Translations under genes and position numbers: made by a program | The notes under the pieces: generated by a model | Database searches by the model: none | Told to the model about the DNA's origin: nothing | Seen by the model: only the letters and a program-made list of their open reading frames with translations | Shown: piece after piece, positions 1 to 56,775 of the stretch | Position numbering within the stretch: the stretch's first letter is position 1 | Layout of the letters: the number at the start of each line of letters is the position of its first letter | DNA from: a virus | Lineage: Duplodnaviria > Caudoviricetes | Length of the DNA: 56,775 nt | Direction: 5' to 3' (one strand) | Virus record (IMG/VR): IMGVR_UViG_3300015360_000005 | Coordinates: 1-56,775 of that record

Positions 1-123
1 CACAAACCGAGTCATGACGAGTCCGAACGGAACGACCTGGACAGCCAGAGCTGCCTCCGAGGCTAATTCTTGGTATTTAGTCTGTTGGTCACCCGAGCTG
101 AGTTTATTTTGTGCCGTTTCAGG
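1..123. repeat. Terminal direct repeat (assembly overlap), left copy
   Basis: Identical to 56653-56775; the ORF starting at 55466 continues in frame into ORF 14..2236. Confidence 0.9.
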
Positions 124-2236
124 TGACGGCACAAACCGAGTTATGACCTCACAGAATCCGGCGATCTACGCGAATTCTCTGAGCCTCGCGACACCTTTAG
201 TTGTCGCTCAAGGTGGAACAGGTATCGCCACAGTCGGGGCAAACACATTCGGCGTCATCATCGGAGGAACGACCGCGACAGGTACTCTTCAAACTGTATC
301 TCCAGGAACCGCGACTCACGTACTCACGAGTAACGGCGCTGGAGTCGCGCCGACGTTTCAAGTTGCAGCAGCGAGCGGCACGACCTTAATCGCTAATGGT
401 GGCACAAGCTCAACGACATCCTCGACTGCAAGGAAGGCGCTGAACACTGCGAAAGCCCTTGGTGGAGCTCCGTTTAACGTCACGACTTGGACAGCCAGAG
501 CTGCCTCCGAAGCTAATACATGGTTTTCCGTCTGCTGGTCACCAGAGCTGAGTTTATTTTGTGCCGTTTCAAACAACGGCACAAACCGAGTCATGACCTC
601 ACCCGACGGAACGACTTGGACAGCCAGAGCTGCCTCCGAGGCTAATACATGGTTTTCCGTCTGCTGGTCATCGGAACTGAGTTTATTCTGTGCCGTTTCA
701 AACGACGGCACAAACCGAGTCATGACGAGTCCGAACGGAACGACCTGGACAGCCCGTGCTGCTTCAGAAGCTAATACATGGTATTCCGTCTGTTGGTCTC
801 CCGAACTGAGTTTATTTTGTGCCGTTTCAATCGACGGCACAAACCGAGTTATGACGAGTCCGAACGGAATTACTTGGACAGCCCGTGCTGCCTCCGAGGC
901 TAATCAGTGGTATTCAGTCTGTTGGTCGCCGGAACTGAGTTTATTTTGTGCCGTTTCAAACGACGGCACAAACCGAGTCATGACGAGTCCGAACGGAACG
1001 ACCTGGACAGCCCGTGCTGCTTCAGAAGCTAATCAGTGGTTTTCCGTCTGCTGGTCACCAGAGCTGAGTTTATTTTGCGCCACTTCAGCCAACGGCACAA
1101 ACCGAGTCATGACGAGTCCGAACGGAACGACCTGGACAGCCAGAGCTGCCTCCGAGGCTAATCAGTGGCGTTTCGTCTGTTGGTCTCCCGAACTGAGTTT
1201 ATTTTGCGCCACTTCACCCACCGGCACAAACCGAGTTATGACGAGTCCGAACGGAACGACCTGGACAGCCAGAGCTGCCCCCGAGGCTAATTCTTTGCGT
1301 TCCGTCTGTTGGTCGCCGGAACTGAGTTTATTTTGTGCCGTTTCAAGCGACGGCACAAACCGTGTCATGATTTCACAGAATCCGGCGATTCCAGATGCGC
1401 GTCTGCTGAACCTGAATGCAGGTCTGTGCAACGGGAGACTGACGCTCACATCGGGAACGGCGGTGACGACCTCGGATGTGACGGGAGCAACGTCGATATA
1501 CTTCACACCCTATCTCGGGAATCGAATCAGCCTCTACGATGGAGCGAACTGGAAATTTTATACATTTACAGAACGCACGCTCGCGCTGGGAACGCTGACC
1601 GCATCCCTACCGTATGATGTGTTTATTTATGATAATTCTGGAACACTGACGATGGAGTCGTTGGCGTGGACCAACGGGACAACACGCGCAACGGCGCTTG
1701 TTCTGCAGGATGGCGTACTCAGTAGAACGGGCTCGCTCACACGGCGCTATCTCGGAACGTTTTTCACGACCGCCACAACTACGACCGAGGACAGCGCCAG
1801 TAAGCGCCACGTGTGGAACATGTACAACCGCGAGCGGAGGAACTTACTGGCTAATGACGCCACAGTAAGTTGGACATACACAACGGATACGTGGCGTCAG
1901 GCTAACGGCATTTCTGCGAATCAGGTATCTGTGATAGCTGGACAACCAACACTGGTTGAAGCGAATTTGCAGGCATTGTCGCACAGCTCCGATGCGTCGA
2001 ACCGTTTTAGCGCAATCGGAGTCGGATCAACCTCGAGCGCTAGCGGAGACACTCTGGGATACCGAGCTGGCGGATCGTACGCGGACTATGGCTTCGCGAC
2101 CATCAAAACATTCCAGCCTGCGGGATATCAATATTACGCATGGATCGAGCGTTCTACCGCCAGCGGAACAACTACTTGGTACGGAACAAGTGGGGCCGCT
2201 TACAAGTCAGGTATTCACGGATCGATTTTTAACTGA
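1..2236 (+). CDS. C-terminal part of a ~1140-aa tail fibre/adhesin-like protein with two 7-blade beta-propeller repeat arrays (gene starts at 55466 and crosses the join)
   Basis: 43-aa repeats TWTARAASEANxWxSVCWSPELSLFCAVSxxGTNRVMTSPNG; GGTG fibre-like linkers; C-terminal domain GRLTLTSGTAVTTSDVTGATSIYFTPY resembling phage fibre proteins. Confidence 0.75.
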   Translation, partial: TNRVMTSPNGTTWTARAASEANSWYLVCWSPELSLFCAVSGDGTNRVMTSQNPAIYANSLSLATPLVVAQGGTGIATVGANTFGVIIGGTTATGTLQTVSPGTATHVLTSNGAGVAPTFQVAAASGTTLIANGGTSSTTSSTARKALNTAKALGGAPFNVTTWTARAASEANTWFSVCWSPELSLFCAVSNNGTNRVMTSPDGTTWTARAASEANTWFSVCWSSELSLFCAVSNDGTNRVMTSPNGTTWTARAASEANTWYSVCWSPELSLFCAVSIDGTNRVMTSPNGITWTARAASEANQWYSVCWSPELSLFCAVSNDGTNRVMTSPNGTTWTARAASEANQWFSVCWSPELSLFCATSANGTNRVMTSPNGTTWTARAASEANQWRFVCWSPELSLFCATSPTGTNRVMTSPNGTTWTARAAPEANSLRSVCWSPELSLFCAVSSDGTNRVMISQNPAIPDARLLNLNAGLCNGRLTLTSGTAVTTSDVTGATSIYFTPYLGNRISLYDGANWKFYTFTERTLALGTLTASLPYDVFIYDNSGTLTMESLAWTNGTTRATALVLQDGVLSRTGSLTRRYLGTFFTTATTTTEDSASKRHVWNMYNRERRNLLANDATVSWTYTTDTWRQANGISANQVSVIAGQPTLVEANLQALSHSSDASNRFSAIGVGSTSSASGDTLGYRAGGSYADYGFATIKTFQPAGYQYYAWIERSTASGTTTWYGTSGAAYKSGIHGSIFN
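484..1385 (+). repeat. Seven tandem 129-bp repeats (second propeller)
   Basis: Counted directly: EANTWFS, EANTWFS, EANTWYS, EANQWYS, EANQWFS, EANQWRF, EANSLRS units. Confidence 0.95.
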
Positions 2237-2245
2237 GGAGGTCAC

Positions 2246-2617
2246 ATGCGGTTCTTAATTGCGATTCTTTTTCTTTCTGCGTCGGCATATGCGGCTGACG
2301 TTGACGTTGACAAGATGGCGCAACTGGATGCGGCGCTGAAGGCCGTGTGTCCCGTGGACGGATTTTCGGCAAACGGCAGGACCATCACCAAGATTGATTT
2401 TAAGCCCGAATCCACGACACAGCAGCGCGCGGACGCTCAGGCCGTTGTCTTGGCCTTCGATTGGGATAAAGAAACCTTAGGCACCACTCAGCGCAAAAGT
2501 GACATACAGGACATCACGGTAATTTTGGCGAAGCCCGACGCCGATATTTCCGCGGACGAATTCAGGGCACTTATGCTCAGACTTGCGCGACGCTGGCTGC
2601 TGGAAACCAAAAATTAA
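2246..2617 (+). CDS. Hypothetical protein with signal-peptide-like N-terminus; possible fibre partner
   Basis: GAGGAGG RBS; MRFLIAILFLSASAYA leader; directly after the fibre gene. Confidence 0.7.
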   Translation: MRFLIAILFLSASAYAADVDVDKMAQLDAALKAVCPVDGFSANGRTITKIDFKPESTTQQRADAQAVVLAFDWDKETLGTTQRKSDIQDITVILAKPDADISADEFRALMLRLARRWLLETKN

Positions 2618-2631
2618 GAATGATTTCAAAT

Positions 2632-2656
2632 GCGGGTCTTGTGACCTGCTTTATTT
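2632..2656 (+). terminator. Putative intrinsic terminator
   Basis: GCGGGTC-TTGT-GACCTGC hairpin followed by TTTATTT. Confidence 0.5.
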
Positions 2657-2678
2657 AAAGTAATGGGAGAAGTAGGTA

Positions 2679-3215
2679 ATGGCAATCATCGAAGCATCAC
2701 GTAAGAACAGCAGTGGTAGACGTGAAGTGGATATCATGCGTCACACGTCCGTTCCGGCTGTGACGGACGACACAAACACCGACGTCATCGTCGGGACGAT
2801 CTGGGAGAAGGTCGACGCCGATGGCAAGGTGGAAGAGCGCTACGAATGCACGTCCGCTGCGTCCGGTGCTGCTGCATGGGTTCGCATCGCTCCGGATAAC
2901 GTCATGCACGTGATCACCGATCCGGGCAATGCTGGCGCGATCCCCGCCACGCAGAGCGGATCCTGCAAGATCGTATCCGCAGGAGCAGAAACGCGTACAC
3001 TGGCGATCCCGACGTTCGCCGGACAGAAGTTGTCGCTCTATATGGACACCGACGGCGGTGACTGCGTGATTACGTCCGCGCAAAGAATCAACGTCGCCGG
3101 AAACACAACGATCACCTTGAACGACGCGGGTGACATTATCAATCTCGAAGCGATACGGATCGCTAACGCCCTCCGTTGGCAAGTTGTTCTGAACACGACG
3201 GCAACTCTTGGCTAA
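2679..3215 (+). CDS. Hypothetical virion/decoration-type protein
   Basis: 178 aa, beta-strand rich in A/G/T/V, RBS present, in a structural gene block. Confidence 0.6.
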   Translation: MAIIEASRKNSSGRREVDIMRHTSVPAVTDDTNTDVIVGTIWEKVDADGKVEERYECTSAASGAAAWVRIAPDNVMHVITDPGNAGAIPATQSGSCKIVSAGAETRTLAIPTFAGQKLSLYMDTDGGDCVITSAQRINVAGNTTITLNDAGDIINLEAIRIANALRWQVVLNTTATLG

Positions 3216-3246
3216 TTCAAACCCTTACTAAGGAGGTGATCCAGTA

Positions 3247-3624
3247 ATGCCGAACACTGATACATACAATCGTCCTAAACTCGCGGGAGTGAATGCGACC
3301 GCGATGGTTAAGTCGATGAAGGTTTCGGAAGGACCGAACGCGGTCGCCGCATTGGATCCCGATACAGGCACCGACGGGATTTTCACATCCGACCATCAGG
3401 CGGACTTGACGGAAGGTGGTACTGCAACTGAAGACGTTCAGACGATCATGCGTAGCACCCAGGAAATGATTATTGATGTAGTCGGAAACGTCTCCTTGCA
3501 GGTCAAGGTCTTTTCGGTCACGGGAGCAGGTGTTGCGACTCAAGTCGGAGCGACTGCAAACTACCCACATCCGCAGAACATGGACACGATCCAAGCCGAC
3601 GGAGGTCGCGCGCGTCAGACGTAA
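3247..3624 (+). CDS. Hypothetical protein
   Basis: Strong AAGGAGGT RBS, 125-aa ORF. Confidence 0.7.
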   Translation: MPNTDTYNRPKLAGVNATAMVKSMKVSEGPNAVAALDPDTGTDGIFTSDHQADLTEGGTATEDVQTIMRSTQEMIIDVVGNVSLQVKVFSVTGAGVATQVGATANYPHPQNMDTIQADGGRARQT

Positions 3625-3642
3625 ACGACTTCACGCTTTGAA

Positions 3643-3670
3643 GCCCGACTCGCTCACATAGGAGTCGGGC
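3643..3670 (+). terminator. Intergenic hairpin
   Basis: GCCCGACTC...GAGTCGGGC stem, weak U-tract. Confidence 0.4.
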
Positions 3671-3694
3671 CTTATTATGTAAGGAGTCAAGCGC

Positions 3695-5800
3695 GTGATA
3701 GCGTCGACAGTAGAAATTCAAATCCCTCAGTTGTTCGCCGATCTACTGCCGATGACGCAGAGGGAGATTGCTATTGAACACGCTCCGCTTTATGGACGCT
3801 TCAGTCAATTCGTTTTGGCTGAGCTCTTTCAAGTAGCGTCGACATACGTACACCAGGAAATTCTGATCCTCACGCGTCGCGTGGCTATGTTGCAGTCACA
3901 GATCGACAAATGGTTGGATAACTGCGGAGTAAAGACTCGCAAGCGAAACAATGGCCTCTGCTTCACAGGGACTGGATCGTCGATCTACATTGTCAACCCA
4001 GACGGCATGAACATCAACGATTTCCCTTTCACCTTGATCGACCGATTAGTAGTATGTGAAGCAGAGACCATCCCTCAGCCGTTGTTTCAATCACTGCGGA
4101 CCCTAGTGCGCGCACAGATCGTATGTATTAGCGTGTATGGTACGGAGGACGATTGGTTCTATCGATGGGCACGGAGCGGAGCAACTCTGCATCGCTTCCC
4201 TGCGAACGAGATCATAGTTGCGTTCCCTGATCAGTGCCGTCGATACGAAGAACTGAAAGCAGCGTTTAGTCCGAACGAGATCGCAAGACACTTAAACTTG
4301 CAGGACGTACAGGTGCTCTCACGTAAGAAGGCAAAGTATCTGTTATGGGTACTGGACATCATGCCTGCTTACTGCGAGCTCCCACCGTCTAAGATGCATC
4401 AGGAGATGGACGGTATCTTCGCGCACATGACAAACAAGCGCAAGCTGAAGATTGTTATCGAAGGACCGCGCGACAGCGCAAAGTCAACTCATGGTGCGGA
4501 AGGCTTTGTTTTGTATAGTGTGTGTCATGCTATGGAGACGTATATCCTGATCATTTCGGATACGACTGAGCAAGCATGCAAGCATTTGGACGTGATCAAG
4601 GAAGAACTTGTTTCCAATGAGCTAGTTGCTGAGCGTTATCCGGACTGCTTCGGAGAGGGACCTGTTTGGAAGAATAACGCAATCGAAACGAGAAATGGAA
4701 TAAGAATAGAGGCACTCGGTGCTGGAAAGAAGATCCGCGGTCGCCGCTTCAAGAACCATCGACCCTCGCTTATCGTAGGTGACGATCTTGAAGGCGACGA
4801 AGCAATCCACTCGGCAAAGATGCGAGAGCATCGTTTGGAATGGTTCCTAAAAGGTGTGATGAAGGCAGGCGGACCGAACACTAACTTTCTCGTATTAGGA
4901 AGCCGCTTGCAGAGCTCATGTCTCGTTGCGAAGCTTGCTGCGTCTCCTGGATGGGACGACTACCTTTATAAAAGCATTATCAAGTTCCCGCACCGGATGG
5001 ACCTCTGGGCGGAGTGGGAACGGATACTGCGAGACGTCCAGTTGGACAGACCTGCGTACGAGGCTCGCGTCTTTTACGAAGGGCACAAAGAGGACATGGA
5101 CGCTGGAGCGGACATCTTATGGAAAGAGCGTGAAGATCTTTACACACTCATGCTCATGCGCGCTACGGATGGACACGCTGCATTCGAATCCGAAAAGCAA
5201 AACAATCCGATCGACCCTACGAAGTGTGAATGGAGTCCGATCCTGTTCGAGGATCGTTGGTTCACAGATTGGCCGGAGAACTTGCGTGTAGTAGTAGGCG
5301 CGTTGGACCCTAGCAAGGGTAAGTCGGACAAGATTGGTGACTATCAGGGAATGGTCGCAGTCGGTATCGATGACAAGTTGCGCATCTACGTGGACGCGGA
5401 CATCACACGCAGACCGATGACCGAGATGTGTGACGCATATGCTAACTTCCTGAACAATGTGGGAGCATCGGTCGGAGTTTGTGAAGCGGACCAGTTTCAG
5501 GAATTGCTCCTACCTGAAATCGAAGACAGCACAACACAGGCTCTTATGACATGTAACATAGAGCCGATCACAACACAGAGTATCAACAAGAATCTTCGCA
5601 TCCGCCGTTTAGGACCATGGATCAACCGCGGACGTTGTTTATTCAGGAGAGGTAGTCCGGGGATCCAATTGCTCATACAGCAGTTGTGCGAGTTCCCAAA
5701 CAGTGACCACGACGATGGACCGGACGCTTTTGAGATGGCTCTACGTCGTGCATTGGAAGCGTTAAACGTGACGGTCGAAGACCTAAGGAATCCACTCTAA
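3695..5800 (+). CDS. terL: Terminase large subunit with an extra N-terminal degenerate ATPase-like domain
   Basis: Walker A EGPRDSAKST, IRGRR, Walker B LIVGDDLE, nuclease motifs ALDPS and HDDGPDA; followed by portal. Confidence 0.93.
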   Translation: MIASTVEIQIPQLFADLLPMTQREIAIEHAPLYGRFSQFVLAELFQVASTYVHQEILILTRRVAMLQSQIDKWLDNCGVKTRKRNNGLCFTGTGSSIYIVNPDGMNINDFPFTLIDRLVVCEAETIPQPLFQSLRTLVRAQIVCISVYGTEDDWFYRWARSGATLHRFPANEIIVAFPDQCRRYEELKAAFSPNEIARHLNLQDVQVLSRKKAKYLLWVLDIMPAYCELPPSKMHQEMDGIFAHMTNKRKLKIVIEGPRDSAKSTHGAEGFVLYSVCHAMETYILIISDTTEQACKHLDVIKEELVSNELVAERYPDCFGEGPVWKNNAIETRNGIRIEALGAGKKIRGRRFKNHRPSLIVGDDLEGDEAIHSAKMREHRLEWFLKGVMKAGGPNTNFLVLGSRLQSSCLVAKLAASPGWDDYLYKSIIKFPHRMDLWAEWERILRDVQLDRPAYEARVFYEGHKEDMDAGADILWKEREDLYTLMLMRATDGHAAFESEKQNNPIDPTKCEWSPILFEDRWFTDWPENLRVVVGALDPSKGKSDKIGDYQGMVAVGIDDKLRIYVDADITRRPMTEMCDAYANFLNNVGASVGVCEADQFQELLLPEIEDSTTQALMTCNIEPITTQSINKNLRIRRLGPWINRGRCLFRRGSPGIQLLIQQLCEFPNSDHDDGPDAFEMALRRALEALNVTVEDLRNPL

Positions 5801-7578
5801 TGCCGAATCCTGGAAAGCGGATTATCGAGCTCCGTCACCCTACGTGGACAAAGACGCACGACTCGATGGTGAACTGGCGTCTCGCGTACGAAGGTGGCGA
5901 AGCGTTTGTCAACAAGAACTTGAGACGGTACTCGCGCCGCGAGACTCCAACCGAGTTCACTGAACGCAAGACTATCTCGTACAATCCGTCTCACACGAAG
6001 CGCGTGGTAAATTCGATTAGGAATTCCATTGCAGCCAAGCTCAACGAGGTCGTGCGCACTGGCGATCCCGCGTACCAAAAGATTATCCAAGAGGACATCG
6101 ACAACAAGAAGTCGTCCATCGATTCATTCTTGGCGTCGCAAGTCCTACCAATGCTTCTGGTACAAAAGCGAGCGCTCATATGTGTGGACGCGCCTCCGTT
6201 GCCTGAGAAGACAACTAAGGCAGAGGACGACGGTCACCCGTATGCGTGGTTCGTATCTGCGGAAGACTTGCTTACCTTCCACGAAGACGACGATGATGGC
6301 ATCCTGGACGTTGCGTTGATCCGCGAGTCCATCGATGAGACCGACGATGAGACGGGTCTGACAACTAAGTGTCGGATGCGCTATCGCTTCATCAAGTACC
6401 TGAAGCCTGGAATGGAATTCGGTGGCTTCAGCGGCGAAGGTGTATTGATCGCGCTGTACAAAGACAACGGTGAAGAAGACGGCGAGCCTGTGTTTATCAA
6501 AGGCATGACGCGACTGCCGTTGATCGACATCAACATTACAACGTCGATCGTGGAGGACATTGTCCGCCACCAGATTAGTTTGTTGAACCTTGCGTCCACG
6601 GACATGCAGTTCCTGTATCGCGCGAACTTCCCTGTGTTCACGCGCCAGATCAAGCCGAACAAGTCACTTGCACCTAAGATGGGTACGAAGAAGGTTGCGA
6701 GTGCTCCGGCTACTGTGTCACAGAGCTCCGAGTTCGACGAAGACGACAGCAATAATAAAGGTGCAACGCAGATGGGCGTGAGCACTGGATTGCAATACGA
6801 AGAAGGACTGAATTCTCCTAGCTTTATTGCGCCGACGACAGAGAATATCAAAATCTCGTTGGAGAAGCAGAGGGCACTGGTAGAAGAAATCCAAGTGCTG
6901 AGTGACCTTTCGTTGACGAACTTGTCGATCAAGGCATTGGAGCAATCAGGTAAGTCAAAGTCGATGGACCAGATTGGTAAGGAGGCTGGACTCGCATATC
7001 TCGGCACTGTGTTAGAGACCGCTGAGCGAGAGCTTGCGGAAGTCTTTCATGAGTTCCTCTCCTCGGCGGTTGAGTATACTATTACATATCCAACAGACTA
7101 CTCACTGAAGACACAGCAGGAACGCAACGAGGAGTGCGAGTCGCTCGACAAGGTTAAGAAGCTGATCCGCAATAAAATGTATCAGAAGTCTGTTGAGAAG
7201 CGCATTGCAGAGATCGCTACGCGACCGTTTGAATCTGCGGAAGAAGTAAAGAAGATCCAAGACAGCATCGACTTAGAATCTTGGCTCGACGACAATAACG
7301 AACGCGCGATCGCGATCCAACAGGATGTGATGAACAAGATCATGTCTGTGCCTACTGCACAAGCAATGCGCGGACTGGATCCAGAGGTGGAGAAGGCTGC
7401 ACTGGAAGCAGCGGCGTCTGCCGAAGCGGACTTACTAAGCGGCGGGATCGTTGACCCTGTAACAGGTGAGATGGTAGATCCGATTACTGGTGAACCAATG
7501 AAGGACAAGATCGATCCACTCACGGGGGAGTCACCCTTCGGTAAAAAGAAACCGTTTGTACCGTTCGGAAAGAAGTAG
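5800..7578 (+). CDS. Portal protein
   Basis: 592 aa, translationally coupled to TerL; N-terminal HP..W...YEGGEAF...L.RYSRRE pattern typical of siphophage portals. Confidence 0.8.
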   Translation: MPNPGKRIIELRHPTWTKTHDSMVNWRLAYEGGEAFVNKNLRRYSRRETPTEFTERKTISYNPSHTKRVVNSIRNSIAAKLNEVVRTGDPAYQKIIQEDIDNKKSSIDSFLASQVLPMLLVQKRALICVDAPPLPEKTTKAEDDGHPYAWFVSAEDLLTFHEDDDDGILDVALIRESIDETDDETGLTTKCRMRYRFIKYLKPGMEFGGFSGEGVLIALYKDNGEEDGEPVFIKGMTRLPLIDINITTSIVEDIVRHQISLLNLASTDMQFLYRANFPVFTRQIKPNKSLAPKMGTKKVASAPATVSQSSEFDEDDSNNKGATQMGVSTGLQYEEGLNSPSFIAPTTENIKISLEKQRALVEEIQVLSDLSLTNLSIKALEQSGKSKSMDQIGKEAGLAYLGTVLETAERELAEVFHEFLSSAVEYTITYPTDYSLKTQQERNEECESLDKVKKLIRNKMYQKSVEKRIAEIATRPFESAEEVKKIQDSIDLESWLDDNNERAIAIQQDVMNKIMSVPTAQAMRGLDPEVEKAALEAAASAEADLLSGGIVDPVTGEMVDPITGEPMKDKIDPLTGESPFGKKKPFVPFGKK

Positions 7579-7581
7579 CCT

Positions 7582-8754
7582 ATGGGTTTCATCGACGGTG
7601 TAATTGAGAACCGTGATCGGCTCGATAAGATCACGGATCGTGCCGCGAGGGAGATGGCAAGAGCTCTTGAGGACGCAAGGCAGGAGGCGATTAAGCGTGT
7701 CAAAGAGCGAATTAAAAAGTATGAGAAGGACGGTAAGATCGCGGATTCGCTACGAGCGCGCGAGGAGCTCAAATCGGCAAACGCTGATATCCAAGATGCC
7801 TTGGATGAAGCTTTGGGACTCACTACTAGGACACTTAAAGCGGCAAAGAGAGAGGCATTCAAGAAGTCCTTTGCCGATACAATCGTCAATGTTGAGGCAG
7901 CAACGGGTGATGAAGTTTCGCTCGGAGGCTCCTTCAATCAGGTCTTTCGCAATGCGCTCGCCCGCAGCGAGTCTAAGCCTGTCCTGGGAGTCAAGGACGA
8001 CAAAGCGTTTGAAGGTGTGCGCAAATGGTCTGAGAAAAAGCTGCGGAGTACCTTTACTGAAGCGATCGCGCGTGGGGATGGAGCGGATACACTGGCGCGA
8101 AAGATCTCAGATATAACTGGAGTTGGACAGCGTGCAGCAACGCGCATCGCTCGCACGAATATGACAGCAGTGATGAACGACGCGCAGAAAGCGGTCTACG
8201 ATAAAAACTCGGATGTCATTAGAGGGTATCGTTGGAACGCTACTTTGGATGGTCGCACAAGTCTTATCTGTGCAACGCTCCATGGCAAGGAGTGGAGGAT
8301 TGGTGAAGATCCTCCCGGTCCTCCGGCGCATCCCAACTGTCGGTCGGTTCTCATCCCGGTATTCAAGGATGAAGAACTACAAGCCGAGATCGATGCAGAC
8401 GAGCAGAGAGTTCGCAACATTGGTGGGAAGGGTACACAACTCATCGATGGTGAAACAACGTTTGAGGAATGGCTAGACCGCCAGTCTAAGGACGACCGCG
8501 TTGAGTTCATTGGAAGCGAGATTCGAGAAACGCTGTGGGACAAAGGGTACGTCAAGTTCGAAGAGCTAGTTAAGCCCGACTTGACACCACGGACTGATGA
8601 AGAGGCTGTGCAGCTTGCTCTGGCCAAGGACCCTAGTAATAGAGAGCTTCGTGGGATCGCTGACGAGATGGAAGTCAAGAAAAAGAAACTAGCAGACATA
8701 CGTCGCGAGGAACGATCCCTCGCACGCAAGCAGGAATTCGATCAAGGAGAATAG
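7582..8754 (+). CDS. MuF / SPP1 gp7-like minor head protein
   Basis: RIART, W.ATLDGRTS.IC..LHG and PPAHPNCRS motifs. Confidence 0.9.
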   Translation: MGFIDGVIENRDRLDKITDRAAREMARALEDARQEAIKRVKERIKKYEKDGKIADSLRAREELKSANADIQDALDEALGLTTRTLKAAKREAFKKSFADTIVNVEAATGDEVSLGGSFNQVFRNALARSESKPVLGVKDDKAFEGVRKWSEKKLRSTFTEAIARGDGADTLARKISDITGVGQRAATRIARTNMTAVMNDAQKAVYDKNSDVIRGYRWNATLDGRTSLICATLHGKEWRIGEDPPGPPAHPNCRSVLIPVFKDEELQAEIDADEQRVRNIGGKGTQLIDGETTFEEWLDRQSKDDRVEFIGSEIRETLWDKGYVKFEELVKPDLTPRTDEEAVQLALAKDPSNRELRGIADEMEVKKKKLADIRREERSLARKQEFDQGE

Positions 8755-8815
8755 CTGGGAACTCCTGTGGTTGTGAAAGCGACATCGAAGTCTTGGCTGA
8801 GCTTGGAGATGGTCA

Positions 8816-9175
8816 ATGAGCGACATTACAAGAAAACGCGGGGACACAGTTATACTTCCGTTCACCGCAACGCACGGCTCCGGTGTGTTGAACTTGACAG
8901 GTGCTGAACTGTGGTTCACTGTCAAGGACGGAATCAAGGATAATGACGTCGACGCCATTATTCAGAAGACCATCGGCAACGGCATTACGGTTCTCTCCGC
9001 AATCGCTGGCACGCTGGAAGTAAAAATAGATCCTGCGGACACAGAAGAAATCAATATTGCAGGTAGCGAGAAGAGCTTTGTCTGGGACCTGCAAGTAAAG
9101 ACCGCTGACGATGACGTATACACGCTGGACTCGGGAACGCTGACACTGACTCCGGACGTTACACGCGCAAGCTGA
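8816..9175 (+). CDS. BppU-like Ig-fold virion protein
   Basis: RGDT..L, NLTGA...FTVK, WDLQV and GTLTLTPDVT pattern. Confidence 0.6.
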   Translation: MSDITRKRGDTVILPFTATHGSGVLNLTGAELWFTVKDGIKDNDVDAIIQKTIGNGITVLSAIAGTLEVKIDPADTEEINIAGSEKSFVWDLQVKTADDDVYTLDSGTLTLTPDVTRAS

Positions 9176-9186
9176 GGATTGTTCAC

Positions 9187-9669
9187 ATGGCATACGTACC
9201 GATCGTTCCCTACACCGACTTAGAGTTTGCGGATGGTTATTTTGGCGAACGCTTAGGGTCGGAGGCTTGGGACGTTTTGGATAACAATACAAAAGCCAAA
9301 GCGTTGAAGCACGCGACAAAGTACATTGACACATTGCCGTTCATCGGGACCAAGACAGACACGACTCTCGATGAAGATAAGCGTCCAAATCAGCCACGTG
9401 AATTTCCGCGTGAAGGATACACGGAGATTCCTGACGAGGTGATGGAAGCAACGTGCGAAGCAGCACTGGCAATACTGAACGGTGATACTTTGGAGAACTT
9501 GCAGACGCAAGCGGAAGTGACATCTACTAGTACAGGCGATGCGTCTTCTTCCTTCGATACAACGAATCGAAAGATAGACATCAACGATGGGCTCATATCT
9601 GCAATGGTGTTGCGTTTGTTGCATGAGTGGCTCATCGATCCAAACGTTGTACGGCTCGAAAGAGTCTAA
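9187..9669 (+). CDS. Head-tail adaptor (DnaT-like family)
   Basis: Y.....ADGYF..RL...AW, AL..AT.YID, Q..EFPR, IP.EV..A.CE.AL motifs. Confidence 0.65.
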   Translation: MAYVPIVPYTDLEFADGYFGERLGSEAWDVLDNNTKAKALKHATKYIDTLPFIGTKTDTTLDEDKRPNQPREFPREGYTEIPDEVMEATCEAALAILNGDTLENLQTQAEVTSTSTGDASSSFDTTNRKIDINDGLISAMVLRLLHEWLIDPNVVRLERV

Positions 9670-9804
9670 GTCGTGCGCACCGGACGAGATGTAACGGAGC
9701 GGTCGAATCGCCGGACTACTGGCGGGTGAAGTACAAGTCTGGTCCCAGACGAATACGGGATGCGTTGTATCACCTTCGCGGATAGGTGGGATAGGAGCTC
9801 GGTG

Positions 9805-10647
9805 ATGGCAGCGAAAAGAGTTCGTTCTTCAGGCAAGACTTATGGGGGGATCTGGTTCTCGCCACCTCGAAGCGTCAAGTTCTTCCCCGAAGATGATCAT
9901 AGTGGAACTCGCGGTGACGAGGACGACAAGAAAAAGAAAGACAACAAGCAGGACGACGATGATGATGACAAGGGTGAAGATCCGAAGGGAAAGAAGTTTT
10001 CCCAGGAACAGGTCGACCGCATCCTTGCCAAAGAGCGTCGCGAAGCAAACACGAAGCATCTCTCGGATACCGAGAAGCTTCTGGCGTCTAAGGACCTCTC
10101 TGAAAAGGAACGCCAGAAGCTCGAACAGCGCAAGACCGAGCTCGAAGACGCTCTGATGACTGAGAAGCAGCAGGCAGAGGAGAAGGTCCGAAAGCTCGAC
10201 AAGGACTGGAAAACAAAGTACGACGAAAAGGAGAACGCTGAGAAGCTTTGGAAACAACGCTTCGGGAAGAGTCTGATTCGTCGCACGATCATGGACGCTG
10301 CGAAAGCAGCAGGAGCACACGACGAGACCCAGATTCTCGATATGTTCGAGAATAAGGCCACGACCCGTGAGCTCCTTGGAGATGACTCCAAGCCGACTGG
10401 TGAATTCGAAGTTGTTATCGAGATCACTGAGAAGTCGGAAGACGGCAAGCAGACCAAGAAGGTACTGCCGATTGATAAGTACATCATGGAGGTTCATGCT
10501 GCACATGAAAAGAGCAAGAATCTCTATGATTCGAACCGCAAGGGCGGAACGGGAAGCCGTCCAGGTTCGAGCGGCGGGAAAGCCGGAGGACCGAAACTTA
10601 CCGCACGAGAAAGAATCGCACGAGGGTTAGCAGCAGGACAGGAATAA
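9805..10647 (+). CDS. Capsid scaffolding protein
   Basis: Acidic N-terminus, KKFSQEQVDRIL, coiled coil, GGTGS tail; directly before the capsid gene; AGGAG RBS before 9802/9805. Confidence 0.75.
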   Translation: MAAKRVRSSGKTYGGIWFSPPRSVKFFPEDDHSGTRGDEDDKKKKDNKQDDDDDDKGEDPKGKKFSQEQVDRILAKERREANTKHLSDTEKLLASKDLSEKERQKLEQRKTELEDALMTEKQQAEEKVRKLDKDWKTKYDEKENAEKLWKQRFGKSLIRRTIMDAAKAAGAHDETQILDMFENKATTRELLGDDSKPTGEFEVVIEITEKSEDGKQTKKVLPIDKYIMEVHAAHEKSKNLYDSNRKGGTGSRPGSSGGKAGGPKLTARERIARGLAAGQE

Positions 10648-10687
10648 CCTGTTCGTTGTTGACTCTCATCATTGGAGGAAGTGAACA

Positions 10688-11593
10688 ATGCCATTATTGA
10701 CTGCCGAAGCGGAGAAGCTCTCGCTGGATGATCTCCGTGCAGGGATCGTGGAAGAAATCGTTACCACGGACGAACTCTACTCGATCATGCCGTTCCGCCC
10801 TGTTGGTGGAAAGGCTTATCTCTACAATCGTGAAGCAACACTGTCCGAAGCGGATTTCGTCGACGTCGGCGATACCATTACGGAAGGTGCTGCAACATTC
10901 AATCCCATCACCCAGAAGTTGAAGCGTCTCGTGGGTGACGTGGACGTGGACGATTTCTTGGACGAGACAATGTCTGATCAGAATGATCAGACGGCGACTC
11001 AGATTTCCAAGAAGACGAAGGGAATCGCGCGCAAGTTCGCGCGCACGATGATCAACGGCAACGAGACCACGAACCCAAAAGAGTTCAATGGTCTGTTGCA
11101 GTTGTGTGTAACGGCGCAGAAGATCGAAGCAGGTGCGAACGGAGCAGCTCTGTCCTTCGCTCAGCTCGACGCTTTGCTCGATCTGTTGAAGACTCCGGGA
11201 CAGAAGGCGATCGTCATGAACTCCCGGACTCTGCGCTCGTACAACACGCTGTGTCGCGCTCTCGGCGGAACCACACCGGAGCATATCAACTGGCCGGGAG
11301 TCGTTGGTCCGATTCCCGCATATCGCGGCTTCCCCATCCTGAAGAATGATTACGTTCCGACGAATCAGGTTCAGGGCGGATCGGGCGCTGTGTGCACGAC
11401 TGTGTTCGGCGCTGTGCTGAATGAAGAAGAAGGCTTGTGCGGAATCCATACTCGCAAGAATATGGGAATCCACTACAAGCTGATCGGCACTGTCCAGAAC
11501 AAGGACGCGACCCGTCACCGTCTGCGCTGGTATGCGGCTCTGGCGCTCCACTCCACTTTGGCTCTCGCACAGATCTACGGAGTCAACAACTAA
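10688..11593 (+). CDS. Major capsid protein (HK97 fold)
   Basis: 301 aa; MPF..V.G..Y.YNRE, GDVDVDDFL, NPKEFNGL; position after scaffold. Confidence 0.88.
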   Translation: MPLLTAEAEKLSLDDLRAGIVEEIVTTDELYSIMPFRPVGGKAYLYNREATLSEADFVDVGDTITEGAATFNPITQKLKRLVGDVDVDDFLDETMSDQNDQTATQISKKTKGIARKFARTMINGNETTNPKEFNGLLQLCVTAQKIEAGANGAALSFAQLDALLDLLKTPGQKAIVMNSRTLRSYNTLCRALGGTTPEHINWPGVVGPIPAYRGFPILKNDYVPTNQVQGGSGAVCTTVFGAVLNEEEGLCGIHTRKNMGIHYKLIGTVQNKDATRHRLRWYAALALHSTLALAQIYGVNN

Positions 11594-11602
11594 CCTCTCT
11601 CT

Positions 11603-11636
11603 GTCGAGCTCTCCCAGAATCTTGGGAGAGCTCGGC
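11603..11636 (+). terminator. Strong hairpin after capsid gene
   Basis: GTCGAGCTCTCCCA-GAATCT-TGGGAGAGCTCGGC; no U-tract. Confidence 0.5.
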
Positions 11637-11669
11637 GTAGGAGTTACTTGCGACCTTGGGAGGAGTGCT

Positions 11670-12074
11670 ATGACAAACGAAGAAAAGGATACTGAGATTT
11701 CAAGACTCCGAGCCTCTGTATCGCGGCGGGATGAGAATGAACGGCGAGAGGTTATAACAAAGCTAGACGTTCTAACGACTCAAGTGCAACGGATGGAAAG
11801 TCACTGCGAAACAATTAACACTCACCTGAAGACTTTGCAAGGTGACGTGAAACAGTTGAAGATCGTTGTTTGTGGTGAGCCAGGAAAAGAAGACAAAGCA
11901 ATGACAACGCGATTAAAGAGCGTTGAGATAACGATCGTTGAAAATAATACCGAAGCTGTGGCTGCTTCAAACAAGAATGCGGAACGCAAATCTTGGGCCT
12001 TCCGCATGTCAGTCGGTGCTGCTTTCGTTTCACTCCTTGCATTGTGTAAGGACTGGATCTCAAGGCACTTTTAA
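11670..12074 (+). CDS. Coiled-coil protein with C-terminal transmembrane helix
   Basis: GGAGGAG RBS; heptad region then AFRMSVGAAFVSLLALC. Confidence 0.65.
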   Translation: MTNEEKDTEISRLRASVSRRDENERREVITKLDVLTTQVQRMESHCETINTHLKTLQGDVKQLKIVVCGEPGKEDKAMTTRLKSVEITIVENNTEAVAASNKNAERKSWAFRMSVGAAFVSLLALCKDWISRHF

Positions 12075-12102
12075 ACTCGCCCGAGAAGACAAGAGAAAAA
12101 GA

Positions 12103-12510
12103 ATGATTAAGGTGACAATAGGGATGGTGAACTACGATGGTCCCGCATCACGAATGAACTTTAAAGGTAGCGTAGCATTCACTAATCTACCTGCGGATCA
12201 CAACGATCTAGTGCGTCTCAAAGCACTTTATCCTGATACTAAATTTGAGGGATGCAGGGAAGAGGATGTACCTGAGGACATGAAGCCAAAGCCTGTGGAA
12301 GGGATTCCACTTGTAGCGGTCGCGTCTGCTCCAGTCGCTCCGAAAGTGGAATCCCTTGACGACGACGATCTGCCGGAAGTAGAAGCACAAAAGAAATCCA
12401 CTGACGACGATGATGAGGATTTCAAGTCGCTGCCGGAAGTGGAAGTCAATCCAAAGACGGCGAGGCGGATGGAAGAAATGGCTAAAGCGGCAGCTCCGGC
12501 TCCCCATTAG
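12103..12510 (+). CDS. Hypothetical protein with acidic low-complexity tail
   Basis: ORF with repeated DDDD..LPEVE. Confidence 0.6.
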   Translation: MIKVTIGMVNYDGPASRMNFKGSVAFTNLPADHNDLVRLKALYPDTKFEGCREEDVPEDMKPKPVEGIPLVAVASAPVAPKVESLDDDDLPEVEAQKKSTDDDDEDFKSLPEVEVNPKTARRMEEMAKAAAPAPH

Positions 12511-12631
12511 CCTGTGGGAGCCCTATACCCATACCCTATGGCAAAGGCCGAGGCAGCTCCGGCTCCCCATTAGCCTGTGGGAGCCTTATTTGCCATATTT
12601 GCCTTATACCCTAGGGTATGGGTATAGGCTC
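12489..12631. repeat. 34-bp direct repeat pair plus inverted repeat
   Basis: GGCAGCTCCGGCTCCCCATTAGCCTGTGGGAGCC at 12489-12522 and 12552-12585; 12518-12538 complementary to 12612-12631. Confidence 0.85.
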
Positions 12632-12664
12632 CTAGGCGGAGCCACAGGTAAAGGGGGTGGATTT

Positions 12665-13021
12665 ATGAATACTTTGGTCTTCTCTCCTCACACTGCGACG
12701 CGAATACGTCCTAAAGTTGAGAAGGGGGATGCGAACGAGACGTCATACGACTACGGGATTACAGCAACACAGAAGAAAAACATAAAAGGTCTGTACCAAA
12801 GTCGTCCCGGCGACATTACGTTGAATCTCAGAGGCGAGGACGTTCCCCTAATAGGGATTTTCTACACACGCGAAAAGGACTTCCAAGAGCATGATCAGCT
12901 GATAGTCGTAAGCGGTGACTTCGCTGGAACGTATTTAGTTCTTGGGACAGAAATAAAGCACATGGTTCACGGCGGATTTAGTCATGTGCAGATTTCTCTA
13001 GCGCGGAATGTGATACCATGA
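12665..13021 (+). CDS. Putative head closure protein
   Basis: Size, synteny, beta-rich; GGGGTGG RBS-like site before ATG 12665. Confidence 0.55.
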   Translation: MNTLVFSPHTATRIRPKVEKGDANETSYDYGITATQKKNIKGLYQSRPGDITLNLRGEDVPLIGIFYTREKDFQEHDQLIVVSGDFAGTYLVLGTEIKHMVHGGFSHVQISLARNVIP

Positions 13022-13440
13022 GTCAACCGTTTGTAAAGCTCTACGAAGAAGTTAAACGCGTTCTCTTCGCCGCGACTGCGATTACGACGCTCGTTGTTAA
13101 AGAGACAAACATCTACCCTGGAAATGACCCGCATGTTCCGGCGGAAGGACCCGTGATTGTCTTTGGGATCCCAAGTTCAAATTGGGACGCGAAAGCTCGC
13201 CGCGGAAATGGAGTGGTCGCTGTAATAGTAGGACATGAGCAAAACCGAATTGAGGCACAACGCATCCTGGATCTTGTACGCTCAGCGATTACAGCATCTT
13301 CGCTGACTTCCGCGGGTCGCGTGCGCGTACAGTTGTTCAAAGAAGACGACGGTGGATCAAAGGAATTGGATGGGCTCACAAATCGACGGCATGAGGTGTC
13401 GATTTCGTGGGTCTTGAAAATGGTTGACGGGACGGACTAG
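13018..13440 (+). CDS. Putative tail terminator/completion protein
   Basis: 140 aa, I..LV....IYP....P....P.IV pattern, synteny. Confidence 0.55.
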   Translation: MSQPFVKLYEEVKRVLFAATAITTLVVKETNIYPGNDPHVPAEGPVIVFGIPSSNWDAKARRGNGVVAVIVGHEQNRIEAQRILDLVRSAITASSLTSAGRVRVQLFKEDDGGSKELDGLTNRRHEVSISWVLKMVDGTD

Positions 13441-13442
13441 CA

Positions 13443-13931
13443 ATGGCGCGAGAAGTCTTTGTCAAGTTTGTGCATCATCCAGGAACGTCTGCTCAACCGT
13501 TTCTGGGTCCTGCACTGAAATTTGGCGAGAAGGCTCTCAAACGCTTAATCCCACAGGCAGTAACAAAGGTAATGAATGATCCGTCCGCGAAGAACAAACG
13601 CGTAGCAACACTGAAGAGGGAATTAACTGAGGAGCTAGATAGAGCAGTTCGAGTTGCAGCACTTGCGACGCAAGCATCTGCAATCAAGAGAACACCCGTC
13701 GCGAGTGGAAGGTTGCGTCAGAGTATTAACATACAGAAGCGTGACATAATGTTCTACACGGTTGGAACAAACGTTAAGTATGCGCGATGGGTTGAAGAGG
13801 GTACTCGACCGCATATCATTCGCGTGAAGAACAAGAAGGCGCTCCACTTCTTTATGAAGGACTCTACTGGAGCGAAGCAAAGGCGGAAGATCACAAGACT
13901 TACAAAGCAGGCAAAGAAAAAGAAGCGGTGA
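13443..13931 (+). CDS. HK97 gp10-like neck/tail component
   Basis: TPVASGRLRQSI and VGTNVKYARWVEEGTRPH motifs. Confidence 0.85.
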   Translation: MAREVFVKFVHHPGTSAQPFLGPALKFGEKALKRLIPQAVTKVMNDPSAKNKRVATLKRELTEELDRAVRVAALATQASAIKRTPVASGRLRQSINIQKRDIMFYTVGTNVKYARWVEEGTRPHIIRVKNKKALHFFMKDSTGAKQRRKITRLTKQAKKKKR

Positions 13932-13988
13932 ACCGTCAGGGCGGGACGCCTGAGTACAGTCCCAAAGACTCAATTGGAGGACAGGAAC

Positions 13989-14837
13989 ATGTCTGTGTCG
14001 TTAGCTCTTCCAGGCGGTTCACCCGCTCTATACACGATCGGTGGAACTCGCTTCTGGTTCAATCGTCTGTCCGACGCTTTGGCATCGCCAGTGCGATACG
14101 AAGGTTGGAAGGACATGGGAAACGTCGTCGACGACAACTTTGAAGAAGAGAAGGATGAGCTCCCTCATCACTCTTCGCGTCACGGCACTCGTAAGCGCGA
14201 TCGTAGCTTGCTGCGAGAAATAACCGAAGGCCTTATCATAACTCTCGACGAGTTGTCGTGTGAGAATCTCCGCAACTTCTTCCACGCAGGAGCAATCACG
14301 GAAGTCGCTCCCGGAGTAGGCACCGGATCCGTAGCGGCTGAAACGATGCAGATGCGGGGATTTGAGTACAACATCCTCGGCTATGGTTTCAACGCTGGTT
14401 CCATCGTTGTGAAGGATATCACTGGCGCAATTACGTATGTCTTGAACACCGACTACGAAGTACGCACGAATATCATTGGTGGATATTCTGCAATCTACCG
14501 TAAGGCAGGTGGAGCGATCCTGGAAGGTGATTTCATTCGTGTTGCGTACACGTATGACGTCAAGCAGCACCGAACCTTCGCTCCCGTCACGGCGAACGAA
14601 ATTCTCGGCAAGGGTATCTTCTTTGCAATCTCCGAGACTGGCGTTGAATGGGTTCGCGAGTTCACCAGCATGCAGTTGGAGCGTGAAGGCTCCATCGGCA
14701 TCAGCGACCAGGACTGGTCTTCGTTCCAGATGCGCGCTTTGATTCTGGACGACTCCGAAAACAATCCGACGATCCCGCACGGTATCTTCCGATACTACGG
14801 CGTCGGCAGCAAGATCTACAGTGGCGCCTCTGTTTAA
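13989..14837 (+). CDS. Major tail tube protein
   Basis: DMGNV, ITLDELS.ENL, Y..NTDY insertion; precedes chaperone and tape measure genes. Confidence 0.75.
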   Translation: MSVSLALPGGSPALYTIGGTRFWFNRLSDALASPVRYEGWKDMGNVVDDNFEEEKDELPHHSSRHGTRKRDRSLLREITEGLIITLDELSCENLRNFFHAGAITEVAPGVGTGSVAAETMQMRGFEYNILGYGFNAGSIVVKDITGAITYVLNTDYEVRTNIIGGYSAIYRKAGGAILEGDFIRVAYTYDVKQHRTFAPVTANEILGKGIFFAISETGVEWVREFTSMQLEREGSIGISDQDWSSFQMRALILDDSENNPTIPHGIFRYYGVGSKIYSGASV

Positions 14838-14844
14838 CCAACAT

Positions 14845-14874
14845 GGAGCGCCGAGTAATGTAGCTCGGCGCTCC
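14845..14874 (+). terminator. Hairpin after tail tube gene
   Basis: GGAGCGCCGAG...CTCGGCGCTCC. Confidence 0.5.
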
Positions 14875-14899
14875 CCAACCTCTTTCAAAGGAAAAGCAA

Positions 14900-15409
14900 A
14901 TGACAATAGACGATCGTTTAGCGCGTGCTCGCGCGCGTCGCTCAATCGACATCGAAGTCGCAGGCGAAAAGCTGAAGCTCTGGAAATGGAATCTTGACCA
15001 GACGCTCGCTCACACTTCGCTTCTCTTCGACGTGCTTAAAGGATTAGTCACAGACAAGAACCCTGACGCGATCAAGAAGTTCCTGAATGCGTCGACCGCG
15101 GAAATCCTCAAAAGGTATTCCAAGGAGCTTAAGGACTTGCTTGCAGACTCCATTACGAAGGAGAACTTCAAAGACAAAGCTGAGGCTCTCTTGTGGATCG
15201 AGGAAATCACTATCGAAGAGCTGATGGAGCTTCTCTTTGTAGTGTGGAAGGAGAACGTCGCCCCTTTCGCCGCGAGGCTGGGATTGGACCTCCCAGCCCT
15301 AAAAGAAAAAGTCCAAACGGGCATACGTTCAGTGACATCGTCGCAGTCCTCCTCGAAGCAGGACACGATCCTCACACCGTCTACTTTGGATACTCCCGAG
15401 AAGAAGTAG
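14900..15409 (+). CDS. Tail assembly chaperone (lambda G-like)
   Basis: Between tail tube and tape measure genes; overlapped by a -1 frame ORF. Confidence 0.7.
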   Translation: MTIDDRLARARARRSIDIEVAGEKLKLWKWNLDQTLAHTSLLFDVLKGLVTDKNPDAIKKFLNASTAEILKRYSKELKDLLADSITKENFKDKAEALLWIEEITIEELMELLFVVWKENVAPFAARLGLDLPALKEKVQTGIRSVTSSQSSSKQDTILTPSTLDTPEKK

Positions 15410-15645
15410 AGATTCACTGGGCCTCTGCAAAGCGCAGAGAGGCTCAACGGGTCCTGAATCAATTTGAAGTTGTCCATAACGCCGGATACGCCACTAAGAA
15501 AGCAAAGCAAGCGTTCTTGAAGAAGTGGGAAGGCGTTGAGAAACAAATCGACAAGGCTCTAGGCTACGAAGATCCAAAGAAGTCTAGTCCACTGATGAAG
15601 CGTTGGAAGAAGCGAGGACCTCCAAATGGCGGAGAGCGTAAGTGA
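15301..15645 (+). CDS. Tail assembly chaperone frameshift extension (lambda T-like)
   Basis: -1 frame is open 15193-15645 without a good start; TFSDIVAVLLEAGH...; A-rich tract at 15301-15311. Confidence 0.55.
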   Translation, partial: KRKSPNGHTFSDIVAVLLEAGHDPHTVYFGYSREEVEIHWASAKRREAQRVLNQFEVVHNAGYATKKAKQAFLKKWEGVEKQIDKALGYEDPKKSSPLMKRWKKRGPPNGGERK

Positions 15646-18600
15646 AGTCTTAGTGGGACTTGGCCTCCGGCCTGAAACGGTCGCTAAGTTTCTCGAAGAC
15701 GTAAAGTCCCACGTAGACACGGCAGGCTCTAAAGACATCAAGATCAACTTGTCGTCGAACGTTGCGCAGGAAGCAGCTAAGACACAGATCGCTCTTAAAG
15801 AGACTGGCGACGTTGGTGAGGCAGCAGGGAAGTCTATCTCTGACTCCTTCACGTCCGCTGCTGGAGTTCTAGGGAAAGTTTCTGCTGTACTAGGTATCCT
15901 GTCGGGCACCTTAATTGCTCTTATCGGAGCAGCGTCTTCGGAAGCTGCACAGGACGAGCAGGCTCTCAAGCGATTGAACGCTACGTTTGGTGAGTCAACA
16001 AGTGCAGCGGAAGCATTTACAAATCAACTGACCGAAGCAAATAAGCAACTGACAGGGAGCGCTGTACAAGAAGCTCTGTCACAGTTTGGACTCCTCGGCG
16101 GAGCACTAGGGTTATCCGCCGAAGAGTCCCTTAGCATGTCCAAGAACCTAACAAGTCTGGCTGCAAACATTGCAAAGGTTCGCGGTCTCAACTTTACAGA
16201 GGTCGTCGAAGGACTCAACAAAGCGTTCTTGAAAGGAGGCAAGGCAGCACTACGGATGGGTCTCGATCTCGAAGACACACGTCTAAAGGCTGAGGCAGTC
16301 CGACTTGGATTTCTCAACGTTGGAGGGAGTCTCGCTGACCTAAGCAATCAGCAGGAGACTCTGGCCAAGTTCAATGTGCTGATGGAGCAGGCAGGAACGT
16401 TTGCAGAGCGTGCAGCGGAAGCTCCACAGACCTTCTCCGAGTCCCTCACTGCATTGCGGTCTCAGATCTCAGAGCTCCTGAGTGACATTGGTGGAGGGAT
16501 CAACCAGACACTTCAGCCGTGGATCGATAAGATCACAGAGGTTGTGTCATCAATGCGCGAATGGGTACAAGAACATCCTAACGTTGGAAATGCACTGCTC
16601 GCGTTGACTGCACTACTAACACTCGCAGCGTCCGCGACTGCGACACTGGCTGTAGGGTTGATCGCAATTGTGAAACTCGGAGCCGCGTTTACGGCTCTAA
16701 GCGCAACGATCGCATCCTCTACGGCTGGAATGTTTGTGTTCAATACGTTGATTGGAGCGCTTGTGTCTTCCGCTGCTGCGACCGCTGGAGCGATTGGATT
16801 GGTCGGAGCCGCGATCCTTGCTGCTGTTGCAGTTGGAGCAGGTATTGGAACGCTCATCGATCACTTTGTAGGTATCTCGGATGCGATGGCAAAGGTCACC
16901 GCTGAAGAAGAGCGCCTGATCATTCAGATGGAGCGAATGGAGAAGGCTAATTTAAGTGCAGCTGATGCGTCGCTCACTCTGACAAAGGAAGAGCTTGAGA
17001 AGTCACGCACAATGAAGCTGACTTCGAAGCAGCTAGACACCTTGCTGATTGACACCCAGATCTACGCCAAGGAATTGAAGCTGCTCGCATCGTCGGAACA
17101 GGAAGCTGCACACTTCCTTGAGGAGTACAATCGCTTCTTGTTGGAGGGTCTAACTCCCTTTCAGGCACGCGCACAAGCGCTCAGTCAAGACGTGCGTCTG
17201 CTGGCGCTACACGAGCAAGCATTGGAAGGGAACACAACAAATCAAACTGAGTACAATAAACTCGTCGCGGAAGCTTCTGATGTCACTCTCGTCTCACTAG
17301 GTATTAAGCAACAGAGCGTGGAAGCTACGGTAGCAGAGACCGAAGCGGTTCGCGACTTTGCTAAGGAGACGGTAGACGCTGCTAAGGCTGCCAAAGACGC
17401 TGAGATCGACCTACAGAATCAGCGCGTTAAAAGCACAAAGACAATTGAGGACGACATTGCGCTCCTTAAAGAGCGAGCCGCTGCTGAGAATCGAAAGCTG
17501 ACGGGGAACTTTGATGCTCAGCGTGGTGTGGACAAGAAGCTTGCTATAGACATCCTTTCGTTACAGGAAGAAGAAGCGCGGAAGTCCGCAGAGAAGATTG
17601 CCGAAGACCAGCAGAAGGCAATCGAGGGCACCAAGAAGGCAAACGAAAAGGCAATGGACGAAGCGGTCAAGGCTGAAGACGCTCTCCTTGAGGCACGCGC
17701 TAAAGCAACAAAGGCACTCGATGACGATATTGAACTTCTGTTCAAGCGTGAAGAAGCGGAGCTTGCGAATGCCAAGACCGAAGAGCAGCGTGCTGCGATC
17801 ACCATTAAGTTCAACAACCAATTTAAAGCATTGGAGCAAGAGCTAGCTAAGCAGAAGATAGAAGACGAGAAGAAGATCCAGGACGCAGTTGAAGAGTCCG
17901 GTAAGGGAGCAGTAGATGCCGAAAACCGTTTAGCTTCGGCGCGTGCTTCGGCTACTGATACGCTCCAGGACGACATTGACTTGATGCATGTGCGTCAGGC
18001 TGAAGAGCTGAAGCTTGCCAAGAGTGAAGAAGAGCGCGCTAACATTAAGCGCAAGTTCTTGGCCGACGAAAAGAAACTAGTCGAGGATTTAGTTCGCAAG
18101 CAAGCTGCGGACGTTGCTTCGCGGTCGAAGTCTTTGCAGGACTTCATCGGTCAGGTAAACAATACCACACTGCGTCGAACCGGACGAGGCTCTGAGGCGG
18201 ATGTCAAAGACACGTCGAAGGGTCTGCAAGACCAGATAAAGAACATTACTGACGACACACATCTGAAGGAGTTCAAGAAGACCGCGGAAGAGGCGTTCGG
18301 CAACACACTGGCCGACGGTGCTGAGAAAGCAAAAGAAGCCGCGAAAGGTGTACGCGAGGCTGAGAAAGCGCTAAAGGACGCTAACAGAGCAGCTGATCCT
18401 AAAGCGCGTGCCGCTGCTAAGACTCAGCTTGCGGACGCACTGGCGGAGCAGCAGACGGTCCAGAAGCAAAATGTCGCCGCCGAACAGCTTGCTCAGGAAG
18501 AGTTCAAGAAGACCATTAAGCTGGCTGAAGAGCAAGCAAAGAAGGAGGCAGCAAAGAAGAAGGAACTCGCTGACCTCGCTGAAGAGCAAGCTGACCCCGC

Positions 18601-18979
18601 TGCTGGCAAGGCAGGTGGAGCCGACGCTGCGGGAGCCGTTGCTAATGCACAGGACGCAGTACAACAGGACGCGTTTAAGGCTGGCGTAGACGCACTACAA
18701 GCTCAGATCGAAACGGTACTAGGTGCTATCAATGAAGCAGCGGCTGGAGTGGCGGAAGTGTTCCCTACCATTACGTCCGCGATTGAGGATATGGCGATCG
18801 CTCAACAAACGTTCGCAGAGAGCTTCCAAGACTTTGGCGACGTGGTAACTGCTAAGCTCCAAGAGACGGCTGACACGTTTAATGTAGTAGCTGGACGCCT
18901 CGATGAGCAGGCAGCGGCTCTCGCTGACCTAGCAATAGGTGATGCACTGCGTGAAGACGCAGACAATCAAGGGCTCTAA
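15626..18979 (+). CDS. Tape measure protein
   Basis: 1117 aa, Ala-rich helical, central hydrophobic segment, coiled-coil repeats (..DDI.L). Confidence 0.9.
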   Translation: MAESVSEVLVGLGLRPETVAKFLEDVKSHVDTAGSKDIKINLSSNVAQEAAKTQIALKETGDVGEAAGKSISDSFTSAAGVLGKVSAVLGILSGTLIALIGAASSEAAQDEQALKRLNATFGESTSAAEAFTNQLTEANKQLTGSAVQEALSQFGLLGGALGLSAEESLSMSKNLTSLAANIAKVRGLNFTEVVEGLNKAFLKGGKAALRMGLDLEDTRLKAEAVRLGFLNVGGSLADLSNQQETLAKFNVLMEQAGTFAERAAEAPQTFSESLTALRSQISELLSDIGGGINQTLQPWIDKITEVVSSMREWVQEHPNVGNALLALTALLTLAASATATLAVGLIAIVKLGAAFTALSATIASSTAGMFVFNTLIGALVSSAAATAGAIGLVGAAILAAVAVGAGIGTLIDHFVGISDAMAKVTAEEERLIIQMERMEKANLSAADASLTLTKEELEKSRTMKLTSKQLDTLLIDTQIYAKELKLLASSEQEAAHFLEEYNRFLLEGLTPFQARAQALSQDVRLLALHEQALEGNTTNQTEYNKLVAEASDVTLVSLGIKQQSVEATVAETEAVRDFAKETVDAAKAAKDAEIDLQNQRVKSTKTIEDDIALLKERAAAENRKLTGNFDAQRGVDKKLAIDILSLQEEEARKSAEKIAEDQQKAIEGTKKANEKAMDEAVKAEDALLEARAKATKALDDDIELLFKREEAELANAKTEEQRAAITIKFNNQFKALEQELAKQKIEDEKKIQDAVEESGKGAVDAENRLASARASATDTLQDDIDLMHVRQAEELKLAKSEEERANIKRKFLADEKKLVEDLVRKQAADVASRSKSLQDFIGQVNNTTLRRTGRGSEADVKDTSKGLQDQIKNITDDTHLKEFKKTAEEAFGNTLADGAEKAKEAAKGVREAEKALKDANRAADPKARAAAKTQLADALAEQQTVQKQNVAAEQLAQEEFKKTIKLAEEQAKKEAAKKKELADLAEEQADPAAGKAGGADAAGAVANAQDAVQQDAFKAGVDALQAQIETVLGAINEAAAGVAEVFPTITSAIEDMAIAQQTFAESFQDFGDVVTAKLQETADTFNVVAGRLDEQAAALADLAIGDALREDADNQGL

Positions 18980-18982
18980 CAA

Positions 18983-19795
18983 ATGGCGATTCGTAACTGG
19001 CGATTCGTAACTGGAGGCATCACTTACACGAGTGGTGACACGGACCTGTTCGTTAAGTATGGACAGTCGGGCGACCCTCCGATCTTCAACGTCTTTGTGT
19101 CCTCCGTGTGGGAACGCGCAGAGGGAGCGAGCTGGCGTATAAAGCGTAAGGTCATTGAAGACAGAATGGAAGCTCTTGCAGGTGCGCAAGGCAAGACCGG
19201 AACATTGACGATCGACGTTGGGATCGTAGGGTATGAGAAGTCTTTCTCAAACATCAAGTTGGAGTCATGTGAGCCTACACAGTACGACAACAACTTGATG
19301 GTCGAGTACGACTTGGTCTTTGGCTATCTGCCTCTTGGAAACGTCGCACGCCGTCTGTTGCTTACACAGTACGACAACGGCACAGGTGAACCATTAGGCA
19401 CAACGACCATGATCAACACAGACGTTATGTTGATCTATCATGATCCTCCGGTGGACAACACTATGTTCGTCAAGCCTTGGAGAAACATTCCGATCCGTGT
19501 GCCGGACGCTCCGGGTCTTTCGACGATTCGCTGCACTGGAATCAAAGCACAGATCGCAACACAGTCTCCAGACACGGCGCTGAAACGACGCCGTGCTGTG
19601 GAAGAGCTCATCCGTAGTATGGCGACACTAAAGGGTAAGCAGTACACATTGACCATAGACGGCAACGAGGCAACAAATCCGACTCCGTTAGTGATCGCAA
19701 CATACTGTCATCTGTCGGACATCGTAGTCAGCAAGATCGATCTACCGGATGCTGCTGTCTTCGATATGATCTTTTTCACTGGATACGGACAGTAG
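18983..19795 (+). CDS. Putative distal tail protein
   Basis: Directly after tape measure; synteny only. Confidence 0.5.
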   Translation: MAIRNWRFVTGGITYTSGDTDLFVKYGQSGDPPIFNVFVSSVWERAEGASWRIKRKVIEDRMEALAGAQGKTGTLTIDVGIVGYEKSFSNIKLESCEPTQYDNNLMVEYDLVFGYLPLGNVARRLLLTQYDNGTGEPLGTTTMINTDVMLIYHDPPVDNTMFVKPWRNIPIRVPDAPGLSTIRCTGIKAQIATQSPDTALKRRRAVEELIRSMATLKGKQYTLTIDGNEATNPTPLVIATYCHLSDIVVSKIDLPDAAVFDMIFFTGYGQ

Positions 19796-19825
19796 TTCAC
19801 AAACTAAATAAAGGGGAACCTAACA

Positions 19826-20218
19826 ATGAGTATGTCTAATTATTTAGAGACCGCGTCGCTGAATGTTTACAAGGGAACAGCTCATCCCGCTCCCGCAACT
19901 GTGTATCTTGCGCTTTACACGTTCACGCCGAGTGATGCTGGAGGAGGAACAGAAGTCACAGGCGGATCGTATGCGCGTCTTGCGATCACATGCAATGGAA
20001 CTAATTTCAATGTGACAGGAGGCACTCTGACAAATAGTCTTCAGCTAGTGTTCCCTACTGCGACAGCGTATTGGGGAATCGTTGTTGCTTGGGGACTTTT
20101 TGACGCGGCGATCGCAGGTAATCTGTGGGATTGGGGAGTCGTTTCCACTAATAAGGCTATAGCTAATGGCAGCGCATTTGTGGTTAATGCATCTGGCTTA
20201 ACGATCTCGAGGGATTAA
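19826..20218 (+). CDS. Minor tail protein
   Basis: SNYLE...YLALYT..P.DAGGGTEVTGGSYAR...FPTAT..WG, a common phage tail family pattern. Confidence 0.75.
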   Translation: MSMSNYLETASLNVYKGTAHPAPATVYLALYTFTPSDAGGGTEVTGGSYARLAITCNGTNFNVTGGTLTNSLQLVFPTATAYWGIVVAWGLFDAAIAGNLWDWGVVSTNKAIANGSAFVVNASGLTISRD

Positions 20219-20221
20219 ACG

Positions 20222-22822
20222 ATGGCCGTCGTCGAACTGTCTGACAACACGAACCTTGTCAAGTGTCAAGGATTCCCGAACGCTACGGTCGCAGGTGATG
20301 CGACGTTGCCGTTTGATGCGTCGAGCTTGACGACGGTAAACAACGTTCTAATCGTTTTCACAAGTTGGCAGAATCCGTCGTCTCAGGCTGTCTTCGGTGT
20401 GACGTTCGACGGTGTCTCACTGACTGAGTATTCAGCAGCAGCAGCAGCTAGCGGAGGAAGCAATTTAATTCAACGCGTTTGGTATCTTATCAATCCACCT
20501 GCGACGAACGCTAACATCGTTGCGAATGTCGTGACGGGCACGACCGACGTTTGCATCGTGGCCGCGATCTTCTGCAAGGTTGATCAGACAGTACCGATTA
20601 CAGCGGGTCGTCCAGACTCGGGCACAGGGACTGCACCATTCGCCACGCTGACTGCTCCCACTGCTCCCGGACTCATGGTCGCAGTAATGTCTGCTGTTCC
20701 TCTAGGTGCTCTCACTGGATCAGTTGTTGCAACTGGTGACGGCGGACAGACTGAGCCCGGAACTGGCGCTGGTATTTGGAATCAACAGGCTGCACTCGGG
20801 CTCAATGCCGATCAGTTAAGAATTGCTGGCGCGATTAAAGATGGCTCCGCGGGATCACGTACTTGCTCATGGGCTCTTAGCGTTTCTAGTGGATGGATAG
20901 CAGGAAGCATTTTCCTAGTCGCGTCGACTGTGACAGGTGTCTGCGAAGAATCTGCGGGAACTTCAACAGGTATCATCAATGATGTGTTGATACGTATAGA
21001 AGTGGACGGATTGTCCAGTAGTGGTACATCAGTCGGGCTGTTAGTCCCTGAACCAGACCCTGGAATTGAAATCACTCCTGCGTCACCAGGAGGTGCTGAG
21101 TACAACTACGGGAAGCTCGTCGCGGTCAAGATGTCTTGGGGAGCTAATGAGCCGCGTGTCTTAGAGTGCCAGCATTTCATTCGCGCGACCGACACTGTTA
21201 ATGCGAAGCACGTAGGTGATTTGATCGTCTATACTGATCCGGACCTCGGTACGGTCTTTGTCGGTCACATCTTTAAGACAAAGGAGGCGGTGAAACCAGG
21301 CGAAGGATGGACTTACCTAGCAGCGGATCTCTGGCGATTCCTTAACAAGACTCCGGCGAAGCTGTCTTGTGCGAATACAATCCCAGCTTACTCCAATGAG
21401 CCGTTCTACTTCGGCACTACGCATCTCAACATGCCGAAGGACACAGACATCGAGGATGGAATCAACGCTGTGACGGCAGCAGTTCAACAGACAGGATGGA
21501 ACTTTATCACAGGTGGGATCGACTACAGTTTGGATCCTACGCTGCTATACAAAGAGATTGACATGGGAGGGATGTCGATTGCAGGCTGGATCGACACCAT
21601 GTTGGATCAGACAGAAGATGGAGTCGCATATATTAAGTACATCCAAAGCGGCGACGACTGGCTACAAGCGCTAAGGGTCTACAATTATTATGACGAGCCA
21701 GATGTCACAATTCGTTACGGAACTTATGGGGCAACGGTTCTCGATCCGAACGAACCTATGCTGCTGGAAGCGGAGATTGAAAATAGCGCTGATAACAAGT
21801 ATTACCGAGTTCTTGTCGAAGGAGGCGGAAGCTTTAGACGCATCAACGGAAAGTGGATTGCTCCTACGTATCGCACTGGTGATCCTGTGTCGATCAATGT
21901 CGGAAACACTTTATACCGAACGATCATGCGCTTCTACTTCGACGAGACCAATGTCACCGGATGGATGTTCGACTACACAGGCACGTGTGTGAATGAAGTT
22001 AATGGCAGCTTTGCTCTCACGTTTCAGGCAGGAACTCTTCCGCCAGTGACTCAAAATAATACAGTAGTTCAAGCTCCTACGTTGGACACAGAACCAACGA
22101 ACAGCTTCTACGGCGACAGTATGGGACCAAATCTAAACGAAGGTAAATGGTACTTGGAATTCATTTGGGAGCAAGGTGGAACAGGGAGTGGTGGAACAGG
22201 AATGCCGTCGGCACCTGTAATTACAGAGCAGTTCTTCAATTATACCATCTACGAAGGAGCAATACAGGTCACATCACCTGCAACGCCAAATCCTGCTCTG
22301 CTTCGAGAGGGCGAATTTGTAATTCAACGACCTGAGCTCTATAAGTATTACTCGGAAGGGCTACTCAACAGTTACGGATCAGTCGTCGAGATGGCCGTAA
22401 ATACTGACCCGACAGCAGAGCTCCAAGCGATTGCGGACCTTTATCAGGCGCGTTACTCGACGACCGTCAACATCGCGGGTCCGCTGACAGTGTTTATCAA
22501 AGGAGAGACCGGAGACGTTCGTCCTGGAAGTCGCATCGCAAACTTTGGATCTGGTAGTAATGTGCGCGTGAGGCATTTGGAGTATGACTTCCCCGGACGC
22601 AAGATCACTCTGTCGTTCAGTGACTTACCGATTCGAGAATACATTAACGAACGCAAGGAAGAGAAGATCAGGCAAAAGATCCTACACCTTAACTGGAGAG
22701 AGCGAAAGGTCGCATGTGCTAAAACACCGTGTATCCCGCTCGTAGGGTTTAAACCGTGTAACGCTGTAGGAACTTCTGCGCTGATTGCAGACCAGTTTGG
22801 GGGAGCCTGTGGATACTACTAA
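20222..22822 (+). CDS. Tail tip / hub-like protein with beta-rich N-terminal domain
   Basis: 866 aa, last large gene of the tail block, T/G/A-rich N-terminus. Confidence 0.6.
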   Translation: MAVVELSDNTNLVKCQGFPNATVAGDATLPFDASSLTTVNNVLIVFTSWQNPSSQAVFGVTFDGVSLTEYSAAAAASGGSNLIQRVWYLINPPATNANIVANVVTGTTDVCIVAAIFCKVDQTVPITAGRPDSGTGTAPFATLTAPTAPGLMVAVMSAVPLGALTGSVVATGDGGQTEPGTGAGIWNQQAALGLNADQLRIAGAIKDGSAGSRTCSWALSVSSGWIAGSIFLVASTVTGVCEESAGTSTGIINDVLIRIEVDGLSSSGTSVGLLVPEPDPGIEITPASPGGAEYNYGKLVAVKMSWGANEPRVLECQHFIRATDTVNAKHVGDLIVYTDPDLGTVFVGHIFKTKEAVKPGEGWTYLAADLWRFLNKTPAKLSCANTIPAYSNEPFYFGTTHLNMPKDTDIEDGINAVTAAVQQTGWNFITGGIDYSLDPTLLYKEIDMGGMSIAGWIDTMLDQTEDGVAYIKYIQSGDDWLQALRVYNYYDEPDVTIRYGTYGATVLDPNEPMLLEAEIENSADNKYYRVLVEGGGSFRRINGKWIAPTYRTGDPVSINVGNTLYRTIMRFYFDETNVTGWMFDYTGTCVNEVNGSFALTFQAGTLPPVTQNNTVVQAPTLDTEPTNSFYGDSMGPNLNEGKWYLEFIWEQGGTGSGGTGMPSAPVITEQFFNYTIYEGAIQVTSPATPNPALLREGEFVIQRPELYKYYSEGLLNSYGSVVEMAVNTDPTAELQAIADLYQARYSTTVNIAGPLTVFIKGETGDVRPGSRIANFGSGSNVRVRHLEYDFPGRKITLSFSDLPIREYINERKEEKIRQKILHLNWRERKVACAKTPCIPLVGFKPCNAVGTSALIADQFGGACGYY

Positions 22823-23477
22823 CGTGACAGTCCTCCAACACGCAACGAACGCTCACTTGCGCATGGTAGCACGTAGCAAGATGTTTCACCAGAACTACTG
22901 TGCGTTCCACGGTTATACGTACGAGCTGACAACGGAGAGACTACAGGAGGGTAACCCGATCTTCGATAAGGTAGTAGTGATCCTCCGCTGGCTTAAGCGT
23001 GCGAAGGAAGGAGACATTGCTATATGGTTAGACGCAGATTCATTGTGGAGGCGAGGTAGATTTCCACTTGTGACTGCTTTTAATCCTCAGAGTATGTTGG
23101 CAATGGTACAGATGCACATAGGGTATTTCAACACAGGTGTCATATTTATCAGAGCTTGTCCTACGATGCTGGCATTCTTTGAGCAAGTAATGACAGGAGC
23201 TGATCCGCGCACGCGTAAAGAGATCTCATTAGCAGGTATCGGAATCATTGGACCCAGATGGCAGGATCAAGCCTTTGTGAACTATGAGCTCTGTGATGGG
23301 TTCAGTCACGTAGAATGCCAAGAGTTGGACAGCAGATTTAATTCATTCAAGTTCCAGAAGTCAAAACCTACTGGAGAGATCATCGTTCAAAGCTGGCATG
23401 CAGAGTCGCTGTCATGCCAGATCGACAAGATGAAGATCGAGACGGCTATGTTGCCGATCCTCGCACTTCCCGCGTAG
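22809..23477 (+). CDS. GT-A glycosyltransferase (GT34 / Mnn10-like)
   Basis: YC..HGY, K, WLDAD, FNTGVIFIR and WQDQA motifs. Confidence 0.75.
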   Translation: MDTTNVTVLQHATNAHLRMVARSKMFHQNYCAFHGYTYELTTERLQEGNPIFDKVVVILRWLKRAKEGDIAIWLDADSLWRRGRFPLVTAFNPQSMLAMVQMHIGYFNTGVIFIRACPTMLAFFEQVMTGADPRTRKEISLAGIGIIGPRWQDQAFVNYELCDGFSHVECQELDSRFNSFKFQKSKPTGEIIVQSWHAESLSCQIDKMKIETAMLPILALPA

Positions 23478-23509
23478 GACGGTTTCCTACCAACAGAAGG
23501 AGAGTAAAG

Positions 23510-23968
23510 ATGAGAGCAGGAATTTGTGGCTTGTTCATGGCGTTTACGCTGCTGTTAGCAGCACAGGAGCTCGCAGCTCCGGTGTCCGTACCTTCCGCAA
23601 CAACGGGAGTCGTTCAGCCTGCAATGACGCTGCTAGAGATTATTGTCGCAGCAGTTGGACTGGTGATTAGCACGGTGTTCATCTTTCTCGGAAAGCTGAG
23701 AAAGGACGACGCTACTTACCAGAAAATGCTCCAAGCGTTCCAAATCGCTGTCATTAAAACGTACAACGAGGAGGTCAGCGTTTGGAAGGCAAACAATCCA
23801 GGCACGCCGATTACTCCTGAACGCGCTGCTAGGTTCCGGGAAATCGCAATCAACAATGCAAAGGAGTTCGCTGCTGGACCAGTGAAGGACCTCATTCTCT
23901 CCTATGCGGGTCCTGCTCTGCACGCGATCGTGCAGAAACTCGTCAACAAGGAGAAGCAAGGAGGATAA
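23510..23968 (+). CDS. Holin-like membrane protein
   Basis: Two hydrophobic segments, at end of the structural arm. Confidence 0.5.
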   Translation: MRAGICGLFMAFTLLLAAQELAAPVSVPSATTGVVQPAMTLLEIIVAAVGLVISTVFIFLGKLRKDDATYQKMLQAFQIAVIKTYNEEVSVWKANNPGTPITPERAARFREIAINNAKEFAAGPVKDLILSYAGPALHAIVQKLVNKEKQGG

Positions 23969-23969
23969 C

Positions 23970-24152
23970 GTGGTGGAGTTTTTCCCGCTGATTGTCGCAG
24001 CACTCAAAGCACTCATGGAGGTCATTGCAGATGTTGTTATTAAAAACTTCGTTGGACCAGACGTCATGGCCAAAGACCATGACCCGATTCTCGATCATGG
24101 TGCTGTACAGCCTGTTTCTAATGACGACTTGCTTGCTCGTTCCGGGATGTAG
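23970..24152 (+). CDS. Small hydrophobic protein
   Basis: GGAGG RBS, GTG start, FFPLIVAALKALM. Confidence 0.45.
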   Translation: MVEFFPLIVAALKALMEVIADVVIKNFVGPDVMAKDHDPILDHGAVQPVSNDDLLARSGM

Positions 24153-24432
24153 TTTCACGAAACGAGAAGTCCAGCAAGCGCGAGCGACGAAGAAACCTGT
24201 GGAGACTGAAGGATGGATGCGTATAGTTCAGTCGAAACCGATTGAGGTCGTCGTCGACAGTCCTGCACAACAATACGAGGTAGTTGGAACATCCAATCTC
24301 AAAGAACGCTCAAAGCACAAGTTCTATGAAGAGTGTTCCGCATATCTTGTCATCCATGAGAATGATCTCGTTCAACTTCTCAAGAATACTAAGGAGTTGA
24401 ACGATCTTAGGAAGCAAAAGCCGGATAAATAA
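24079..24432 (+). CDS. Putative lipoprotein (spanin-like position)
   Basis: Hydrophobic leader ending LLVPGC, overlaps the upstream membrane gene. Confidence 0.45.
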   Translation: MTRFSIMVLYSLFLMTTCLLVPGCSFTKREVQQARATKKPVETEGWMRIVQSKPIEVVVDSPAQQYEVVGTSNLKERSKHKFYEECSAYLVIHENDLVQLLKNTKELNDLRKQKPDK

Positions 24433-24666
24433 TCGGTGGGTCCCTGAAGGGGCCATACCATTCCTGCAGTCCGTCTGCTTCTAAAACTGAACACACTCAT
24501 TTATAAATAAATAAAAGGTACTATATATATATATATACTACTACTCGGGATCAATAAGTTAAGTATAAGTAAGTAAGTAAGTAAGGTAGTTAGCAGTTTT
24601 GGATGAGGGTACTAGGTTTTAAATACGGACGGACTGCAGGAATGGTATGGTCCCTGAAGGGGCCAT
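24433..24666. repeat. Inverted-repeat element with AT-rich core, copy 1 (candidate origin/regulatory site)
   Basis: Perfect 23-bp IR at 24453-24475 and 24628-24650; 16-bp DR TCCCTGAAGGGGCCAT at 24441 and 24651; (TA)n and (TAAG)n core; near-identical to 53403-53630. Confidence 0.9.
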
Positions 24667-24696
24667 GCTCATAGGTTGGAAGTATCGAGAGAAGAA

Positions 24697-24724
24697 TTTA
24701 CTTCCTCGAAATTTGTGGTAATAT
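24697..24724 (+). promoter_or_regulatory. Putative extended -10 promoter for the replication arm
   Basis: TTTACT-N16-TAATAT with TGn; shares CTTCCTCG..TTGTGGTA with 54294-54316. Confidence 0.45.
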
Positions 24725-24780
24725 GGTTCCTGCGTTGTCGCGGGTTCGCAAATTTCCGCACTAAAGAAAAAGAAGAGAAA

Positions 24781-25137
24781 ATGGAAAACTTAAACAATCA
24801 AATTGCTCCCAGAGTATTTCTGGTAGAGCCTAATAACAGATTCGTCATTGCAGACGCTGAGACGAGAGGGACTCTATCCTATCTCTCAGTGCGCTGTCTC
24901 AATCCTTTCAATCCAGATACTGCAAAAGAACTCATCTACAGGGGATTCCAAGAACAGGGATTTAACCTTGATCGGGACTACCTTATCATGACAGGGAATT
25001 CCCTCGTGCTCGCAATGGCGCTGTCTGTCGCTTGCGTGCTGTATCCGAAAATTCAACTACTACTATTCGACTCGCGGACGTCCAGTTACTGTGAAAGACT
25101 GTACGATTCTCCCCGTGTCCAATTCGAAAAGGAGTAA
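24781..25137 (+). CDS. Hypothetical protein
   Basis: First gene of the replication arm, 118 aa. Confidence 0.65.
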   Translation: MENLNNQIAPRVFLVEPNNRFVIADAETRGTLSYLSVRCLNPFNPDTAKELIYRGFQEQGFNLDRDYLIMTGNSLVLAMALSVACVLYPKIQLLLFDSRTSSYCERLYDSPRVQFEKE

Positions 25138-25141
25138 CGCT

Positions 25142-25744
25142 GTGCCTAAAGAAAAAGAAGAAATGCATCTGTTGACAGAAAAGACCTTACGCTTTAAAGA
25201 GCGTATGGATGGAGTCCACAAAGAGCTTTATGAGTTGATGGCAGAGATTGACAGTGCAGCAAAAGAGCGCGTCATCCGCCCTGAACCAGACATGGTAGAC
25301 ATTGGTTTCTTGTGTCGAGAGACTGAAACAGTGTTCGACGAAATGCGAAAGGAGGTAAAGGCACGAAAGGAGCTGCTCGGAAAGATCATTTCCGTATGGC
25401 ATACTGAAGGTGTAATGAAAGGCGAAATCACAAAGGAATCGGCTCAGGGAATATTAGCGACAGGATCACCGGACGTTTCCCAGCAGCCTAAGATCCCAAA
25501 ACGTGGTACTCCCGAGTTCTTAGCGTTGATGAAGTTCTTGGGAGTCAGCGAAGAGCTCTCCTCAGGTGAAAGACCCCCAATTCAATTCGATTGGAATGGG
25601 ATGGGAGTGTTAATGGGGGAGCGTGCAAGACAGGGATTACCTGTACCTCCTGGGATCACGAAAATGTATCCGGTGTTCACGACTGTATTCCGAGGTCGAA
25701 AAACAAAGGAATCTGAAAAGGTAACTGAGAACAGTCCTTTTTAA
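25142..25744 (+). CDS. Hypothetical protein
   Basis: AAGGAG RBS, GTG start. Confidence 0.65.
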   Translation: MPKEKEEMHLLTEKTLRFKERMDGVHKELYELMAEIDSAAKERVIRPEPDMVDIGFLCRETETVFDEMRKEVKARKELLGKIISVWHTEGVMKGEITKESAQGILATGSPDVSQQPKIPKRGTPEFLALMKFLGVSEELSSGERPPIQFDWNGMGVLMGERARQGLPVPPGITKMYPVFTTVFRGRKTKESEKVTENSPF

Positions 25745-25774
25745 ACTTCAACCACGAACGGAGAACGAACTGTC

Positions 25775-26602
25775 ATGGCAACAAAGAAGAGAGAATCAGG
25801 TCAAGAGATTGTCAGGGTAAATGCACCGGAGGGAGTGCCGGACTATCTTGCAGCTCATATCGCCGAGGACACATCCCTCGACAACCTGCAAGAGTACAAG
25901 ATACTCCCACGTATCAAGATCGTTCAGAGCACAGCGAACGGCGAGCTGCTTAAGGTGTTCTCTCCGGGCGACATTATCCTGTTCCCCGGGAACGTGATGG
26001 TAGCTCCCTACTTTAAAGCGGAACAGAAGTCAGAAGCGTTTCTGTTTGTGCCGCTGTTCTTCTTCACGGAATTCTGCATGTGGTCTGACCTCAAGGACAC
26101 GACAAGCAAGAAGATTCAGGAGCGCACTTTTGATGCAGGATCGCCATTGGCGATCCGGTCGAAGGATCCGAATCGCCGCGAAGAGAAGTATGGCGACAAG
26201 TCACAGTTCACTCGCCGCTATGTTGAGCACTTGAACTTTCCGGGGATCATCTACGGTAAGTCCCAGTGTCAAGGTCAGCTCTCTACCTTGAGCTTCGCAC
26301 GCGGCGACTTCCAGACGGGATTGAATTTCATTACTGCATTGACCATGCGCAAGATGCCTCTGTGGTCACAGGTTGTGGAACTCAATTCAGTCTACCACGA
26401 ACGTGGCGCTGACGTCAAGTATTATGGCTTCGAGCATCGCTTCCAGGAAGGTGAGAAGAACATCACTGCTGAAGAAGTCGACTTCTTCAAGAACTTGCAC
26501 AACGAGCTCAAAGACCTGTTCGCCAAGAAGCTGCTCGTTGTGGACCGCACGGATGAAGAAGGCAGTCCCAACGATTCGGCCAAGAACGAAACTCGAATGT
26601 AA
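25775..26602 (+). CDS. Putative ssDNA-binding/recombination protein
   Basis: ILPRIKIVQS motif, acidic C-terminus, just before primase-helicase. Confidence 0.45.
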   Translation: MATKKRESGQEIVRVNAPEGVPDYLAAHIAEDTSLDNLQEYKILPRIKIVQSTANGELLKVFSPGDIILFPGNVMVAPYFKAEQKSEAFLFVPLFFFTEFCMWSDLKDTTSKKIQERTFDAGSPLAIRSKDPNRREEKYGDKSQFTRRYVEHLNFPGIIYGKSQCQGQLSTLSFARGDFQTGLNFITALTMRKMPLWSQVVELNSVYHERGADVKYYGFEHRFQEGEKNITAEEVDFFKNLHNELKDLFAKKLLVVDRTDEEGSPNDSAKNETRM

Positions 26603-26632
26603 CCTGACGCGCCTCCTGTCGTGTCAGTGTAG

Positions 26633-26663
26633 TGCTGCATCACCCATGGAGGGTGATGCAGCA
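26633..26663 (+). terminator. Hairpin / terminator
   Basis: TGCTGCATCACCC-ATGGA-GGGTGATGCAGCA then ACTTT. Confidence 0.55.
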
Positions 26664-26700
26664 ACTTTAAAATAAAAGCAGAGTAGAACAGGAATCTATC

Positions 26701-29604
26701 GTGGCTAAAGTATCAAAATTAAAAATAGAAAACGTTAAGGCTCTTGTCGAACTTGACAGGCTCGGTATTAAATACGAGCCTACGAGCGCCGACGAAGTCA
26801 AAATCAAGTGTCCTGTACACAAAGAAGGCAAGGAAGAATCTCCCTCCTGCTTCCTTAACGTTAAAAAGAATCTGTTCATGTGCCAGACAGCAGGTTGTCA
26901 GGCACATGGCGACATAGTTTCCCTGTTCGCATTCATTGCGAACGTTCCCCGCGACGTTATTATTCTTGACTTGCAGGGTCGCTACGACTTAGAAGTCAAG
27001 AAGACCATCTCCCCCGAAAACGTCGAACGGTTCCACGAAGCGATTTGGGAAGCAGGTCCGCTTCTAAAGTTACTCTACGATCGCGGTATCACCAATGACA
27101 TGATCCGTAAGGCACGTCTTGGATACCACTCTGGTCGAATCACAATACCTATTTATGATCTAGACGGTAGCATAGTCGAGATTCGTCGTTACCTGCCAGG
27201 AGCTCCCGGCGCTGAAAAGATGCGCAACACTCCGGGATATGGTGGCAATCATATCTATCAGGTAGACCAAGCAAAGAAGTTTGATACTGTCTGGGTCTGC
27301 GGCGGAGAGATGAAAGCGCTCGTCGCAGGATGGTTGCTCAACGAGCACGGGGTCGGCGCGGTCAGCGACACAGCAGGCGAAGGGAACTGGGAAGCAGAGA
27401 ACAACAAATTCTTTAAGGACAAGCGCGTCTACATTTGCTTGGACGTGGACAAAGGTGGAAACGCTGGCTCACAGACTATTGCAGGCTATCTGTTCAACGT
27501 CGCGAAGGTAGTCTATGTCATCCGCCTCCCGTTGGACAGGACCAAATATCCGAAGGGTGACATCAATGATTTAATCGGGCAAGAGGGTGGGACTGCACAA
27601 ACGCTCCTCCAGTGCATGACGGATGCCGATCAGTGGTATCCACCAGACCTGTCCGAAGAGAAAGATCAAGAAATCTACAAGGTAATCCTGTCCGAGTCAA
27701 CACACGCGGAGCACGTAGGTAAGAAGATTGAAGTCTGTGGCATTGTTAGCTCTATGGACACGGACACTTATCTCGTACCAAGGAAGGTCAACTGTGTCTG
27801 TGACAAGTCCCAGCCTGGATGCTCGTGGTGTCCTGTAAAGAACATTGAACCAAATAAAGACGGCCAGATGGAGACAGAGGTACGAAGCTCCAATGCCGGC
27901 TTGCTCGAAATGATTAACGCGCCTAAGAGCAAGCTGAAGGACGCCATGCGCGAAGCGTTGCGAATCCCTGCCTGCAAGTCAGTTGAGTTCCATGTCAGGT
28001 CCCATTATAATGTGTCGGACTTGCGCTTGAGCCCTCAGCTCAACATCGGCAGCGAGTCCAGCAAGAACGTGGTCCAGCCTGCCTTTGTGGTAGGTAAGAA
28101 CATTGAAATGAATACACCCTATATCTTCCGTGGGAAGGTGTATCCGCAACCACGTAATCAGCAGGCAGTGCTTCTGCTTAATGAGATGGAACAGGGTACA
28201 GACAGTCTCGGCTCCTTTAAGCCTAGCGACGAAGACCTAGACGCGCTCAAGATCTTCCGCCCTACGGATTGGAGCGAGGCTGCGATTGGCCTAAAGCTCA
28301 AAGACATCTACGACGACTTCGAAACGAACGTAACACAAATCTTTCACCGCCAAGACCTGCACTTGACCGTGGACCTGTGCTACCACAGTATTCTTACAAT
28401 GAACTTCGATGGACAAGAGACAAAGGGATGGGTGAATATTCTCATTGCAGGTGACTCCTCACAAGGGAAGTCGGCCGTTGCCGCGGGATACGATGGCAAC
28501 GGTGGACTGATGAAACATTATGGTCTCGGAGAAAGAGTCGATTGTAAGAATGCCACAGTTGCGGGACTCCTTGGTGGTCTCCATCAGATTGGAACGCGAT
28601 GGTTCGTATCGTGGGGAGTTATCCCAACGCATGATCGTCGTATGGCGATCTTGGAGGAGATCGGTGGCACGGATCCCGAAGTGCTCACAAAGCTAACAGA
28701 CATGCGTTCGTCGGGCATCGCCGAAATACCAAAGATCGAAAAGAGGCGTGCGCTCGCGCGTACCAGACTCCTGCTCATTTCAAATTCACGCGACGGTCGT
28801 GCAACGAGCGCGCACAATTTTGGAATCGAAATTATTAGAGGGCTACTCCAAAGGCCAGAGGATATTAGACGACTTGACTTCGCAATATTAGTATCCAGCT
28901 TGCAGGTCAATCCCGACGAGATCAACAAGCTCGCTCGTAATCGTCCTGTCCGGCAGCACACATATAAGAAGGAGCTATGTCAGCGCTTGATCCTTTGGGC
29001 GTGGACCCGTACAGTTTCACAAGTAGCGTTTGAAAGCGACGCGGTCACCCTCATATTGGAGCGTGCGACATACCTAAGCAAGAAGTTCTCCGAGTCTATT
29101 CCGCTGGTGGACCGTGGAACCATGCGTATCAAGCTCGCGCGCCTAGCGTGTTCACTGGCTGCAAGAACCTTCTCTGCGAGTGACGACATGCAAGCGCTAG
29201 TCGTGCGCGTTAGTCATGTGGAGTACATCTCCAACTTTGTCGATCGCGTCTATAGCGACAAGGTATTTGGATATAGTGACTTTAGTAAAGCACAGATCCA
29301 CGCTAACGCGGTCCTCGACCCTGATGCAGTTAAAAAGCAGATCGAGTCTACTAAACATCCCGCAGACTTTGTCAAGATGATGCTCTACACCGAGACCATC
29401 TCGATGAATGACATTTGCGATTGGTGTGAGGTAGACCGAGACATTGGACAGAAGCTCATGTCGTTCTTCGTTCGTAAGCACGCGCTCTACCGTGTTAAGC
29501 GCGAGTATCAAAAGACGAGCGATTTCATATCCCTACTAAAAGAGATGGAGCGCATAGGTGTAAAGAAGGCAGGCAGCGCAGACCTCTCAAAGGAGGAGTT
29601 CTGA
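26701..29604 (+). CDS. Primase-helicase: CHC2 zinc finger, Toprim, MCM-like AAA+ helicase
   Basis: CPVH...C...GC; GGEMKA and LDVDKGG Toprim; CxC..CxxC zinc site; GDSSQGKS Walker A; AILEE Walker B; DIRRLD. Confidence 0.88.
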   Translation: MAKVSKLKIENVKALVELDRLGIKYEPTSADEVKIKCPVHKEGKEESPSCFLNVKKNLFMCQTAGCQAHGDIVSLFAFIANVPRDVIILDLQGRYDLEVKKTISPENVERFHEAIWEAGPLLKLLYDRGITNDMIRKARLGYHSGRITIPIYDLDGSIVEIRRYLPGAPGAEKMRNTPGYGGNHIYQVDQAKKFDTVWVCGGEMKALVAGWLLNEHGVGAVSDTAGEGNWEAENNKFFKDKRVYICLDVDKGGNAGSQTIAGYLFNVAKVVYVIRLPLDRTKYPKGDINDLIGQEGGTAQTLLQCMTDADQWYPPDLSEEKDQEIYKVILSESTHAEHVGKKIEVCGIVSSMDTDTYLVPRKVNCVCDKSQPGCSWCPVKNIEPNKDGQMETEVRSSNAGLLEMINAPKSKLKDAMREALRIPACKSVEFHVRSHYNVSDLRLSPQLNIGSESSKNVVQPAFVVGKNIEMNTPYIFRGKVYPQPRNQQAVLLLNEMEQGTDSLGSFKPSDEDLDALKIFRPTDWSEAAIGLKLKDIYDDFETNVTQIFHRQDLHLTVDLCYHSILTMNFDGQETKGWVNILIAGDSSQGKSAVAAGYDGNGGLMKHYGLGERVDCKNATVAGLLGGLHQIGTRWFVSWGVIPTHDRRMAILEEIGGTDPEVLTKLTDMRSSGIAEIPKIEKRRALARTRLLLISNSRDGRATSAHNFGIEIIRGLLQRPEDIRRLDFAILVSSLQVNPDEINKLARNRPVRQHTYKKELCQRLILWAWTRTVSQVAFESDAVTLILERATYLSKKFSESIPLVDRGTMRIKLARLACSLAARTFSASDDMQALVVRVSHVEYISNFVDRVYSDKVFGYSDFSKAQIHANAVLDPDAVKKQIESTKHPADFVKMMLYTETISMNDICDWCEVDRDIGQKLMSFFVRKHALYRVKREYQKTSDFISLLKEMERIGVKKAGSADLSKEEF

Positions 29605-30071
29605 TGGATACTGTGGTCGCCGCTGTAATCCGGCGGAACGAGGACAGCAGACTGCTGATCATCCGGCGTGGAAGGAAGCTCGCAGGCTTTCCCGGACTGC
29701 TTTGCCTTGTTGGTGGACGCGTAGACGCTACAGACGTCCGCGATCCGGGTGTAGGCAGCATGGCATATCGCGAAGAACTCACTCTAGGATACGCTTTAGT
29801 TCGAGAGGTGCGTCAAGAGATCGGTGGTAAGGTCGTCGTAGAACTCAAGGACATACAGAAGGCATATCGCTACGAAGACCCCAAGAAGCGATTCGTAGTT
29901 CACATGGTCGAATGTCATCTCGACATGAATGAAGATGAGTCTCTGGAACTAAGTCTACGCGAGGTAGATGAGTTGCGATGGATGACTGTGCAGGAGTTGC
30001 TGGCTGAGAAGGATCTCATCCCTTCCCTGCAAGAGTGGGTGAAGCATCAGATGACTGCGGATGCATCATAG
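29604..30071 (+). CDS. Nudix hydrolase
   Basis: GGRVD...ALVREVRQEIG (Nudix box with insertion), EVDELRW. Confidence 0.75.
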   Translation: MDTVVAAVIRRNEDSRLLIIRRGRKLAGFPGLLCLVGGRVDATDVRDPGVGSMAYREELTLGYALVREVRQEIGGKVVVELKDIQKAYRYEDPKKRFVVHMVECHLDMNEDESLELSLREVDELRWMTVQELLAEKDLIPSLQEWVKHQMTADAS

Positions 30072-30088
30072 GTAACAGGAGAGTTGAT

Positions 30089-31087
30089 ATGATTTCGGAA
30101 CACGAAACGCTGGATGAGATGTGGTTAGAGGCGAGCCAGTTCATTCTGTCCAATGGAAAGGATGTTGACTCGCGTGATGGTGCAAGCAAGGAGATCATGG
30201 GATACTCCGCTCGCCTCCTACAGCCTACTGCGAATTTCATGTTCAATCCAATTCGCCGTATGAGCCCATCTTATGCCGCTGCTGAGATGCTCTGGTATCT
30301 CAGTGGACGCAACGAGATTGACATGATTAAATGCTACGCTCCTCAGTACGAGCGGTTCGCGTCAAAGAGTGTCGCCAATGGAGCGTATGGACATCGCTGG
30401 ATCAATACAAATAAGTACACGGACGCTGTGGGCGTGGAAGAAAATCAACTCAATCGCCTACGTTACCTTCTCTCAACAAAGCAGGAGACGCGGCAAGCGG
30501 TTCTCACAATGTATTTCCCCCAAGACTTAATGCGCGCCGAGGGAGCATACGGTGAAGAGGGATCAAAAGACATTCCCTGCACACTGAGTCTACACTTTAT
30601 TGTTCGCGAGAAGAAGCTTAATCTCATCGCGACAATGCGGTCCAACGACGTATGGCTCGGCATGCCCTACGACGTATTCTGCTTTACTACCCTGCAGGAC
30701 CTTATCGCGCAGTCCCTCGGACTAGAGCTTGGATGGTATCAGCATCAGGCTACGTCATTACACGTGTATGAGCGCAATCTCGAGAAGTTCAAAGAGGCTG
30801 CAAATCCTCCCTCGTTTATATGTGGTCCTCTGGAGTATGTTCCGTCGCTCGCTGGTGAAATCTTCTGGGATGGAATTCACAAGGCACTGAACTTTGAATC
30901 GTGGTCACGGCGAGAGAAGCTTTTTCCAGCCGACATTGGAAGTGCGCTCGGCGAGAACAGCCTGTTAAAGTCCCTCTGCTTTATGTGTGCAACTAAATGG
31001 GAGCCTGCCTGTTGCCGGAAGGCTAGCAAGTTCACCGCGAACTCCCTCATGGCAAACTATCTCGAAGAGCATTGGAGCAAGGAATAA
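30089..31087 (+). CDS. Thymidylate synthase-fold pyrimidine (hydroxy)methylase, Asp (dCMP-type) specificity residue
   Basis: GAYG.RW, TRQAV, catalytic DIPCT, MRSNDVWLGMPYD, SLHVY. Confidence 0.85.
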   Translation: MISEHETLDEMWLEASQFILSNGKDVDSRDGASKEIMGYSARLLQPTANFMFNPIRRMSPSYAAAEMLWYLSGRNEIDMIKCYAPQYERFASKSVANGAYGHRWINTNKYTDAVGVEENQLNRLRYLLSTKQETRQAVLTMYFPQDLMRAEGAYGEEGSKDIPCTLSLHFIVREKKLNLIATMRSNDVWLGMPYDVFCFTTLQDLIAQSLGLELGWYQHQATSLHVYERNLEKFKEAANPPSFICGPLEYVPSLAGEIFWDGIHKALNFESWSRREKLFPADIGSALGENSLLKSLCFMCATKWEPACCRKASKFTANSLMANYLEEHWSKE

Positions 31088-31614
31088 TGTTCATCATCGA
31101 AGGAGCTGACAATCTCGGTAAGACAACTGCAGCAAAGCAGATCGTAGAGAAGATTGAGCGCTTCCCAGTCTTCTACTCGCACATGACTCGGCCGAAGCTG
31201 AACGCATTTAACTTCGGCACGCATTACGTAGACCGGATGTCTGTCTATGGTGTGCAGGACCGCTTCCATCTCGGAGGGATTGTCTACCACGACGCAATCG
31301 GCCCGACGGCTCTGCGTTACATTGAAGGCGAACTCTTGGTCCGCGGTTCGTACATCGCAATCTTTATTGCGCGCGACGAAGCATGGTATCGCCAGCATCT
31401 CGAATCAAACAAGAAAGATGAGATGTACGGTATCGAAACAATGGTTAAGACAAACCAGAAGTTCATCGAGCTCGTTGACACGCACAGAGTTCACTTTGAC
31501 GCTTTGTGCGAAGTCAGCGAGCATGGATTTCCCGGCTACTCTCTCATCGAGTATTGGTGTGAGCAGTGGAAGGATCGCCTCAGAGCGAAGGAATCACGAT
31601 GCGGCAACAAATAA
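31087..31614 (+). CDS. dNMP kinase (thymidylate kinase-like)
   Basis: IIEGADNLGKTT P-loop, QDRFHLG..VY. Confidence 0.82.
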   Translation: MFIIEGADNLGKTTAAKQIVEKIERFPVFYSHMTRPKLNAFNFGTHYVDRMSVYGVQDRFHLGGIVYHDAIGPTALRYIEGELLVRGSYIAIFIARDEAWYRQHLESNKKDEMYGIETMVKTNQKFIELVDTHRVHFDALCEVSEHGFPGYSLIEYWCEQWKDRLRAKESRCGNK

Positions 31615-32114
31615 GAATCGCCAGCTATTACCTGATGCAACTGGATCAGACAAAGGTAATGGCTGAAGAGCGAACGCGCTGCAAGCGGAAGGGAGTAGGA
31701 TGCGCTCTTCACAATTATACGGCGAGGGCGTTCTTTTCTAATAACGGTCCAGCTAGACCGAACTTCGGATGCTTGAACATTCCAGGAAAGTGTGGATGCG
31801 TTCATTCGGAACCGCGCGTTGTGATGAATGCTCTACGTGCAGGTTGGAAGTCCGGTCTGATCATGACCTGCACATATTCGCCGTGTGAAACGTGTGCTAA
31901 CATCATTATTGATTCTGGCGTAGTCGCCGGAGTAGTCTACGACATCATGACAACGTATCCCGACAGAGTATGTCGTGGAGCAGAATTCCTTCGCAGTGTA
32001 ATGCCAGTCATCACCGCGTTGGAGCTCAAGAAATTCTTGGCAGACCCTGCTACGGAGGTGGGAACAGGTGCTCAACTTAGGGAATGGGAATCTATTAGTC
32101 CAGTCAGCAAGTGA
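31599..32114 (+). CDS. dCMP deaminase-like zinc deaminase
   Basis: HSE and SPCETC motifs, C.RK.VGC. Confidence 0.85.
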   Translation: MRQQIRIASYYLMQLDQTKVMAEERTRCKRKGVGCALHNYTARAFFSNNGPARPNFGCLNIPGKCGCVHSEPRVVMNALRAGWKSGLIMTCTYSPCETCANIIIDSGVVAGVVYDIMTTYPDRVCRGAEFLRSVMPVITALELKKFLADPATEVGTGAQLREWESISPVSK

Positions 32115-34062
32115 ACTCCCGGAAGTCTTTGGAGTCAACGAGCTCTATCTGGACGTAGAAACACAGTCTAACAGCCCGAAGCGTCCCGGCGACTCCCCGT
32201 ATCAAGGGGATCGCATTTGTGGCGTCTCAATAACTTACGACGACTGCTCAAACGCATGGTACATTCCCGTGCGACACTCGGATGGGCGTTGGAACATAGA
32301 CATTGAGCCGTTCCAAAAATGGTTGCGAAAGGTTATCTGGTCTTCTAAGAGGTGGATCAATCACAACATTCTTTTTGACATGCACTTCTGTGCGATGGAT
32401 GGAGTTGAGTATACGTGGGATCAGTTTGTAACCGAGATCTTTGACACACTCGTGTTCGCCAAGATCGTGGACAGCGACCGCGTCATCGAAGGTTATGGAT
32501 TGAAAGACCTCGCTCACGATTGGTGCAATGCTGACAACGAAGATCGCACGCGGATGCAAGCGTATCTTAAAGGCATGAAGTCTAAGAACTATGCAGATTG
32601 TCCCGCAGACATCATGGGCGACTACGCTTGCGGAGACGTGCGAAAGAATCGCGCCGTGTACCACAAGATTCTGTCGATGTATGATTCCAGCATGAAGCTC
32701 TGCTGGGAAAACGAAATGCGTCTAACTCCTGTGATCTACGACATTGAAGATTTCGGAATGCCTGTTGACAACACAGAACTCAAGGTGGAGAAAGCGAAGT
32801 CGCTCCATAAACAGATTATGATGGGTGACAGGCTGCACACATTGCTCGGGCATGAAATGAACCCTAAGAGCAATCCGCAAGTCTATGACGTGCTGATCAA
32901 CCAGTTTGGACTTCCGATTCTCGCTACAAACGAAGACGAGAAAAGCAGCACGTTTGGAAATCCAACCTTCGACAAGGATGCGCTCGCGCTGTACCTTATT
33001 CATCCATCAGTACTTGCAGACCCTCTTAAGCTGGAAACAGTCAAGCTGATAAAAGGGCTCCGCGACGAATGTCACTTTGAGAGCTTGTTTCTGAACACAT
33101 ACATTGAGCAGGCTGTAAACGGCATTCTGCATCCGTCGTATAATCAAGTCGTGCGTACCGGACGCATGTCGTGTCGCAATCCAAATGCACAGCAACTAAA
33201 CAAACGCGCGAAGAAGTTAATTCATCCACGTCCTGGTATGGCAATCCTGTCCGCCGACTATTCGCAAATCGAATTCCGCCTCATCGCACATTATATTTGT
33301 GACCAAGAGGCGATTAAGGCATACAACGAAAAGCCAGACACAGACTTCCATTCCTGGGTCGCGTCTATGTGTGGTGTAAAGCGCAAGGCTGCGAAGTGCT
33401 TGAACTTCGGAATGGGATTTGGCGCTGGAAAAGCAAAGGTCGTTAAGATGCTTTCCGGTAATCCGGACGTCATAGAAGCAACGTCAGTCAAGATCAATCT
33501 CATGATCGAGTCTGGCGTGCTCATCGCTGCAAATCGAAACATTGAATACAAGAAGCAGTGCGAAATCCTAGCGGAGGGACTCTACAATATCTACCACGAA
33601 CGACTCCCTGGAATCAAGGCAACGTCGCGTCGCGCGGCGGATGTAGTTAAGGCACGCGGATACGTTTTCAACGCTTATGGAAGGCGTCGTCACTTGCAGG
33701 ATCGCTTCTGTTACAAGGCATTTAATTCTGTCGTTCAGTCGTGCGCGGCAGACGTCATGAAAGACACTACAGTCAAGCTCGCTCCGCGATACAACAAAGT
33801 CACACGAGACTGGGGATACAATATTTTCGCTCTCGTGCATGACGACGCGTCCGGCATGGGTCCTGTGGAATCAATCCTCGATCCAATGTTCCAAAGACAC
33901 CTTAAAACAACGTTGGAGGACTCCACGATAAAGTTTTCCATTCCAATTGTCACGGAAATGGGATACAGCCTGCGCGACTGGGGAGAAGCAAGCGCGGAAG
34001 AGCCTGTGGTGGTAGATGGGCATGTGGTAGCGGGACCGCTGAATAATTCCAGTCTACCATAG
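32068..34062 (+). CDS. polA: Family A DNA polymerase with 3'-5' exonuclease
   Basis: DVET, HNILFD, YACGD; RTGRMSC.NPN.QQ; motif A DYSQIEFR; motif B KCLNFGMGFG; motif C VHDD. Confidence 0.95.
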   Translation: MLNLGNGNLLVQSASELPEVFGVNELYLDVETQSNSPKRPGDSPYQGDRICGVSITYDDCSNAWYIPVRHSDGRWNIDIEPFQKWLRKVIWSSKRWINHNILFDMHFCAMDGVEYTWDQFVTEIFDTLVFAKIVDSDRVIEGYGLKDLAHDWCNADNEDRTRMQAYLKGMKSKNYADCPADIMGDYACGDVRKNRAVYHKILSMYDSSMKLCWENEMRLTPVIYDIEDFGMPVDNTELKVEKAKSLHKQIMMGDRLHTLLGHEMNPKSNPQVYDVLINQFGLPILATNEDEKSSTFGNPTFDKDALALYLIHPSVLADPLKLETVKLIKGLRDECHFESLFLNTYIEQAVNGILHPSYNQVVRTGRMSCRNPNAQQLNKRAKKLIHPRPGMAILSADYSQIEFRLIAHYICDQEAIKAYNEKPDTDFHSWVASMCGVKRKAAKCLNFGMGFGAGKAKVVKMLSGNPDVIEATSVKINLMIESGVLIAANRNIEYKKQCEILAEGLYNIYHERLPGIKATSRRAADVVKARGYVFNAYGRRRHLQDRFCYKAFNSVVQSCAADVMKDTTVKLAPRYNKVTRDWGYNIFALVHDDASGMGPVESILDPMFQRHLKTTLEDSTIKFSIPIVTEMGYSLRDWGEASAEEPVVVDGHVVAGPLNNSSLP

Positions 34063-34096
34063 GGGGACGGTCCCTAAAACTCGGACTAAGGGTCAC

Positions 34097-34130
34097 TTCC
34101 TCGCGTTTACCCTAGGGTAAACGCGAGGAA
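34097..34130. repeat. Perfect 34-bp palindrome
   Basis: TTCCTCGCGTTTACCCT|AGGGTAAACGCGAGGAA, no spacer. Confidence 0.95.
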
Positions 34131-34201
34131 AACCGACTACAAAATATATATTACTTTGTTTCACAAAGTTAGAGGAAAGTCATAGCAAAAATCCCCATAA
34201 G

Positions 34202-34210
34202 TGCTACAAT
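34202..34210 (+). promoter_or_regulatory. Putative extended -10 promoter for the ribozyme-punctuated operon
   Basis: TG-C-TACAAT after an AT-rich tract at 34139-34200. Confidence 0.55.
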
Positions 34211-34216
34211 GGGGTC

Positions 34217-34588
34217 TCAATCGAAACGGGTCGGCAGCGCAACCTCGAAACTGCCAGTCGCGTCCAGCGCGCAAGCTATTGCAAGGCCTCCGGGTCTCAG
34301 GATTGGTTGACGTGTTCATTCGCTGCTATAGTGGTAGCGAACAGCAACACTATCCGCAAGGGTCGTCACTACCATGTTTTCCGGGTCGCGCGCAATGCAA
34401 GGCGGAAAATCCGCTGTGTAAGATCGCTCCCGCAAAATAACGTTTCGAAAGAAGCGTGTAGGCTCAATCCGGAGAAATGGATTGTAGAAACGTCGCGAGA
34501 CGTTCCGAGTCCGAAAGACAAATGCAGGACCCTTAATGCACACAACTAGGTCGAAACGCTGCAAGGCGAACATTCACCTTGCAGCGTC
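34217..34588 (+). ncRNA. Candidate structured ncRNA/leader ending at hammerhead 1
   Basis: No ORF with a good RBS; hairpins CGTTTC-GAAA-GAAGCG (34441-56), CAATCC..GGATTG (34465-84), AACGTC-GCGA-GACGTT (34489-504), GCGGA.TCCGC. Confidence 0.45.
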
Positions 34589-34618
34589 TGCGAGTATGGA
34601 GCTCGCACTGACGAGACC
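34549..34618 (+). ncRNA. Type II hammerhead ribozyme 1
   Basis: GGTC-GAAA-[CGCTGCAAGG/CCTTGCAGCG]-TC-[TGCGAG/CTCGCA]-CTGACGA-GACC; GUC site, cut after 34588. Confidence 0.93.
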
Positions 34619-34642
34619 ACAACCAAAAGAGGAGAAAAGAAG

Positions 34643-35032
34643 ATGGCAAAGATTACGATTGAATGTGTGAGCGAAGTTTTTGATCCGATGGCCCGCAACC
34701 CTACCTACATAGCTAGCATCAGGGAGGTAAAAGCGTATTCGCGCACCTCGGCCAAGCATGCATTAGCATGCTTGTCTGAGAAAATAGTGGCATTGGCTCA
34801 AATGGCTGTGGAAAAACAAAACTCGTCGCGAGTCATCATTATGACGCGCGACGCCGAGAATGCTTTCTTGCTGGTGGAGTTTCGACATGGTGCATGGATG
34901 TGGACTGCTGTTCGTAACGGTGGCACTTCTATATCCTGCATAACGTGCAAGACCATCGAAGAGGCGCTGAAGTATGCACGTAGTCAGGCTGAAGAATCAT
35001 TCTCAGGAATATTGTGGGAGTACAAGCTTTAA
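34643..35032 (+). CDS. Hypothetical protein (ribozyme-flanked unit 1)
   Basis: AGAGGAG RBS after ribozyme 1. Confidence 0.75.
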   Translation: MAKITIECVSEVFDPMARNPTYIASIREVKAYSRTSAKHALACLSEKIVALAQMAVEKQNSSRVIIMTRDAENAFLLVEFRHGAWMWTAVRNGGTSISCITCKTIEEALKYARSQAEESFSGILWEYKL

Positions 35033-35048
35033 TCCCGACAAACTCTAA

Positions 35049-35102
35049 GGTCGAAACGCGCGCGAGCGCGTCTGCGAGTATGGAGCTCGCACTGACGAGA
35101 CC
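35049..35102 (+). ncRNA. Type II hammerhead ribozyme 2
   Basis: GGTC-GAAA-CGCGC(GCGA)GCGCG-TC-TGCGAG(TATGGAG)CTCGCA-CTGACGA-GACC; cut after 35072. Confidence 0.94.
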
Positions 35103-35126
35103 AGCGTTCTCAAGGATGGCAACAAA

Positions 35127-35639
35127 ATGAAGACCGAACTTTTCGCAGACTATAACGAGTTCCTTGCTCGCCCCAATAAAACAGTCAACGGCGCGACGCA
35201 AGCTTTCGCGTTGCAGAACCACATAGATCTGGACCTTGACTCTGGAAACAACGGATGCTGGAATATGTGCTCCGGCTGTGCCGACTGCACAGGCTGCTCC
35301 GGCTGCTCCCGCTGCTGGGACTGCTCCGGCTGCACAGGCTGCTCCCGCTGCTCCCGCTGCTCCGGCTGCACAGGCTGCACCGACTGCACAGGCTGCTTCC
35401 GCTGCTGGGACTGCTTCCGCTGCTGGGACTGCTCCGGCTGCTGCTCCGGCTGCACCGACTGCACCGACTGCTCCCGCTGCGTCCGCTGCTCCGACTGCAC
35501 CGACTGCACCGAATGCTCCCGCTGCGTCCGCTGCTCCGACTGCCTCCACTGCTCCCGCTGCTCCGGCTGCTCCCGCCGTGAAGCAGGTGCTAAAATAGTC
35601 AATGCAAACGGCAGCCACACTACTGCCGAGATTGGATAG
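35127..35639 (+). CDS. (Cys-x-x)n repeat protein, paralogue A (ribozyme-flanked unit 2)
   Basis: MKTELFADY N-terminus shared with 49624 and 50189; 9-bp TGCNNNNNC repeats. Confidence 0.75.
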   Translation: MKTELFADYNEFLARPNKTVNGATQAFALQNHIDLDLDSGNNGCWNMCSGCADCTGCSGCSRCWDCSGCTGCSRCSRCSGCTGCTDCTGCFRCWDCFRCWDCSGCCSGCTDCTDCSRCVRCSDCTDCTECSRCVRCSDCLHCSRCSGCSRREAGAKIVNANGSHTTAEIG

Positions 35640-35692
35640 GTCGAAACGCGCGCGAGCGCGTCTGCGAGTATGGAGCTCGCACTGACGAGACC
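35639..35692 (+). ncRNA. Type II hammerhead ribozyme 3
   Basis: Identical to ribozyme 2; overlaps the upstream TAG; cut after 35662. Confidence 0.94.
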
Positions 35693-35714
35693 AGCGTTCT
35701 CAAGGAGAAAGAAG

Positions 35715-36050
35715 ATGACAAAGAGCAACAAAGCAGCAAAGCAGCAGTACCGGAAGCTCTCACCGGAAGAGACAGCAATTCTCAACAAAATCGAATCCGA
35801 CAAGAAACAGCTCAAGGCACTGCGTAAGGCAGTCCGGCAGGCAGAGGTCAAGGACCGCAAGGACGCACGAACTGCGGAAGGCAAAGAAGCCAAAGTCAAG
35901 CGGGACGCTATCCGCAACGGACGCAATACTGCACGCAAGGAGCTCGCAAAGGAGTTTGCAGCCTTCCGCAAAGATCCGACGAAGAGCGGCAACGCGAAGG
36001 CGATGGCCGAAGCAATGAAGGAATGGATGAAAGTCAACGTCCCGTTCTAG
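35715..36050 (+). CDS. Basic Lys/Ala/Arg-rich helical protein (ribozyme-flanked unit 3)
   Basis: AAGGAG RBS, ATG 35715, highly basic. Confidence 0.75.
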   Translation: MTKSNKAAKQQYRKLSPEETAILNKIESDKKQLKALRKAVRQAEVKDRKDARTAEGKEAKVKRDAIRNGRNTARKELAKEFAAFRKDPTKSGNAKAMAEAMKEWMKVNVPF

Positions 36051-36102
36051 GTCGAAACGCGCGCGAGCGCGTACAACGGTATCTGCCGTTGCTGATGAGA
36101 CC
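36050..36102 (+). ncRNA. Type II hammerhead ribozyme 4
   Basis: GGTC-GAAA-CGCGC(GCGA)GCGCG-TA-CAACGG(TATCTG)CCGTTG-CTGATGA-GACC; GUA site, cut after 36073; stem I fully co-varied. Confidence 0.94.
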
Positions 36103-36144
36103 AGAGGTTCTCGGTTCCTCTAAAGGAACAGAAGGAGTAGTATC

Positions 36145-36621
36145 ATGGCTGACGGAGCAAAGAAGGTCGGTGGTGGAGTTAAGAAGGTCGGAGGAGGAGC
36201 TTCCGCAGGAGGCAAGCCGGAAAAGGAAAAGCGCGCGAAGCGTGTTGCGTACGATCCGAAGACCGCGGCGAGGAACGAGCTCGACAAGGAAGGTAAGCTG
36301 ACCGTGTCCCGCCCAGTAAACTGGGATCCGATCAAGCACAAGCCGATCAAGAAGAAGGACTTCGCGATGTCGGCGAATCACATGGGTCACACGGCGGACA
36401 TCATCGAACAGAAGGGTAAGGACCTGATCGAGAAGGCCGGGAAGATGAAGATCAAGGCCGACCGCATGTCCAAGATGGGTGACGAGAAGACCCAGAAGAC
36501 GGTCAAGCGCGCCGAGAAGGTCTTCAAGCAGCTCTCCGAACTCAAGGCATCGCTGGCCGAAGCCGGAATCGACATCAACGAAATCCTCAAGGAGCAGGAC
36601 GAAGCCGCTGCGAAGGAATAA
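36145..36621 (+). CDS. Lys-rich hypothetical protein
   Basis: AAGGAG RBS; strong G/C-ending codon bias suggests high expression. Confidence 0.8.
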   Translation: MADGAKKVGGGVKKVGGGASAGGKPEKEKRAKRVAYDPKTAARNELDKEGKLTVSRPVNWDPIKHKPIKKKDFAMSANHMGHTADIIEQKGKDLIEKAGKMKIKADRMSKMGDEKTQKTVKRAEKVFKQLSELKASLAEAGIDINEILKEQDEAAAKE

Positions 36622-36633
36622 ATTGTCCGGCGG

Positions 36634-36710
36634 AAGGGTGAGGCATTTAGCCTCACCCTTTATACTTGGACCTCCTTTGCATATAAAGGAGCTCCAAGTG
36701 TAAAGGGTGA
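36634..36710 (+). terminator. Terminator-like hairpin with overlapping alternative long hairpin
   Basis: AAGGGTGAGGC/GCCTCACCCTT (36634-60) versus 36653-36710 stem. Confidence 0.6.
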
Positions 36711-36744
36711 AACGTACACAGGATCGGAGCTAAGGAGGCTCTAA

Positions 36745-37215
36745 ATGCTCATGGAAAAAGCCAAGAGGACGTGGGACACACCTGTTCCGAAGGAAGAACG
36801 GGAAGCGAAGGAGCGCAAGCGCGGAGTAAAGCGTGAGAAGGCTGACAAGGAAAAGCTCCTACGCTCCGCGCAAGGCTACCGCGCATACTGGAAGATCGTG
36901 CTGGAGCAGAACCAGTCTATTATCGATCAGATAGACTTGCGTATTGCAGCACTGGAAGATCGCCAAAAGAAACTCCTGATCGAAATTCAAATCGCACCGG
37001 ACAGACTCAAGTCGTTAGAGTCTAAAGTCGCACTCCTGCTCAGGGAGCTAAACGTTCCCGCCGACTTGGACAAGAAAATAGTGAGGGCGATGAAGCTCCA
37101 CGGGCAGCTCGCACGCATGACGCGGGAGCTTGAAGGACTGCAATTGGAGCCGGAGCAGTTAGAACTACTAAAGAAAGCGGCAACGCTAGGTCTTGGCGAG
37201 GATCGGGGCGTATGA
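36745..37215 (+). CDS. Coiled-coil hypothetical protein
   Basis: AAGGAGG RBS. Confidence 0.7.
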   Translation: MLMEKAKRTWDTPVPKEEREAKERKRGVKREKADKEKLLRSAQGYRAYWKIVLEQNQSIIDQIDLRIAALEDRQKKLLIEIQIAPDRLKSLESKVALLLRELNVPADLDKKIVRAMKLHGQLARMTRELEGLQLEPEQLELLKKAATLGLGEDRGV

Positions 37216-37412
37216 ATATCAAACCTGAAGGACCCGGAGTATACCGTCTGCGCTTGCTCGACGGAACGATAGCAGTCTTTGAGGTACTGGACTCCAAGAC
37301 TGTAAGAGTGTTCGAAGAAGGATCAGAAACTAAGCGCGAGGTCTCTACGGAGGAGGCTCGTGCGTTCTACGAACGTTTCTGCAAGGAAGATAAAGCCAAA
37401 AGAATTACCTAA
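37212..37412 (+). CDS. Small hypothetical protein
   Basis: ATGA coupling to the upstream gene. Confidence 0.55.
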   Translation: MNIKPEGPGVYRLRLLDGTIAVFEVLDSKTVRVFEEGSETKREVSTEEARAFYERFCKEDKAKRIT

Positions 37413-37422
37413 GGAGGGTAAA

Positions 37423-39468
37423 ATGGAATCGCGATTAATCAATTTCATCAAGTCGTTACCAGTTCTTGAGCCTCTTTGCCTTGCAACGGCAAGTCAGCTC
37501 AAGCCTCTGCCGCTTAATCCTGTGGACCATCTCGAAGTTGACCTCAACGATGACGGCAGGTATTTCGCCGTCAATCCAATCGCGTGCTATAAGGGCATGC
37601 CGACGGGACATCCGGCGTCTAGTGTAGCGCGTGTCACGTGGCTCCGGCGCGTGCCGGAGAAGGAGGAGAAGCCAAAGGACTCAGGGAATTGGATGCTTGC
37701 CGCAACAGATTTCACTGCTCTGGTCATGGCGAACCAATGGCCAGAAGACAGGTTAATCTTCAAGAGCGAGAATGCTAAAGCGCTCTATCAGTTCCTGCTC
37801 ACACGGTTCTTGGTCCAAACCAAGACCGCAATAATTGGTGCAGAGTTCAAGCTTCTGCAGAAGGTCCCCGTCATGCCAGTGGACTTTGTGGAGCATCCGG
37901 ACCCTGACCTACGTTTAGCAGGCTACCAGAAGGTCCCGCTCAGTATGTCTCTGGGACAGGAGGCCTTTGCGCTCTTCATGCAGCAGGGAACAGGCAAGAC
38001 TCCTATCTGTGTGGCGCGTCTGTGCCTAGAGGCAAGACGCGCACGTCTAGGCAAGATGGGCAAGTCGCGAATGCTCCGCGTGCTCATTATCTGTCCGCGG
38101 CAAGCGCGGACGAACTGGCATAATGAGATAGACCGCTTTGCAGTAGTAGCGGGCAAGACGGTCATCCTGCGTGGAGGCAAGGTAGACCGCATGAAAGGAG
38201 TCGTGGATGCGATCCGAGACGAGAAGGACTGCGAATTCGGCGCGTGTATCTGCTCCTACGAGTCAATCGAAAACACGTGGTCGGCAATCGGTGCAGTTCC
38301 GTGGGACTTGGTCGTCGCCGACGAGTCGCACTACATTAAGAACGACCGTGCGCAACGCACACGAGCTCTGCACAAGCTCCGCGACGTAACTGGCAACAGG
38401 ATGATCCTCACAGGAACTCCGATCGTCAATCATCTCACAGACCTCTGGGCTCAGTTCGAGTTCCTTTCAGAGGGTCTGTCTGGCTTCCTCAAGTATTCCC
38501 AGTATAAAAAGTTCTATGGCCTCTTCGAGAAAGCAGAAGGCACTGCAAAGAGGGGAGGCCTTGAGCGCCTCATTGGAATGAAGAACGTCCCTCTGATCCA
38601 AGAGCGCTTGTCTCGTATCTCGTTCAGCATCACAAAGAAAGAAGCTGGATTAAACCTGCCGGACAAAGTGTACGACATGTTCGAAGTACAGATGGCGAGG
38701 AAACAGCGCGAGTATTATGTTCAGCTACAGAAACAGATCGCACTGGAAATTAAAATGGAGTCAAAGACCAAGACGCTCACCGCGGATCACATCCTTACCA
38801 AGATGCTTCGTCTGGCACAGATCACATCGGGGCACATCAAGTGGGACCCGATTATGGATGACGAAGGAACTGTTATCGACTGGGCGAAGGTCGAGCAGAT
38901 CTCACGCGTCAATCCAAAAGTGGAAGCTTGTGTTGACATTATCAAGGCAGACCGCGACGCCGATCCCAACTCCAAGACAATTATCTTTGCTACATTTAGA
39001 GAAGACCTCCGTGTGTTGGAAGCACGATTCAAGCAGGAGGGAATCAACCACGTTTGTTTCCACGGAGGCGTGAAGGACGCAGACCGTGAGATTGCAATCA
39101 CGCGCTACAACATGGATCCCAAGTGCGAGGGATTCTTGGGGAACCAGAAGTGCTGCTCAGAGGCTCTTAATCTTTTAGGCTACGACTATGTGACAACCAA
39201 AGCTGAAGACGCTCAGACGTACACTACGCGCGTCATCTACTTCAGCCAGAATTGGTCGCCAGTAGAACGCGCACAGTCCGAAGACAGAGCTCACAGACGT
39301 GGGACTGCATGCAATCTGCAAGTCACTGATCTTGTTGTGCCGGGAACAGTGGACGAGCAGATCCGCAAGAAGGTCGCTGGCAAGCGTACAGCGGCTGAAG
39401 AAGTACAGGACATCAAAGACATAATGCGACAGGTCCTCGAGACTGATGTTGGAGGGGAAGACGAATGA
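37423..39468 (+). CDS. SNF2-family helicase
   Basis: QGTGKT, DESHYIKN, LTGTP, QSEDRAHRRG. Confidence 0.92.
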   Translation: MESRLINFIKSLPVLEPLCLATASQLKPLPLNPVDHLEVDLNDDGRYFAVNPIACYKGMPTGHPASSVARVTWLRRVPEKEEKPKDSGNWMLAATDFTALVMANQWPEDRLIFKSENAKALYQFLLTRFLVQTKTAIIGAEFKLLQKVPVMPVDFVEHPDPDLRLAGYQKVPLSMSLGQEAFALFMQQGTGKTPICVARLCLEARRARLGKMGKSRMLRVLIICPRQARTNWHNEIDRFAVVAGKTVILRGGKVDRMKGVVDAIRDEKDCEFGACICSYESIENTWSAIGAVPWDLVVADESHYIKNDRAQRTRALHKLRDVTGNRMILTGTPIVNHLTDLWAQFEFLSEGLSGFLKYSQYKKFYGLFEKAEGTAKRGGLERLIGMKNVPLIQERLSRISFSITKKEAGLNLPDKVYDMFEVQMARKQREYYVQLQKQIALEIKMESKTKTLTADHILTKMLRLAQITSGHIKWDPIMDDEGTVIDWAKVEQISRVNPKVEACVDIIKADRDADPNSKTIIFATFREDLRVLEARFKQEGINHVCFHGGVKDADREIAITRYNMDPKCEGFLGNQKCCSEALNLLGYDYVTTKAEDAQTYTTRVIYFSQNWSPVERAQSEDRAHRRGTACNLQVTDLVVPGTVDEQIRKKVAGKRTAAEEVQDIKDIMRQVLETDVGGEDE

Positions 39469-39550
39469 CAAGTCCTGCACGCTGGCTCGACGTGATGGAG
39501 GAGAGAAGGACAACGTGTTGGGAAGTCATATGAGCTAAGGAGGGCTCTCA

Positions 39551-39835
39551 ATGACAACTAAGTCACTGGAAGAAGAAATTCAAAACATCCTTAAGTATGC
39601 CACGAGGGAGGACATCGCGAAGCTCTACAAGGTAATTGTTGTCCGCGGCGAGATGTTGCGCTTGCAGGTCGCAGCACAGATCAACGAAGGTGACCGCGTG
39701 GAGTTTAATGCGCGCGACGGGAAGCTGAGAAAAGGTATTCTACTCAGTATCGGCGGGAAGAATGCTAAAGTTCGCGTAGACAACGGTTGGAATTGGAGGG
39801 TTTCAATCCTACTGCTTCGACCGGAGGCAAAATGA
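39551..39835 (+). CDS. Small SH3/KOW-like protein
   Basis: GDRVEF....G....G.......K.AKV......WRVS; AAGGAGG RBS. Confidence 0.6.
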   Translation: MTTKSLEEEIQNILKYATREDIAKLYKVIVVRGEMLRLQVAAQINEGDRVEFNARDGKLRKGILLSIGGKNAKVRVDNGWNWRVSILLLRPEAK

Positions 39836-40170
39836 ACTTAGACCTAGTCGAACGTTTCTGCAATCGGAACTTCTCACAACGTGTTAGCGCGGTGGACGTT
39901 GTGCCGCATTACGACGTAGACCATGAGTTGAAAGGAGCCTGTGTTACACGTATCCACGTCCCACGTCATTTGCGTGGGAGTGGATATGGTTCACATGCTC
40001 TCGACAATCTGTGCGTCTGGGCGGACATGTATTCAATACCTCTGTACTTAGTTCCCGCTCCAGGTGATGACATGGGACTAACGTTTGAGCAGTTGCTAGA
40101 TTGGTACGGCTCCCGTGGATGGGACCGTAAAGAGGGCGGATACTTTGTTAGACAGCCTAAGGAGGGCTAA
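39832..40170 (+). CDS. GNAT-family acetyltransferase
   Basis: IHVPRHLRGSGYGS acetyl-CoA motif, L.DWY..RGW. Confidence 0.75.
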   Translation: MNLDLVERFCNRNFSQRVSAVDVVPHYDVDHELKGACVTRIHVPRHLRGSGYGSHALDNLCVWADMYSIPLYLVPAPGDDMGLTFEQLLDWYGSRGWDRKEGGYFVRQPKEG

Positions 40171-40172
40171 AC

Positions 40173-40583
40173 ATGACAGCGGAACAACTTCAGAAGCTCA
40201 AGCAGGAGTTACAGAATCAAGTAATTATTCTGCTCGCCGAGAATCGTTACGCAATGGCGCGTCGCGCAAGCTTCAACGTGCTGTACAATATCTGTGCTTT
40301 GGAGCGCGAGGACGCTCTCAAGATGTACGACGAGATGGTTGAAGATGTGCGCAAGCATTTCTTCCCACCGGACGCTCGCGCGCTCTGCATCAAGTATGTT
40401 GGGAAGCGGGTTCTCGTCGAAGTGGATTGTCGTCAGGTAGACGGCGTCGTCATGGAACCTAATCCTAAGTATCCGCTCTATCCGCGCGTTGCCTTCCGGG
40501 TAAGCGGGGAGCTGGATGTCACTCCCTTCACATGGGATGCTATCCGTCGCGCTGTGGACGAGAAGGAGGTGCTCTTTGGATGA
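40173..40583 (+). CDS. Hypothetical protein
   Basis: AAGGAGG RBS, 136 aa. Confidence 0.65.
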   Translation: MTAEQLQKLKQELQNQVIILLAENRYAMARRASFNVLYNICALEREDALKMYDEMVEDVRKHFFPPDARALCIKYVGKRVLVEVDCRQVDGVVMEPNPKYPLYPRVAFRVSGELDVTPFTWDAIRRAVDEKEVLFG

Positions 40584-40815
40584 CAAAGGAGCGCGGGATG
40601 TAAGTTTCCCGTCTGTCACACAATCGCGGTCCTCGACACGATGTGGGGATGGAGAAACTACTCCGGTCCGGGTGACTCTATACCTTACTTTAGAATCAAC
40701 TCTGAGAACCATACTTGCAGGGTAGTACAGATTCCGCATCCGGCCGCACGAATGTGGACGAGACGCGTGACATTATTCAGCATCACACTGATTCAACCAG
40801 ACTGGAGTTTGACAA

Positions 40816-41685
40816 ATGATACATGTAGACATTAAGATGGCTCTTAGTTTGCGCCCAGACGTACCGGAGTATAAGGTTGGGACTCCGGTACGCTGGAAGC
40901 AAACTAAGGGTGACGGATACCGTTGTGCGTTCGTCAACGACAAAGATGACTGCTTCTTTGCAATTGGACGCAAGGAAGACTATAGCGCAATGCTCGTAGA
41001 CCATCCTACGTTGTGGAAGACGATTTGCGAGATGCCTGCAAACACTGTCTTGGATGGTGAGCTCTACGTAGACGGAGGCAAGTCGAGCGACGTGGTTACA
41101 GCATTGAAGGCAAAGGATCCGCGCCTAGTGTATGCTCCCTTTGCGGCTCCTGTGCTTAAAGGAGTAGACCTCCAAGCAATGGATCTAAGTGTGGTGCTGG
41201 AAGAGATACGTGGTTATGGGTGGACAACAACACTAGGTAATGAAATTCTGGTCTCTGGTGAGTCTGTGTCACTGACCGAGGGATTGGTTCTTGAGATGCT
41301 GAAGGACGCCTCTGCACGTAAGATCGAAGGGTTCGTTCTCAAGAACCAACACAACGCCGAGTGGTACAAGCTAAAGCCACAAAAGACGGTGGACGTTGTT
41401 GTAATGGCGTGGGACAGTGGAGTCGCGCGTAACTACGGCAAGATGGGAGCGCTAATTTGTGGTCTATACGACGAGAGTGGTAAGCTAGTCGAGATCGCAA
41501 ACGTAGGAGGCGGATACACAGACGAGATGCGTCGTACCTTTAAGCCAGAGAACACAGAAGGACGTGTCATCGAAGTTACTTATCAATCTGTCGCAGCAAA
41601 GGGACGTCTTCAGTTCCCCCGCTTCGAACGGTTCCGGGACGATAAACCTGCCGAAGACTGCAAGCTCAGTCAGATTGGAAGATAA
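40816..41685 (+). CDS. lig: ATP-dependent DNA ligase
   Basis: KGDGYR, LDGELY, EGFVLK, WYKLK, VGGGY, LQFPRF.RFRDDK. Confidence 0.92.
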   Translation: MIHVDIKMALSLRPDVPEYKVGTPVRWKQTKGDGYRCAFVNDKDDCFFAIGRKEDYSAMLVDHPTLWKTICEMPANTVLDGELYVDGGKSSDVVTALKAKDPRLVYAPFAAPVLKGVDLQAMDLSVVLEEIRGYGWTTTLGNEILVSGESVSLTEGLVLEMLKDASARKIEGFVLKNQHNAEWYKLKPQKTVDVVVMAWDSGVARNYGKMGALICGLYDESGKLVEIANVGGGYTDEMRRTFKPENTEGRVIEVTYQSVAAKGRLQFPRFERFRDDKPAEDCKLSQIGR

Positions 41686-41687
41686 TC

Positions 41688-41885
41688 ATGGCACGAGGTC
41701 TAACCATTAGGCGCAAACACGGAGAGAGCGTAGTCCTCTTCGTAGACGGGAAGGTAATTGGTTCCATCCGCTGCACATCTAAGAACGCTTCTCTTGAGTT
41801 TGACTTTGCGGAGTCGGTCCGCATTAAACGTGAAGAGTCCATGAGCCTAAAAGAACGGGAGGCCAAACGTGAAGCGAATGATTGA
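41688..41885 (+). CDS. CsrA/RsmA-like RNA-binding protein
   Basis: LTIRRKHGESVVL...V.I.REE resembles the CsrA pattern LxLTRxxGE...VxxxREE. Confidence 0.55.
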   Translation: MARGLTIRRKHGESVVLFVDGKVIGSIRCTSKNASLEFDFAESVRIKREESMSLKEREAKREAND

Positions 41886-42144
41886 TTTGTCGATGCTGCT
41901 CAACATCCAACGGCGATCTGTGGAAGTTGGACGAGACATGCACACTGCCGTCGCGTCGTACCTTTATGACTGTCCAATAAATGAAGTTACAGCGGAACAA
42001 CGCGCTCAGGCAAAGGTTTGGAACTTTGGACTCTTGTACCGATCACCGTCCCGGACGGTCTTTGGCGCTCTCAAGACTCCTGGCTACCACGAGAGAGACA
42101 ACAACAACAACGCTCACTCTGGCTTTGAGGGACATGGCGTATGA
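41869..42144 (+). CDS. Stand-alone DNA polymerase I fingers/O-helix fragment
   Basis: DMHTAVASYLY......VTAEQRAQAKVWNFGLLY; GGAGG RBS; ATGA-coupled to the next gene. Confidence 0.65.
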   Translation: MKRMIDLSMLLNIQRRSVEVGRDMHTAVASYLYDCPINEVTAEQRAQAKVWNFGLLYRSPSRTVFGALKTPGYHERDNNNNAHSGFEGHGV

Positions 42145-43124
42145 GCAAAACAGACAGTTCGATTGCAGGCTTCTTCGGATGGATCAACGAGCGTCATGCA
42201 ATCTGGCATAGACGCAACGTTGAGAAGCTGCCGAGGCCTTGGTCGCAGGATGAAATCTTCCTCGACTACAAATTCACAAACACCTTCCGAGAGCTAGACA
42301 GAGGGACCATTGCATTACACGAGATGATCGACAGTCTCTGTCACGCAATGGAGGTCCAAGACTTCGAGCACACAAAAGAGAAGCGAACGCAACTTGCGAA
42401 GGAGTTAGTTTTCAACGTCATGTGGTACAGGCTGTTCAACTGCGACTTCCATGCAAAGGAGCTAGGCTATTGCTTGCGACCGGAGCAGGTCATCGACTAT
42501 ATGCAAGCAAAGGCAAAGCGTGGAGAGAAGATCTTTACGTCTGCACACCTTTGCACTGTACGTCCGGGAAAAGCAAAGGTTGACTCCTACACAGAAGCAG
42601 TAATGGACGCGTGGGATGACGCGCATATTGTTGTTGAAGCTTGCAGGACACTCCGCACCATGAAAGGAGTCTACGACACACTAAAGCAGTTCTACCTCAT
42701 CGGTGGATTCGTCGCATACGAAATCACATGCGACTTGCGCTTTACACCGTTGCTCCAGGATCCTGTGGATAGACTTCGGTGGGCGAACATTGGTCCAGGA
42801 GCGGACAGAGGGATGTGTCGTCTTGGTCTGTCAAGCACAATCAACACAATGGTCTGTCTGCACAGACTGGCAATCGGTGATTGGAGCAAGTACACAGACT
42901 CCGTAGACGAGAATGCTTTCGAGGGAATGAACACTAACGACATAGACATTATTAACGACGCTAACTTTCAAGGCACGCGCGTCGGTCCGCATGTCCTCAA
43001 TGCTCCAGTACCATTCGAGTTGAGAGAAATCGAACATTCACTGTGTGAGTTCGATAAGTTCGAAAGAGTCCGGCTGGGACAAGGGCGTCCACGCCAGAAA
43101 TTTAACGGGAGGACAGATGGCTAA
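42141..43124 (+). CDS. 5-hmdU DNA kinase-like protein (aGPT-Pplase1 clade)
   Basis: ERHAIW.RR, PWS.DEIF..YKFTN.FRE.DRGT, YRLFN, F.AYEI..DL, GPGA.RG, EIEHSLCEFDK. Confidence 0.88.
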   Translation: MSKTDSSIAGFFGWINERHAIWHRRNVEKLPRPWSQDEIFLDYKFTNTFRELDRGTIALHEMIDSLCHAMEVQDFEHTKEKRTQLAKELVFNVMWYRLFNCDFHAKELGYCLRPEQVIDYMQAKAKRGEKIFTSAHLCTVRPGKAKVDSYTEAVMDAWDDAHIVVEACRTLRTMKGVYDTLKQFYLIGGFVAYEITCDLRFTPLLQDPVDRLRWANIGPGADRGMCRLGLSSTINTMVCLHRLAIGDWSKYTDSVDENAFEGMNTNDIDIINDANFQGTRVGPHVLNAPVPFELREIEHSLCEFDKFERVRLGQGRPRQKFNGRTDG

Positions 43125-43575
43125 GATCTATGTCGCAGCGAGTGCTTCAAAACTCACCGAAGCAAAGCAGGTCGCCGCGAAACTCAAAATGGCTGGACAC
43201 GAAGTCACTTCGCGCTGGCTACTTGGAGCAGCGGATCTTTACACCGGAGCACGCGGTGAGCAGTCAAAGATCGAACACGGAATAAAGTGTGCGGAGGAAG
43301 ACTTTGAAGACGTGACTGCGGCGAATGTTCTTGTCCAGCTCACCGGAGACACAGAAACAAAGGGTGGACGTCATTCGGAATTGGGAATCGCGTTGCACAA
43401 GAACAATCTGTGTATCATCATCGGTCCGCGAGAACAGGTTTTTCATTATCATCCGCGTGTCTTTCTCGCTCGCGACGTGGAAGAAGCACTAAATCTCATC
43501 ACAGTCGCAGCGGCAATCGGCGAGGGGACTAAACAGCACGGCAGCACGTATAGGGAGCAGCACAGGATACCCTAA
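43117..43575 (+). CDS. Nucleoside 2-deoxyribosyltransferase / nucleotide N-hydrolase-like protein
   Basis: KIYVA, GHEVTSRW, D..DV..A, GGRHSELGIA. Confidence 0.78.
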   Translation: MAKIYVAASASKLTEAKQVAAKLKMAGHEVTSRWLLGAADLYTGARGEQSKIEHGIKCAEEDFEDVTAANVLVQLTGDTETKGGRHSELGIALHKNNLCIIIGPREQVFHYHPRVFLARDVEEALNLITVAAAIGEGTKQHGSTYREQHRIP

Positions 43576-43644
43576 GGGTTTAGGAGCGTTTTCATGTCGG
43601 TTAAAGCAAGGAGCTCCCCCATGGGCTCCCCTACGCACGGTTCC

Positions 43645-43674
43645 AGGTGCCTAGCTTTACAAGTTAGGCACCTG
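43645..43674 (+). terminator. Intergenic hairpin
   Basis: CAGGTGCCTAGC...GTTAGGCACCTG. Confidence 0.45.
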
Positions 43675-43707
43675 CCGTGCACTACTCTTTAAAGGAGCAA
43701 AAACAGG

Positions 43708-44589
43708 ATGCGAATTTACATTCCCACTCTCGGAAGACGAGACAAACAAATTACATTCAACACGTTGACAAAGTTCTGGCAAGAAAGAACGTGGTTCGTC
43801 GTCCACAGACGCGAAGTAGAACTATTTAAAGGACATCCGAATCTCGTTGTCGTCGAAAAGATCGGTGCTCCTCATGCACGCCAGACAGCGGTTGATCACT
43901 GCTTAAAAGGTTTCCTTGCAGGTGAGTGCTCTGCGTCATTGTTTATGTTTGACGATGACTTGCGATTCTCTCAACGCGTCAAGGATTGGAACATCGACAC
44001 AAATGTTCGCCTGGAACAGATGAGGCCTGACGATCTGCACAAGGCTCTCGAGCTCTTCCAGGAGCGTCTCGATGATTATGCTGCTGTCGGCATGTCCGCG
44101 CGAGGGATGAACAATCAAGTCCCCGACCATCCATACAAAGAAGCGGGACGGCTGATGCGCGCATTTGGTGTTCGCGTGGACATTCTGGACTACAAGAAGA
44201 TCCGCTTCGACAAATTCGAATACTGGGAAGACTTCCATGTCACACTGGAGCTCTTGAAGAATGGTTATGCGACTTACGTTTCGACTGCACACTGCAACGA
44301 CGGCATAACTAATGCTGACGGAGGTTGCAGCGAGTACCGTAATCGCGATGGACTGCTTAAGACACGCGGGGAGTTCATTGAGTATCATGCTCCTTACGTC
44401 AAAGCAAATGACAAGAGCTCCGAGTCGTGGGGCAATACAGACGAATCGACGATGCCGGACATCCGGATCGCATGGGTCAAATGTTATGAGGACGCAGTAA
44501 GGAGGTTTCAAAATGAAAGCAAGAGCGATAATACTAGCAGCAGGGAAGGCGGAACGGCTCCCGAACAAACTGCTCCTTCCGCAACATAA
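43708..44589 (+). CDS. GT-A DNA base glycosyltransferase (TET-associated glycosyltransferase-like)
   Basis: IYIPTLGR, MFDDDL.F, EDFHVTLELLKNG, GGCSEYR. Confidence 0.78.
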   Translation: MRIYIPTLGRRDKQITFNTLTKFWQERTWFVVHRREVELFKGHPNLVVVEKIGAPHARQTAVDHCLKGFLAGECSASLFMFDDDLRFSQRVKDWNIDTNVRLEQMRPDDLHKALELFQERLDDYAAVGMSARGMNNQVPDHPYKEAGRLMRAFGVRVDILDYKKIRFDKFEYWEDFHVTLELLKNGYATYVSTAHCNDGITNADGGCSEYRNRDGLLKTRGEFIEYHAPYVKANDKSSESWGNTDESTMPDIRIAWVKCYEDAVRRFQNESKSDNTSSREGGTAPEQTAPSAT

Positions 44590-45238
44590 TCTTTCACCCG
44601 TTATTATGTCGTCGGTCATCTATGCGCAGATGCTGCTGAAGTCAGTCAACGGGAACGCGGACGATACAAAGCCGATCGTCGTTGTGGACACTCCCGGGAG
44701 TCTCGTGCATCTGTTTCTAAAAAGATGTTATGCTGACTCTCTTGAGTATGTATTCCAATATCCTATTTCTAGGGTATTGGAACACATGTCCGGAGTGTGT
44801 GGTGCCTTGCTCACGGCATGGAGTCCTCTCTACGGAGATGATGAGTTCTACGTGCTCTGCGGGGACAACATCTATCCTAGCTTCGACGCAATGCATCTAC
44901 CGACCGAGCGTGGAGCAGTGTGCAGGAGCGTCTCCGTAGATGAAGCCTGTGATCTTGTTACTTGGGAGCCTACGAAATGGCAACGCGGATTAGGTTCTCG
45001 CGAAGGATCACATTCTAGTGAATACCTTGCGCTCACAACTCCATGGATGCTCACGTCTGTAGATTTCCAAATGCTAACACATGGATTGTCGAGCGGAACA
45101 CTCATGTACGACTCCGTTGTGGAGTGGTTCAATTTAATGCAGATGCGTCCTTACGTTGTTAAGCGCGGAGAGTGGCGCGACATGGGACGTTCATCGTCAG
45201 CAATAGCTTACTGGGAGCTCACTGATGAACAAACATGA
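44513..45238 (+). CDS. Sugar-phosphate nucleotidyltransferase
   Basis: AIILAAGKAERL.NK.LLP, GDNI, W.DMG. Confidence 0.8.
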   Translation: MKARAIILAAGKAERLPNKLLLPQHNLSPVIMSSVIYAQMLLKSVNGNADDTKPIVVVDTPGSLVHLFLKRCYADSLEYVFQYPISRVLEHMSGVCGALLTAWSPLYGDDEFYVLCGDNIYPSFDAMHLPTERGAVCRSVSVDEACDLVTWEPTKWQRGLGSREGSHSSEYLALTTPWMLTSVDFQMLTHGLSSGTLMYDSVVEWFNLMQMRPYVVKRGEWRDMGRSSSAIAYWELTDEQT

Positions 45239-46148
45239 CAGCAAAGAACACCTAGACGCACAAGAACGCGTCTACAACATGATCCCTCCGCGGCATAAGC
45301 CTAAGAGCTTGTTCCGACGAGACGCGAACACACTGGCATACGAGTATGTGAAAGGAGTACATCCAGACACAGACCTCACAATCAACAAGTCTCATCGCGT
45401 GTGGAAGCTTATCTGTCGTCCAAGCGTCATGAGACCGGAAGAGAAGTTGCGCATTCTATGCACTGCAGAGTACAGACTCTACATCATAGAGCGTGCATAC
45501 CTTACTTTCCAAGGCGACAACCTAGCGCGCATAAGGGACGCCCTTATTGTGTGGTGCAACGAAGCGCGCAAATTTGTCTACACGGAGTTCATCCATGGTG
45601 ATTTCACTCTCGAGAACATTATTATCGACCAGGAGTGGGACGTGGTCTACATTGATCCTGGAGTGGATCGCGGCTTAACTGTTATTGAGATGGACGAGTC
45701 GAAGATGCTGCAATCGATAATCACACAATGGGAACATATCCACCGTGATCGGCTTCCTTGCAGGGTCCCACCTCCGTTCGAAGTTCTACCAGAGCACATT
45801 GTTCTGCTCTTGTCGCATTGGATCCGATTACTGGCGCATCCGGAGAAGCACAGTGAAGAGATTCAACTGTACGGGGTTCAGCAGGTTGTTCCGCTGCTGT
45901 TGGAGGAAATAGATGCATACAATGCTGGTAGACATGGACGGAGTCCTAGTGAACTGCAAGCGGAGTGTATACGTCGCATACCGTCAAGCCTGCTTGGAAG
46001 ATGGAATCGTTCTGAACAAAGACGCGTTCCAGAAGTGTCTCTGGGGAAAGACGTGGAAGGACGGTCTGGGCAGTCTATTCCCGAATCTGGACGAACTAAG
46101 CCTCCTCAGGATCAAGCTTCGCAAGGACAATTATTTCCTCCAGTGTAA
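45225..46148 (+). CDS. APH/choline-kinase-like phosphotransferase
   Basis: YEYVKG, HGDFTLENII, YIDP, D.SK.LQS. Confidence 0.78.
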   Translation: MNKHDSKEHLDAQERVYNMIPPRHKPKSLFRRDANTLAYEYVKGVHPDTDLTINKSHRVWKLICRPSVMRPEEKLRILCTAEYRLYIIERAYLTFQGDNLARIRDALIVWCNEARKFVYTEFIHGDFTLENIIIDQEWDVVYIDPGVDRGLTVIEMDESKMLQSIITQWEHIHRDRLPCRVPPPFEVLPEHIVLLLSHWIRLLAHPEKHSEEIQLYGVQQVVPLLLEEIDAYNAGRHGRSPSELQAECIRRIPSSLLGRWNRSEQRRVPEVSLGKDVEGRSGQSIPESGRTKPPQDQASQGQLFPPV

Positions 46149-46455
46149 AGTGGAGGTCAATGAACCCGTAGTCGAGATGGTGATCGACTTGAGCAGGATG
46201 GGCTATCCTATTCATATCGTGTCATCGGCGAGCTACGAAGCGAACGAGCACAAGCTGAGATTCTTACCAGCCTGTCTCAGCATGGTTCCGCGTACACACT
46301 CTGCTCCTAAAGGTATGGAGGTCTTCTGGAGACAGTTCATGGACCGCCATAATTATAAATTCGCGGTTCTGTTCGACGACGACAGACGGGTCTGTGAGGC
46401 AGCGAAAGCGCAAGGCATTAAAGCAATCTGTATCGACTCCTTGGAGGACCTATGA
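45913..46455 (+). CDS. HAD-family phosphatase
   Basis: DMDGVL, IVSS, K, FDDD...AA...GI; GGAGG RBS. Confidence 0.85.
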   Translation: MHTMLVDMDGVLVNCKRSVYVAYRQACLEDGIVLNKDAFQKCLWGKTWKDGLGSLFPNLDELSLLRIKLRKDNYFLQCKVEVNEPVVEMVIDLSRMGYPIHIVSSASYEANEHKLRFLPACLSMVPRTHSAPKGMEVFWRQFMDRHNYKFAVLFDDDRRVCEAAKAQGIKAICIDSLEDL

Positions 46456-47372
46456 AGCTCCTAGTACACAAGTCCGAGCTGAGCAAGATCACCATACACC
46501 ACTACAACGCTATCCGGGAAGCGTTGCCGGACTTGGAGTGCATTGTGTTCAAAGAGGCGGATGAGATTCCGTCGCTCAAGGACGAAGAGGTATTCAAGAT
46601 TGGTAACAGTATGTTCCTTGGCAGCGAGATCTTCGATGCGCTGAAAGAACGTCTGCAAGAGTGCAATCGCGCGGTCCTGATCACAGACGACTACACCACA
46701 CCTCCTCCAACACAGGTCCGGCAGGGTATAGCAGGTAAGGACAACGTGATGCTCACCACATGTCCCAACATATATGATCATGTGAACCACAAGACAGTCT
46801 GGTCGTCGTGGATTCGCAATGTGATCTATGTGAATTGGAACCTCGCTACGTGGCACCCTCAACCGCTGCGAGAGCCGGAGCTAATCGGTAAGCTGTTCTA
46901 CTACGGTGCTTTCAGAGAGGGAAGAGTACCTTACTTTGAGAAGTACCTTAACAATCCTTACACAGTTATCTCGACTACGCCGAAGGGTGAAGATAAGCTT
47001 GAAGAGTACTGCTACGACTCAGTCTTCACGCAGCGAATTCAAACAACTGATTTGTGGAAGGCATCCATGACCGTCTACATGGAGGACATTGGAAGCCATA
47101 AGATCTACTCGTCGCCTGCAAATAGGTTCTGGGAGTGCCTTAGTAATGGTGTCGCAATGCTTATCGATCGCAATGCTGTTCACACCTTGCAGGAGTTCGG
47201 TCTCGATGTTCCCGACCGTTGGATCGTTGATACAACGGCGGAAGTTGAAAGTCAGTTGGCGAATTGGAAAGCAATACGTGAAGAGCAGCGGGAGCTCTGG
47301 CAAGCAGACTATCGTGGTCAGCTGATCGAGCAAATCAAAGAGGCGTTCAGACTAATCAAAGAGGAGTGCTAG
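46452..47372 (+). CDS. GT-B glycosyltransferase resembling T4 beta-glucosyltransferase
   Basis: YYGAFREGR and ANRFWECLSNGVAMLID resemble, as I recall them, BGT YGGSFRSG and RVWETMASDAVMLID. Confidence 0.62.
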   Translation: MKLLVHKSELSKITIHHYNAIREALPDLECIVFKEADEIPSLKDEEVFKIGNSMFLGSEIFDALKERLQECNRAVLITDDYTTPPPTQVRQGIAGKDNVMLTTCPNIYDHVNHKTVWSSWIRNVIYVNWNLATWHPQPLREPELIGKLFYYGAFREGRVPYFEKYLNNPYTVISTTPKGEDKLEEYCYDSVFTQRIQTTDLWKASMTVYMEDIGSHKIYSSPANRFWECLSNGVAMLIDRNAVHTLQEFGLDVPDRWIVDTTAEVESQLANWKAIREEQRELWQADYRGQLIEQIKEAFRLIKEEC

Positions 47373-49571
47373 ATGAGAATACGCAAGCGCGACGGGAGCA
47401 TTCAACAGTTCGATCCGCGAAAGATCAGGCGCGCGATCCTAATGGCCTTTGCGGAGGTCCATCCAGGTAAGCCAGTTGAGATGAGCCCTCTCGAGTCGTC
47501 CGTCTTAGCATTCCTCGACGGCCGCGAAGTGGACAGTGACATCTTCGACATTGAAACCATCCAAGACGTCGTTGAGCAGGTTCTAATGGCTCACCAATTC
47601 TTGGACGTCGCAAATGCGTATGTCATCTACCGTCACGAAAGAGCGAAGCTACGTGCGTCGCGGCAGAAGCCCGACGACAATGCTCCGGCGGACTATATCC
47701 ATCTTGCCAAGTATGCCAAGTATAGGCACGAATGGAAGCGGCGAGAAGTATACGCTGAGACCGTGAACCGTGTGAAGGACATGCATCTTAAGAGATGGCC
47801 GGAGCTGTCCACACAGATCGAAGACGCGTTCGGCTATGTGTATGACAAGAAGGTGCTGCCTTCTATGCGGTCTATGCAGTTCGCAGGAGCCGCTACGATA
47901 GCACACAATGCTAGGATGTATAACTGTGCATTCACCCTTATCGATCGTGTGCGATCGTTCCAAGAGACTCTCTACCTTTTATTGTGCGGATGTGGCGTAG
48001 GGTTCAGCGTACAATGGCAACACGTTGACAAGCTCCCGCGTCTCGGTCGCGTCAACGAGAAGTCTGTTGTCCACTACACCATCCCGGACACCATTGAAGG
48101 ATGGGCTGACGCTGTCGGCATGCTCTTCGATTCATACGTCAACGGTTATTGTGTTGAGTTCAGTTACCATTTGATTCGCCCAGAGGGATCGCCGCTCAAA
48201 ACGAGCGGAGGTCTGGCTCCTGGACACTTGCCGCTCAAGCTCGCGTTAGAGGCGATTCGTAATGTCTTACACGTTGCTCAGGGTCGCAAGCTGAGACCGA
48301 TTGAGTGCCACGACATCGTCTGCTTCTGTGCTGAAGCGGTCCTTGCAGGAGGCATTCGTCGGTCTAGCCTTATTAGTATCTTCAGTCCCGAAGACACAGA
48401 GATGGTCTACGCGAAGTCTCATGGTGTCTTCGAACCGAACAAGCTCAACGCTCAACGTGAGATGGCAAACAACTCCGCTACCTTCCTACGCAGCAAGGTG
48501 GATCGCGCGTCGTTCGACAGGGTCATCCGAGTCGCACAAGAAAACTTTGGCGATCCGGGCTTCTACTTCACAGACAATCTCGACTACGGAACCAATCCGT
48601 GCGGAGAGATCGGCCTCAACCCTACGATAGACGGTAAGACAGGATTCAGCTTCTGTAATCTCACCATTGTCAACGCGGCAACGGTCAAGGATGAGAGCGA
48701 CCTGATAGAGCGTATGCGTGCCGCTGCGTTCATTGGAACCTTGCAGGCTTCCTATACCGATCTGGAATATCTTGGTGGGACTACCATTAGGATCGCACAA
48801 CGTGATGCGCTCATTGGCGTGTCTATGTCCGGCATGATGGACAACCCTGCAATCGCATTCAACCCTGAGCTCCAACGTAAGGCAGCACGCACGGTCTTGC
48901 ATGAGAACGTTGTGACCGCTATGCAGATCGGTATCAACGCGTGCGAACGTGCTACTACTGTAAAGCCCGACGGCACATGCGCATGGGAGCTAGGTGGGAT
49001 AGGTAGCGGCATTCACCCGCGACATGCGCGTAGGTTCTTCCGCCGCTTTACAGCTAATCCGTTGGAGCCCGTCGCGCAATACTTTCGGAAATACAATCCA
49101 CACATGGTAGATGTAAAACCTAATGGGGACCTCTCTATTGTGTTCCCTATCGAGATCGCATCGGACGCCATGACCGTGAAGGACATGCCTGCACTGGACT
49201 TTATTGAGAGGGTGATGTCCACGTACGACAACTGGATTGTTCCAGGCACTGTGTCCATGCACAGTCCGGGCCTCACGCACAACGTGTCTTGCACTGTAAC
49301 GGTCAAGGATGACGAGATGCAAAGTGTGCTCGACACAATATGGGACAACAGACATCGCATAACGGCGATGGCCTTCGCACCATATATGTTGGACAAGAAG
49401 TTTCCATACGCACCGAACGAAGCGGTCGAGACTCCGGCCGACGAGGTCAGGTGGAACTATTACATCGTTAATTACAAGCCAGTACCGTGGAGTGAAATGA
49501 AAGAAGAATGGAATGCATCCCTCGCACAGTTAGAGCCAGCGTGCGGAGGAGGCTCGTGTGAGGTCCGATGA
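47373..49571 (+). CDS. nrdJ: Class II (B12-dependent) ribonucleotide reductase with ATP cone
   Basis: KRDG ATP cone, PSMR, NCAF, GCGVGFSV, TNPCGEI, CNL, TTVKPDGT, C-terminal ACGGGSC; no beta-subunit gene seen. Confidence 0.9.
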   Translation: MRIRKRDGSIQQFDPRKIRRAILMAFAEVHPGKPVEMSPLESSVLAFLDGREVDSDIFDIETIQDVVEQVLMAHQFLDVANAYVIYRHERAKLRASRQKPDDNAPADYIHLAKYAKYRHEWKRREVYAETVNRVKDMHLKRWPELSTQIEDAFGYVYDKKVLPSMRSMQFAGAATIAHNARMYNCAFTLIDRVRSFQETLYLLLCGCGVGFSVQWQHVDKLPRLGRVNEKSVVHYTIPDTIEGWADAVGMLFDSYVNGYCVEFSYHLIRPEGSPLKTSGGLAPGHLPLKLALEAIRNVLHVAQGRKLRPIECHDIVCFCAEAVLAGGIRRSSLISIFSPEDTEMVYAKSHGVFEPNKLNAQREMANNSATFLRSKVDRASFDRVIRVAQENFGDPGFYFTDNLDYGTNPCGEIGLNPTIDGKTGFSFCNLTIVNAATVKDESDLIERMRAAAFIGTLQASYTDLEYLGGTTIRIAQRDALIGVSMSGMMDNPAIAFNPELQRKAARTVLHENVVTAMQIGINACERATTVKPDGTCAWELGGIGSGIHPRHARRFFRRFTANPLEPVAQYFRKYNPHMVDVKPNGDLSIVFPIEIASDAMTVKDMPALDFIERVMSTYDNWIVPGTVSMHSPGLTHNVSCTVTVKDDEMQSVLDTIWDNRHRITAMAFAPYMLDKKFPYAPNEAVETPADEVRWNYYIVNYKPVPWSEMKEEWNASLAQLEPACGGGSCEVR

Positions 49572-49623
49572 TGGTGCCTTTACCTTTAGGAGCGCTGTGA
49601 ACCGTCCTAGGAGGGACAATGAA

Positions 49624-50112
49624 ATGAAAACCGAACTTTTCGCAGACTACGGCGCGTTTCTTGCTCGCGCCGATAAAAAGGTTAATGGTACGACGCAAGC
49701 TTTCGCGTTGCAGAACCACATAGATCTGGACCTTGACTCTGGAAACAACGGATGCTGGAATATGTACTCCGGCTGCTCCGGCTGTGCCGACTGCCTCCAC
49801 TGCCTCCGGCTGCTCCGACTGCTCCCGCTGCCTCCACTGCTCCGACTGCTCCCGCTGCTCCCGCTGCCTCCACTGCTCCGGCTGCTCACGCTGCTCTCGC
49901 TGCCTCCACTGCTTCAACTGCTTCAACTGCTCCCGCTGCCTCCACTGCTCCGACTGCACCGACTGCACCGACTGCACCGACTGCTCCCGCTGCCTCCACT
50001 GCTCCGGCTGCTCACGCTGCTCTCGCTGCTCTCGCTGCTTCAACTGCTTCAACTGCTCCGCCGTGAATCAGGTGCTAAAATAGTCCGCGCTGTACAACAC
50101 AAAGGAGGGTGA
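49624..50112 (+). pseudogene. (Cys-x-x)n paralogue B, frameshifted by one extra C near 49804
   Basis: TGC-C-TCC-GGC moves the Cys frame to the ORF ending 50083; the start frame stays open to 50112 as a Leu/Pro/Arg repeat. Confidence 0.65.
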
Positions 50113-50188
50113 CTGATAGACGAACTCACTAGAGAGTGCTTCCGCTCTATTGTACGAGAAGGTGAACCGTCCTAGGAGGGACAATGAA

Positions 50189-50665
50189 ATGAAAACCGAA
50201 CTTTTCGCAGACTATAACGAGTTCCTTGCTCGCCCTGATAAAAAGGTTAATGGTACAACGAAAGATTTCGCGTCGCAGAACCACATAGATCTGGATAATG
50301 ATGTTGGAAACAATGGATGCTGGAATATGTGCTCCGGCTGTGCCTACTGCACCGACTGTGCCGACTGCTTCCACTGCTCCCGCTGCTCCCGCTGCACCGA
50401 CTGCTCCCGCTGCTCCCGCTGTACGGGCTGCACCGACTGCTCTCGCTGCTTCCGCTGCTGGGACTGCTCCGGCTGCTCCGGCTGCACCGACTGCACCGAC
50501 TGCAAAGGCTGCTCCGACTGCACCGACTGCCTCCACTGCCTCCACTGCTCCGACTGCAAAGGCTGCGCCAGTTGCTCCCGCTGCTCCGGCTGCTCCGACT
50601 GCCTCAGCTGCCTCAGCTGCTCCCGCTGCTTCAACTGCTCCGCCGTGAATCGGATGTTAAAATAG
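50189..50665 (+). CDS. (Cys-x-x)n repeat protein, paralogue C
   Basis: AGGAGG RBS, intact Cys frame. Confidence 0.75.
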   Translation: MKTELFADYNEFLARPDKKVNGTTKDFASQNHIDLDNDVGNNGCWNMCSGCAYCTDCADCFHCSRCSRCTDCSRCSRCTGCTDCSRCFRCWDCSGCSGCTDCTDCKGCSDCTDCLHCLHCSDCKGCASCSRCSGCSDCLSCLSCSRCFNCSAVNRMLK

Positions 50666-50693
50666 TCCGTGACAACACAAAGGAGGGTGACTG

Positions 50694-50993
50694 ATGGATG
50701 TCTACGTCTATCAAGACGAACTCACTAGAGAGTTCTTCCGCTCTATTGTACGAGAAGACAAGGCTGCACTCAAGCGGCTCGTTGCTCATGTTCGTGCAAA
50801 GGAAGGAATCATTGGTCAAGCCACATTGACCAAGACCTTTATTATAGGTGTTGCTGATAAGAAGATTGCTATTAACAAAGTAGATCTTCACGACCAGACT
50901 GATTTCTTTGCATTCACGCCGGAGCGTGAGTCACTCAGGCTGGACGGACAGTACTCGTGGAACATGGATTGGGCATGGTTCAAGCATGAATAA
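50694..50993 (+). CDS. Hypothetical protein
   Basis: AGGAGG RBS. Confidence 0.65.
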   Translation: MDVYVYQDELTREFFRSIVREDKAALKRLVAHVRAKEGIIGQATLTKTFIIGVADKKIAINKVDLHDQTDFFAFTPERESLRLDGQYSWNMDWAWFKHE

Positions 50994-51678
50994 TACAGGA
51001 GTTCTTGAGAAGTTCAATCAGTATCAACGCGTCGCGATCAACTTCCCATGCGGTGAACCAAATGAGTCCGTGATGCGTCGCTACAATCATGAGCACAAGC
51101 TTGCAGGTATGAAAGTGTTCTGCGCGTTTACGGTTCACTATCGCAACGGTCGTGCGTATTGGATCTGTGTGTTCGCTGTCCCTCGACCAACAAAGCTCAA
51201 CCGGATGATTCAGTTCCGGCAGATGAACGATGTTAGTGAGGTCCTCAAGACTGCAATCGTTAACTACGCAAACAACACGCTGCTAAAAGGTGTAGGGACC
51301 TGTGAGGACGATACTACAGGGACCGAAGCTCGAGAGATGCTGTATGTCCTGCGTCCATTGTCGGAGCAGGAGTTACGTTATGTTGACCCGCGATGGCTTC
51401 GGGCTATGGAGGAACGATATGCGGTCAAAGTTGCTGCTGATAGTGCTATACCTGCTGACTCAACACGTCCAGTCAGGGGAAGTCCAGAGGGAACCGAAGG
51501 TGCTGTGGGATCGCCTAGTGGAGCAGGCACAAATGAAATCGCGGCTGAAGCCAGCAGAGTACGAGAAGCTCCTAAAGAAGACAAAGGAGCGGATCCAGGA
51601 GCGAGTGAACAACGGGATGAGCCAGACGGCAGCGGAGCTCCAGCTGATCAAGGACTATCTGGCGGACAACGGACCTAA
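50986..51678 (+). CDS. Hypothetical protein
   Basis: ORF; low-complexity C-terminus overlaps the next gene. Confidence 0.55.
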   Translation: MNNTGVLEKFNQYQRVAINFPCGEPNESVMRRYNHEHKLAGMKVFCAFTVHYRNGRAYWICVFAVPRPTKLNRMIQFRQMNDVSEVLKTAIVNYANNTLLKGVGTCEDDTTGTEAREMLYVLRPLSEQELRYVDPRWLRAMEERYAVKVAADSAIPADSTRPVRGSPEGTEGAVGSPSGAGTNEIAAEASRVREAPKEDKGADPGASEQRDEPDGSGAPADQGLSGGQRT

Positions 51679-51844
51679 GTTCGTCTATGGACCGGAAGCG
51701 TGTACCTTGCAGGAGCTCTATATGTTTTGTCATTATGTGCGAGTCCTGCAAGAGTACAAATATGTCTTCGAAGACTGGGAACGCTATCGCCCAGAGGTCT
51801 TCGCATGGTATACATACCTGATGGCATTGGAGGTTACAAAGTGA
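51419..51844 (+). CDS. Hypothetical protein with signal-peptide-like leader
   Basis: GGAGG RBS; MRSKLLLIVLYLL. Confidence 0.6.
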   Translation: MRSKLLLIVLYLLTQHVQSGEVQREPKVLWDRLVEQAQMKSRLKPAEYEKLLKKTKERIQERVNNGMSQTAAELQLIKDYLADNGPKFVYGPEACTLQELYMFCHYVRVLQEYKYVFEDWERYRPEVFAWYTYLMALEVTK

Positions 51845-52455
51845 AGCTCATGATCATTCTCTGCCTTTGTACGTTGGCGAAAGCGGAATCGTTCCAATAC
51901 GAACACAAGCCAGAACAGGACGGTACGAAGTTCATCACCAAAGGAAACTGGTTCCCCATCCGCGACGGATTGATGATGACTTGCGCACACAACGTAGACG
52001 TCAAGAAGGTCCCTCTCAAAGAGATCTTAGTCAACGGAAAGAAAGCAAAAGTCGTCGCGTATGACCGCGAGCTGGACCTTGCCATCTTAAAGTACCCGAC
52101 TTCCGACCCTGTTACCCTAGGCAACAGGCTAACCGTAGGGTCGGAAGTGGTAATACAAGGGGAGCACGGACCTGTAGGAGGGCCAAATACACGTAAGGCA
52201 GTTGTAAGGCAGTTGTATTGGGAGGGAGGTTTTAGGGCTCGGCTAGGCATGGATAAAGTACCGATGGTTAGAGGCCTAAGCGGTGCTCCCGTCTTGGTGG
52301 ATAATAAGGTAGTAGCAGTCGTGTCCGCTGGAGTCGAAGGAAAGGGGAAAACAGAGATAGACCCAGACGTATGTCTGGTCATCCCCATAGAAGTCATACA
52401 GGAGGTCCTAAGGAGGTACGACAATGCCGTATATCAAAAAGAATGTTGTGATTGA
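51841..52455 (+). CDS. Trypsin-like (S1) serine protease with signal peptide
   Basis: TCAHNV, DLAILK and GLSGAPV catalytic triad motifs; hydrophobic leader. Confidence 0.85.
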   Translation: MKLMIILCLCTLAKAESFQYEHKPEQDGTKFITKGNWFPIRDGLMMTCAHNVDVKKVPLKEILVNGKKAKVVAYDRELDLAILKYPTSDPVTLGNRLTVGSEVVIQGEHGPVGGPNTRKAVVRQLYWEGGFRARLGMDKVPMVRGLSGAPVLVDNKVVAVVSAGVEGKGKTEIDPDVCLVIPIEVIQEVLRRYDNAVYQKECCD

Positions 52456-52699
52456 CGATCAGTTGAACTACCTTGTCCGCGAGATTCGTGTTGGACTGGA
52501 GCGAGATCCAAACACAGGAGAGATGAACTACATCATCTCTCGTCTGCTTCAGATTCTTCCATCCAACACGTATTCCAGCTTGGAGTCTAAGATCGGCTTA
52601 CTCGAATGCTGCAAGCTGGAGCTCTACCGTCGCGCGGTCGCACCATACGAAGACATAAAGATCCAAGAGAACGGTGACGTGTATAAGGAGAAGCAATGA
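52424..52699 (+). CDS. Conserved phage protein (MPYI..GE.NY.I..ELYRR..APYED.K..ENGDV family)
   Basis: Recognisable motif pattern, function unknown. Confidence 0.75.
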   Translation: MPYIKKNVVIDDQLNYLVREIRVGLERDPNTGEMNYIISRLLQILPSNTYSSLESKIGLLECCKLELYRRAVAPYEDIKIQENGDVYKEKQ

Positions 52700-53025
52700 A
52701 AATATCATCCTTCACAGTAGAGGACAAAGACCCTTCGCGCGTAGACATCCGGTTCGTCGTCCCTGTGCCCGACTCCGCGCCGATCCTCATGTTCGTTCCC
52801 ATAGTAGGCAAAACAAAGGCCGAGCAGTTAGACCGCCTAGGGGACGTTCTCACCGTGCTGCGAGACAGCGTCGAGGACATCTATAAAGCGTTCGATGAGT
52901 GGGACGGACGTAGCCAAGACTATCACGACGTCGAGCAGAAGGCAAAGGTGTCACAGATAGAGCGAGACATACGTTTAGTTCAGGCTCTCACACAGAAGCT
53001 CGCAGCTCTTAATGCAGGAAAGTGA
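52696..53025 (+). CDS. Hypothetical protein
   Basis: AAGGAG RBS, coupled ORF. Confidence 0.6.
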   Translation: MKISSFTVEDKDPSRVDIRFVVPVPDSAPILMFVPIVGKTKAEQLDRLGDVLTVLRDSVEDIYKAFDEWDGRSQDYHDVEQKAKVSQIERDIRLVQALTQKLAALNAGK

Positions 53026-53417
53026 TGAAGACTGAGAGCGATGTGCAGCGGATGTTCATCAGGGCGTGTGAGAGCTGCAATGGACTAGTGTTGAATATCC
53101 ATGGTCACGCGATGCAGAAATCGGGATGGCCAGACATCTTCGTGTCACATGCACGTCTCGACGGTGGATGCTGGATAGAGTTTAAGAAAGACTCCAATCA
53201 GTGTGACACTAACCAAATGCTCAAACTCGAGAAGTTAAGACATCGAGGGAGTCACGCATTCGTTGCACGCTATTTGAATAGCGATGGATGCCTGTATGCA
53301 GAAGACAGTCGACAGAATTCACTAGGCTTGTATATGGAACTGGACGTACTCAAGGAAAGTGCCTATAACGCTATTGAATTCATTCAGGAAGTGCAACGTT
53401 TGTCGGTGGGTACCTGA
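53022..53417 (+). CDS. VRR-NUC / Holliday-junction resolvase-like nuclease
   Basis: E..VQ, GWPD, WIEFK, Q...L..L...G. Confidence 0.8.
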   Translation: MMKTESDVQRMFIRACESCNGLVLNIHGHAMQKSGWPDIFVSHARLDGGCWIEFKKDSNQCDTNQMLKLEKLRHRGSHAFVARYLNSDGCLYAEDSRQNSLGLYMELDVLKESAYNAIEFIQEVQRLSVGT

Positions 53418-53630
53418 AGGGGCCATACCATTCCTGCAGTCCGTCTGCTTCTAAAACTGAACACACTCATTTATAAATAAAAGGTACTATATATATATAT
53501 ATACTACTACTCGGGATCAATAAGTTAAGTATAAGTAAGTAAGTAGTAAGTAGTTAAAAGTTTTGGATGAGGGTGTTCAGTTTTAAATACAGACGGACTG
53601 CAGGAATGGTATGGTCCCTGAAGGGGCCAT
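53403..53630. repeat. Inverted-repeat element with AT-rich core, copy 2
   Basis: 48-bp IR with 4 mismatches at 53423-53470 and 53567-53614; same core and flanking DR as copy 1. Confidence 0.9.
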
Positions 53631-53664
53631 GTCGATGTACACTCTCTATACAGGGATACAAATA

Positions 53665-54225
53665 ATGAAACCGCAAGATCCATTCGTTCAAGCGAGAATA
53701 ATTAACGAAGACCTCGCACGTGCAGACGCAGCAAAGAAACGCGACGACGAACGCGCGTGTGATTGGGGCGATCCCGATGACGTGTTGTTTTATAAGTCAC
53801 AACGTCAACTCGCCGAGAAGAAAGCATTGTTGTCGAAGCTCGTACCAGATTATAAATGTCCTGAGTGTGCGGGACTTGTAGTAATGTTACGCTCGTGGGT
53901 CATAAGCAAAGACAAGTCACGTGCTTTGTGTAGGTCATGTTTTGACAGGATACGCTGCAACGCGCCAGTGATTACACCTATGGAACTTAACGTAACAGTA
54001 TTTCGTCCCTTAGAGAGATGGGCTTTTGATGCGGATGCATTTGTCACAACGAGACGTGCTGTAAACGTGTCACAGAATGAATTTGCTAGACTTGTAGGCT
54101 GGACGAGATCATATCAACGCAAGCTGGAAGGGGGAACTGTGGTGTCTTGTTCGCGAGAGACACGTGAAACAATTCTAAAAGTGTTCGAAAAGCTGAAGAT
54201 CACTACGAGAGATGGGAATCCGTAA
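53665..54225 (+). CDS. Zinc-ribbon plus XRE-type HTH protein
   Basis: CPEC...CRSC; VSQNEFARLVGWTRSYQRKLEGG. Confidence 0.75.
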   Translation: MKPQDPFVQARIINEDLARADAAKKRDDERACDWGDPDDVLFYKSQRQLAEKKALLSKLVPDYKCPECAGLVVMLRSWVISKDKSRALCRSCFDRIRCNAPVITPMELNVTVFRPLERWAFDADAFVTTRRAVNVSQNEFARLVGWTRSYQRKLEGGTVVSCSRETRETILKVFEKLKITTRDGNP

Positions 54226-54264
54226 CTGCAGGAATGGTATGGTCCCTGAAGGGGCCATGCTCAT
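54225..54264. repeat. Isolated third copy of the element's right end
   Basis: ACTGCAGGAATGGTATGGTCCCTGAAGGGGCCATGCTCAT matches 24633-24672. Confidence 0.9.
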
Positions 54265-54288
54265 GGTCAAGTGATCTTGTGATTCCGC

Positions 54289-54316
54289 TTGTTCTTCCTC
54301 GTTCTTGTGGTATAAT
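54289..54316 (+). promoter_or_regulatory. Extended -10 promoter for the packaging/structural arm
   Basis: TG-G-TATAAT at 54308-54316, TTGTTC 16 bp upstream. Confidence 0.65.
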
Positions 54317-54339
54317 GTTAGAGGGTATCTTAATTAACC

Positions 54340-55038
54340 ATGCAAAAGAAAAAGTTATCCCGCGCGGAAAAGCGATTCGGATATGTAGACGACTATTCTA
54401 AAGACGCGCAAATCGTGGGACAGTCCGCGTTGCGAGGTCCTCCCCCCGCGAACCATCCACGTCAATGTCACTCGCGGTCTAAGGCCTCGGGAAGTCGTTG
54501 TCGTCGGTGGGCATTAAAGGGTAGTGAGTACTGCCAGATCCACGGAGGTCGTCGTTCAGTTGTTAATCCACGCATAGAAGATAAACTAATGGCAGGCTTC
54601 TACTCAAAGCGACTCAGCAAGAAGTTCCGAGATCGTCTCGCAGAGATCGGGGACGATGAAGTATTCAGTCTCGAAGGTGAGGTCCGCATCTCGAAGGACC
54701 TCTGTTGTGAGGCTCTCGCGCTCTACGATAGTATAGTAGTAAACGACTCGTTGAGTGGAAAACCTAATAGAGACGCAATGCAGTCGCTCGCGCATCAAGC
54801 ATTGCGGAACGCTGTTGAGCATGTAACAAAGATCAGCGAGAGTGCTGCAAAGGTCGACACACTACGCAAGGACAGAATCCCTGCGGTGAATATCGAGCTG
54901 ATCGCTGCTCAAGTAACAAAGATCTGCATGACGAACTTAAAAGAGCATCCCGAATTGCTACAAAAGATGTTGAAGGACATCGAGGACATAAAGATACTCG
55001 AGACGTCAGACACGAAAGTAGTGCTCAGCATTTTATGA
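54340..55038 (+). CDS. Putative terminase small subunit (C..C..C..HGG zinc motif)
   Basis: QCHSRSKASGSRC...CQIHGG, GFYSK, SLEGEV; first gene of the arm containing TerL. Confidence 0.65.
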   Translation: MQKKKLSRAEKRFGYVDDYSKDAQIVGQSALRGPPPANHPRQCHSRSKASGSRCRRWALKGSEYCQIHGGRRSVVNPRIEDKLMAGFYSKRLSKKFRDRLAEIGDDEVFSLEGEVRISKDLCCEALALYDSIVVNDSLSGKPNRDAMQSLAHQALRNAVEHVTKISESAAKVDTLRKDRIPAVNIELIAAQVTKICMTNLKEHPELLQKMLKDIEDIKILETSDTKVVLSIL

Positions 55039-55059
55039 CGATAAATTTAGGAGTCTACT

Positions 55060-55440
55060 ATGGCGCTTGACCTCGATCTTCGCAATGTACCGTTCAAGGT
55101 CTTCACCGTTCCGGCTGGTCAGGGACTAAAAGTTGCGCTGCCGCGCGAAGATACGACACTTCGCCATCGTGCGCGCAATGGCGTAGGCGGTGATTCTGCC
55201 ACCACTGACACGCTATTGGTCTATCAGGAAAAAGATCACACCAATGCCAATCCAGCTTTGGCTGGAGACGAAGGCACCCAAGAAACAAAGATCGTCTTGG
55301 AGCCTGGAGACAAGGTCAGCTTCCGTCCCTGGGACTTGACTCAAGGCAACGACGCGGAAAACGAAGTGACGCTGTTCGCTGTGGTCGGTGCAGTCTCCGT
55401 TCAATTCATGCGCGGCGCTCTCGATCAGCGCGGCAAGTAA
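55060..55440 (+). CDS. Hypothetical virion-type protein
   Basis: AGGAG RBS, 126 aa. Confidence 0.65.
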   Translation: MALDLDLRNVPFKVFTVPAGQGLKVALPREDTTLRHRARNGVGGDSATTDTLLVYQEKDHTNANPALAGDEGTQETKIVLEPGDKVSFRPWDLTQGNDAENEVTLFAVVGAVSVQFMRGALDQRGK

Positions 55441-55465
55441 CACTTAATTTCGGAGGAGAAATGAA

Positions 55466-56775
55466 ATGGCTGATTTCAATGCAAACAAATCGTTCAAGGC
55501 GATTATATCAATCCTGGTCGTGAGCGGACTAGCCACAGTCGGATATTTATCGATTGCGAATTATGCCGACTACGCCGAGGTCGTCAGTCCTGCTGCTCCT
55601 GCTGCTGGCAAGGTTCGCATGTATGCGAAGGACGACGGCAAATTCTACAAGAAAGACAGCGCTGGCGTTGAGTCCTCACTCGGCGATGGATCGAGTGATG
55701 ATGCAAGCAATCTGATCACAGGCACGTTAAGTGATGCAAGATTATCCAACAACGTACCGCTGAAAAACGCGGCGAACGTCTTCACACAGACCACGACGTT
55801 TTCAATTCCTATCGCTGTATCCAGCGGCGGGACGGGCGCAACGACATCCTCGACTGCAAGGAAGGCACTGAACACTGCGAAAGCCCTCGCGTCTGCTACG
55901 TTTAACGTCACGACTTGGACAGCCAGAGCTGCCTCCGAGGTTAATTTCTGGGCTTCAGTCTGTTGGTCTCCCGAACTGAGTTTATTTTGTGCCGTTTCAG
56001 GTGACGGCACAAACCGAGTCATGACCTCCCCCGACGGAACGACTTGGACTGCCAGAGCTGCCTCCGAGGCTAATCAGTGGAATTCCGTCTGTTGGTCACC
56101 AGAGCTATCTTTATTCTGTGCCGTTTCAATCGGTGGCACAAACCGAGTCATGACCTCCCCCAACGGAACGACTTGGACTGCCAGAGCTGCCTCCGAGGCT
56201 AATTCTTGGTATTCCGTCTGCTGGTCACCCGAACTGAGTTTATTTTGCGCCACTTCACTCAGCGGCACAAACCGAGTCATGACCTCCCCCGACGGAACGA
56301 CTTGGACTGCCAGAGCTGCCTCCGAGGCTAATTCTTGGCGTTCCGTCTGTTGGTCTCCCGAACTGAGTTTATTTTGTGCTGCTTCAAGCGACGGCACAAA
56401 CCGAGTCATGACGAGTCCGAACGGAACGATCTGGACAGCCAGAGCTGCCTCCGAGGCTAATTCTTGGCGTTCCGTCTGCTGGTCGCCGGAACTGAGTTTA
56501 TTCTGTGTCGTTTCAACCAGCGGCACAAACCGAGTCATGACCTCACCCGACGGAACGACTTGGACAGCACGTGCTGCTTCAGAAGCTAATCAGTGGCTTT
56601 CCGTCTGTTGGTCGCCAGAACTGAGTTTATTTTGTGCCGCTTCAATCGACGGCACAAACCGAGTCATGACGAGTCCGAACGGAACGACCTGGACAGCCAG
56701 AGCTGCCTCCGAGGCTAATTCTTGGTATTTAGTCTGTTGGTCACCCGAGCTGAGTTTATTTTGTGCCGTTTCAGG
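55466..56775 (+). CDS. N-terminal part of the double-propeller fibre/adhesin gene (absent from the ORF track because it runs off the end)
   Basis: GGAGGAG RBS; MADFNANKSFKAIISILVVSGLATVGYLSIA...; open to the end and in frame with 14..2236. Confidence 0.85.
   Translation, partial: MADFNANKSFKAIISILVVSGLATVGYLSIANYADYAEVVSPAAPAAGKVRMYAKDDGKFYKKDSAGVESSLGDGSSDDASNLITGTLSDARLSNNVPLKNAANVFTQTTTFSIPIAVSSGGTGATTSSTARKALNTAKALASATFNVTTWTARAASEVNFWASVCWSPELSLFCAVSGDGTNRVMTSPDGTTWTARAASEANQWNSVCWSPELSLFCAVSIGGTNRVMTSPNGTTWTARAASEANSWYSVCWSPELSLFCATSLSGTNRVMTSPDGTTWTARAASEANSWRSVCWSPELSLFCAASSDGTNRVMTSPNGTIWTARAASEANSWRSVCWSPELSLFCVVSTSGTNRVMTSPDGTTWTARAASEANQWLSVCWSPELSLFCAASIDGTNRVMTSPNGTTWTARAASEANSWYLVCWSPELSLFCAVS
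55911..56775 (+). repeat. Tandem 129-bp repeats (first propeller; seven units including the one at the join)
   Basis: EVNFWAS, EANQWNS, EANSWYS, EANSWRS, EANSWRS, EANQWLS, EANSWYL. Confidence 0.95.
56653..56775. repeat. Terminal direct repeat, right copy
   Basis: Identical to 1-123. Confidence 0.9.

Follow-up and report, generated by a model that had tools for sequence, protein, structure and literature searches.

A phage genome with a cytosine-type hydroxymethylase signature and an aGPT-Pplase1 gene: which pyrimidine is modified?

Introduction

The restriction, CRISPR and glycosylase defences that a phage can evade depend on the hypermodifications of its DNA, which are also a source of enzymes for epigenetic sequencing. 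To our knowledge, the genes for aGPT-Pplase, 5-HMUDK and AADT are currently filed under thymine chemistry; 5-HMUDK is described as already serving to label 5hmU. The genome considered here (the window, i.e., the whole stretch of 56,775 bp that was analysed, complete and with terminal repeats) encodes an aGPT-Pplase1 protein together with a thymidylate synthase (TS)-fold enzyme that has Asp where ThyA has Asn, and it raises the question of which base, cytosine or uracil, this set of genes serves.

Organization of the modification genes

The order Nudix hydrolase, hydroxymethylase, P-loop kinase, deaminase and PolA, as given in an earlier note on this DNA, is borne out by both the coordinates and the Pfam matches (Table 1). 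The stop codon of the hydroxymethylase gene (TAA, 31085-31087) overlaps the ATG of the kinase gene at 31087, an arrangement of translational coupling, and the hydroxymethylase ATG at 30089 is preceded by AGGAGAG. It is the single TS-fold gene in the genome, and the phage has no thymidylate synthase of its own. PolA would have to accept the modified dNTP. The neighbours of aGPT-Pplase1 are a BcmB/MilB-like N-glycosidase, a TAGT-type GT-A, sugar-activation genes and a T4 beta-GT-like GT-B.

Table 1. Genes of the window discussed in the text, with the matches on which their description rests.
Feature	Coordinates	Strand	Match
Nudix hydrolase	29604..30071	+	PF00293 5.8e-14; phrog_1198
TS-fold pyrimidine hydroxymethylase, 5-hydroxymethyl-dCMP synthase signature	30089..31087	+	PF00303 6.6e-27
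P-loop dNMP kinase, Tmk/YorR-like	31087..31614	+	weak Pfam Thymidylate_kin match; homolog profile
dCMP deaminase, ComEB/T4 cd type	31566..32114	+	PF00383 8.1e-09
Family A DNA polymerase (PolA) with 3'-5' exonuclease	32068..34062	+	context gene
aGPT-Pplase1 / HMUDK_hel, all-helical, without kinase domain	42141..43124	+	PF18723 2.6e-38, 132.4 bits; phrog_2396
Nucleoside 2-deoxyribosyltransferase-fold protein, nearest BcmB/MilB	43117..43575	+	PF05014 0.011, below cut-off
GT-A glycosyltransferase, TET/JBP-associated (TAGT), DDD motif	43708..44589	+	PF20691 3.8e-14; phrog_842 9.4e-30
Sugar-1-phosphate nucleotidylyltransferase-like	44513..45238	+	weak: PF00483 0.13; TIGR03992 0.0014, below cut-off
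APH/choline-kinase-like phosphotransferase	45225..46148	+	weak: PF01636 0.048
HAD-superfamily phosphatase	45913..46455	+	PF13419 4.7e-09; phrog_8468
GT-B fold glycosyltransferase, T4 beta-glucosyltransferase-like lead	46452..47372	+	Atlas neighbours; PF13524 only 0.026

Active site of the TS-fold hydroxymethylase

The segment MRSNDVWLGMPYD is located in the hydroxymethylase ORF, whose product scores 94.7 bits against PF00303 (Pfam gathering cut-off 24.3). Its best ThyA equivalog score is 69.3 bits against an NCBIfam cut-off of 327, which, together with Asp195 and Asp161, argues against a plain dTMP synthase. The catalytic Cys164, within KDIPCT, is the equivalent of Cys146, and Asp195 occupies the position of Asn177 in E. 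coli ThyA and of Asp179 in T4 gp42. The earlier note had taken this replacement of the ThyA Asn to mark the specificity position and had proposed a comparison with ThyA, T4 gp42, SPO1 and MilA; the comparison places the Asp on the specificity site by three routes. Counted without gaps from the conserved Asp169, DVFLGLPFN of E. coli, DVVFGFRND of T4 gp42 and DVWLGMPYD of the window are in register; MAFFT shifted T4 gp42 by one column at this site. HMMER aligns gmpYDvf of the window with gvpFNia of ThyA 6auj and with avsDvf of MilA. Finally, the AlphaFold model (pLDDT 92.4) retrieves structures of TS and MilA with probability 1.00, and its TM is 0.80-0.84 over about 332 columns for MilA and 0.54-0.63 for ThyA entries; MilA, a CMP hydroxymethylase, is the best solved match both by sequence (3.8e-29) and by fold.

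All the published diagnostics agree with the claim of the same note that the Asp points to dCMP rather than dUMP. Asp at the N177 position is linked to cytosine specificity (PMC13326640, PMC5175136), a rule based on a handful of characterised enzymes. Asp161 lies at the ThyA L143 position, three residues upstream of the catalytic Cys, an arrangement shared with T4 (SDFMC) and MilA, and an acidic residue there goes with a hydroxymethyl, not a methyl, product (PMC13326640). Ser185 and Arg135 occupy the positions of MilA Ala176 and Lys133, with ETRQAV aligned to MilA DSKRAV, and Ser and Arg at these positions are associated with deoxyribose preference (PMC5175136). D169, whose change to Asn (D169N) is a marker of 5hodCMP synthases (PMC13326640), is retained as Asp187 within Arg184-Ser185-Asn186-Asp187 (MRSND). 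The signature residues, Cys164, Asp187, Asp195 and Thr165 among them, are invariant across 56 relatives. The enzyme bears the published active-site signature of a 5-hydroxymethyl-dCMP synthase and, by this signature, would act as one.

Three other assignments were considered. A 5hodCMP synthase of the RB69 gp48 / DLP3 gp80 kind was rejected because D169 is kept, and a dCMP methylase is unlikely because the L143 position holds Asp. A dUMP hydroxymethylase of the SPO1 gp29 / M6 kind needs Asn at the N177 position, usually with C-N after the Cys and a GAN motif, and the window enzyme has Asp.

The aGPT-Pplase1 protein and the coupled kinase

The earlier note had seen an hmU-type kinase in this genome, which over-reads the match in question. 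The aGPT-Pplase1 protein matches PF18723 (HMUDK_hel) over profile positions 5-276 of 281, far above the cut-off of 25 bits; its model (pLDDT 88.8) consists entirely of helices, and GxxxxGK[ST] was not seen in its sequence. A genome-wide search gave zero matches to PF18748, the family of catalytic P-loop 5-hmdU DNA kinases, even at E<=10; the M6-type and L033 proteins do match it. As the genome is without an hmU kinase proper, the conflict stated in that note is weaker than its reader thought. Homology to the Pam3 and AN14 proteins amounts to 26-28% identity, and Foldseek found no PDB structure similar to the model at E<=0.001, with AlkA and Ogg surfacing only at E>1. Here aGPT-Pplase1 is not a kinase but a putative accessory protein of helical fold, whose gene accompanies that of the glycosyltransferase and, within its clade, those of cytosine-type hydroxymethylases; its most probable function is to bind the hydroxymethylpyrimidine in DNA or to present it.

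The Tmk/YorR-like kinase coupled to the hydroxymethylase was considered as the missing 5-HMUDK and rejected: a PF18748 match is absent at E<=5 (Pfam), BLASTP finds no similarity to the 5-HMUDK of AN14 or Pam3 (M6-type), and a profile of 28 homologs matches SPbeta YorR (2axp) at 4.6e-18, with thymidylate kinases next. Kinases of this type adjoin Asp-type hydroxymethylases in 54 of 79 loci, those without aGPT1 included, and this linkage suggests an hm-dCMP kinase.

Other nucleotide-level and glycosylation genes

Single-sequence PDB searches with the deaminase, the N-glycosidase-like ORF and the Nudix hydrolase gave nothing useful, and for the first two homolog profiles were used. The deaminase has the zinc site HSE...PCETC plus an extra CGC Cys pair in the alignment, and its profile matches the dCMP deaminases 4p9c (3.1e-23), 2hvv (5.4e-22), T4 1vq2 (1e-19) and human 2w4l (1.1e-15); by these matches it can be considered an ordinary dCMP deaminase of the ComEB/T4 cd type. 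Its start may be the ATG at 31599. For the Nudix hydrolase no PDB sequence match was obtained, and NCBIfam gives weak, sub-threshold MutT and pyrimidine dNTP diphosphatase matches; it may be a nucleotide-pool sanitiser, e.g., a pyrophosphatase of dCTP or another dNTP. The N-glycosidase-like ORF reaches 16.3 bits against PF05014 (cut-off 28.8), while a six-sequence profile finds 4jen, a CMP N-glycosidase, at 4.2e-08 and MilB at 1.4e-03, and GGRHxELG, with an invariant Glu, is conserved in these proteins. The profile matches support the N-hydrolase of the earlier note as a putative N-glycosidase, and it may purge competing nucleotides, as proposed there.

The TAGT protein scores 53.5 bits against PF20691 (cut-off 27.5), and within its DDD motif D82 and D83 are invariant and D84 is present in at least 90% of 30 homologs; it is a putative DNA hydroxymethylpyrimidine glycosyltransferase. 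The nucleotidylyltransferase-like protein begins with IILAAGKAERL, and the APH-like protein has HGDFTLENIII..YIDPG. The C-terminal 235 nt of the APH-like gene overlap the HAD gene that follows. The GT-B has Atlas feature scores of 0.96-0.98 to viral GT clusters, some with PF09198, and a structural TM of 0.78-0.82; its likeness to T4 beta-glucosyltransferase is a lead from the Atlas, short of a family assignment. The matches that make the sugar-activation genes and the GT-B candidate parts of a glycosylation pathway are weak or indirect. Neither an AADT nor a PLP or radical-SAM partner was found in the genome by Pfam scans and BLAST.

Recurrence among related loci

A profile of the Asp-type enzyme brought 80 loci, 79 of them of the PCT..PYD type, and co-occurrence was counted over at most 10 kb on each side, many of the contigs being fragments. 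Because duplicates are present among them (one contig, L033/L117, and the near-identical contigs L019/L020 and L024-L026), the numbers given refer to loci and should not be read as numbers of independent lineages. aGPT-Pplase1 is present in 10 of the 79, often adjacent in the order hydroxymethylase-aGPT1-TAGT, and eight of these ten loci have TAGT, nine the deaminase and nine the kinase; in L120 and L130 the hydroxymethylase, aGPT1, TAGT and GT-B follow one another contiguously in that order. When 87 loci were fetched via aGPT-Pplase1 instead, 78 had a flanking TS-fold ORF: 75 Asn-type, one Asp-type and two truncated. Since Asn is kept by 75 of these 78, the residue is under selection in both groups. 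In a quick tree of aGPT1 the 11 Asp-associated copies, that of the window included, form one clade against 68 Asn-associated ones (SH-aLRT 96). The suggestion of the earlier note that aGPT-Pplase1 here acts in an hmC context gains support from this clade and from the recurrence beside Asp-type hydroxymethylases. In published work, M6 gp55, a clade-1 aGPT-Pplase, could be dispensed with when the kinase and transferase reactions were reconstituted.

Proteins of the PF18748 '5-hmdU DNA kinase' family were found in 20 of the 79 Asp-type loci. They were counted with a home-made iterated HMM and checked by a Pfam scan, in which 15 of 15 ORFs matched, one of them also ADDT; as only these 15 were checked, the number of kinases in Asn-type loci may be too low. 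Three such ORFs in Asp-type loci measure 490-530 aa.

Proposed pathway and its alternatives

On balance it is probable that in this siphophage-type genome C is replaced or supplemented by 5hmC, which is then glycosylated, a T-even-like strategy carried out with other components. The steps that precede replication would begin with hydroxymethylation of dCMP by the MilA-like TS-fold enzyme, to judge from its active site, and the coupled kinase, given its linkage, would phosphorylate hm-dCMP. By analogy with T4 cd, the dCMP deaminase may channel some dCMP to dUMP, from which the host would make dTMP, and at the same time lower competing dCMP, while the Nudix hydrolase and the N-glycosidase could clear competing canonical nucleotides. 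After replication, the TAGT-type GT-A and the GT-B would glycosylate 5hmC in DNA, with an NDP-sugar that the adjacent kinase-like, nucleotidyltransferase-like and HAD genes presumably produce or replenish, as their families and order suggest. The otherwise uracil-linked distribution of aGPT-Pplase1 counts against glycosyl-5hmC, and the presence of PF18748 in a quarter of the Asp-type loci fits a pure hmC pathway only if those enzymes accept hmC.

It is unlikely, though less so than the other alternatives, that the phage makes hmU in two steps, the Asp-type enzyme producing hm-dCMP and the deaminase turning this wholly or partly into hm-dUMP, which the kinase phosphorylates, so that the DNA contains hmU and perhaps hmC, with aGPT-Pplase1 and the glycosyltransferases working on hmU in the manner of the Asn-type phages. 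In its favour, the block of hydroxymethylase, kinase and deaminase is conserved, and the deaminase flanks nine of the ten Asp-type aGPT1 loci and none of the 75 Asn-type ones, a linkage that also fits deamination of hm-dCMP. aGPT-Pplase1 and TAGT overwhelmingly accompany Asn-type (dUMP) enzymes, the sister contig L033 unites an Asp-type enzyme, a PF18748 kinase (29.1 bits), aGPT1 and two radical-SAM genes, which are typical of thymidine hypermodification, and in L034 a UDG adjoins aGPT1. The deaminase, however, is of the ordinary type and also occurs, as in T4, with Asp-type enzymes that have neither aGPT1 nor PF18748 (22 of 49 loci, and likewise MW202657), while its motif flanks only 2 of the 20 Asp-type loci carrying PF18748. 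Moreover, the separate clade of Asp-associated aGPT1 copies fits adaptation to another base, and no phage precedent for the route was found in the literature searched.

More doubtful still is an ordinary hmU pathway as in SPO1 and M6, in which the enzyme, despite its Asp, hydroxymethylates dUMP, alone or alongside dCMP, and the deaminase feeds dUMP. According to the account in PMC8989533, a pyrophosphatase, a hydroxymethylase, a dNMP kinase and a dCMP deaminase make up the textbook pre-replicative set for hmU; aGPT-Pplase1 co-occurs, PF18748 and ADDT are found in relatives, and the PYD-type enzyme of Agathobaculum phage AB434P2 is labelled dUMP hydroxymethyltransferase, by annotation only. Against this, the N177 position holds Asn in all six hmU-type comparators (SPO1, SP10, ViI, phiW-14, AN14, an M6-species phage, and Pam3) and Asp in all three cytosine enzymes discussed in PMC5175136, mutation of this residue swaps base specificity in work cited in PMC13326640 and PMC5175136, and Asp195 and Thr165 do not vary among the 56 relatives. 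That the enzyme yields another C5-modified dCMP, 5-methyl-dCMP or 5-hydroxy-dCMP of the RB69/DLP3 type, which is then glycosylated, is very improbable: Asp at the N177 position near glycosyltransferase and sugar-activation genes recalls the RB69 and DLP3 clusters (PMC13326640), but RSND with Asp187 stands in place of D169N and the Asp at the L143 position is tied by the same source to a hydroxymethyl product.

A further reading, tentative and rather doubtful, is that the machinery assigned to date only to thymidine hypermodification has a branch directed at cytosine. In this phage clade aGPT-Pplase1 and TAGT would act jointly on 5hmC in DNA, and in sister and more remote contigs bearing an Asp-type hydroxymethylase of this kind PF18748 kinases, ADDT fusions and radical-SAM enzymes would phosphorylate 5hmC and substitute it, yielding a family of hypermodified cytosines not yet described.

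Comparison with known systems

Close counterparts are the CMP 5-hydroxymethylases MilA and BcmA of the mildiomycin and bacimethrin pathways. The match to MilA includes the helical C-terminal extension, MilA and the window enzyme both have Asp at the base-specificity and L143 positions, and a putative N-glycosidase similar to MilB/BcmB is encoded in the same phage genome as the hydroxymethylase. Unlike MilA with Ala176/Lys133, the window enzyme is in the deoxyribose-preferring state described in PMC5175136, and it belongs to a phage replication module, whereas MilA and BcmA sit in antibiotic clusters.

T4 (gp42, the gp1 dNMP kinase, cd, the gp56 dCTPase and the alpha/beta-glucosyltransferases) follows the same logic. 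gp42 has the same active-site signature, with Cys-Thr after the Asp at the L143 position and Asp179, cd belongs to the same deaminase family, and the GT-B resembles T4 beta-GT. In sequence, gp42 is only distantly similar to the window enzyme (1e-07), the kinase of the window is Tmk/YorR-like, a Nudix hydrolase stands instead of a gp56-type enzyme, and the window adds TAGT, aGPT-Pplase1 and the N-glycosidase and lacks a thymidylate synthase of its own.

The thymidine-hypermodification systems of M6, ViI, phiW-14, SP10 and PaMx11 (dUMP hydroxymethylase, P-loop 5-HMUDK, aGPT-Pplase/AADT) share the PF18723 homolog and, as outlined in PMC8989533, a similar pre-replicative gene set. The window differs from them in having Asp, not Asn, and glycosyltransferases instead of a PF18748 kinase or AADT, PLP and radical-SAM matches. 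Pyle et al. (bioRxiv 2023.12.21.572611) described, across metaviromes, GT-A and GT-B genes in the vicinity of genes for ThyS homologs, for dCMP deaminase and for APH, and these clusters, with a TAGT-like GT-A, resemble that of the window; the text of that paper, as far as it was available, does not use the term aGPT or separate Asp from Asn ThyS types. The pairing of aGPT-Pplase1 with a cytosine-type enzyme was not found in the literature searched, although the supplements of PMC8989533 (Figs S7, S15), Pyle et al. (Figs S9-S11, tables) and PMC13326640 may list ThyS types.

Notable here are a monophyletic set of aGPT-Pplase1 proteins travelling with cytosine-type hydroxymethylases and glycosyltransferases, and the presence of PF18748/ADDT proteins beside the same kind of enzyme. 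Should these proteins act on 5hmC, they would represent an unexplored class of cytosine hypermodification, with DNA kinases and transferases specific for 5hmC; should the deaminase instead convert hm-dCMP to hm-dUMP, hmU would be made by a novel biosynthetic route. In both cases the residue at the Asp/Asn position offers an inexpensive means of sorting thousands of metavirome clusters, and it shows how misleading such database names as 'thymidylate synthase', 'dUMP hydroxymethyltransferase' and '5-hmdU DNA kinase, helical domain' can be. It is also worth noting that in a cultured phage, Lactobacillus phage ATCCB, a PYD-type enzyme adjoins an annotated beta-glucosyltransferase.

Gene block and genome context

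With moderate confidence, the window is read as encoding a T-even-like pathway to glycosylated 5hmC, whose parts are a dCMP hydroxymethylase resembling MilA, a kinase resembling Tmk, a dCMP deaminase and two glycosyltransferases, with aGPT-Pplase1 as an accessory protein. The record has direct terminal repeats and a completeness rating of 100% over its 56,775 bases, and nearly all long ORFs of the window lie on the + strand. Its first third carries capsid and Mu-F-like head genes, and its middle a replication block in which a primase-helicase gene lies upstream of three overlapping genes for the TS-fold enzyme, the kinase and the deaminase. The earlier note had tied this TS-fold gene to a dNMP kinase and a dCMP deaminase, with a Nudix gene on one side and the polymerase on the other, and that gene order is confirmed (table). 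The genome has no second TS-fold gene. After their common N-terminus, three paralogous ORFs elsewhere in the window contain long runs of five-residue C-x-x-C repeats, whose DNA is GC-rich with several open frames on both strands.

Features of the window and of related viral-contig loci (L-numbers)
Feature	Coordinates	Strand	Remarks
WD40 beta-propeller ORFs	14-2236; 55466-56773		one at each genome end; the second runs past the record end
Nudix gene	29604-30071		upstream neighbour of the block
TS-fold gene	30089-31087	+	ATG with AGGAGAG just upstream
P-loop kinase gene	31087-31614	+	ATG at 31087 takes its A from the TAA stop of the TS-fold gene
CDA-fold deaminase gene	31566-32114	+
Family A polymerase gene	32068-34062		downstream neighbour of the block
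Paralogous ORFs	35127-35639; 49558-50112; 50150-50665		common N-terminus MKTELFADY...NGCWNM
91-aa ORF	41869-42144		just upstream of aGPT-Pplase1
aGPT-Pplase1 ORF	42141-43124
GT-B gene	46452-47372		homolog in L033
L033 cluster	9971-16405		aGPT-Pplase1, FEN-like 5'-3' exonuclease, methyltransferase-like ORF, B12-binding radical-SAM, GT-B homolog, SPASM radical-SAM, PF18748 kinase
L034 genes	10980-12009		UDG-superfamily and SprT-like genes directly after aGPT-Pplase1
L172 ORF	450-2015		PF18748 match
L173 ORF	7438-9039		PF18748 match
L188 ORF	7579-9057		PF18748 match
L190, Lactobacillus phage ATCCB	6001-9056		PYD-type enzyme and following genes
L191, Agathobaculum phage AB434P2	3838-4500		PYD-type enzyme

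Substrate signature of the putative hydroxymethylase

The sequence MRSNDVWLGMPYD is found in the TS-fold ORF. At the specificity site MAFFT shifted T4 by one column, and an ungapped count from the universally conserved Asp169 of E. coli ThyA was used instead; this register aligns DVFLGLPFN of E. coli, DVVFGFRND of T4 gp42 and DVWLGMPYD of the window, placing Asp195 of the window enzyme at the position of ThyA Asn177 and T4 gp42 Asp179. In HMMER alignments gmpYDvf of the window likewise falls opposite avsDvf of MilA and, in a ThyA of solved structure, opposite gvpFNia. All six hmU-type comparators, SPO1 gp29 and the enzymes of SP10, ViI, phiW-14, the M6-species phage AN14 and the cyanophage Pam3, have Asn there, mostly behind a one-residue insertion (G-A-N). 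The earlier note's placing of this Asp at the specificity position is thus borne out, and in the alignment that it proposed with ThyA, T4 gp42, the SPO1 enzyme and MilA the residue falls on the cytosine-type position, SPO1 having Asn.

As described by Zhao et al. (2016, PMC5175136), Asp186 is common to the cytosine enzymes MilA, BcmA and T4 CH, that position holds Asn in TS and in the dUMP hydroxymethylase of SPO1, and the ribose preference of MilA comes from Ala176 and Lys133, deoxyribose enzymes having Ser and Arg. Lee et al. (2026, PMC13326640) describe N177D as a marker of dCMP as substrate and an acidic residue at L143 as accompanying hydroxymethyl rather than methyl products. In the window enzyme PYD places Asp at N177, KDIPC places Asp at L143, RSND has Ser at MilA position 176 and retains Asp169, and ETRQAV has Arg at position 133; these residues are invariant among 56 relatives. 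Because all four motifs agree with the published rules, the diagnostics together point to a probable 5-hydroxymethyl-dCMP synthase. The AlphaFold model built on the 56 relatives (pLDDT 92.4) matches the CMP hydroxymethylase MilA over its full length, including the helical C-terminal extension, with TM 0.80-0.84; TM to ThyA entries is only 0.54-0.63. A plain synthase making dTMP from dUMP is not borne out: the enzyme scores 69 bits on the ThyA equivalog, far under the cut-off of 327, and every residue diagnostic is of the dCMP type.

Kinase and deaminase

By itself the kinase matches the thymidylate-kinase P-loop just weakly. With a profile built from 28 homologs the match is to YorR of the SPbeta prophage over its full length (4.6e-18) and next to thymidylate kinases, and no similarity to the M6-type 5-hmdU DNA kinase was found when sought in this protein. 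The deaminase has the HSE...PCETC motif with an extra Cys pair, as in ComEB/T4-type enzymes, and its profile matches solved dCMP deaminases from cyanophage S-TIM5, Streptococcus mutans, T4 and human (3e-23 to 1e-15). These matches place both partners among enzymes that act at the nucleotide level. Together with the pyrophosphatase and the hydroxymethylase, the dNMP kinase and dCMP deaminase form a block that shares its logic with T4 gp56/gp42/gp1/cd, and the same logic is described for the classical hmU pathway (PMC8989533).

The aGPT-Pplase1 protein and the putative glycosylation cluster

The genome had been said to carry an hmU-type kinase. The aGPT-Pplase1 product does match PF18723 (HMUDK_hel, formerly aGPT-Pplase1) at 2.6e-38, but its predicted structure is all-helical and no GxxxxGK[ST] motif was seen in its sequence. 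Phosphorylation of 5hmU in DNA has been shown for a P-loop protein, M6 gp54, and its homologs (PF18748), while M6 gp55, which corresponds by position to AN14_14, a clade-1 aGPT-Pplase, is dispensable in the reconstituted kinase and transferase steps. Since the proven kinase is the P-loop protein and a PF18748 search across the complete genome gave no match, the premise is only half true. The earlier note's observation as a whole, the Asp and the gene block, stands; its interpretation finds support in part, the dCMP-type signature holding and a catalytic kinase of the hmU type not being found in the genome. The match of the 91-aa ORF just upstream is to a short segment of PHROGs for family A polymerases; this ORF may be a gene remnant, or else a small module that binds DNA.

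Beside the helical protein lies an ORF with a nucleoside-deoxyribosyltransferase fold; the best matches of its profile are to BcmB, a CMP N-glycosidase (4.2e-8), and to MilB. Nearby, at 43708-44589, is the gene of a GT-A of the TAGT family, in which a DDD motif is conserved. The cluster also has a HAD phosphatase, a class II ribonucleotide reductase, a nucleotidyltransferase-like ORF and an APH-like kinase (the last two weak matches), and a 306-aa protein grouped by the Atlas with viral GT-B enzymes, clusters of T4 beta-glucosyltransferase among them (scores 0.96-0.98, TM about 0.8). The whole reads as a putative unit that glycosylates DNA and activates the sugar itself; units of this type around ThyS homologs in metaviromes are described by Pyle et al.

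Recurrence among viral contigs

The literature searched gave no description of a cytosine-type hydroxymethylase paired with aGPT-Pplase1 or with PF18748/ADDT genes. Among 87 viral-contig loci obtained via aGPT-Pplase1, 78 had a TS-fold ORF within 10 kb: 75 Asn-type, one Asp-type (L033) and two truncated. Five of the other nine were examined contig-wide; one of these five, the L034 contig, has an Asp-type enzyme further along. A second search, with the Asp-type enzyme profile, gave 80 loci, 79 of them with PCT...MRSND.W.G.PYD; aGPT-Pplase1 occurs in ten of the 79, accompanied by TAGT in 8, a deaminase in 9, a kinase in 9, GT-B in 4 and an N-glycosidase-like ORF in 4. In L120 and L130 the hydroxymethylase, aGPT-Pplase1, TAGT and GT-B genes are consecutive, without gaps. 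A quick maximum-likelihood tree was built from 90 aGPT-Pplase1 sequences. It groups the 11 that belong to Asp-type loci in a single clade (SH-aLRT 96) and leaves the 68 that belong to Asn-type loci outside; this clade partly reflects shared descent, because the phages are related (primase about 47% identical). The distance between TAGT and aGPT-Pplase1 is at most 1 kb in 43 cases of the Asn type and 8 of the Asp type, and PF18748-like kinases are rare in the aGPT-Pplase1 sample, being present in just 6-8 of the Asn-type loci L040-L109. Thus, in this branch of the family aGPT-Pplase1 accompanies a glycosyltransferase rather than a kinase, whichever the base. The counts for the Asn-type loci suggest glycosylated hmU (base-J-like) systems with this partnership. 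Among cultured phages, ATCCB has a PYD-type enzyme, and the genes after it are annotated as a beta-glucosyltransferase and a UDP-galactopyranose mutase.

Deamination of hm-dCMP to hm-dUMP, the two-step route of the earlier note, is rather unlikely. Close linkage ties the deaminase to the Asp-type module, and it is missing from the flanks of the 75 Asn-type loci. This agrees with the two-step route and no less with the pattern of T4; a deaminase is also found with Asp-type enzymes where neither aGPT-Pplase1 nor PF18748 is present (22 of 49 loci, and MW202657). An enzyme that acts on dUMP, or on both substrates, despite the Asp is more doubtful still; the PYD-type enzyme of phage AB434P2 is annotated as a dUMP hydroxymethyltransferase despite its Asp. 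Another C5 product is highly improbable; D169N is described as marking the 5-hydroxy-dCMP synthases of RB69 and DLP3, flavin-dependent enzymes that are newly found (PMC13326640), and the window enzyme retains Asp169.

Observations in related loci favour the bolder ideas of the earlier note. PF18748 proteins are present in 20 of the 79 Asp-type loci, and all 15 ORFs scanned with Pfam match the family (best 1.5e-28), one of them also the amino acid:DNA transferase family ADDT (PF18724). Those of L172, L173 and L188, of 490-530 aa, lie 1-2 kb from Asp-type (PCT..PYD) hydroxymethylases and are long enough to be candidate fusions. A deaminase motif is seen in the flank of only two of the 20 loci. 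Three explanations offer themselves: 5hmC is a substrate of these kinases and transferases, hmU arises from hm-dCMP through a deaminase encoded elsewhere in the phage or by the host, or this clade breaks the Asp rule. In the sister contig L033, which has the hydroxymethylase-kinase-deaminase-PolA order of the window and an aGPT-Pplase1 42% identical, the PF18748 kinase scores 29.1 bits, over the cut-off. A pyrimidine-dimer-glycosylase-like ORF lies upstream of that L033 cluster.

What the first reader, a model, noticed from the sequence alone, without database searches (positions are those of the whole stretch)
34549..36102. Four hammerhead ribozymes punctuate an operon, one between each gene
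Seen: four elements with the full hammerhead core (GAAA, NUH, CUGANGA) and three stems, stem II open (type II). Stem III differs in copy 1 and stem I differs in copy 4, yet both stay fully paired, so structure rather than sequence is conserved. Copies 3 and 4 overlap the upstream stop codon, copy 2 follows one by 16 nt, and all four precede an RBS. Known: hammerheads leave 5'-OH and 2',3'-cyclic phosphate ends, which RtcB-type ligases join, and 5'-OH ends resist 5'-monophosphate-dependent decay. Hammerheads in phages are known; I do not know of this regular gene-by-gene use. Inference: the transcript self-processes into single-gene RNAs of 484 nt (34589-35072), 590 nt (35073-35662) and 411 nt (35663-36073), possibly stabilised or circularised mRNAs made without host RNases.
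Basis: partly seen in the sequence, partly recalled or inferred. Interest (0 to 1): 0.95.

Follow-up and report, generated by a model that had tools for sequence, protein, structure and literature searches.

The report
Four hammerhead ribozymes between phage genes
A complete 57-kb phage genome from a microbial mat carries four self-cutting hammerhead RNA motifs, one in front of each of four small genes, which is a clear but ordinary example of an arrangement described in phages and prophages since 2011.

Summary
Exactly four type II hammerhead motifs lie on the + strand at 34549-34618, 35049-35102, 35639-35692 and 36050-36102. My descriptor found no others in the window and none in 300 shuffles. 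All four have the full core and fold as three-way junctions.

They score below Rfam's cut-off for RF02276: 34, 30.5, 30.5 and 21.9 bits against 37. A covariance model built only from 36 hammerheads of other viral contigs scores them 64, 63, 58 and 39 bits. The next hit scores 12 bits.

The predicted cuts and the 484, 590 and 411 nt units are arithmetically right. No RNA data exist, so cutting is inferred.

The arrangement is not new. Perreault et al. 2011 described clustered hammerheads flanking single genes in prophages, showed cleavage of triple arrays, and looked for circles without finding them. In IMG/VR I found arrays of up to nine copies. This scan has noted similar arrays on other DNA.

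Verdict: a new member of a known kind. Stabilised or circular mRNAs remain untested. The phage encodes no RtcB.

The parts
34549..34618 (+). HH1, type II hammerhead. Stem III is 11 bp with a 10-nt loop. Stem I is 6 bp with loop UAUGGAG. GUC, predicted cut after 34588.
   Evidence: Sequence; descriptor hit; three-way-junction fold, z -5.1; RF02276 34.0 bits against a cut-off of 37; own model R1 38.8 bits, E 9e-10.
35049..35102 (+). HH2, type II hammerhead. Stem III is 6 bp with a GCGA loop. Predicted cut after 35072. Identical to HH3 over 35048-35116.
   Evidence: RF02276 30.5 bits; R1 63.1 bits.
35639..35692 (+). HH3, type II hammerhead. Its first G is the last base of the TAG stop of gene B. 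Predicted cut after 35662.
   Evidence: RF02276 30.5 bits; R1 64.0 bits.
36050..36102 (+). HH4, type II hammerhead with a different stem I (CAACGG/CCGUUG, loop UAUCUG) and a GUA site. Its first G is the last base of the TAG stop of gene C. Predicted cut after 36073.
   Evidence: RF02276 21.9 bits, seen only when the 101-nt stretch was searched alone; R1 58.3 bits.
34643..35032 (+). Gene A, 129 aa, unknown function. Predicted unit RNA 34589-35072 (484 nt).
   Evidence: ORF list; only sub-threshold family hits; Atlas hits are leads only, TM 0.40-0.45.
35127..35639 (+). Gene B, 170 aa, a long run of Cys-x-x repeats. Predicted unit RNA 35073-35662 (590 nt).
   Evidence: ORF list; phrog_15341, unknown function, E 9.6e-15; no Pfam family.
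35715..36050 (+). Gene C, 111 aa from the ATG behind AAGGAG, Lys/Arg-rich, unknown function. Predicted unit RNA 35663-36073 (411 nt).
   Evidence: The longer ORF from ATG 35670 starts inside loop I of HH3 and has no ribosome-binding site.
36145..36621 (+). Gene D, 158 aa, Lys-rich, unknown function. Last unit, from 36074 to the hairpins behind the gene.
   Evidence: no usable hit.
36633..36702 (+). Two strong tandem hairpins behind gene D. The first is a GC-rich stem followed by UUUAUACUU. This is the likely 3' end of the transcription unit (inferred).
   Evidence: Fold z -4.6 and -6.1. Not called by the terminator rule.
34097..34548 (+). A 15-bp hairpin behind the polymerase gene (34097-34130), then about 420 nt without a convincing gene, ending at HH1. 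A possible extended -10 box (TGcTACAAT) lies at 34202-34210. HH1 would cut this leader off.
   Evidence: Leader fold z -1.9. No sigma-70-like site on + by the tool. ORF 34307-34549 has no homologue and is not itself in the protein collection.

Best explanation
The four elements are active cis-cleaving type II hammerhead ribozymes in the replication-gene region of a complete double-stranded DNA phage. As the + strand transcript of roughly 34.1-36.7 kb is made, each ribozyme folds and cuts itself after its GUC or GUA.

This yields a leader RNA ending at 34588, three single-gene RNAs (484, 590 and 411 nt) and a last unit carrying gene D. Because the ribozymes are type II, each cut leaves two hairpin-capped ends:
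- the stem III hairpin with a 2',3'-cyclic phosphate at the 3' end of the upstream RNA, 23-40 nt behind its stop codon;
- the stem I hairpin with a 5'-OH at the 5' end of the downstream RNA, 52-71 nt ahead of its start codon.

The probable use is to uncouple the stability and translation of neighbouring small accessory genes without a host RNase.

Shown here: the motifs, their structure, their placement, and membership of a large viral hammerhead family. Inferred: transcription as one unit, cleavage, and any effect on stability.
For: - Full core and three helices in 4 of 4.
- Exactly 4 descriptor hits in the window against 0 in 300 shuffles.
- Best Rfam family is RF02276 for all four.
- A model built from 36 hammerheads of other viral contigs scores them 64.0, 63.1, 58.3 and 38.8 bits. 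The next hit in the window scores 12.1 bits.
- That family alignment is 99.8% paired, with 155 cells changed on both sides. 0 of 500 shuffles reached the observed covariation.
- In an unselected test, 136 of 141 occurrences of the same core and stem II letters in IMG/VR loci have both hairpins. Only 2 of 1410 shuffled inner segments do.
- All ORFs of 100 aa or more that look like genes are on the + strand, so the motifs are in sense.
- The placement is typical of the family. Of 139 hammerheads (4 of them from the window), 125 have an ORF of 50 aa or more ending nearby. The median gap is 2 nt, and 24 share one base with the stop codon. 99 have an ORF start behind them, at a median of 21 nt.
- Print: clustered hammerheads flanking single genes in prophages. 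Three-ribozyme arrays cleaved in vitro, and one in E. coli (Perreault 2011, passages). Three type II hammerheads near phage-like genes cut in vivo in Desulfovibrio vulgaris (passages).
Against: - No RNA evidence: no RNA run holds the stretch.
- All four are below Rfam's gathering score.
- The stem I hairpins are 19, 19, 19 and 18 nt. 147 of 163 relatives have 17 nt. Perreault 2011 reports that changing stem lengths lowered activity in a pseudoknot-type ribozyme. These copies could therefore be slow.
- No loop I to 3'-tail pseudoknot is evident, in these copies or in the subfamily: mean 2.59 against 2.52 pairs in controls.
- The promoter and terminator are read by eye. The consensus scan called neither on the + strand, so the extent of the transcript is not established.
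- HH2 and HH3 are one sequence, which reduces the independent copies to three.
- The source contigs break at these repeats. The cassette order therefore rests on the original assembly.
Confidence: 0.8

Rival explanations
1. Circular or re-joined RNAs. After cutting, the two ends of each unit re-form a hammerhead, because all copies share the core and the GGUC/GACC stem II. A host RtcB-type ligase, or the ribozyme's own reverse reaction, then joins them. The products would be circular single-gene mRNAs or spliced variants.
For: Units A, B and C have the same 5' end (stem I of HH1-3) and the same 3' end (stem III of HH2-4). Any unit's ends can therefore rebuild a complete hammerhead (read). Hammerhead-flanked units do circularise in viroids and retrozymes (reviews, passages).
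Against: Perreault 2011 considered exactly this for phage arrays and writes that neither spliced nor circular products could be detected ('data not shown'). The complete phage has no RtcB (PF01139) and no PF09414 RNA ligase. The PF09511 search was uninformative because its control rang nowhere. Only a 4-bp stem II would hold the ends together across 400-540 nt.
Confidence: 0.05
2. The ribozyme copies also act at the DNA level, as short homologies at which single-gene cassettes are duplicated, swapped or converted. This does not exclude cleavage. The array would then be partly a by-product of how accessory genes are acquired.
For: - HH2 and HH3 are identical over 69 nt around gene B. According to an earlier, unchecked note, gene B has paralogues elsewhere in the genome.
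- The mosaic pattern: HH1 shares stem I with HH2/3, and HH4 shares stem III with HH2/3.
- In other arrays, stems are identical more often within an array than between arrays. Stem III: 16 of 91 pairs against about 2%. Stem I: 6 of 91 against about 1%.
- The flanked genes are unrelated and of unknown function here and 'not constant' in print.
Against: Most within-array pairs have diverged stems with compensatory changes. Selection therefore acts on RNA structure, not on DNA identity. I found no relative of this phage with a different cassette in the same slot.
Confidence: 0.2
3. Conditional cutting gated by translation. The upstream stop codon lies in or at the 5' strand of stem II, so a terminating ribosome must unfold the ribozyme. 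The cut, and with it the fate of the downstream gene's RNA, would depend on ribosome traffic on the upstream gene.
For: The stop codon shares a base with stem II in HH3 and HH4. Across the family the median gap between stop codon and ribozyme is 2 nt. It is 0-5 nt in 70 and a 1-nt overlap in 24 of 125. Perreault 2011 raises regulated cleavage as a possibility for phage hammerheads.
Against: The tight spacing may be simple genome compaction. The conserved A before stem II makes UAG or UAA easy to place there. HH2 lies 16 nt behind its stop codon. There are no functional data.
Confidence: 0.12
4. Inactive relics, or plain hairpin elements (terminators, protein sites, REP-like repeats) that only resemble hammerheads.
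For: Sub-threshold Rfam scores. Unusual stem I loop lengths. No RNA data.
Against: Every conserved core position is intact in all four. Both variable stems are kept by compensatory change. There were no chance matches in 300 shuffles. The independent family model gives strong scores.
Confidence: 0.06

Closest known systems
Clustered hammerhead ribozymes flanking single genes in prophages (Perreault et al. 2011, PLoS Comput Biol, PMC3088659; triple arrays of Agrobacterium tumefaciens, Azorhizobium caulinodans, Clostridium scindens)
   Same: Several hammerheads on one strand, each between small genes of varying or unknown function in phage DNA. They are read as cutting a long transcript into single-gene RNAs. 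Circles and splicing were already considered there.
   Different: Here there are four copies in a free (not integrated) complete phage genome from a metagenome, with no experimental data. The copies have a 4-bp GGUC/GACC stem II and no evident pseudoknot.
Rfam RF02276, Hammerhead_II
   Same: Same core, same type II topology, and the best-matching Rfam family for all four.
   Different: The scores (34, 30.5, 30.5, 21.9 bits) are under the 37-bit cut-off. The Rfam consensus has a 2-bp stem II and a 3' tail that pairs with loop I. These copies and their IMG/VR relatives have a 4-bp stem II and no such pairing.
Type II hammerheads of Desulfovibrio vulgaris shown to cut in vivo by cyPhyRNA-seq (PMC8782182)
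   Same: Type II hammerheads near hypothetical and phage-like genes. By the coordinates quoted, two of them lie about 245 nt apart on one strand.
   Different: Those are chromosomal and have been tested. This case is a four-copy array in a phage and has not been tested.
Hammerhead-flanked units of viroids, satellite RNAs and retrozymes
   Same: A unit bounded by hammerhead cuts whose ends can rebuild the ribozyme.
   Different: Those are non-coding or replicating RNAs with a known ligase step. Here the units are unrelated mRNAs of a DNA phage, and no ligation has been seen in comparable arrays.

Membership tests
Hammerhead ribozyme, type II | Conserved core: C3 U4 G5 A6 N7 G8 A9, G12 A13 A14, A15.1-U16.1, H17 (not G) | tested here: met
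   All positions present in 4 of 4. The descriptor that requires them found exactly these 4. The criteria are as quoted from Perreault 2011.
Hammerhead ribozyme, type II | Three helices around the core, with standard pairs next to the core (10.1-11.1, 1.1-2.1, 15.1-16.1) | tested here: met
   The minimum-free-energy fold is the three-way junction in 4 of 4. Stem II is 4 bp, stem III is 6 or 11 bp, stem I is 6 bp.
Hammerhead ribozyme, type II | Stems I and III closed by loops, stem II open | tested here: met
   Order of parts in the sequence.
Hammerhead ribozyme, type II | Score at or above Rfam's gathering score for RF02276 (37 bits) | tested here: not met
   34.0, 30.5, 30.5 and 21.9 bits. 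The same holds for relatives: none of the 37 descriptor hammerheads in 10 IMG/VR array loci was called at gathering. The cut-off therefore misses this subfamily as a whole.
Hammerhead ribozyme, type II | Match to a covariance model of independently collected family members | tested here: met
   Model R1, built from 36 hammerheads of other viral contigs, gives 64.0, 63.1, 58.3 and 38.8 bits. The next hit scores 12.1 bits.
Hammerhead ribozyme, type II | [quoted passage not shown] | tested here: inconclusive
   At most 3-4 possible pairs in these copies. There is no enrichment over shuffled tails in 140 family members: 2.59 against 2.52. Loop I keeps the family's closing G-C pair, first U and last G, but is 1-2 nt longer than in 147 of 163 relatives. 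Perreault 2011 estimates that about 40% of hammerheads use a pseudoknot.
Hammerhead ribozyme, type II | Site-specific self-cleavage giving 2',3'-cyclic phosphate and 5'-OH ends | not testable with these tools
   No RNA run holds the stretch.
Hammerhead arrays that process phage polycistronic transcripts | Two or more hammerheads on the coding strand flanking single genes in phage DNA | tested here: met
   Four copies at the leader/A, A/B, B/C and C/D junctions. Complete virus record with terminal repeats. Polymerase and SNF2 helicase flank the block. Genes lie on the + strand.
Hammerhead arrays that process phage polycistronic transcripts | One transcript spans the array and is cut at each copy | not testable with these tools
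   The promoter and terminator are read by eye only. No RNA data.
Ribozyme-bounded circular RNAs (viroid or retrozyme type) | Ligation of the two ends of a unit (back-junction), with a ligase at hand | tested here: inconclusive
   The ends are compatible by sequence. The phage has no RtcB or PF09414 ligase. The host is unknown. No RNA reads are available to look for junctions. Perreault 2011 reports such products as not detected in comparable arrays.

The most novel reading that the evidence does not exclude
The excised single-gene units are not end products. Units A, B and C all carry the same ribozyme halves at their ends, so each can rebuild a hammerhead across its own ends. A host ligase or the reverse reaction could then join them. 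The result would be circular, exonuclease-proof phage mRNAs or re-assorted messages. Cutting would be timed by the ribosome that terminates inside stem II.
Probability: 0.06. Interest if true: 0.8.

Novelty: new member of a known kind. Interest (0 to 1): 0.28.

Why it matters
This is a clean, complete-genome example of ribozyme-punctuated phage gene blocks. Their biological role is still called an open question in reviews (passages).

Three by-products of this check may be useful beyond this one phage:
- Rfam's cut-off misses this whole subfamily: 0 of 4 copies here and 0 of 37 in ten other viral loci. Such arrays are therefore under-annotated.
- In this family the ribozyme starts a median of 2 nt after the upstream stop codon and ends a median of 21 nt before the next start. 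This constrains any model of how cutting and translation interact.
- The type II layout leaves a hairpin on both new RNA ends.

None of this changes the class of the finding.

Tried and rejected
- **Rfam.** At gathering level the whole window gave nothing. At E up to 1, no other ribozyme class appeared.
- **Cultured phages.** An 8-kb query matched only the Cys-repeat gene and a helicase piece. The 72-nt ribozyme query found no match.
- **Close relatives of the phage.** A search with the helicase protein found none. tblastn of the window's ORFs against the 120 hammerhead loci gave only distant helicase and other hits at 21-31% identity. I therefore could not ask whether close relatives keep or swap the cassettes.
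- **RNA evidence.** No RNA holder is listed. The three DNA runs are contigs. They show only that contigs break at the ribozyme repeats and that strain variants cover HH1 and HH4. Parts without cover say nothing.
- **Pseudoknot between loop I and the 3' tail.** No enrichment.
- **Gene functions.** PHROGs, Pfam and the ESM Atlas gave no function for genes A, C and D. Gene B hits only a PHROG of unknown function.
- **ORF 34307-34549 in the leader.** No homologue, so its coding status stays open.
- **Promoter and terminator scan.** It called neither the by-eye promoter nor the hairpin behind gene D.
- **RNA ligases.** The PF09511 search was uninformative because the control rang nowhere.
- **Papers not seen.** Jimenez et al. 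2011 (J Biol Chem), Roth et al. 2014 and Weinberg et al. 2015 are not in the searched library or were not read. I mention them from recall and from reference lists seen. The supplementary figures of Perreault 2011 (S1-S3, the array assays) were not seen. Only their legends appear.
- **Searches not made.** I did not search whether the stop-codon abutment or the Rfam blind spot is already in print.
Full report
**What the window is.** The window is a whole IMG/VR virus record of 56,775 bases with direct terminal repeats, rated 100% complete. The ORFs of 100 aa or more that look like genes all lie on the + strand. The stretch in question lies between a family A DNA polymerase (32068-34062; phrog_17, E 9e-92) and an SNF2-type helicase (37360-39468; phrog_62, E 5e-94). 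It is therefore in the replication region of a tailed-phage-like genome. Three DNA runs from microbial-mat metagenomes hold the stretch. One of them may be its source.

**The observation.** The sequence shows four elements of the form GGUC-GAAA-[hairpin closed by A-U]-H-[hairpin]-CUGANGA-GACC.

| Copy | Span | Site | Predicted cut after |
|---|---|---|---|
| HH1 | 34549-34618 | GUC | 34588 |
| HH2 | 35049-35102 | GUC | 35072 |
| HH3 | 35639-35692 | GUC | 35662 |
| HH4 | 36050-36102 | GUA | 36073 |

This is the complete hammerhead core with stems I and III capped and stem II open (type II).

- Folded alone, all four adopt the three-way junction as their minimum-energy structure.
- A descriptor of my own found exactly these four on both strands of the window and none in 300 dinucleotide-preserving shuffles. 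It required the core, at least 4 bp in stems I and III, and at least 3 bp in stem II.
- Stem III of HH1 is an 11-bp helix that shares only its four base-proximal pairs with the 6-bp, GCGA-capped stem III of HH2-4.
- Stem I of HH4 differs from that of HH1-3 at five of six pairs and remains fully paired.
- HH2 and HH3 are identical over 69 nt, so there are three independent versions.
- The stop codons of genes B and C share their last G with stem II. HH2 begins 16 nt after the stop of gene A.
- Each copy is followed by a Shine-Dalgarno-like run and a start codon.
- The unit lengths of 484, 590 and 411 nt are right.

**Family membership.**
- Rfam at its gathering thresholds reports nothing in the window.
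- With E-value reporting, HH1-3 match RF02276 (Hammerhead_II) at 34.0, 30.5 and 30.5 bits against a cut-off of 37.
- HH4 reaches 21.9 bits when its 101-nt stretch is searched alone.
- The shortfall comes from the model. The Rfam consensus has a 2-bp stem II and a 3' tail that pairs with loop I. These copies have a 4-bp stem II.

To test membership independently I scanned IMG/VR for the core and stem II letters with free inner parts.
- Of 141 such core pairs, 136 have both hairpins. Only 2 of 1410 shuffled inner segments do. There are 116 different stem III and 113 different stem I sequences.
- An alignment of 36 of them, none from this window, is 99.8% paired, with 155 cells changed on both sides. 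0 of 500 shuffles reached the observed covariation. These 36 had been picked by a descriptor that demands four pairs per stem, so the unselected test is the fairer one.
- A covariance model built from that alignment scores the four window copies at 64.0, 63.1, 58.3 and 38.8 bits. The next hit scores 12.1 bits. There are four copies and no hidden fifth.
- The family consensus has an A on either side of stem II and a loop I closed by G-C that starts with U and ends with G. The window's copies keep all of these.
- Their stem I hairpins are 19, 19, 19 and 18 nt. 147 of 163 relatives have 17 nt.
- There is no sign of the published loop I to 3'-tail pseudoknot in these copies or in the subfamily.
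- Rfam's cut-off misses the subfamily as a whole. In ten array-bearing loci with 37 descriptor hammerheads it called none. It did call a tRNA, a tmRNA and a twister-P5 ribozyme.

**Surroundings.**
- A 15-bp hairpin (34097-34130) follows the polymerase gene.
- About 420 nt without a convincing gene come next. They contain a possible extended -10 box, and HH1 lies at their end.
- Two strong hairpins follow gene D, the first with a U-rich tail.
- This suggests one transcription unit of about 2.5 kb. The consensus scan called neither the promoter nor the terminator, so the unit is inferred.
- Genes A (129 aa), C (111 aa) and D (158 aa) have no recognisable family. Gene B (170 aa) is a Cys-x-x repeat protein matching only a PHROG of unknown function.
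- This matches the description in print of such flanked genes as small, non-conserved and of unknown function.

**How common the arrangement is.**
- Among the 120 IMG/VR loci, 31 of the 115 locus-strands with a descriptor hit carry two or more copies on one strand.
- The sizes are 24 with two, 3 with three, 2 with four, 1 with five and 1 with nine.
- In the arrays I looked at (L028 with nine, L060 with five, L092 and L025 with four), one small ORF lies between successive ribozymes.
- In L092 and L060 the last copy stands directly before a distant homologue of the SNF2 helicase.
- Across 139 hammerheads, including the window's four, 125 have an ORF of 50 aa or more ending nearby. The median gap is 2 nt. 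24 overlap the stop codon by one base. 99 have an ORF start behind them, at a median of 21 nt.

**What is in print.** For each paper I read passages by term search, not the whole text.
- Perreault et al. [quoted passage not shown] - They report that three tandem arrangements gave the expected products in vitro, and that the Agrobacterium triple array cut in E. coli.
- A 2017 review repeats that hammerheads lie close together, flanking small non-conserved ORFs with a persistent phage link. It calls their role an open question.
- A 2019 review says that processing of polycistronic transcripts into RNAs of different stability or translation efficiency has been suggested but not established.
- cyPhyRNA-seq showed three type II hammerheads near phage-like genes to cut in vivo.
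- This scan's own earlier notes, which are unchecked, list similar arrays in other genomes, some with about 30 copies.

**Mechanism.** The best-supported reading is co-transcriptional self-cleavage at each junction.

A consequence of the type II layout follows directly from the sequence:
- The upstream product ends in the GC-rich stem III hairpin with a cyclic phosphate, 23-40 nt behind its stop codon.
- The downstream product begins with the stem I hairpin and a 5'-OH, 52-71 nt before its start codon.
- Both new ends are therefore hairpin-capped and chemically unlike the ends that 5'-monophosphate-dependent and 3'-exonucleolytic decay prefer. That last point is general knowledge and was not tested here.
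- That this stabilises the messages or sets their ratios is inference.

The circle idea is structurally possible. Units A, B and C carry identical ribozyme halves at their ends. It has three points against it:
- the negative report of 2011;
- the weakness of a 4-bp closing helix across 400-540 nt;
- the absence of RtcB and PF09414 ligase genes in the complete phage.

A DNA-level role as cassette borders has some support:
- the 69-nt identity around gene B;
- the mosaic sharing of stems among the four copies;
- the excess of identical stems within arrays elsewhere, 16 of 91 and 6 of 91 pairs against about 2% and 1%.

It does not compete with cleavage. Translation-gated cutting is suggested only by the tight abutment of the stop codon.

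**Caveats.**
- No RNA data exist for this stretch, so activity is inferred from sequence and from relatives.
- Public contigs of the probable source run break at the ribozyme repeats. The order of the cassettes therefore depends on the original assembly, although 69 nt is short enough for ordinary reads to span.
- The supplementary figures of the 2011 paper were not available to me.

**Verdict.** It is the published reading of a published arrangement, so this is a new member of a known kind. The bolder parts, stabilised or circular mRNAs, remain untested and are unlikely for circles.

Noticed in passing
window 35127-35639: Gene B is a long (Cys-x-x)n repeat protein matching phrog_15341, of unknown function. 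Its repeat DNA matches hypothetical genes of Vibrio, Edwardsiella, Pseudomonas and Acinetobacter phages at 66-86% identity. In the mat runs, much deeper contigs match parts of it. Joints skip 142-256 nt of the repeat tract, so repeat number seems variable or other genomes carry relatives.
   Followed up: partly
window 34131-34548: About 420 nt between the polymerase hairpin and HH1 hold no convincing gene. The fold is only mildly better than shuffles, z -1.9. ORF 34307-34549 (80 aa, TTG start) ends in a TAG that shares its G with HH1, as at HH3 and HH4. It has no homologue and is not in the protein collection. Indels in a strain variant of run X2 come in sets that sum to 3 nt. Whether this stretch is coding or an RNA is unresolved.
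   Followed up: partly
window 36633-36702: Two adjacent strong hairpins lie behind gene D, z -6.1 for the whole stretch. Weak microRNA-family matches here merely reflect the long hairpin. Variants in run X2 change the loop of the first hairpin and not its stem.
   Followed up: partly
L028, L060, L092, L025, L062, L098, L107, L007, L021, L041: Rfam at gathering level called none of the 37 descriptor hammerheads in these ten viral loci. The 4-bp-stem-II, pseudoknot-free type II subfamily is invisible to standard Rfam annotation.
   Followed up: partly
L098:10002-10065 (-): A twister-P5 ribozyme (49.2 bits, above the cut-off) lies on the same strand as three hammerheads of this locus, so this is a mixed ribozyme array.
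   Followed up: no
L092:213-1608 and L060:172-2843: Arrays of four and five hammerheads end directly in front of distant homologues (21-23% identity) of the window's SNF2 helicase. Perreault 2011 notes a hammerhead 13 nt before a helicase gene in haloviruses HF1 and HF2. This may be a recurring ribozyme-helicase neighbourhood.
   Followed up: partly
120 IMG/VR loci plus window: In this hammerhead family the ribozyme begins a median of 2 nt after the stop codon of an upstream ORF. 24 of 125 share one base with it, and 70 have a gap of 0-5 nt. The next ORF starts a median of 21 nt behind the ribozyme. Stem I hairpins are 17 nt in 147 of 163.
   Followed up: partly
window 24443-24660 and 53415-53621: Two long inverted-repeat elements show up as weak plant-microRNA-family matches on the - strand. 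They are the duplicated element that another note of this scan describes.
   Followed up: no

Follow-up and report, generated by a model that had tools for sequence, protein, structure and literature searches.

The window analysed here, a 56,775-nucleotide stretch that is the complete genome (56.8-kb) of an uncultured, lytic-looking phage, carries four type II hammerhead ribozymes on the coding strand just 3' of the DNA polymerase gene, and each of them sits between a stop codon and the following ribosome-binding site. The order is DNA polymerase, leader, HH1, a gene of 129 aa, HH2, a Cys-repeat gene, HH3, a gene of 111 aa, HH4, F0 and a pair of hairpins (Table 1). The four elements are most likely placed within one transcription unit of the phage replication module, and we propose, with a probability of roughly three in four, that they cut a polycistronic transcript into single-gene mRNAs and insulate the small genes. 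We infer co-transcription of the array genes from the absence of promoter-like and terminator-like sites on the + strand of the array interior, as judged by consensus signals only. The hairpins 3' of F0 likely mark the end of the transcription unit; in the relative L083 the equivalent junction is occupied by a hammerhead, and in relatives generally a hammerhead is often found immediately 5' of F0. The leader holds weak ORFs only (79-80 aa, GTG or TTG starts), folds at positions 34200-34548 with a z of -2.46 and does not resemble the 540-nt stretch at the corresponding place in L083. The 14-nt leader of repeat A ends within the Shine-Dalgarno sequence, and the stop codon of cargo gene 2 overlaps the first base of hammerhead copy 3.

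Table 1 Features of the hammerhead array and of the related genes elsewhere in the window.
Feature	Position	Strand	Basis or remark
Gene of family A DNA polymerase, anchor 5' of the array	32068..34062	+	Pfam DNA_pol_A 8.9e-35, 3'-5' exonuclease domain
ORF-poor 486-nt leader 5' of ribozyme 1	34063..34548	+	Hairpin at 34098-34129
Hammerhead type II copy 1, long stem III	34549..34618	+	Predicted cleavage after C34588
Cargo gene 1, 129 aa, no known family	34643..35032	+	ORF, family searches
69-nt repeat A: hammerhead copy 2 (35049-35102) and 14-nt leader	35048..35116	+	Predicted cleavage after C35072
Cargo gene 2, 170 aa, (Cys-x-x)n repeat protein	35127..35639	+	phrog_15341, 9.6e-15, unknown function
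69-nt repeat B: hammerhead copy 3 (35639-35692) and 14-nt leader	35638..35706	+	Predicted cleavage after C35662
Cargo gene 3, 111 aa, lysine-rich, no known family	35715..36050	+	ORF, family searches
Copy 4, type II hammerhead with CUGAUGA core and a stem I of its own	36050..36102	+	Predicted cleavage after A36073
F0, conserved basic coiled-coil protein, last gene of the unit	36145..36621	+	Relatives
Two strong hairpins 3' of F0	36633..36701	+	Fold z -5.78
Paralogue of cargo gene 2, without ribozyme	49624..50112	+	Repeat part in another frame (Leu-rich)
Tandem neighbour of the 49624 copy, also a paralogue of cargo gene 2 without ribozyme	50189..50665	+	Sequence comparison

The core, the helices, the placement, the recurrence in relatives and the homogenisation within genomes are all established at the level of sequence. 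A core-plus-spacing pattern matches four times in the window against 0.51 expected, a count that 0 of 100 shuffles reach, and a helix-checking descriptor recovers the same four sites, all on the + strand. The core is complete in every copy, with CUGA(C/U)GA, GAAA, the A-U pair that closes stem III and C or A at position 17 (tested as C3 U4 G5 A6 N7 G8 A9, G12 A13 A14, the A15.1-U16.1 pair and H17, that is not G, at the cleavage site). The minimum-energy structure is the hammerhead three-way junction in 4/4 copies, with 4 bp in stem II, 6-11 bp in stem III and 7 bp in stem I, and the descriptor requires, as the four folds show, an open stem II that contains the 5' and 3' ends, the topology of type II. 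No family's gathering score is reached in the Rfam scan of the window: copies 1-3 score 34.0, 30.5 and 30.5 bits with Hammerhead_II (RF02276), for which the gathering score is 37, and copy 4 is not among the 11 matches listed for the window. Copies at the same position in relatives do pass it, at 38.7 in L083, 41.2 in L038, 40.7 in L121 and seven times at 40.2-51.6 in L117. No other ribozyme class attains its Rfam gathering score in eight loci, seven of which are ribozyme-free relatives, or in seven array-bearing loci.

Covariation among relatives points the same way. Across 59 model matches (55 distinct rows), paired cells amount to 96.4% against 62.1% in shuffles and both sides change at 16 of 16 base pairs; the covariation of 0.797, in an alignment itself fitted to the covariance model, compares with 0.169 in shuffles, is equalled in 0 of 500 of them and falls to at most 0.101 with slid partners. 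The descriptor finds nothing in shuffles of 79 loci; one of its matches (L076, AT-rich, with minimal stems) was dropped. That the repeats are inert, or resemble hammerheads by chance, accords with Rfam scores under the gathering score in the window but is hardly credible beside the pattern count, the empty descriptor shuffles, the strong covariation and a position and strand conserved in 25 genomes.

Relatives were fetched via the family A DNA polymerase gene; others at 56-67% polymerase identity exist outside the set compared here. The collections searched contain no close relative, and tblastn with the polymerase gave 37% identity at best. The polymerase query alone gave no match in IMG/VR, and neither did either of the exact ribozyme halves. 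A blastn search of 50,697 phage records matched only low-complexity Cys-repeat DNA; the matches to Edwardsiella phage MSW-3, in an unrelated Gp2.5-like gene, and to Pseudomonas phage AAT-1, in an unrelated gene adjoining that of the major head protein, were rejected as spurious.

Hammerhead arrays occur in 25 of 82 distinct relatives, with 83 ribozymes in total and up to 8 copies in one genome. Covariance-model matches lie on the strand of the polymerase gene in 59/59 cases in one scan and 59/60 in another, from which the single minus-strand match (L156) was dropped. The median distance from the upstream stop codon to the ribozyme start is 2 nt, with 64% of 76 between -5 and +15, and that from the ribozyme end to the following start codon is 33 nt, with 76% of 82 at 10-60. 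Exactly one ORF of at least 40 aa is present in 38 of the 58 inter-ribozyme intervals; most of the 8 intervals that appeared empty owe this to the crude ORF caller, which in six of the seven examined had missed an ORF of 47-125 aa. The initial annotation had called the ribozyme-plus-RBS units portable punctuation, and this description fits: the ribozyme-plus-leader modules precede differing genes in these 25 relatives, show homogenisation and mosaicism inside single genomes, and are present beside some members of a gene family and absent beside others. Ribozyme number varies from 0 to 7 among close relatives within one clade of the polymerase tree, which was built without L081 and L082 on account of their short polymerase matches. 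In L008 a 29-nt deletion that removes GAAA has left a relic ribozyme with no gene change, and L095 keeps six conserved gene families with no ribozyme at all, so in some lineages the same genes can do without the ribozyme.

In the mechanism that we propose, each ribozyme would cleave itself during transcription after GUC or GUA (positions in Table 1). This would leave a 2',3'-cyclic phosphate on the stem III hairpin at the 3' end of the upstream mRNA, and the downstream mRNA would carry a 5'-OH, followed by the stem I hairpin and then a short standard leader that contains a Shine-Dalgarno sequence. Single-gene mRNAs of 484, 590 and 411 nt and the F0 message are the predicted products, and the small genes would be translated and degraded independently of their neighbours, as with the engineered RiboJ. 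Recombination of the modules may also ease the gain, loss or reshuffling of small genes. Cleavage in vivo and an effect on expression are thus expectations from structure and placement; three DNA runs and no RNA run are listed as carrying the stretch. Precedents come from the prophage hammerheads described in Perreault et al. 2011 (PMC3088659), which reports clusters flanking single genes, polycistronic RNAs of ~2 kb cut in vitro and cleavage in vivo, and from Desulfovibrio vulgaris, for which the cyPhyRNA-seq report (PMC8782182) gives cleavage of three type II hammerheads.

According to Perreault et al. 2011 (PMC3088659), the majority of type II hammerheads carry a pseudoknot between loop I and the 3' tail, just 3' of stem II. 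It is not a strict class requirement. At least 4 bp of it can form in 37 of 75 parsed ribozymes of relatives; the best complementarity in the window copies is 2-3 bp, below the 4 bp tested, so their activity could be low or conditional. The 18 model matches that the strict parser could not split into modules were left out of the pseudoknot and homogenisation counts. An alternative idea is that the ribozymes are tuned switches that respond, for example, to ions, to a protein partner or to whether the upstream ORF is being translated, and that set the relative amounts or timing of the small proteins in place of constitutive cutting. The upstream stop abuts or overlaps the ribozyme (median 2 nt), so that a terminating ribosome would cover stem II and the GAAA strand, the window copies do without the stabilising pseudoknot, and in the leader of copy 3 UUCUC can pair with GAGAA of its own Shine-Dalgarno sequence; regulated cleavage is also raised for phage hammerheads by Perreault et al. 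(PMC3088659). Nevertheless the stems are short and canonical, with no ligand-binding or extra domain, and we regard such regulation as unlikely.

Over 69 nt (35048-35116 = 35638-35706), through AGCGTTCTCAAGGA, copies 2 and 3 do not differ at a single position, which confirms that their identity runs into the ribosome-binding site as first annotated, and the repeat unit between them is indeed 590 bp. The proposed sharing of stem I by copy 1 and of stem III by copy 4 with these two copies also holds: copies 1, 2 and 3 share an identical 20-nt stem I segment, and a 25-nt stem II/III segment shows no difference between copies 3 and 4 and 96% identity in copy 2. The stem II strands GGUC and GACC are common to all four copies, and the cleavage-site nucleotide is where the mosaic junctions lie, both that of copy 1 with 2/3 and that of 2/3 with copy 4. 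The same pattern extends to the relatives, in which identical stem III hairpins make up 7.5% of 106 within-genome pairs versus 0.07% of 2669 between-genome pairs, and identical stem I hairpins 9.4% versus 0% of the same pairs; the observed within-genome means were reached in 0 of 1000 label shuffles. Mosaic pairs, with one hairpin at least 90% identical and the other less than 70%, account for 14 of the 106 within-genome pairs and come from 7 of the 18 genomes with at least two parsed ribozymes. Because the module is repeated, copies would recombine or convert one another within a genome, which would yield identical and mosaic copies. A crossover in the shared core cannot part stem III from stem I, so ordinary homologous exchange fails to account for the hairpin-level mosaics.

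The gene between copies 2 and 3 is, as annotated, a paralogue of two genes elsewhere in the genome: it is 65% identical to the 50189 gene (E 5e-62) and has N- and C-terminal parts in common with the 49624 gene, and no ribozyme lies near either of these (Rfam at gathering score, core-plus-spacing pattern and covariance model). Its homology to the paralogues starts ~10 nt 5' of the ATG, exactly where the 69-nt identity ends (35116/35117), and stops ~36 nt before the stop codon. The three Cys-repeat paralogues are mosaic among themselves, so ectopic exchange occurs in this genome. IMG/VR holds no relative of cargo gene 1 or of the N-terminal part of the Cys-repeat gene. The window copy of F0 belongs to no Pfam, PHROG or NCBIfam family and its profile (25 members) finds nothing significant among PDB sequences (best E 0.53); weak matches to the H-NS N-terminal part occur in 5 of the 25 members (best E 6.6e-4).

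These repeats invite a reading at the DNA level, in which the ribozyme-plus-leader repeats are recombination joints and homologous exchange deletes, duplicates or swaps one-gene units, possibly via DNA circles, in the manner of the PeSL (promoter/stem-loop) modules of T4-type phages. In common with PeSL cassettes, the region is variable and its small ORFs are flanked by repeated regulatory modules. One gene is flanked by the 69-nt perfect direct repeat, the end of which coincides with the Cys-repeat homology boundary; hairpin-level mosaics recur in several genomes, the paralogues attest to ectopic exchange and ribozyme counts vary among close relatives. The initial annotation expected variable cargo between conserved ribozymes in relatives, and one such slot exists: between the gene families F8 and F0, two ribozymes bound mutually unrelated ORFs, 93 aa long in L038, 47 aa in L097, 81 aa in L094 and 219 aa in L108. 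The cargo of this slot is at shuffled-baseline identity, whereas one flanking ribozyme-plus-leader module reaches 0.72-0.76 against a baseline of 0.53-0.55 in 3 of 6 pairs; conserved genes of these four genomes are also near shuffled-baseline identity, so nucleotide breakpoints are not mappable. The order of the families F16, F35, F8 and F0 further differs between L038 and L011.

Other observations count against the cassette reading. A homologue in another genome is found for 25 of 77 genes inside arrays versus 108 of 272 outside in the same genomes (p 0.29), and the array genes are thus not more orphan-like than their neighbours; in ribozyme-free genomes 178 of 799 genes have a homologue. In L095, without any ribozyme, the genes flanked by the same conserved anchors are variable, the region 3' of the polymerase gene is equally variable where ribozymes are absent, and the ribozyme of L008 was lost in place with its genes unchanged. 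Four near-identical contig pairs (99.79-99.98% over 8-18.6 kb) contain 0 gaps and no unit indels. In run X2, contigs of a strain with few differences cross HH1 (34251-34713) and HH4 (36002-36250) with neighbours as in the window. The run contigs, assembled at k=31, break off within each of the ribozyme repeats, and loss of a unit between two perfect 69-nt repeats yields no new 31-mer and would stay invisible to them; X2 and X3 also have uncovered stretches, for example X2 at 35657-35898. The contig joints listed for the DNA runs show skips of 150 and 256, with inserted letters that match the paralogues, and none skips the 590 bp that such contigs could not reveal. One X3 contig that fits from 35056 or 35646 onward has 255 unrelated letters ahead of that and lacks the GAAA strand; it may stem from a GC-rich palindrome of another organism and was not counted.

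The phage genome has no integrase or tyrosine recombinase (no Phage_integrase match at E <= 0.1) and no RecT, ERF or RecA family, and the hairpin-level mosaics are beyond the reach of ordinary homologous exchange in the shared core. In the established view of phage mosaicism, that of Hendrix and Hatfull, DNA is joined illegitimately at random and selection then retains joints at gene borders, which counts against DNA cassettes. We therefore consider homologous exchange of one-gene units at the modules possible but doubtful, and the initial annotation, in which ribozymes may serve as recombination borders, is supported in part: one ribozyme-bounded slot does carry variable cargo, but equal variability without ribozymes, decay in place and the lack of unit indels in the four contig pairs weigh against such borders.

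The shared stem II strands would allow an excised unit to re-form a nicked hammerhead across its own ends, and the mosaic junctions fall at the cleavage-site nucleotide. Units could accordingly be imagined to be excised by two cleavages, joined or circularised by the reverse reaction or by host RtcB and copied into DNA, much as in retrozymes. The complete phage genome encodes neither RtcB nor, as the initial annotation had noted, a reverse transcriptase (no RVT_1 match), and a single-nucleotide junction between hairpins is also expected from selection for intact helices. The hammerheads here are type II, and those of retrozymes are said to be type III in long repeats. In the results given for similar arrays in Perreault et al. 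(PMC3088659), spliced or circular products were not detectable. The RNA-circle route suggested at the outset is thus highly improbable. A broader version, in which the ribozyme-plus-leader is a mobility joint and hammerhead-bounded units are excised as DNA or RNA circles and reinserted at any hammerhead copy, we hold to be quite improbable. The circles would be DNA formed by exchange between modules, or RNA re-ligated across the shared stem II and then copied back; if so, members of the clade would exchange small genes as units ready for expression, and mosaics with a junction at the cleavage nucleotide would be the scars.

Processing into single-gene mRNAs has a known counterpart. In the arrays of Perreault et al. 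2011 (PMC3088659), several hammerheads including type II flank single genes or short blocks, the identities of the genes are not constant, and the proposed role is the processing of long phage transcripts to single-gene mRNAs, with circles and splicing also considered. The single-gene array arrangement is therefore already known from that paper, and a similar array may already be contained in its Figure 3 or Dataset S1. In contrast to those arrays, the phage of the window is uncultured, lytic-looking and without integrase; the arrays here keep a conserved place 3' of the polymerase gene in relatives and up to 8 copies, their modules are homogenised and mosaic within genomes, and the window copies are without the usual pseudoknot. 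The purpose of many bacterial and phage hammerheads needs more work to define, according to a 2019 review (PMC6765202). The clade offers a natural comparative series, with the same genes accompanied by 0 to 8 ribozymes and one relic decaying in place, so that the ideas of insulation or mRNA processing and of cassettes are directly testable.

Other systems are alike in part. Retrozymes have hammerhead repeats that bound a unit excisable and circularisable as RNA in principle. According to Cervera et al. 2016, they are reportedly non-autonomous retroelements of eukaryotes, whose long repeats carry type III hammerheads and whose movement relies on a retrotransposon reverse transcriptase. Here, by contrast, type II hammerheads bound a translated phage gene, and there is no reverse transcriptase. 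Integron cassettes are also one-gene units parted by a repeated structured site, with variable and mostly unknown cargo, but integrons need an integrase and attC, whereas this phage has no tyrosine recombinase and its repeats are sense-strand ribozymes. Two further systems bear comparison, namely the RiboJ insulator, of which Lou et al. 2012 is reportedly the original paper, and the PeSL cassettes of T4-type phages, which Comeau et al. 2014 are said to have treated as well. In RiboJ, as outlined in PMC6206723 and PMC8383906, a ribozyme, a hairpin and then the ribosome-binding site strip the upstream context from the 5' end of a gene; it was engineered from a satellite-RNA ribozyme and is used singly, whereas the window holds a natural type II array. 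PeSL cassettes, as characterised by Arbiol et al. 2010 (PMC2839356), likewise have a short repeated regulatory module that flanks small ORFs in variable regions; these ORFs are mostly unknown and non-essential, and shuffling by module recombination was proposed. The PeSL module, however, is a promoter and terminator acting at transcription, whereas hammerhead modules act on RNA, and for PeSL phages of ~96% identity indels and DNA mini-circles were demonstrated (PMC2839356). If the modules described here do drive gene exchange, an RNA-acting element would join the short list of repeated regulatory modules that shuffle phage genes.

Pattern, helix and folding evidence agree on the four hammerhead ribozymes that the initial annotation had proposed; they lie downstream of the family A DNA polymerase gene. 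The core-plus-spacing pattern matches the window four times against 0.51 expected (four or more in 0 of 100 shuffles), a descriptor that also requires the three helices recovers the same four copies and gives no hits on shuffles of 79 related loci, and the minimum-energy fold is the hammerhead three-way junction in all four. Rfam Hammerhead_II scores copies 1–3 at 34.0, 30.5 and 30.5 bits (threshold 37), and copy 4 is not among the matches listed. The sub-threshold scores fit the absence from the window copies of a 3' pseudoknot built into the Rfam model; pairing of loop I with the tail reaches 2–3 bp at best. Copies in several relatives do meet Rfam's own threshold.

Coordinates of the ribozymes and associated features in the window and related loci (L-numbers)
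Feature	Genome	Coordinates	Strand	Remark
Type II hammerhead copy 1	window	34549–34618	+	predicted cleavage after C34588
Type II hammerhead copy 2	window	35049–35102	+	predicted cleavage after C35072
Type II hammerhead copy 3	window	35639–35692	+	predicted cleavage after C35662
Type II hammerhead copy 4	window	36050–36102	+	predicted cleavage after A36073
69-nt identity, copies 2 and 3	window	35048–35116 = 35638–35706		
(Cys-x-x)n repeat gene in array	window	35127–35639		phrog_15341, function unknown
(Cys-x-x)n repeat paralogue	window	49624–50112		phrog_15341, function unknown
(Cys-x-x)n repeat paralogue	window	50189–50665		phrog_15341, function unknown
F0 gene	window	36145–36621		
Post-F0 hairpins	window	36633–36701		
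ORF-poor stretch	window	34063–34548		486 nt, z −2.46
Thymidylate-synthase-like gene	window	30035–31087		
Homologue of beta-glucosyl-HMC alpha-glucosyltransferase	window	43708–44589		
Leader with AGGAGATAGTAC.ATG (example)	L038	14479–14517		
Leader with AGGAGATAGTAC.ATG (example)	L047	12410–12445		
Leader with AGGAGATAGTAC.ATG (example)	L036	5387–5415		
Leader with AGGAGATAGTAC.ATG (example)	L121	13093–13122		
Intact hammerhead	L010	12201–12276		
Hammerhead relic	L008	~7530–7590		
Hammerhead with insertion	L036	6598–6715		
tRNA gene	L038	16742–16813		Rfam 58.8 bits

Every ribozyme of the array occupies an intergenic spacer: the first G of copy 3 is also part of the stop codon of the Cys-repeat gene and that of copy 4 part of the stop codon of the 111-aa gene, an in-frame TAG abuts copy 1, and a Shine-Dalgarno sequence and ATG follow within 24–42 nt downstream of every ribozyme. 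No consensus promoter or terminator was found on the + strand within the array, and F0, the last gene, is followed by two strong hairpins (fold z −5.78). Cleavage would leave the upstream RNA ending in the stem III hairpin and the downstream RNA beginning with the stem I hairpin and a leader predicted to be mostly open. The type II hammerheads of the array most likely divide a phage operon into insulated messages of one gene each. Cleavage by ribozyme 1 would also remove from the first mRNA the moderately structured, ORF-poor stretch that separates it from the polymerase gene; L083, the closest relative with data (polymerase identity 56% on the tree's columns), has 540 ORF-poor nt in the corresponding position that are not similar to it in sequence. 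The two post-F0 hairpins are adjacent and share a CACCCU strand, so that alternative pairings are possible, and Rfam gave only chance miRNA-like matches to them; the equivalent site in L083, the F0–F4 junction, carries a hammerhead.

Relatives were collected with a polymerase profile (79 IMG/VR and 80 metagenome loci) and searched with a covariance model seeded with the window's four copies and rebuilt from its 46 matches. The rebuilt model gave 59 matches in the first set, every one on the same strand as the polymerase gene, and 60 in the second, where one opposite-strand match was left out. The helices have good support: cells are paired in 96.4% of cases compared with 62.1% in shuffles, all 16 helix pairs have both-side changes, and slid controls collapse. 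Because the sequences were aligned by the model itself, these figures lean in its favour. After removal of duplicate contigs, 82 distinct genomes extend 1.5 kb or more beyond the polymerase gene on its downstream side; 25 of them contain 83 hammerheads there, 1 to 8 per genome. Their placement is uniform (median 2 nt past the upstream stop and 33 nt ahead of the next start); 38 of 58 inter-ribozyme intervals hold one ORF, and six of seven 'empty' intervals inspected contain an ORF that the caller missed. The trait clusters on a tree of the polymerases, where it needs 14 changes vs 21.3 in shuffles (none of 500 as low), with at least seven changes required on its starred branches. Post-ribozyme leaders end in a near-fixed translation start region, AGGAGATAGTAC.ATG, between phages whose polymerases are only ~40–70% identical; another leader word, GTTCTC, is present in 7 of the 75 modules parsed, three of them the window's. 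The L036 insertion (~60 nt, stem III loop) comprises two 23-nt direct repeat copies, and the L038 tRNA gene lies a few genes downstream of its array. F0 has 54 homologues in related loci (107–197 aa), is conserved with a basic N-terminus plus a coiled coil, is often duplicated and often has a hammerhead directly upstream; no family could be assigned, and H-NS N-terminal domain hits are weak and limited to 5 of 25 members.

The initial annotation's description of the repeats is borne out by sequence comparison: copies 2 and 3 are identical, copy 1 shares their stem I, and copy 4 shares 25 nt with them over stems II and III. It also suggested that the ribozymes may be borders at which cargo is exchanged, a reading that we consider doubtful. 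Hairpin mosaics and replaceable cargo in one slot speak for it. Ribozyme hairpins resemble one another much more within than between genomes: of 106 within-genome pairs, 7.5% have an identical stem III and 9.4% an identical stem I, vs 0.07% and 0% of 2669 between-genome pairs; 0 of 1000 label shuffles match the within-genome similarity means, and 14 of the 106 pairs, spread over 7 of 18 genomes, are window-like mosaics that combine a nearly identical hairpin with an unrelated one. The slot between the conserved families F8 and F0, bounded by two hammerheads, holds unrelated ORFs of 93, 47, 81 and 219 aa (L038, L097, L094 and L108), the order of families F16, F35, F8 and F0 differs between L038 and L011, and L083 keeps the window's flanks (polymerase, F0, F4, SNF2), yet has a single hammerhead at a different junction and other small genes. 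However, variability is not ribozyme-specific: 25 of 77 ribozyme-bounded genes have a homologue in another genome; among their neighbours the count is 108 of 272 (p 0.29), and in ribozyme-free genomes it is 178 of 799 genes. L095 has no hammerhead and keeps F8, F25, F0, F2, F11 and F7 alongside variable genes of other kinds. In one case a ribozyme has decayed while its flanking genes stayed unchanged. L008 and L010 (80% identical in the polymerase region) have a relic and an intact hammerhead, respectively, between the same two genes; the relic retains stem I and CUGACGAG, whereas GAAA has gone with stem III's 5' strand in a 29-nt deletion. By blastn pattern alone, L009 resembles L008. Near-identical contig pairs had no gaps (4/4). 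K-mer contigs from three sequencing runs broke inside every ribozyme repeat and are neutral as to a 590-bp deletion between copies 2 and 3.

Copies 2 and 3 enclose a gene for a (Cys-x-x)n repeat protein, 65% identical to the product of the 50189 gene and related to that of 49624; as had been noted, these paralogues are ribozyme-free (Rfam at gathering, pattern and covariance model). Homology to them begins ~10 nt upstream of the ATG, at the very point at which the 69-nt ribozyme identity ends, which speaks for cargo exchange, and stops ~36 nt short of the stop codon; these limits imply that what was copied into the array was the ORF alone. The 49624 and 50189 copies form a 565-bp tandem unit immediately 3' of the ribonucleotide reductase gene. 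An 8-nt gap relative to the other two copies puts the 49624 repeat in another, Leu-rich frame, which stays open and regains the C-terminal tail RRE.GAKIV, reached in the 35127 copy via a 1-nt difference. The N-terminal DNA is mosaic among the three, which suggests gene conversion.

The array sits in the replication and nucleotide-metabolism module of a complete 56,775-bp IMG/VR genome with direct terminal repeats, among genes for primase-helicase, NUDIX hydrolase, a thymidylate-synthase-like protein, dCMP deaminase, family A DNA polymerase, SNF2 helicase, DNA ligase, glucosyltransferase and ribonucleotide reductase. From gene content, the thymidylate-synthase-like and glucosyltransferase genes suggest a modified, possibly glucosylated, base in the phage DNA. 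No close cultured phage was found (best polymerase tblastn identity 37%). Family searches of the genome found no RT, as the initial annotation had stated, and no RtcB, integrase, RecT, ERF or RecA, a further point against exchange at the ribozymes. Exchange through RNA circles is highly improbable; Perreault et al. 2011 (PMC3088659) report that spliced or circular products were sought and none found.

What is new here is the conserved position of the array across a large uncultured phage clade, its homogenised and hairpin-mosaic modules, the relic in L008 and evidence, at the level of genes, that the cargo of one slot is replaceable. The window array itself is a real, tidy example of a known hammerhead-array type. 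Perreault et al. 2011 describe this arrangement, propose processing into single-gene mRNAs and report cleavage in vitro and in vivo. Hence, mRNA punctuation and insulation are our best explanation, in a role that may be likened to that of the engineered RiboJ part.
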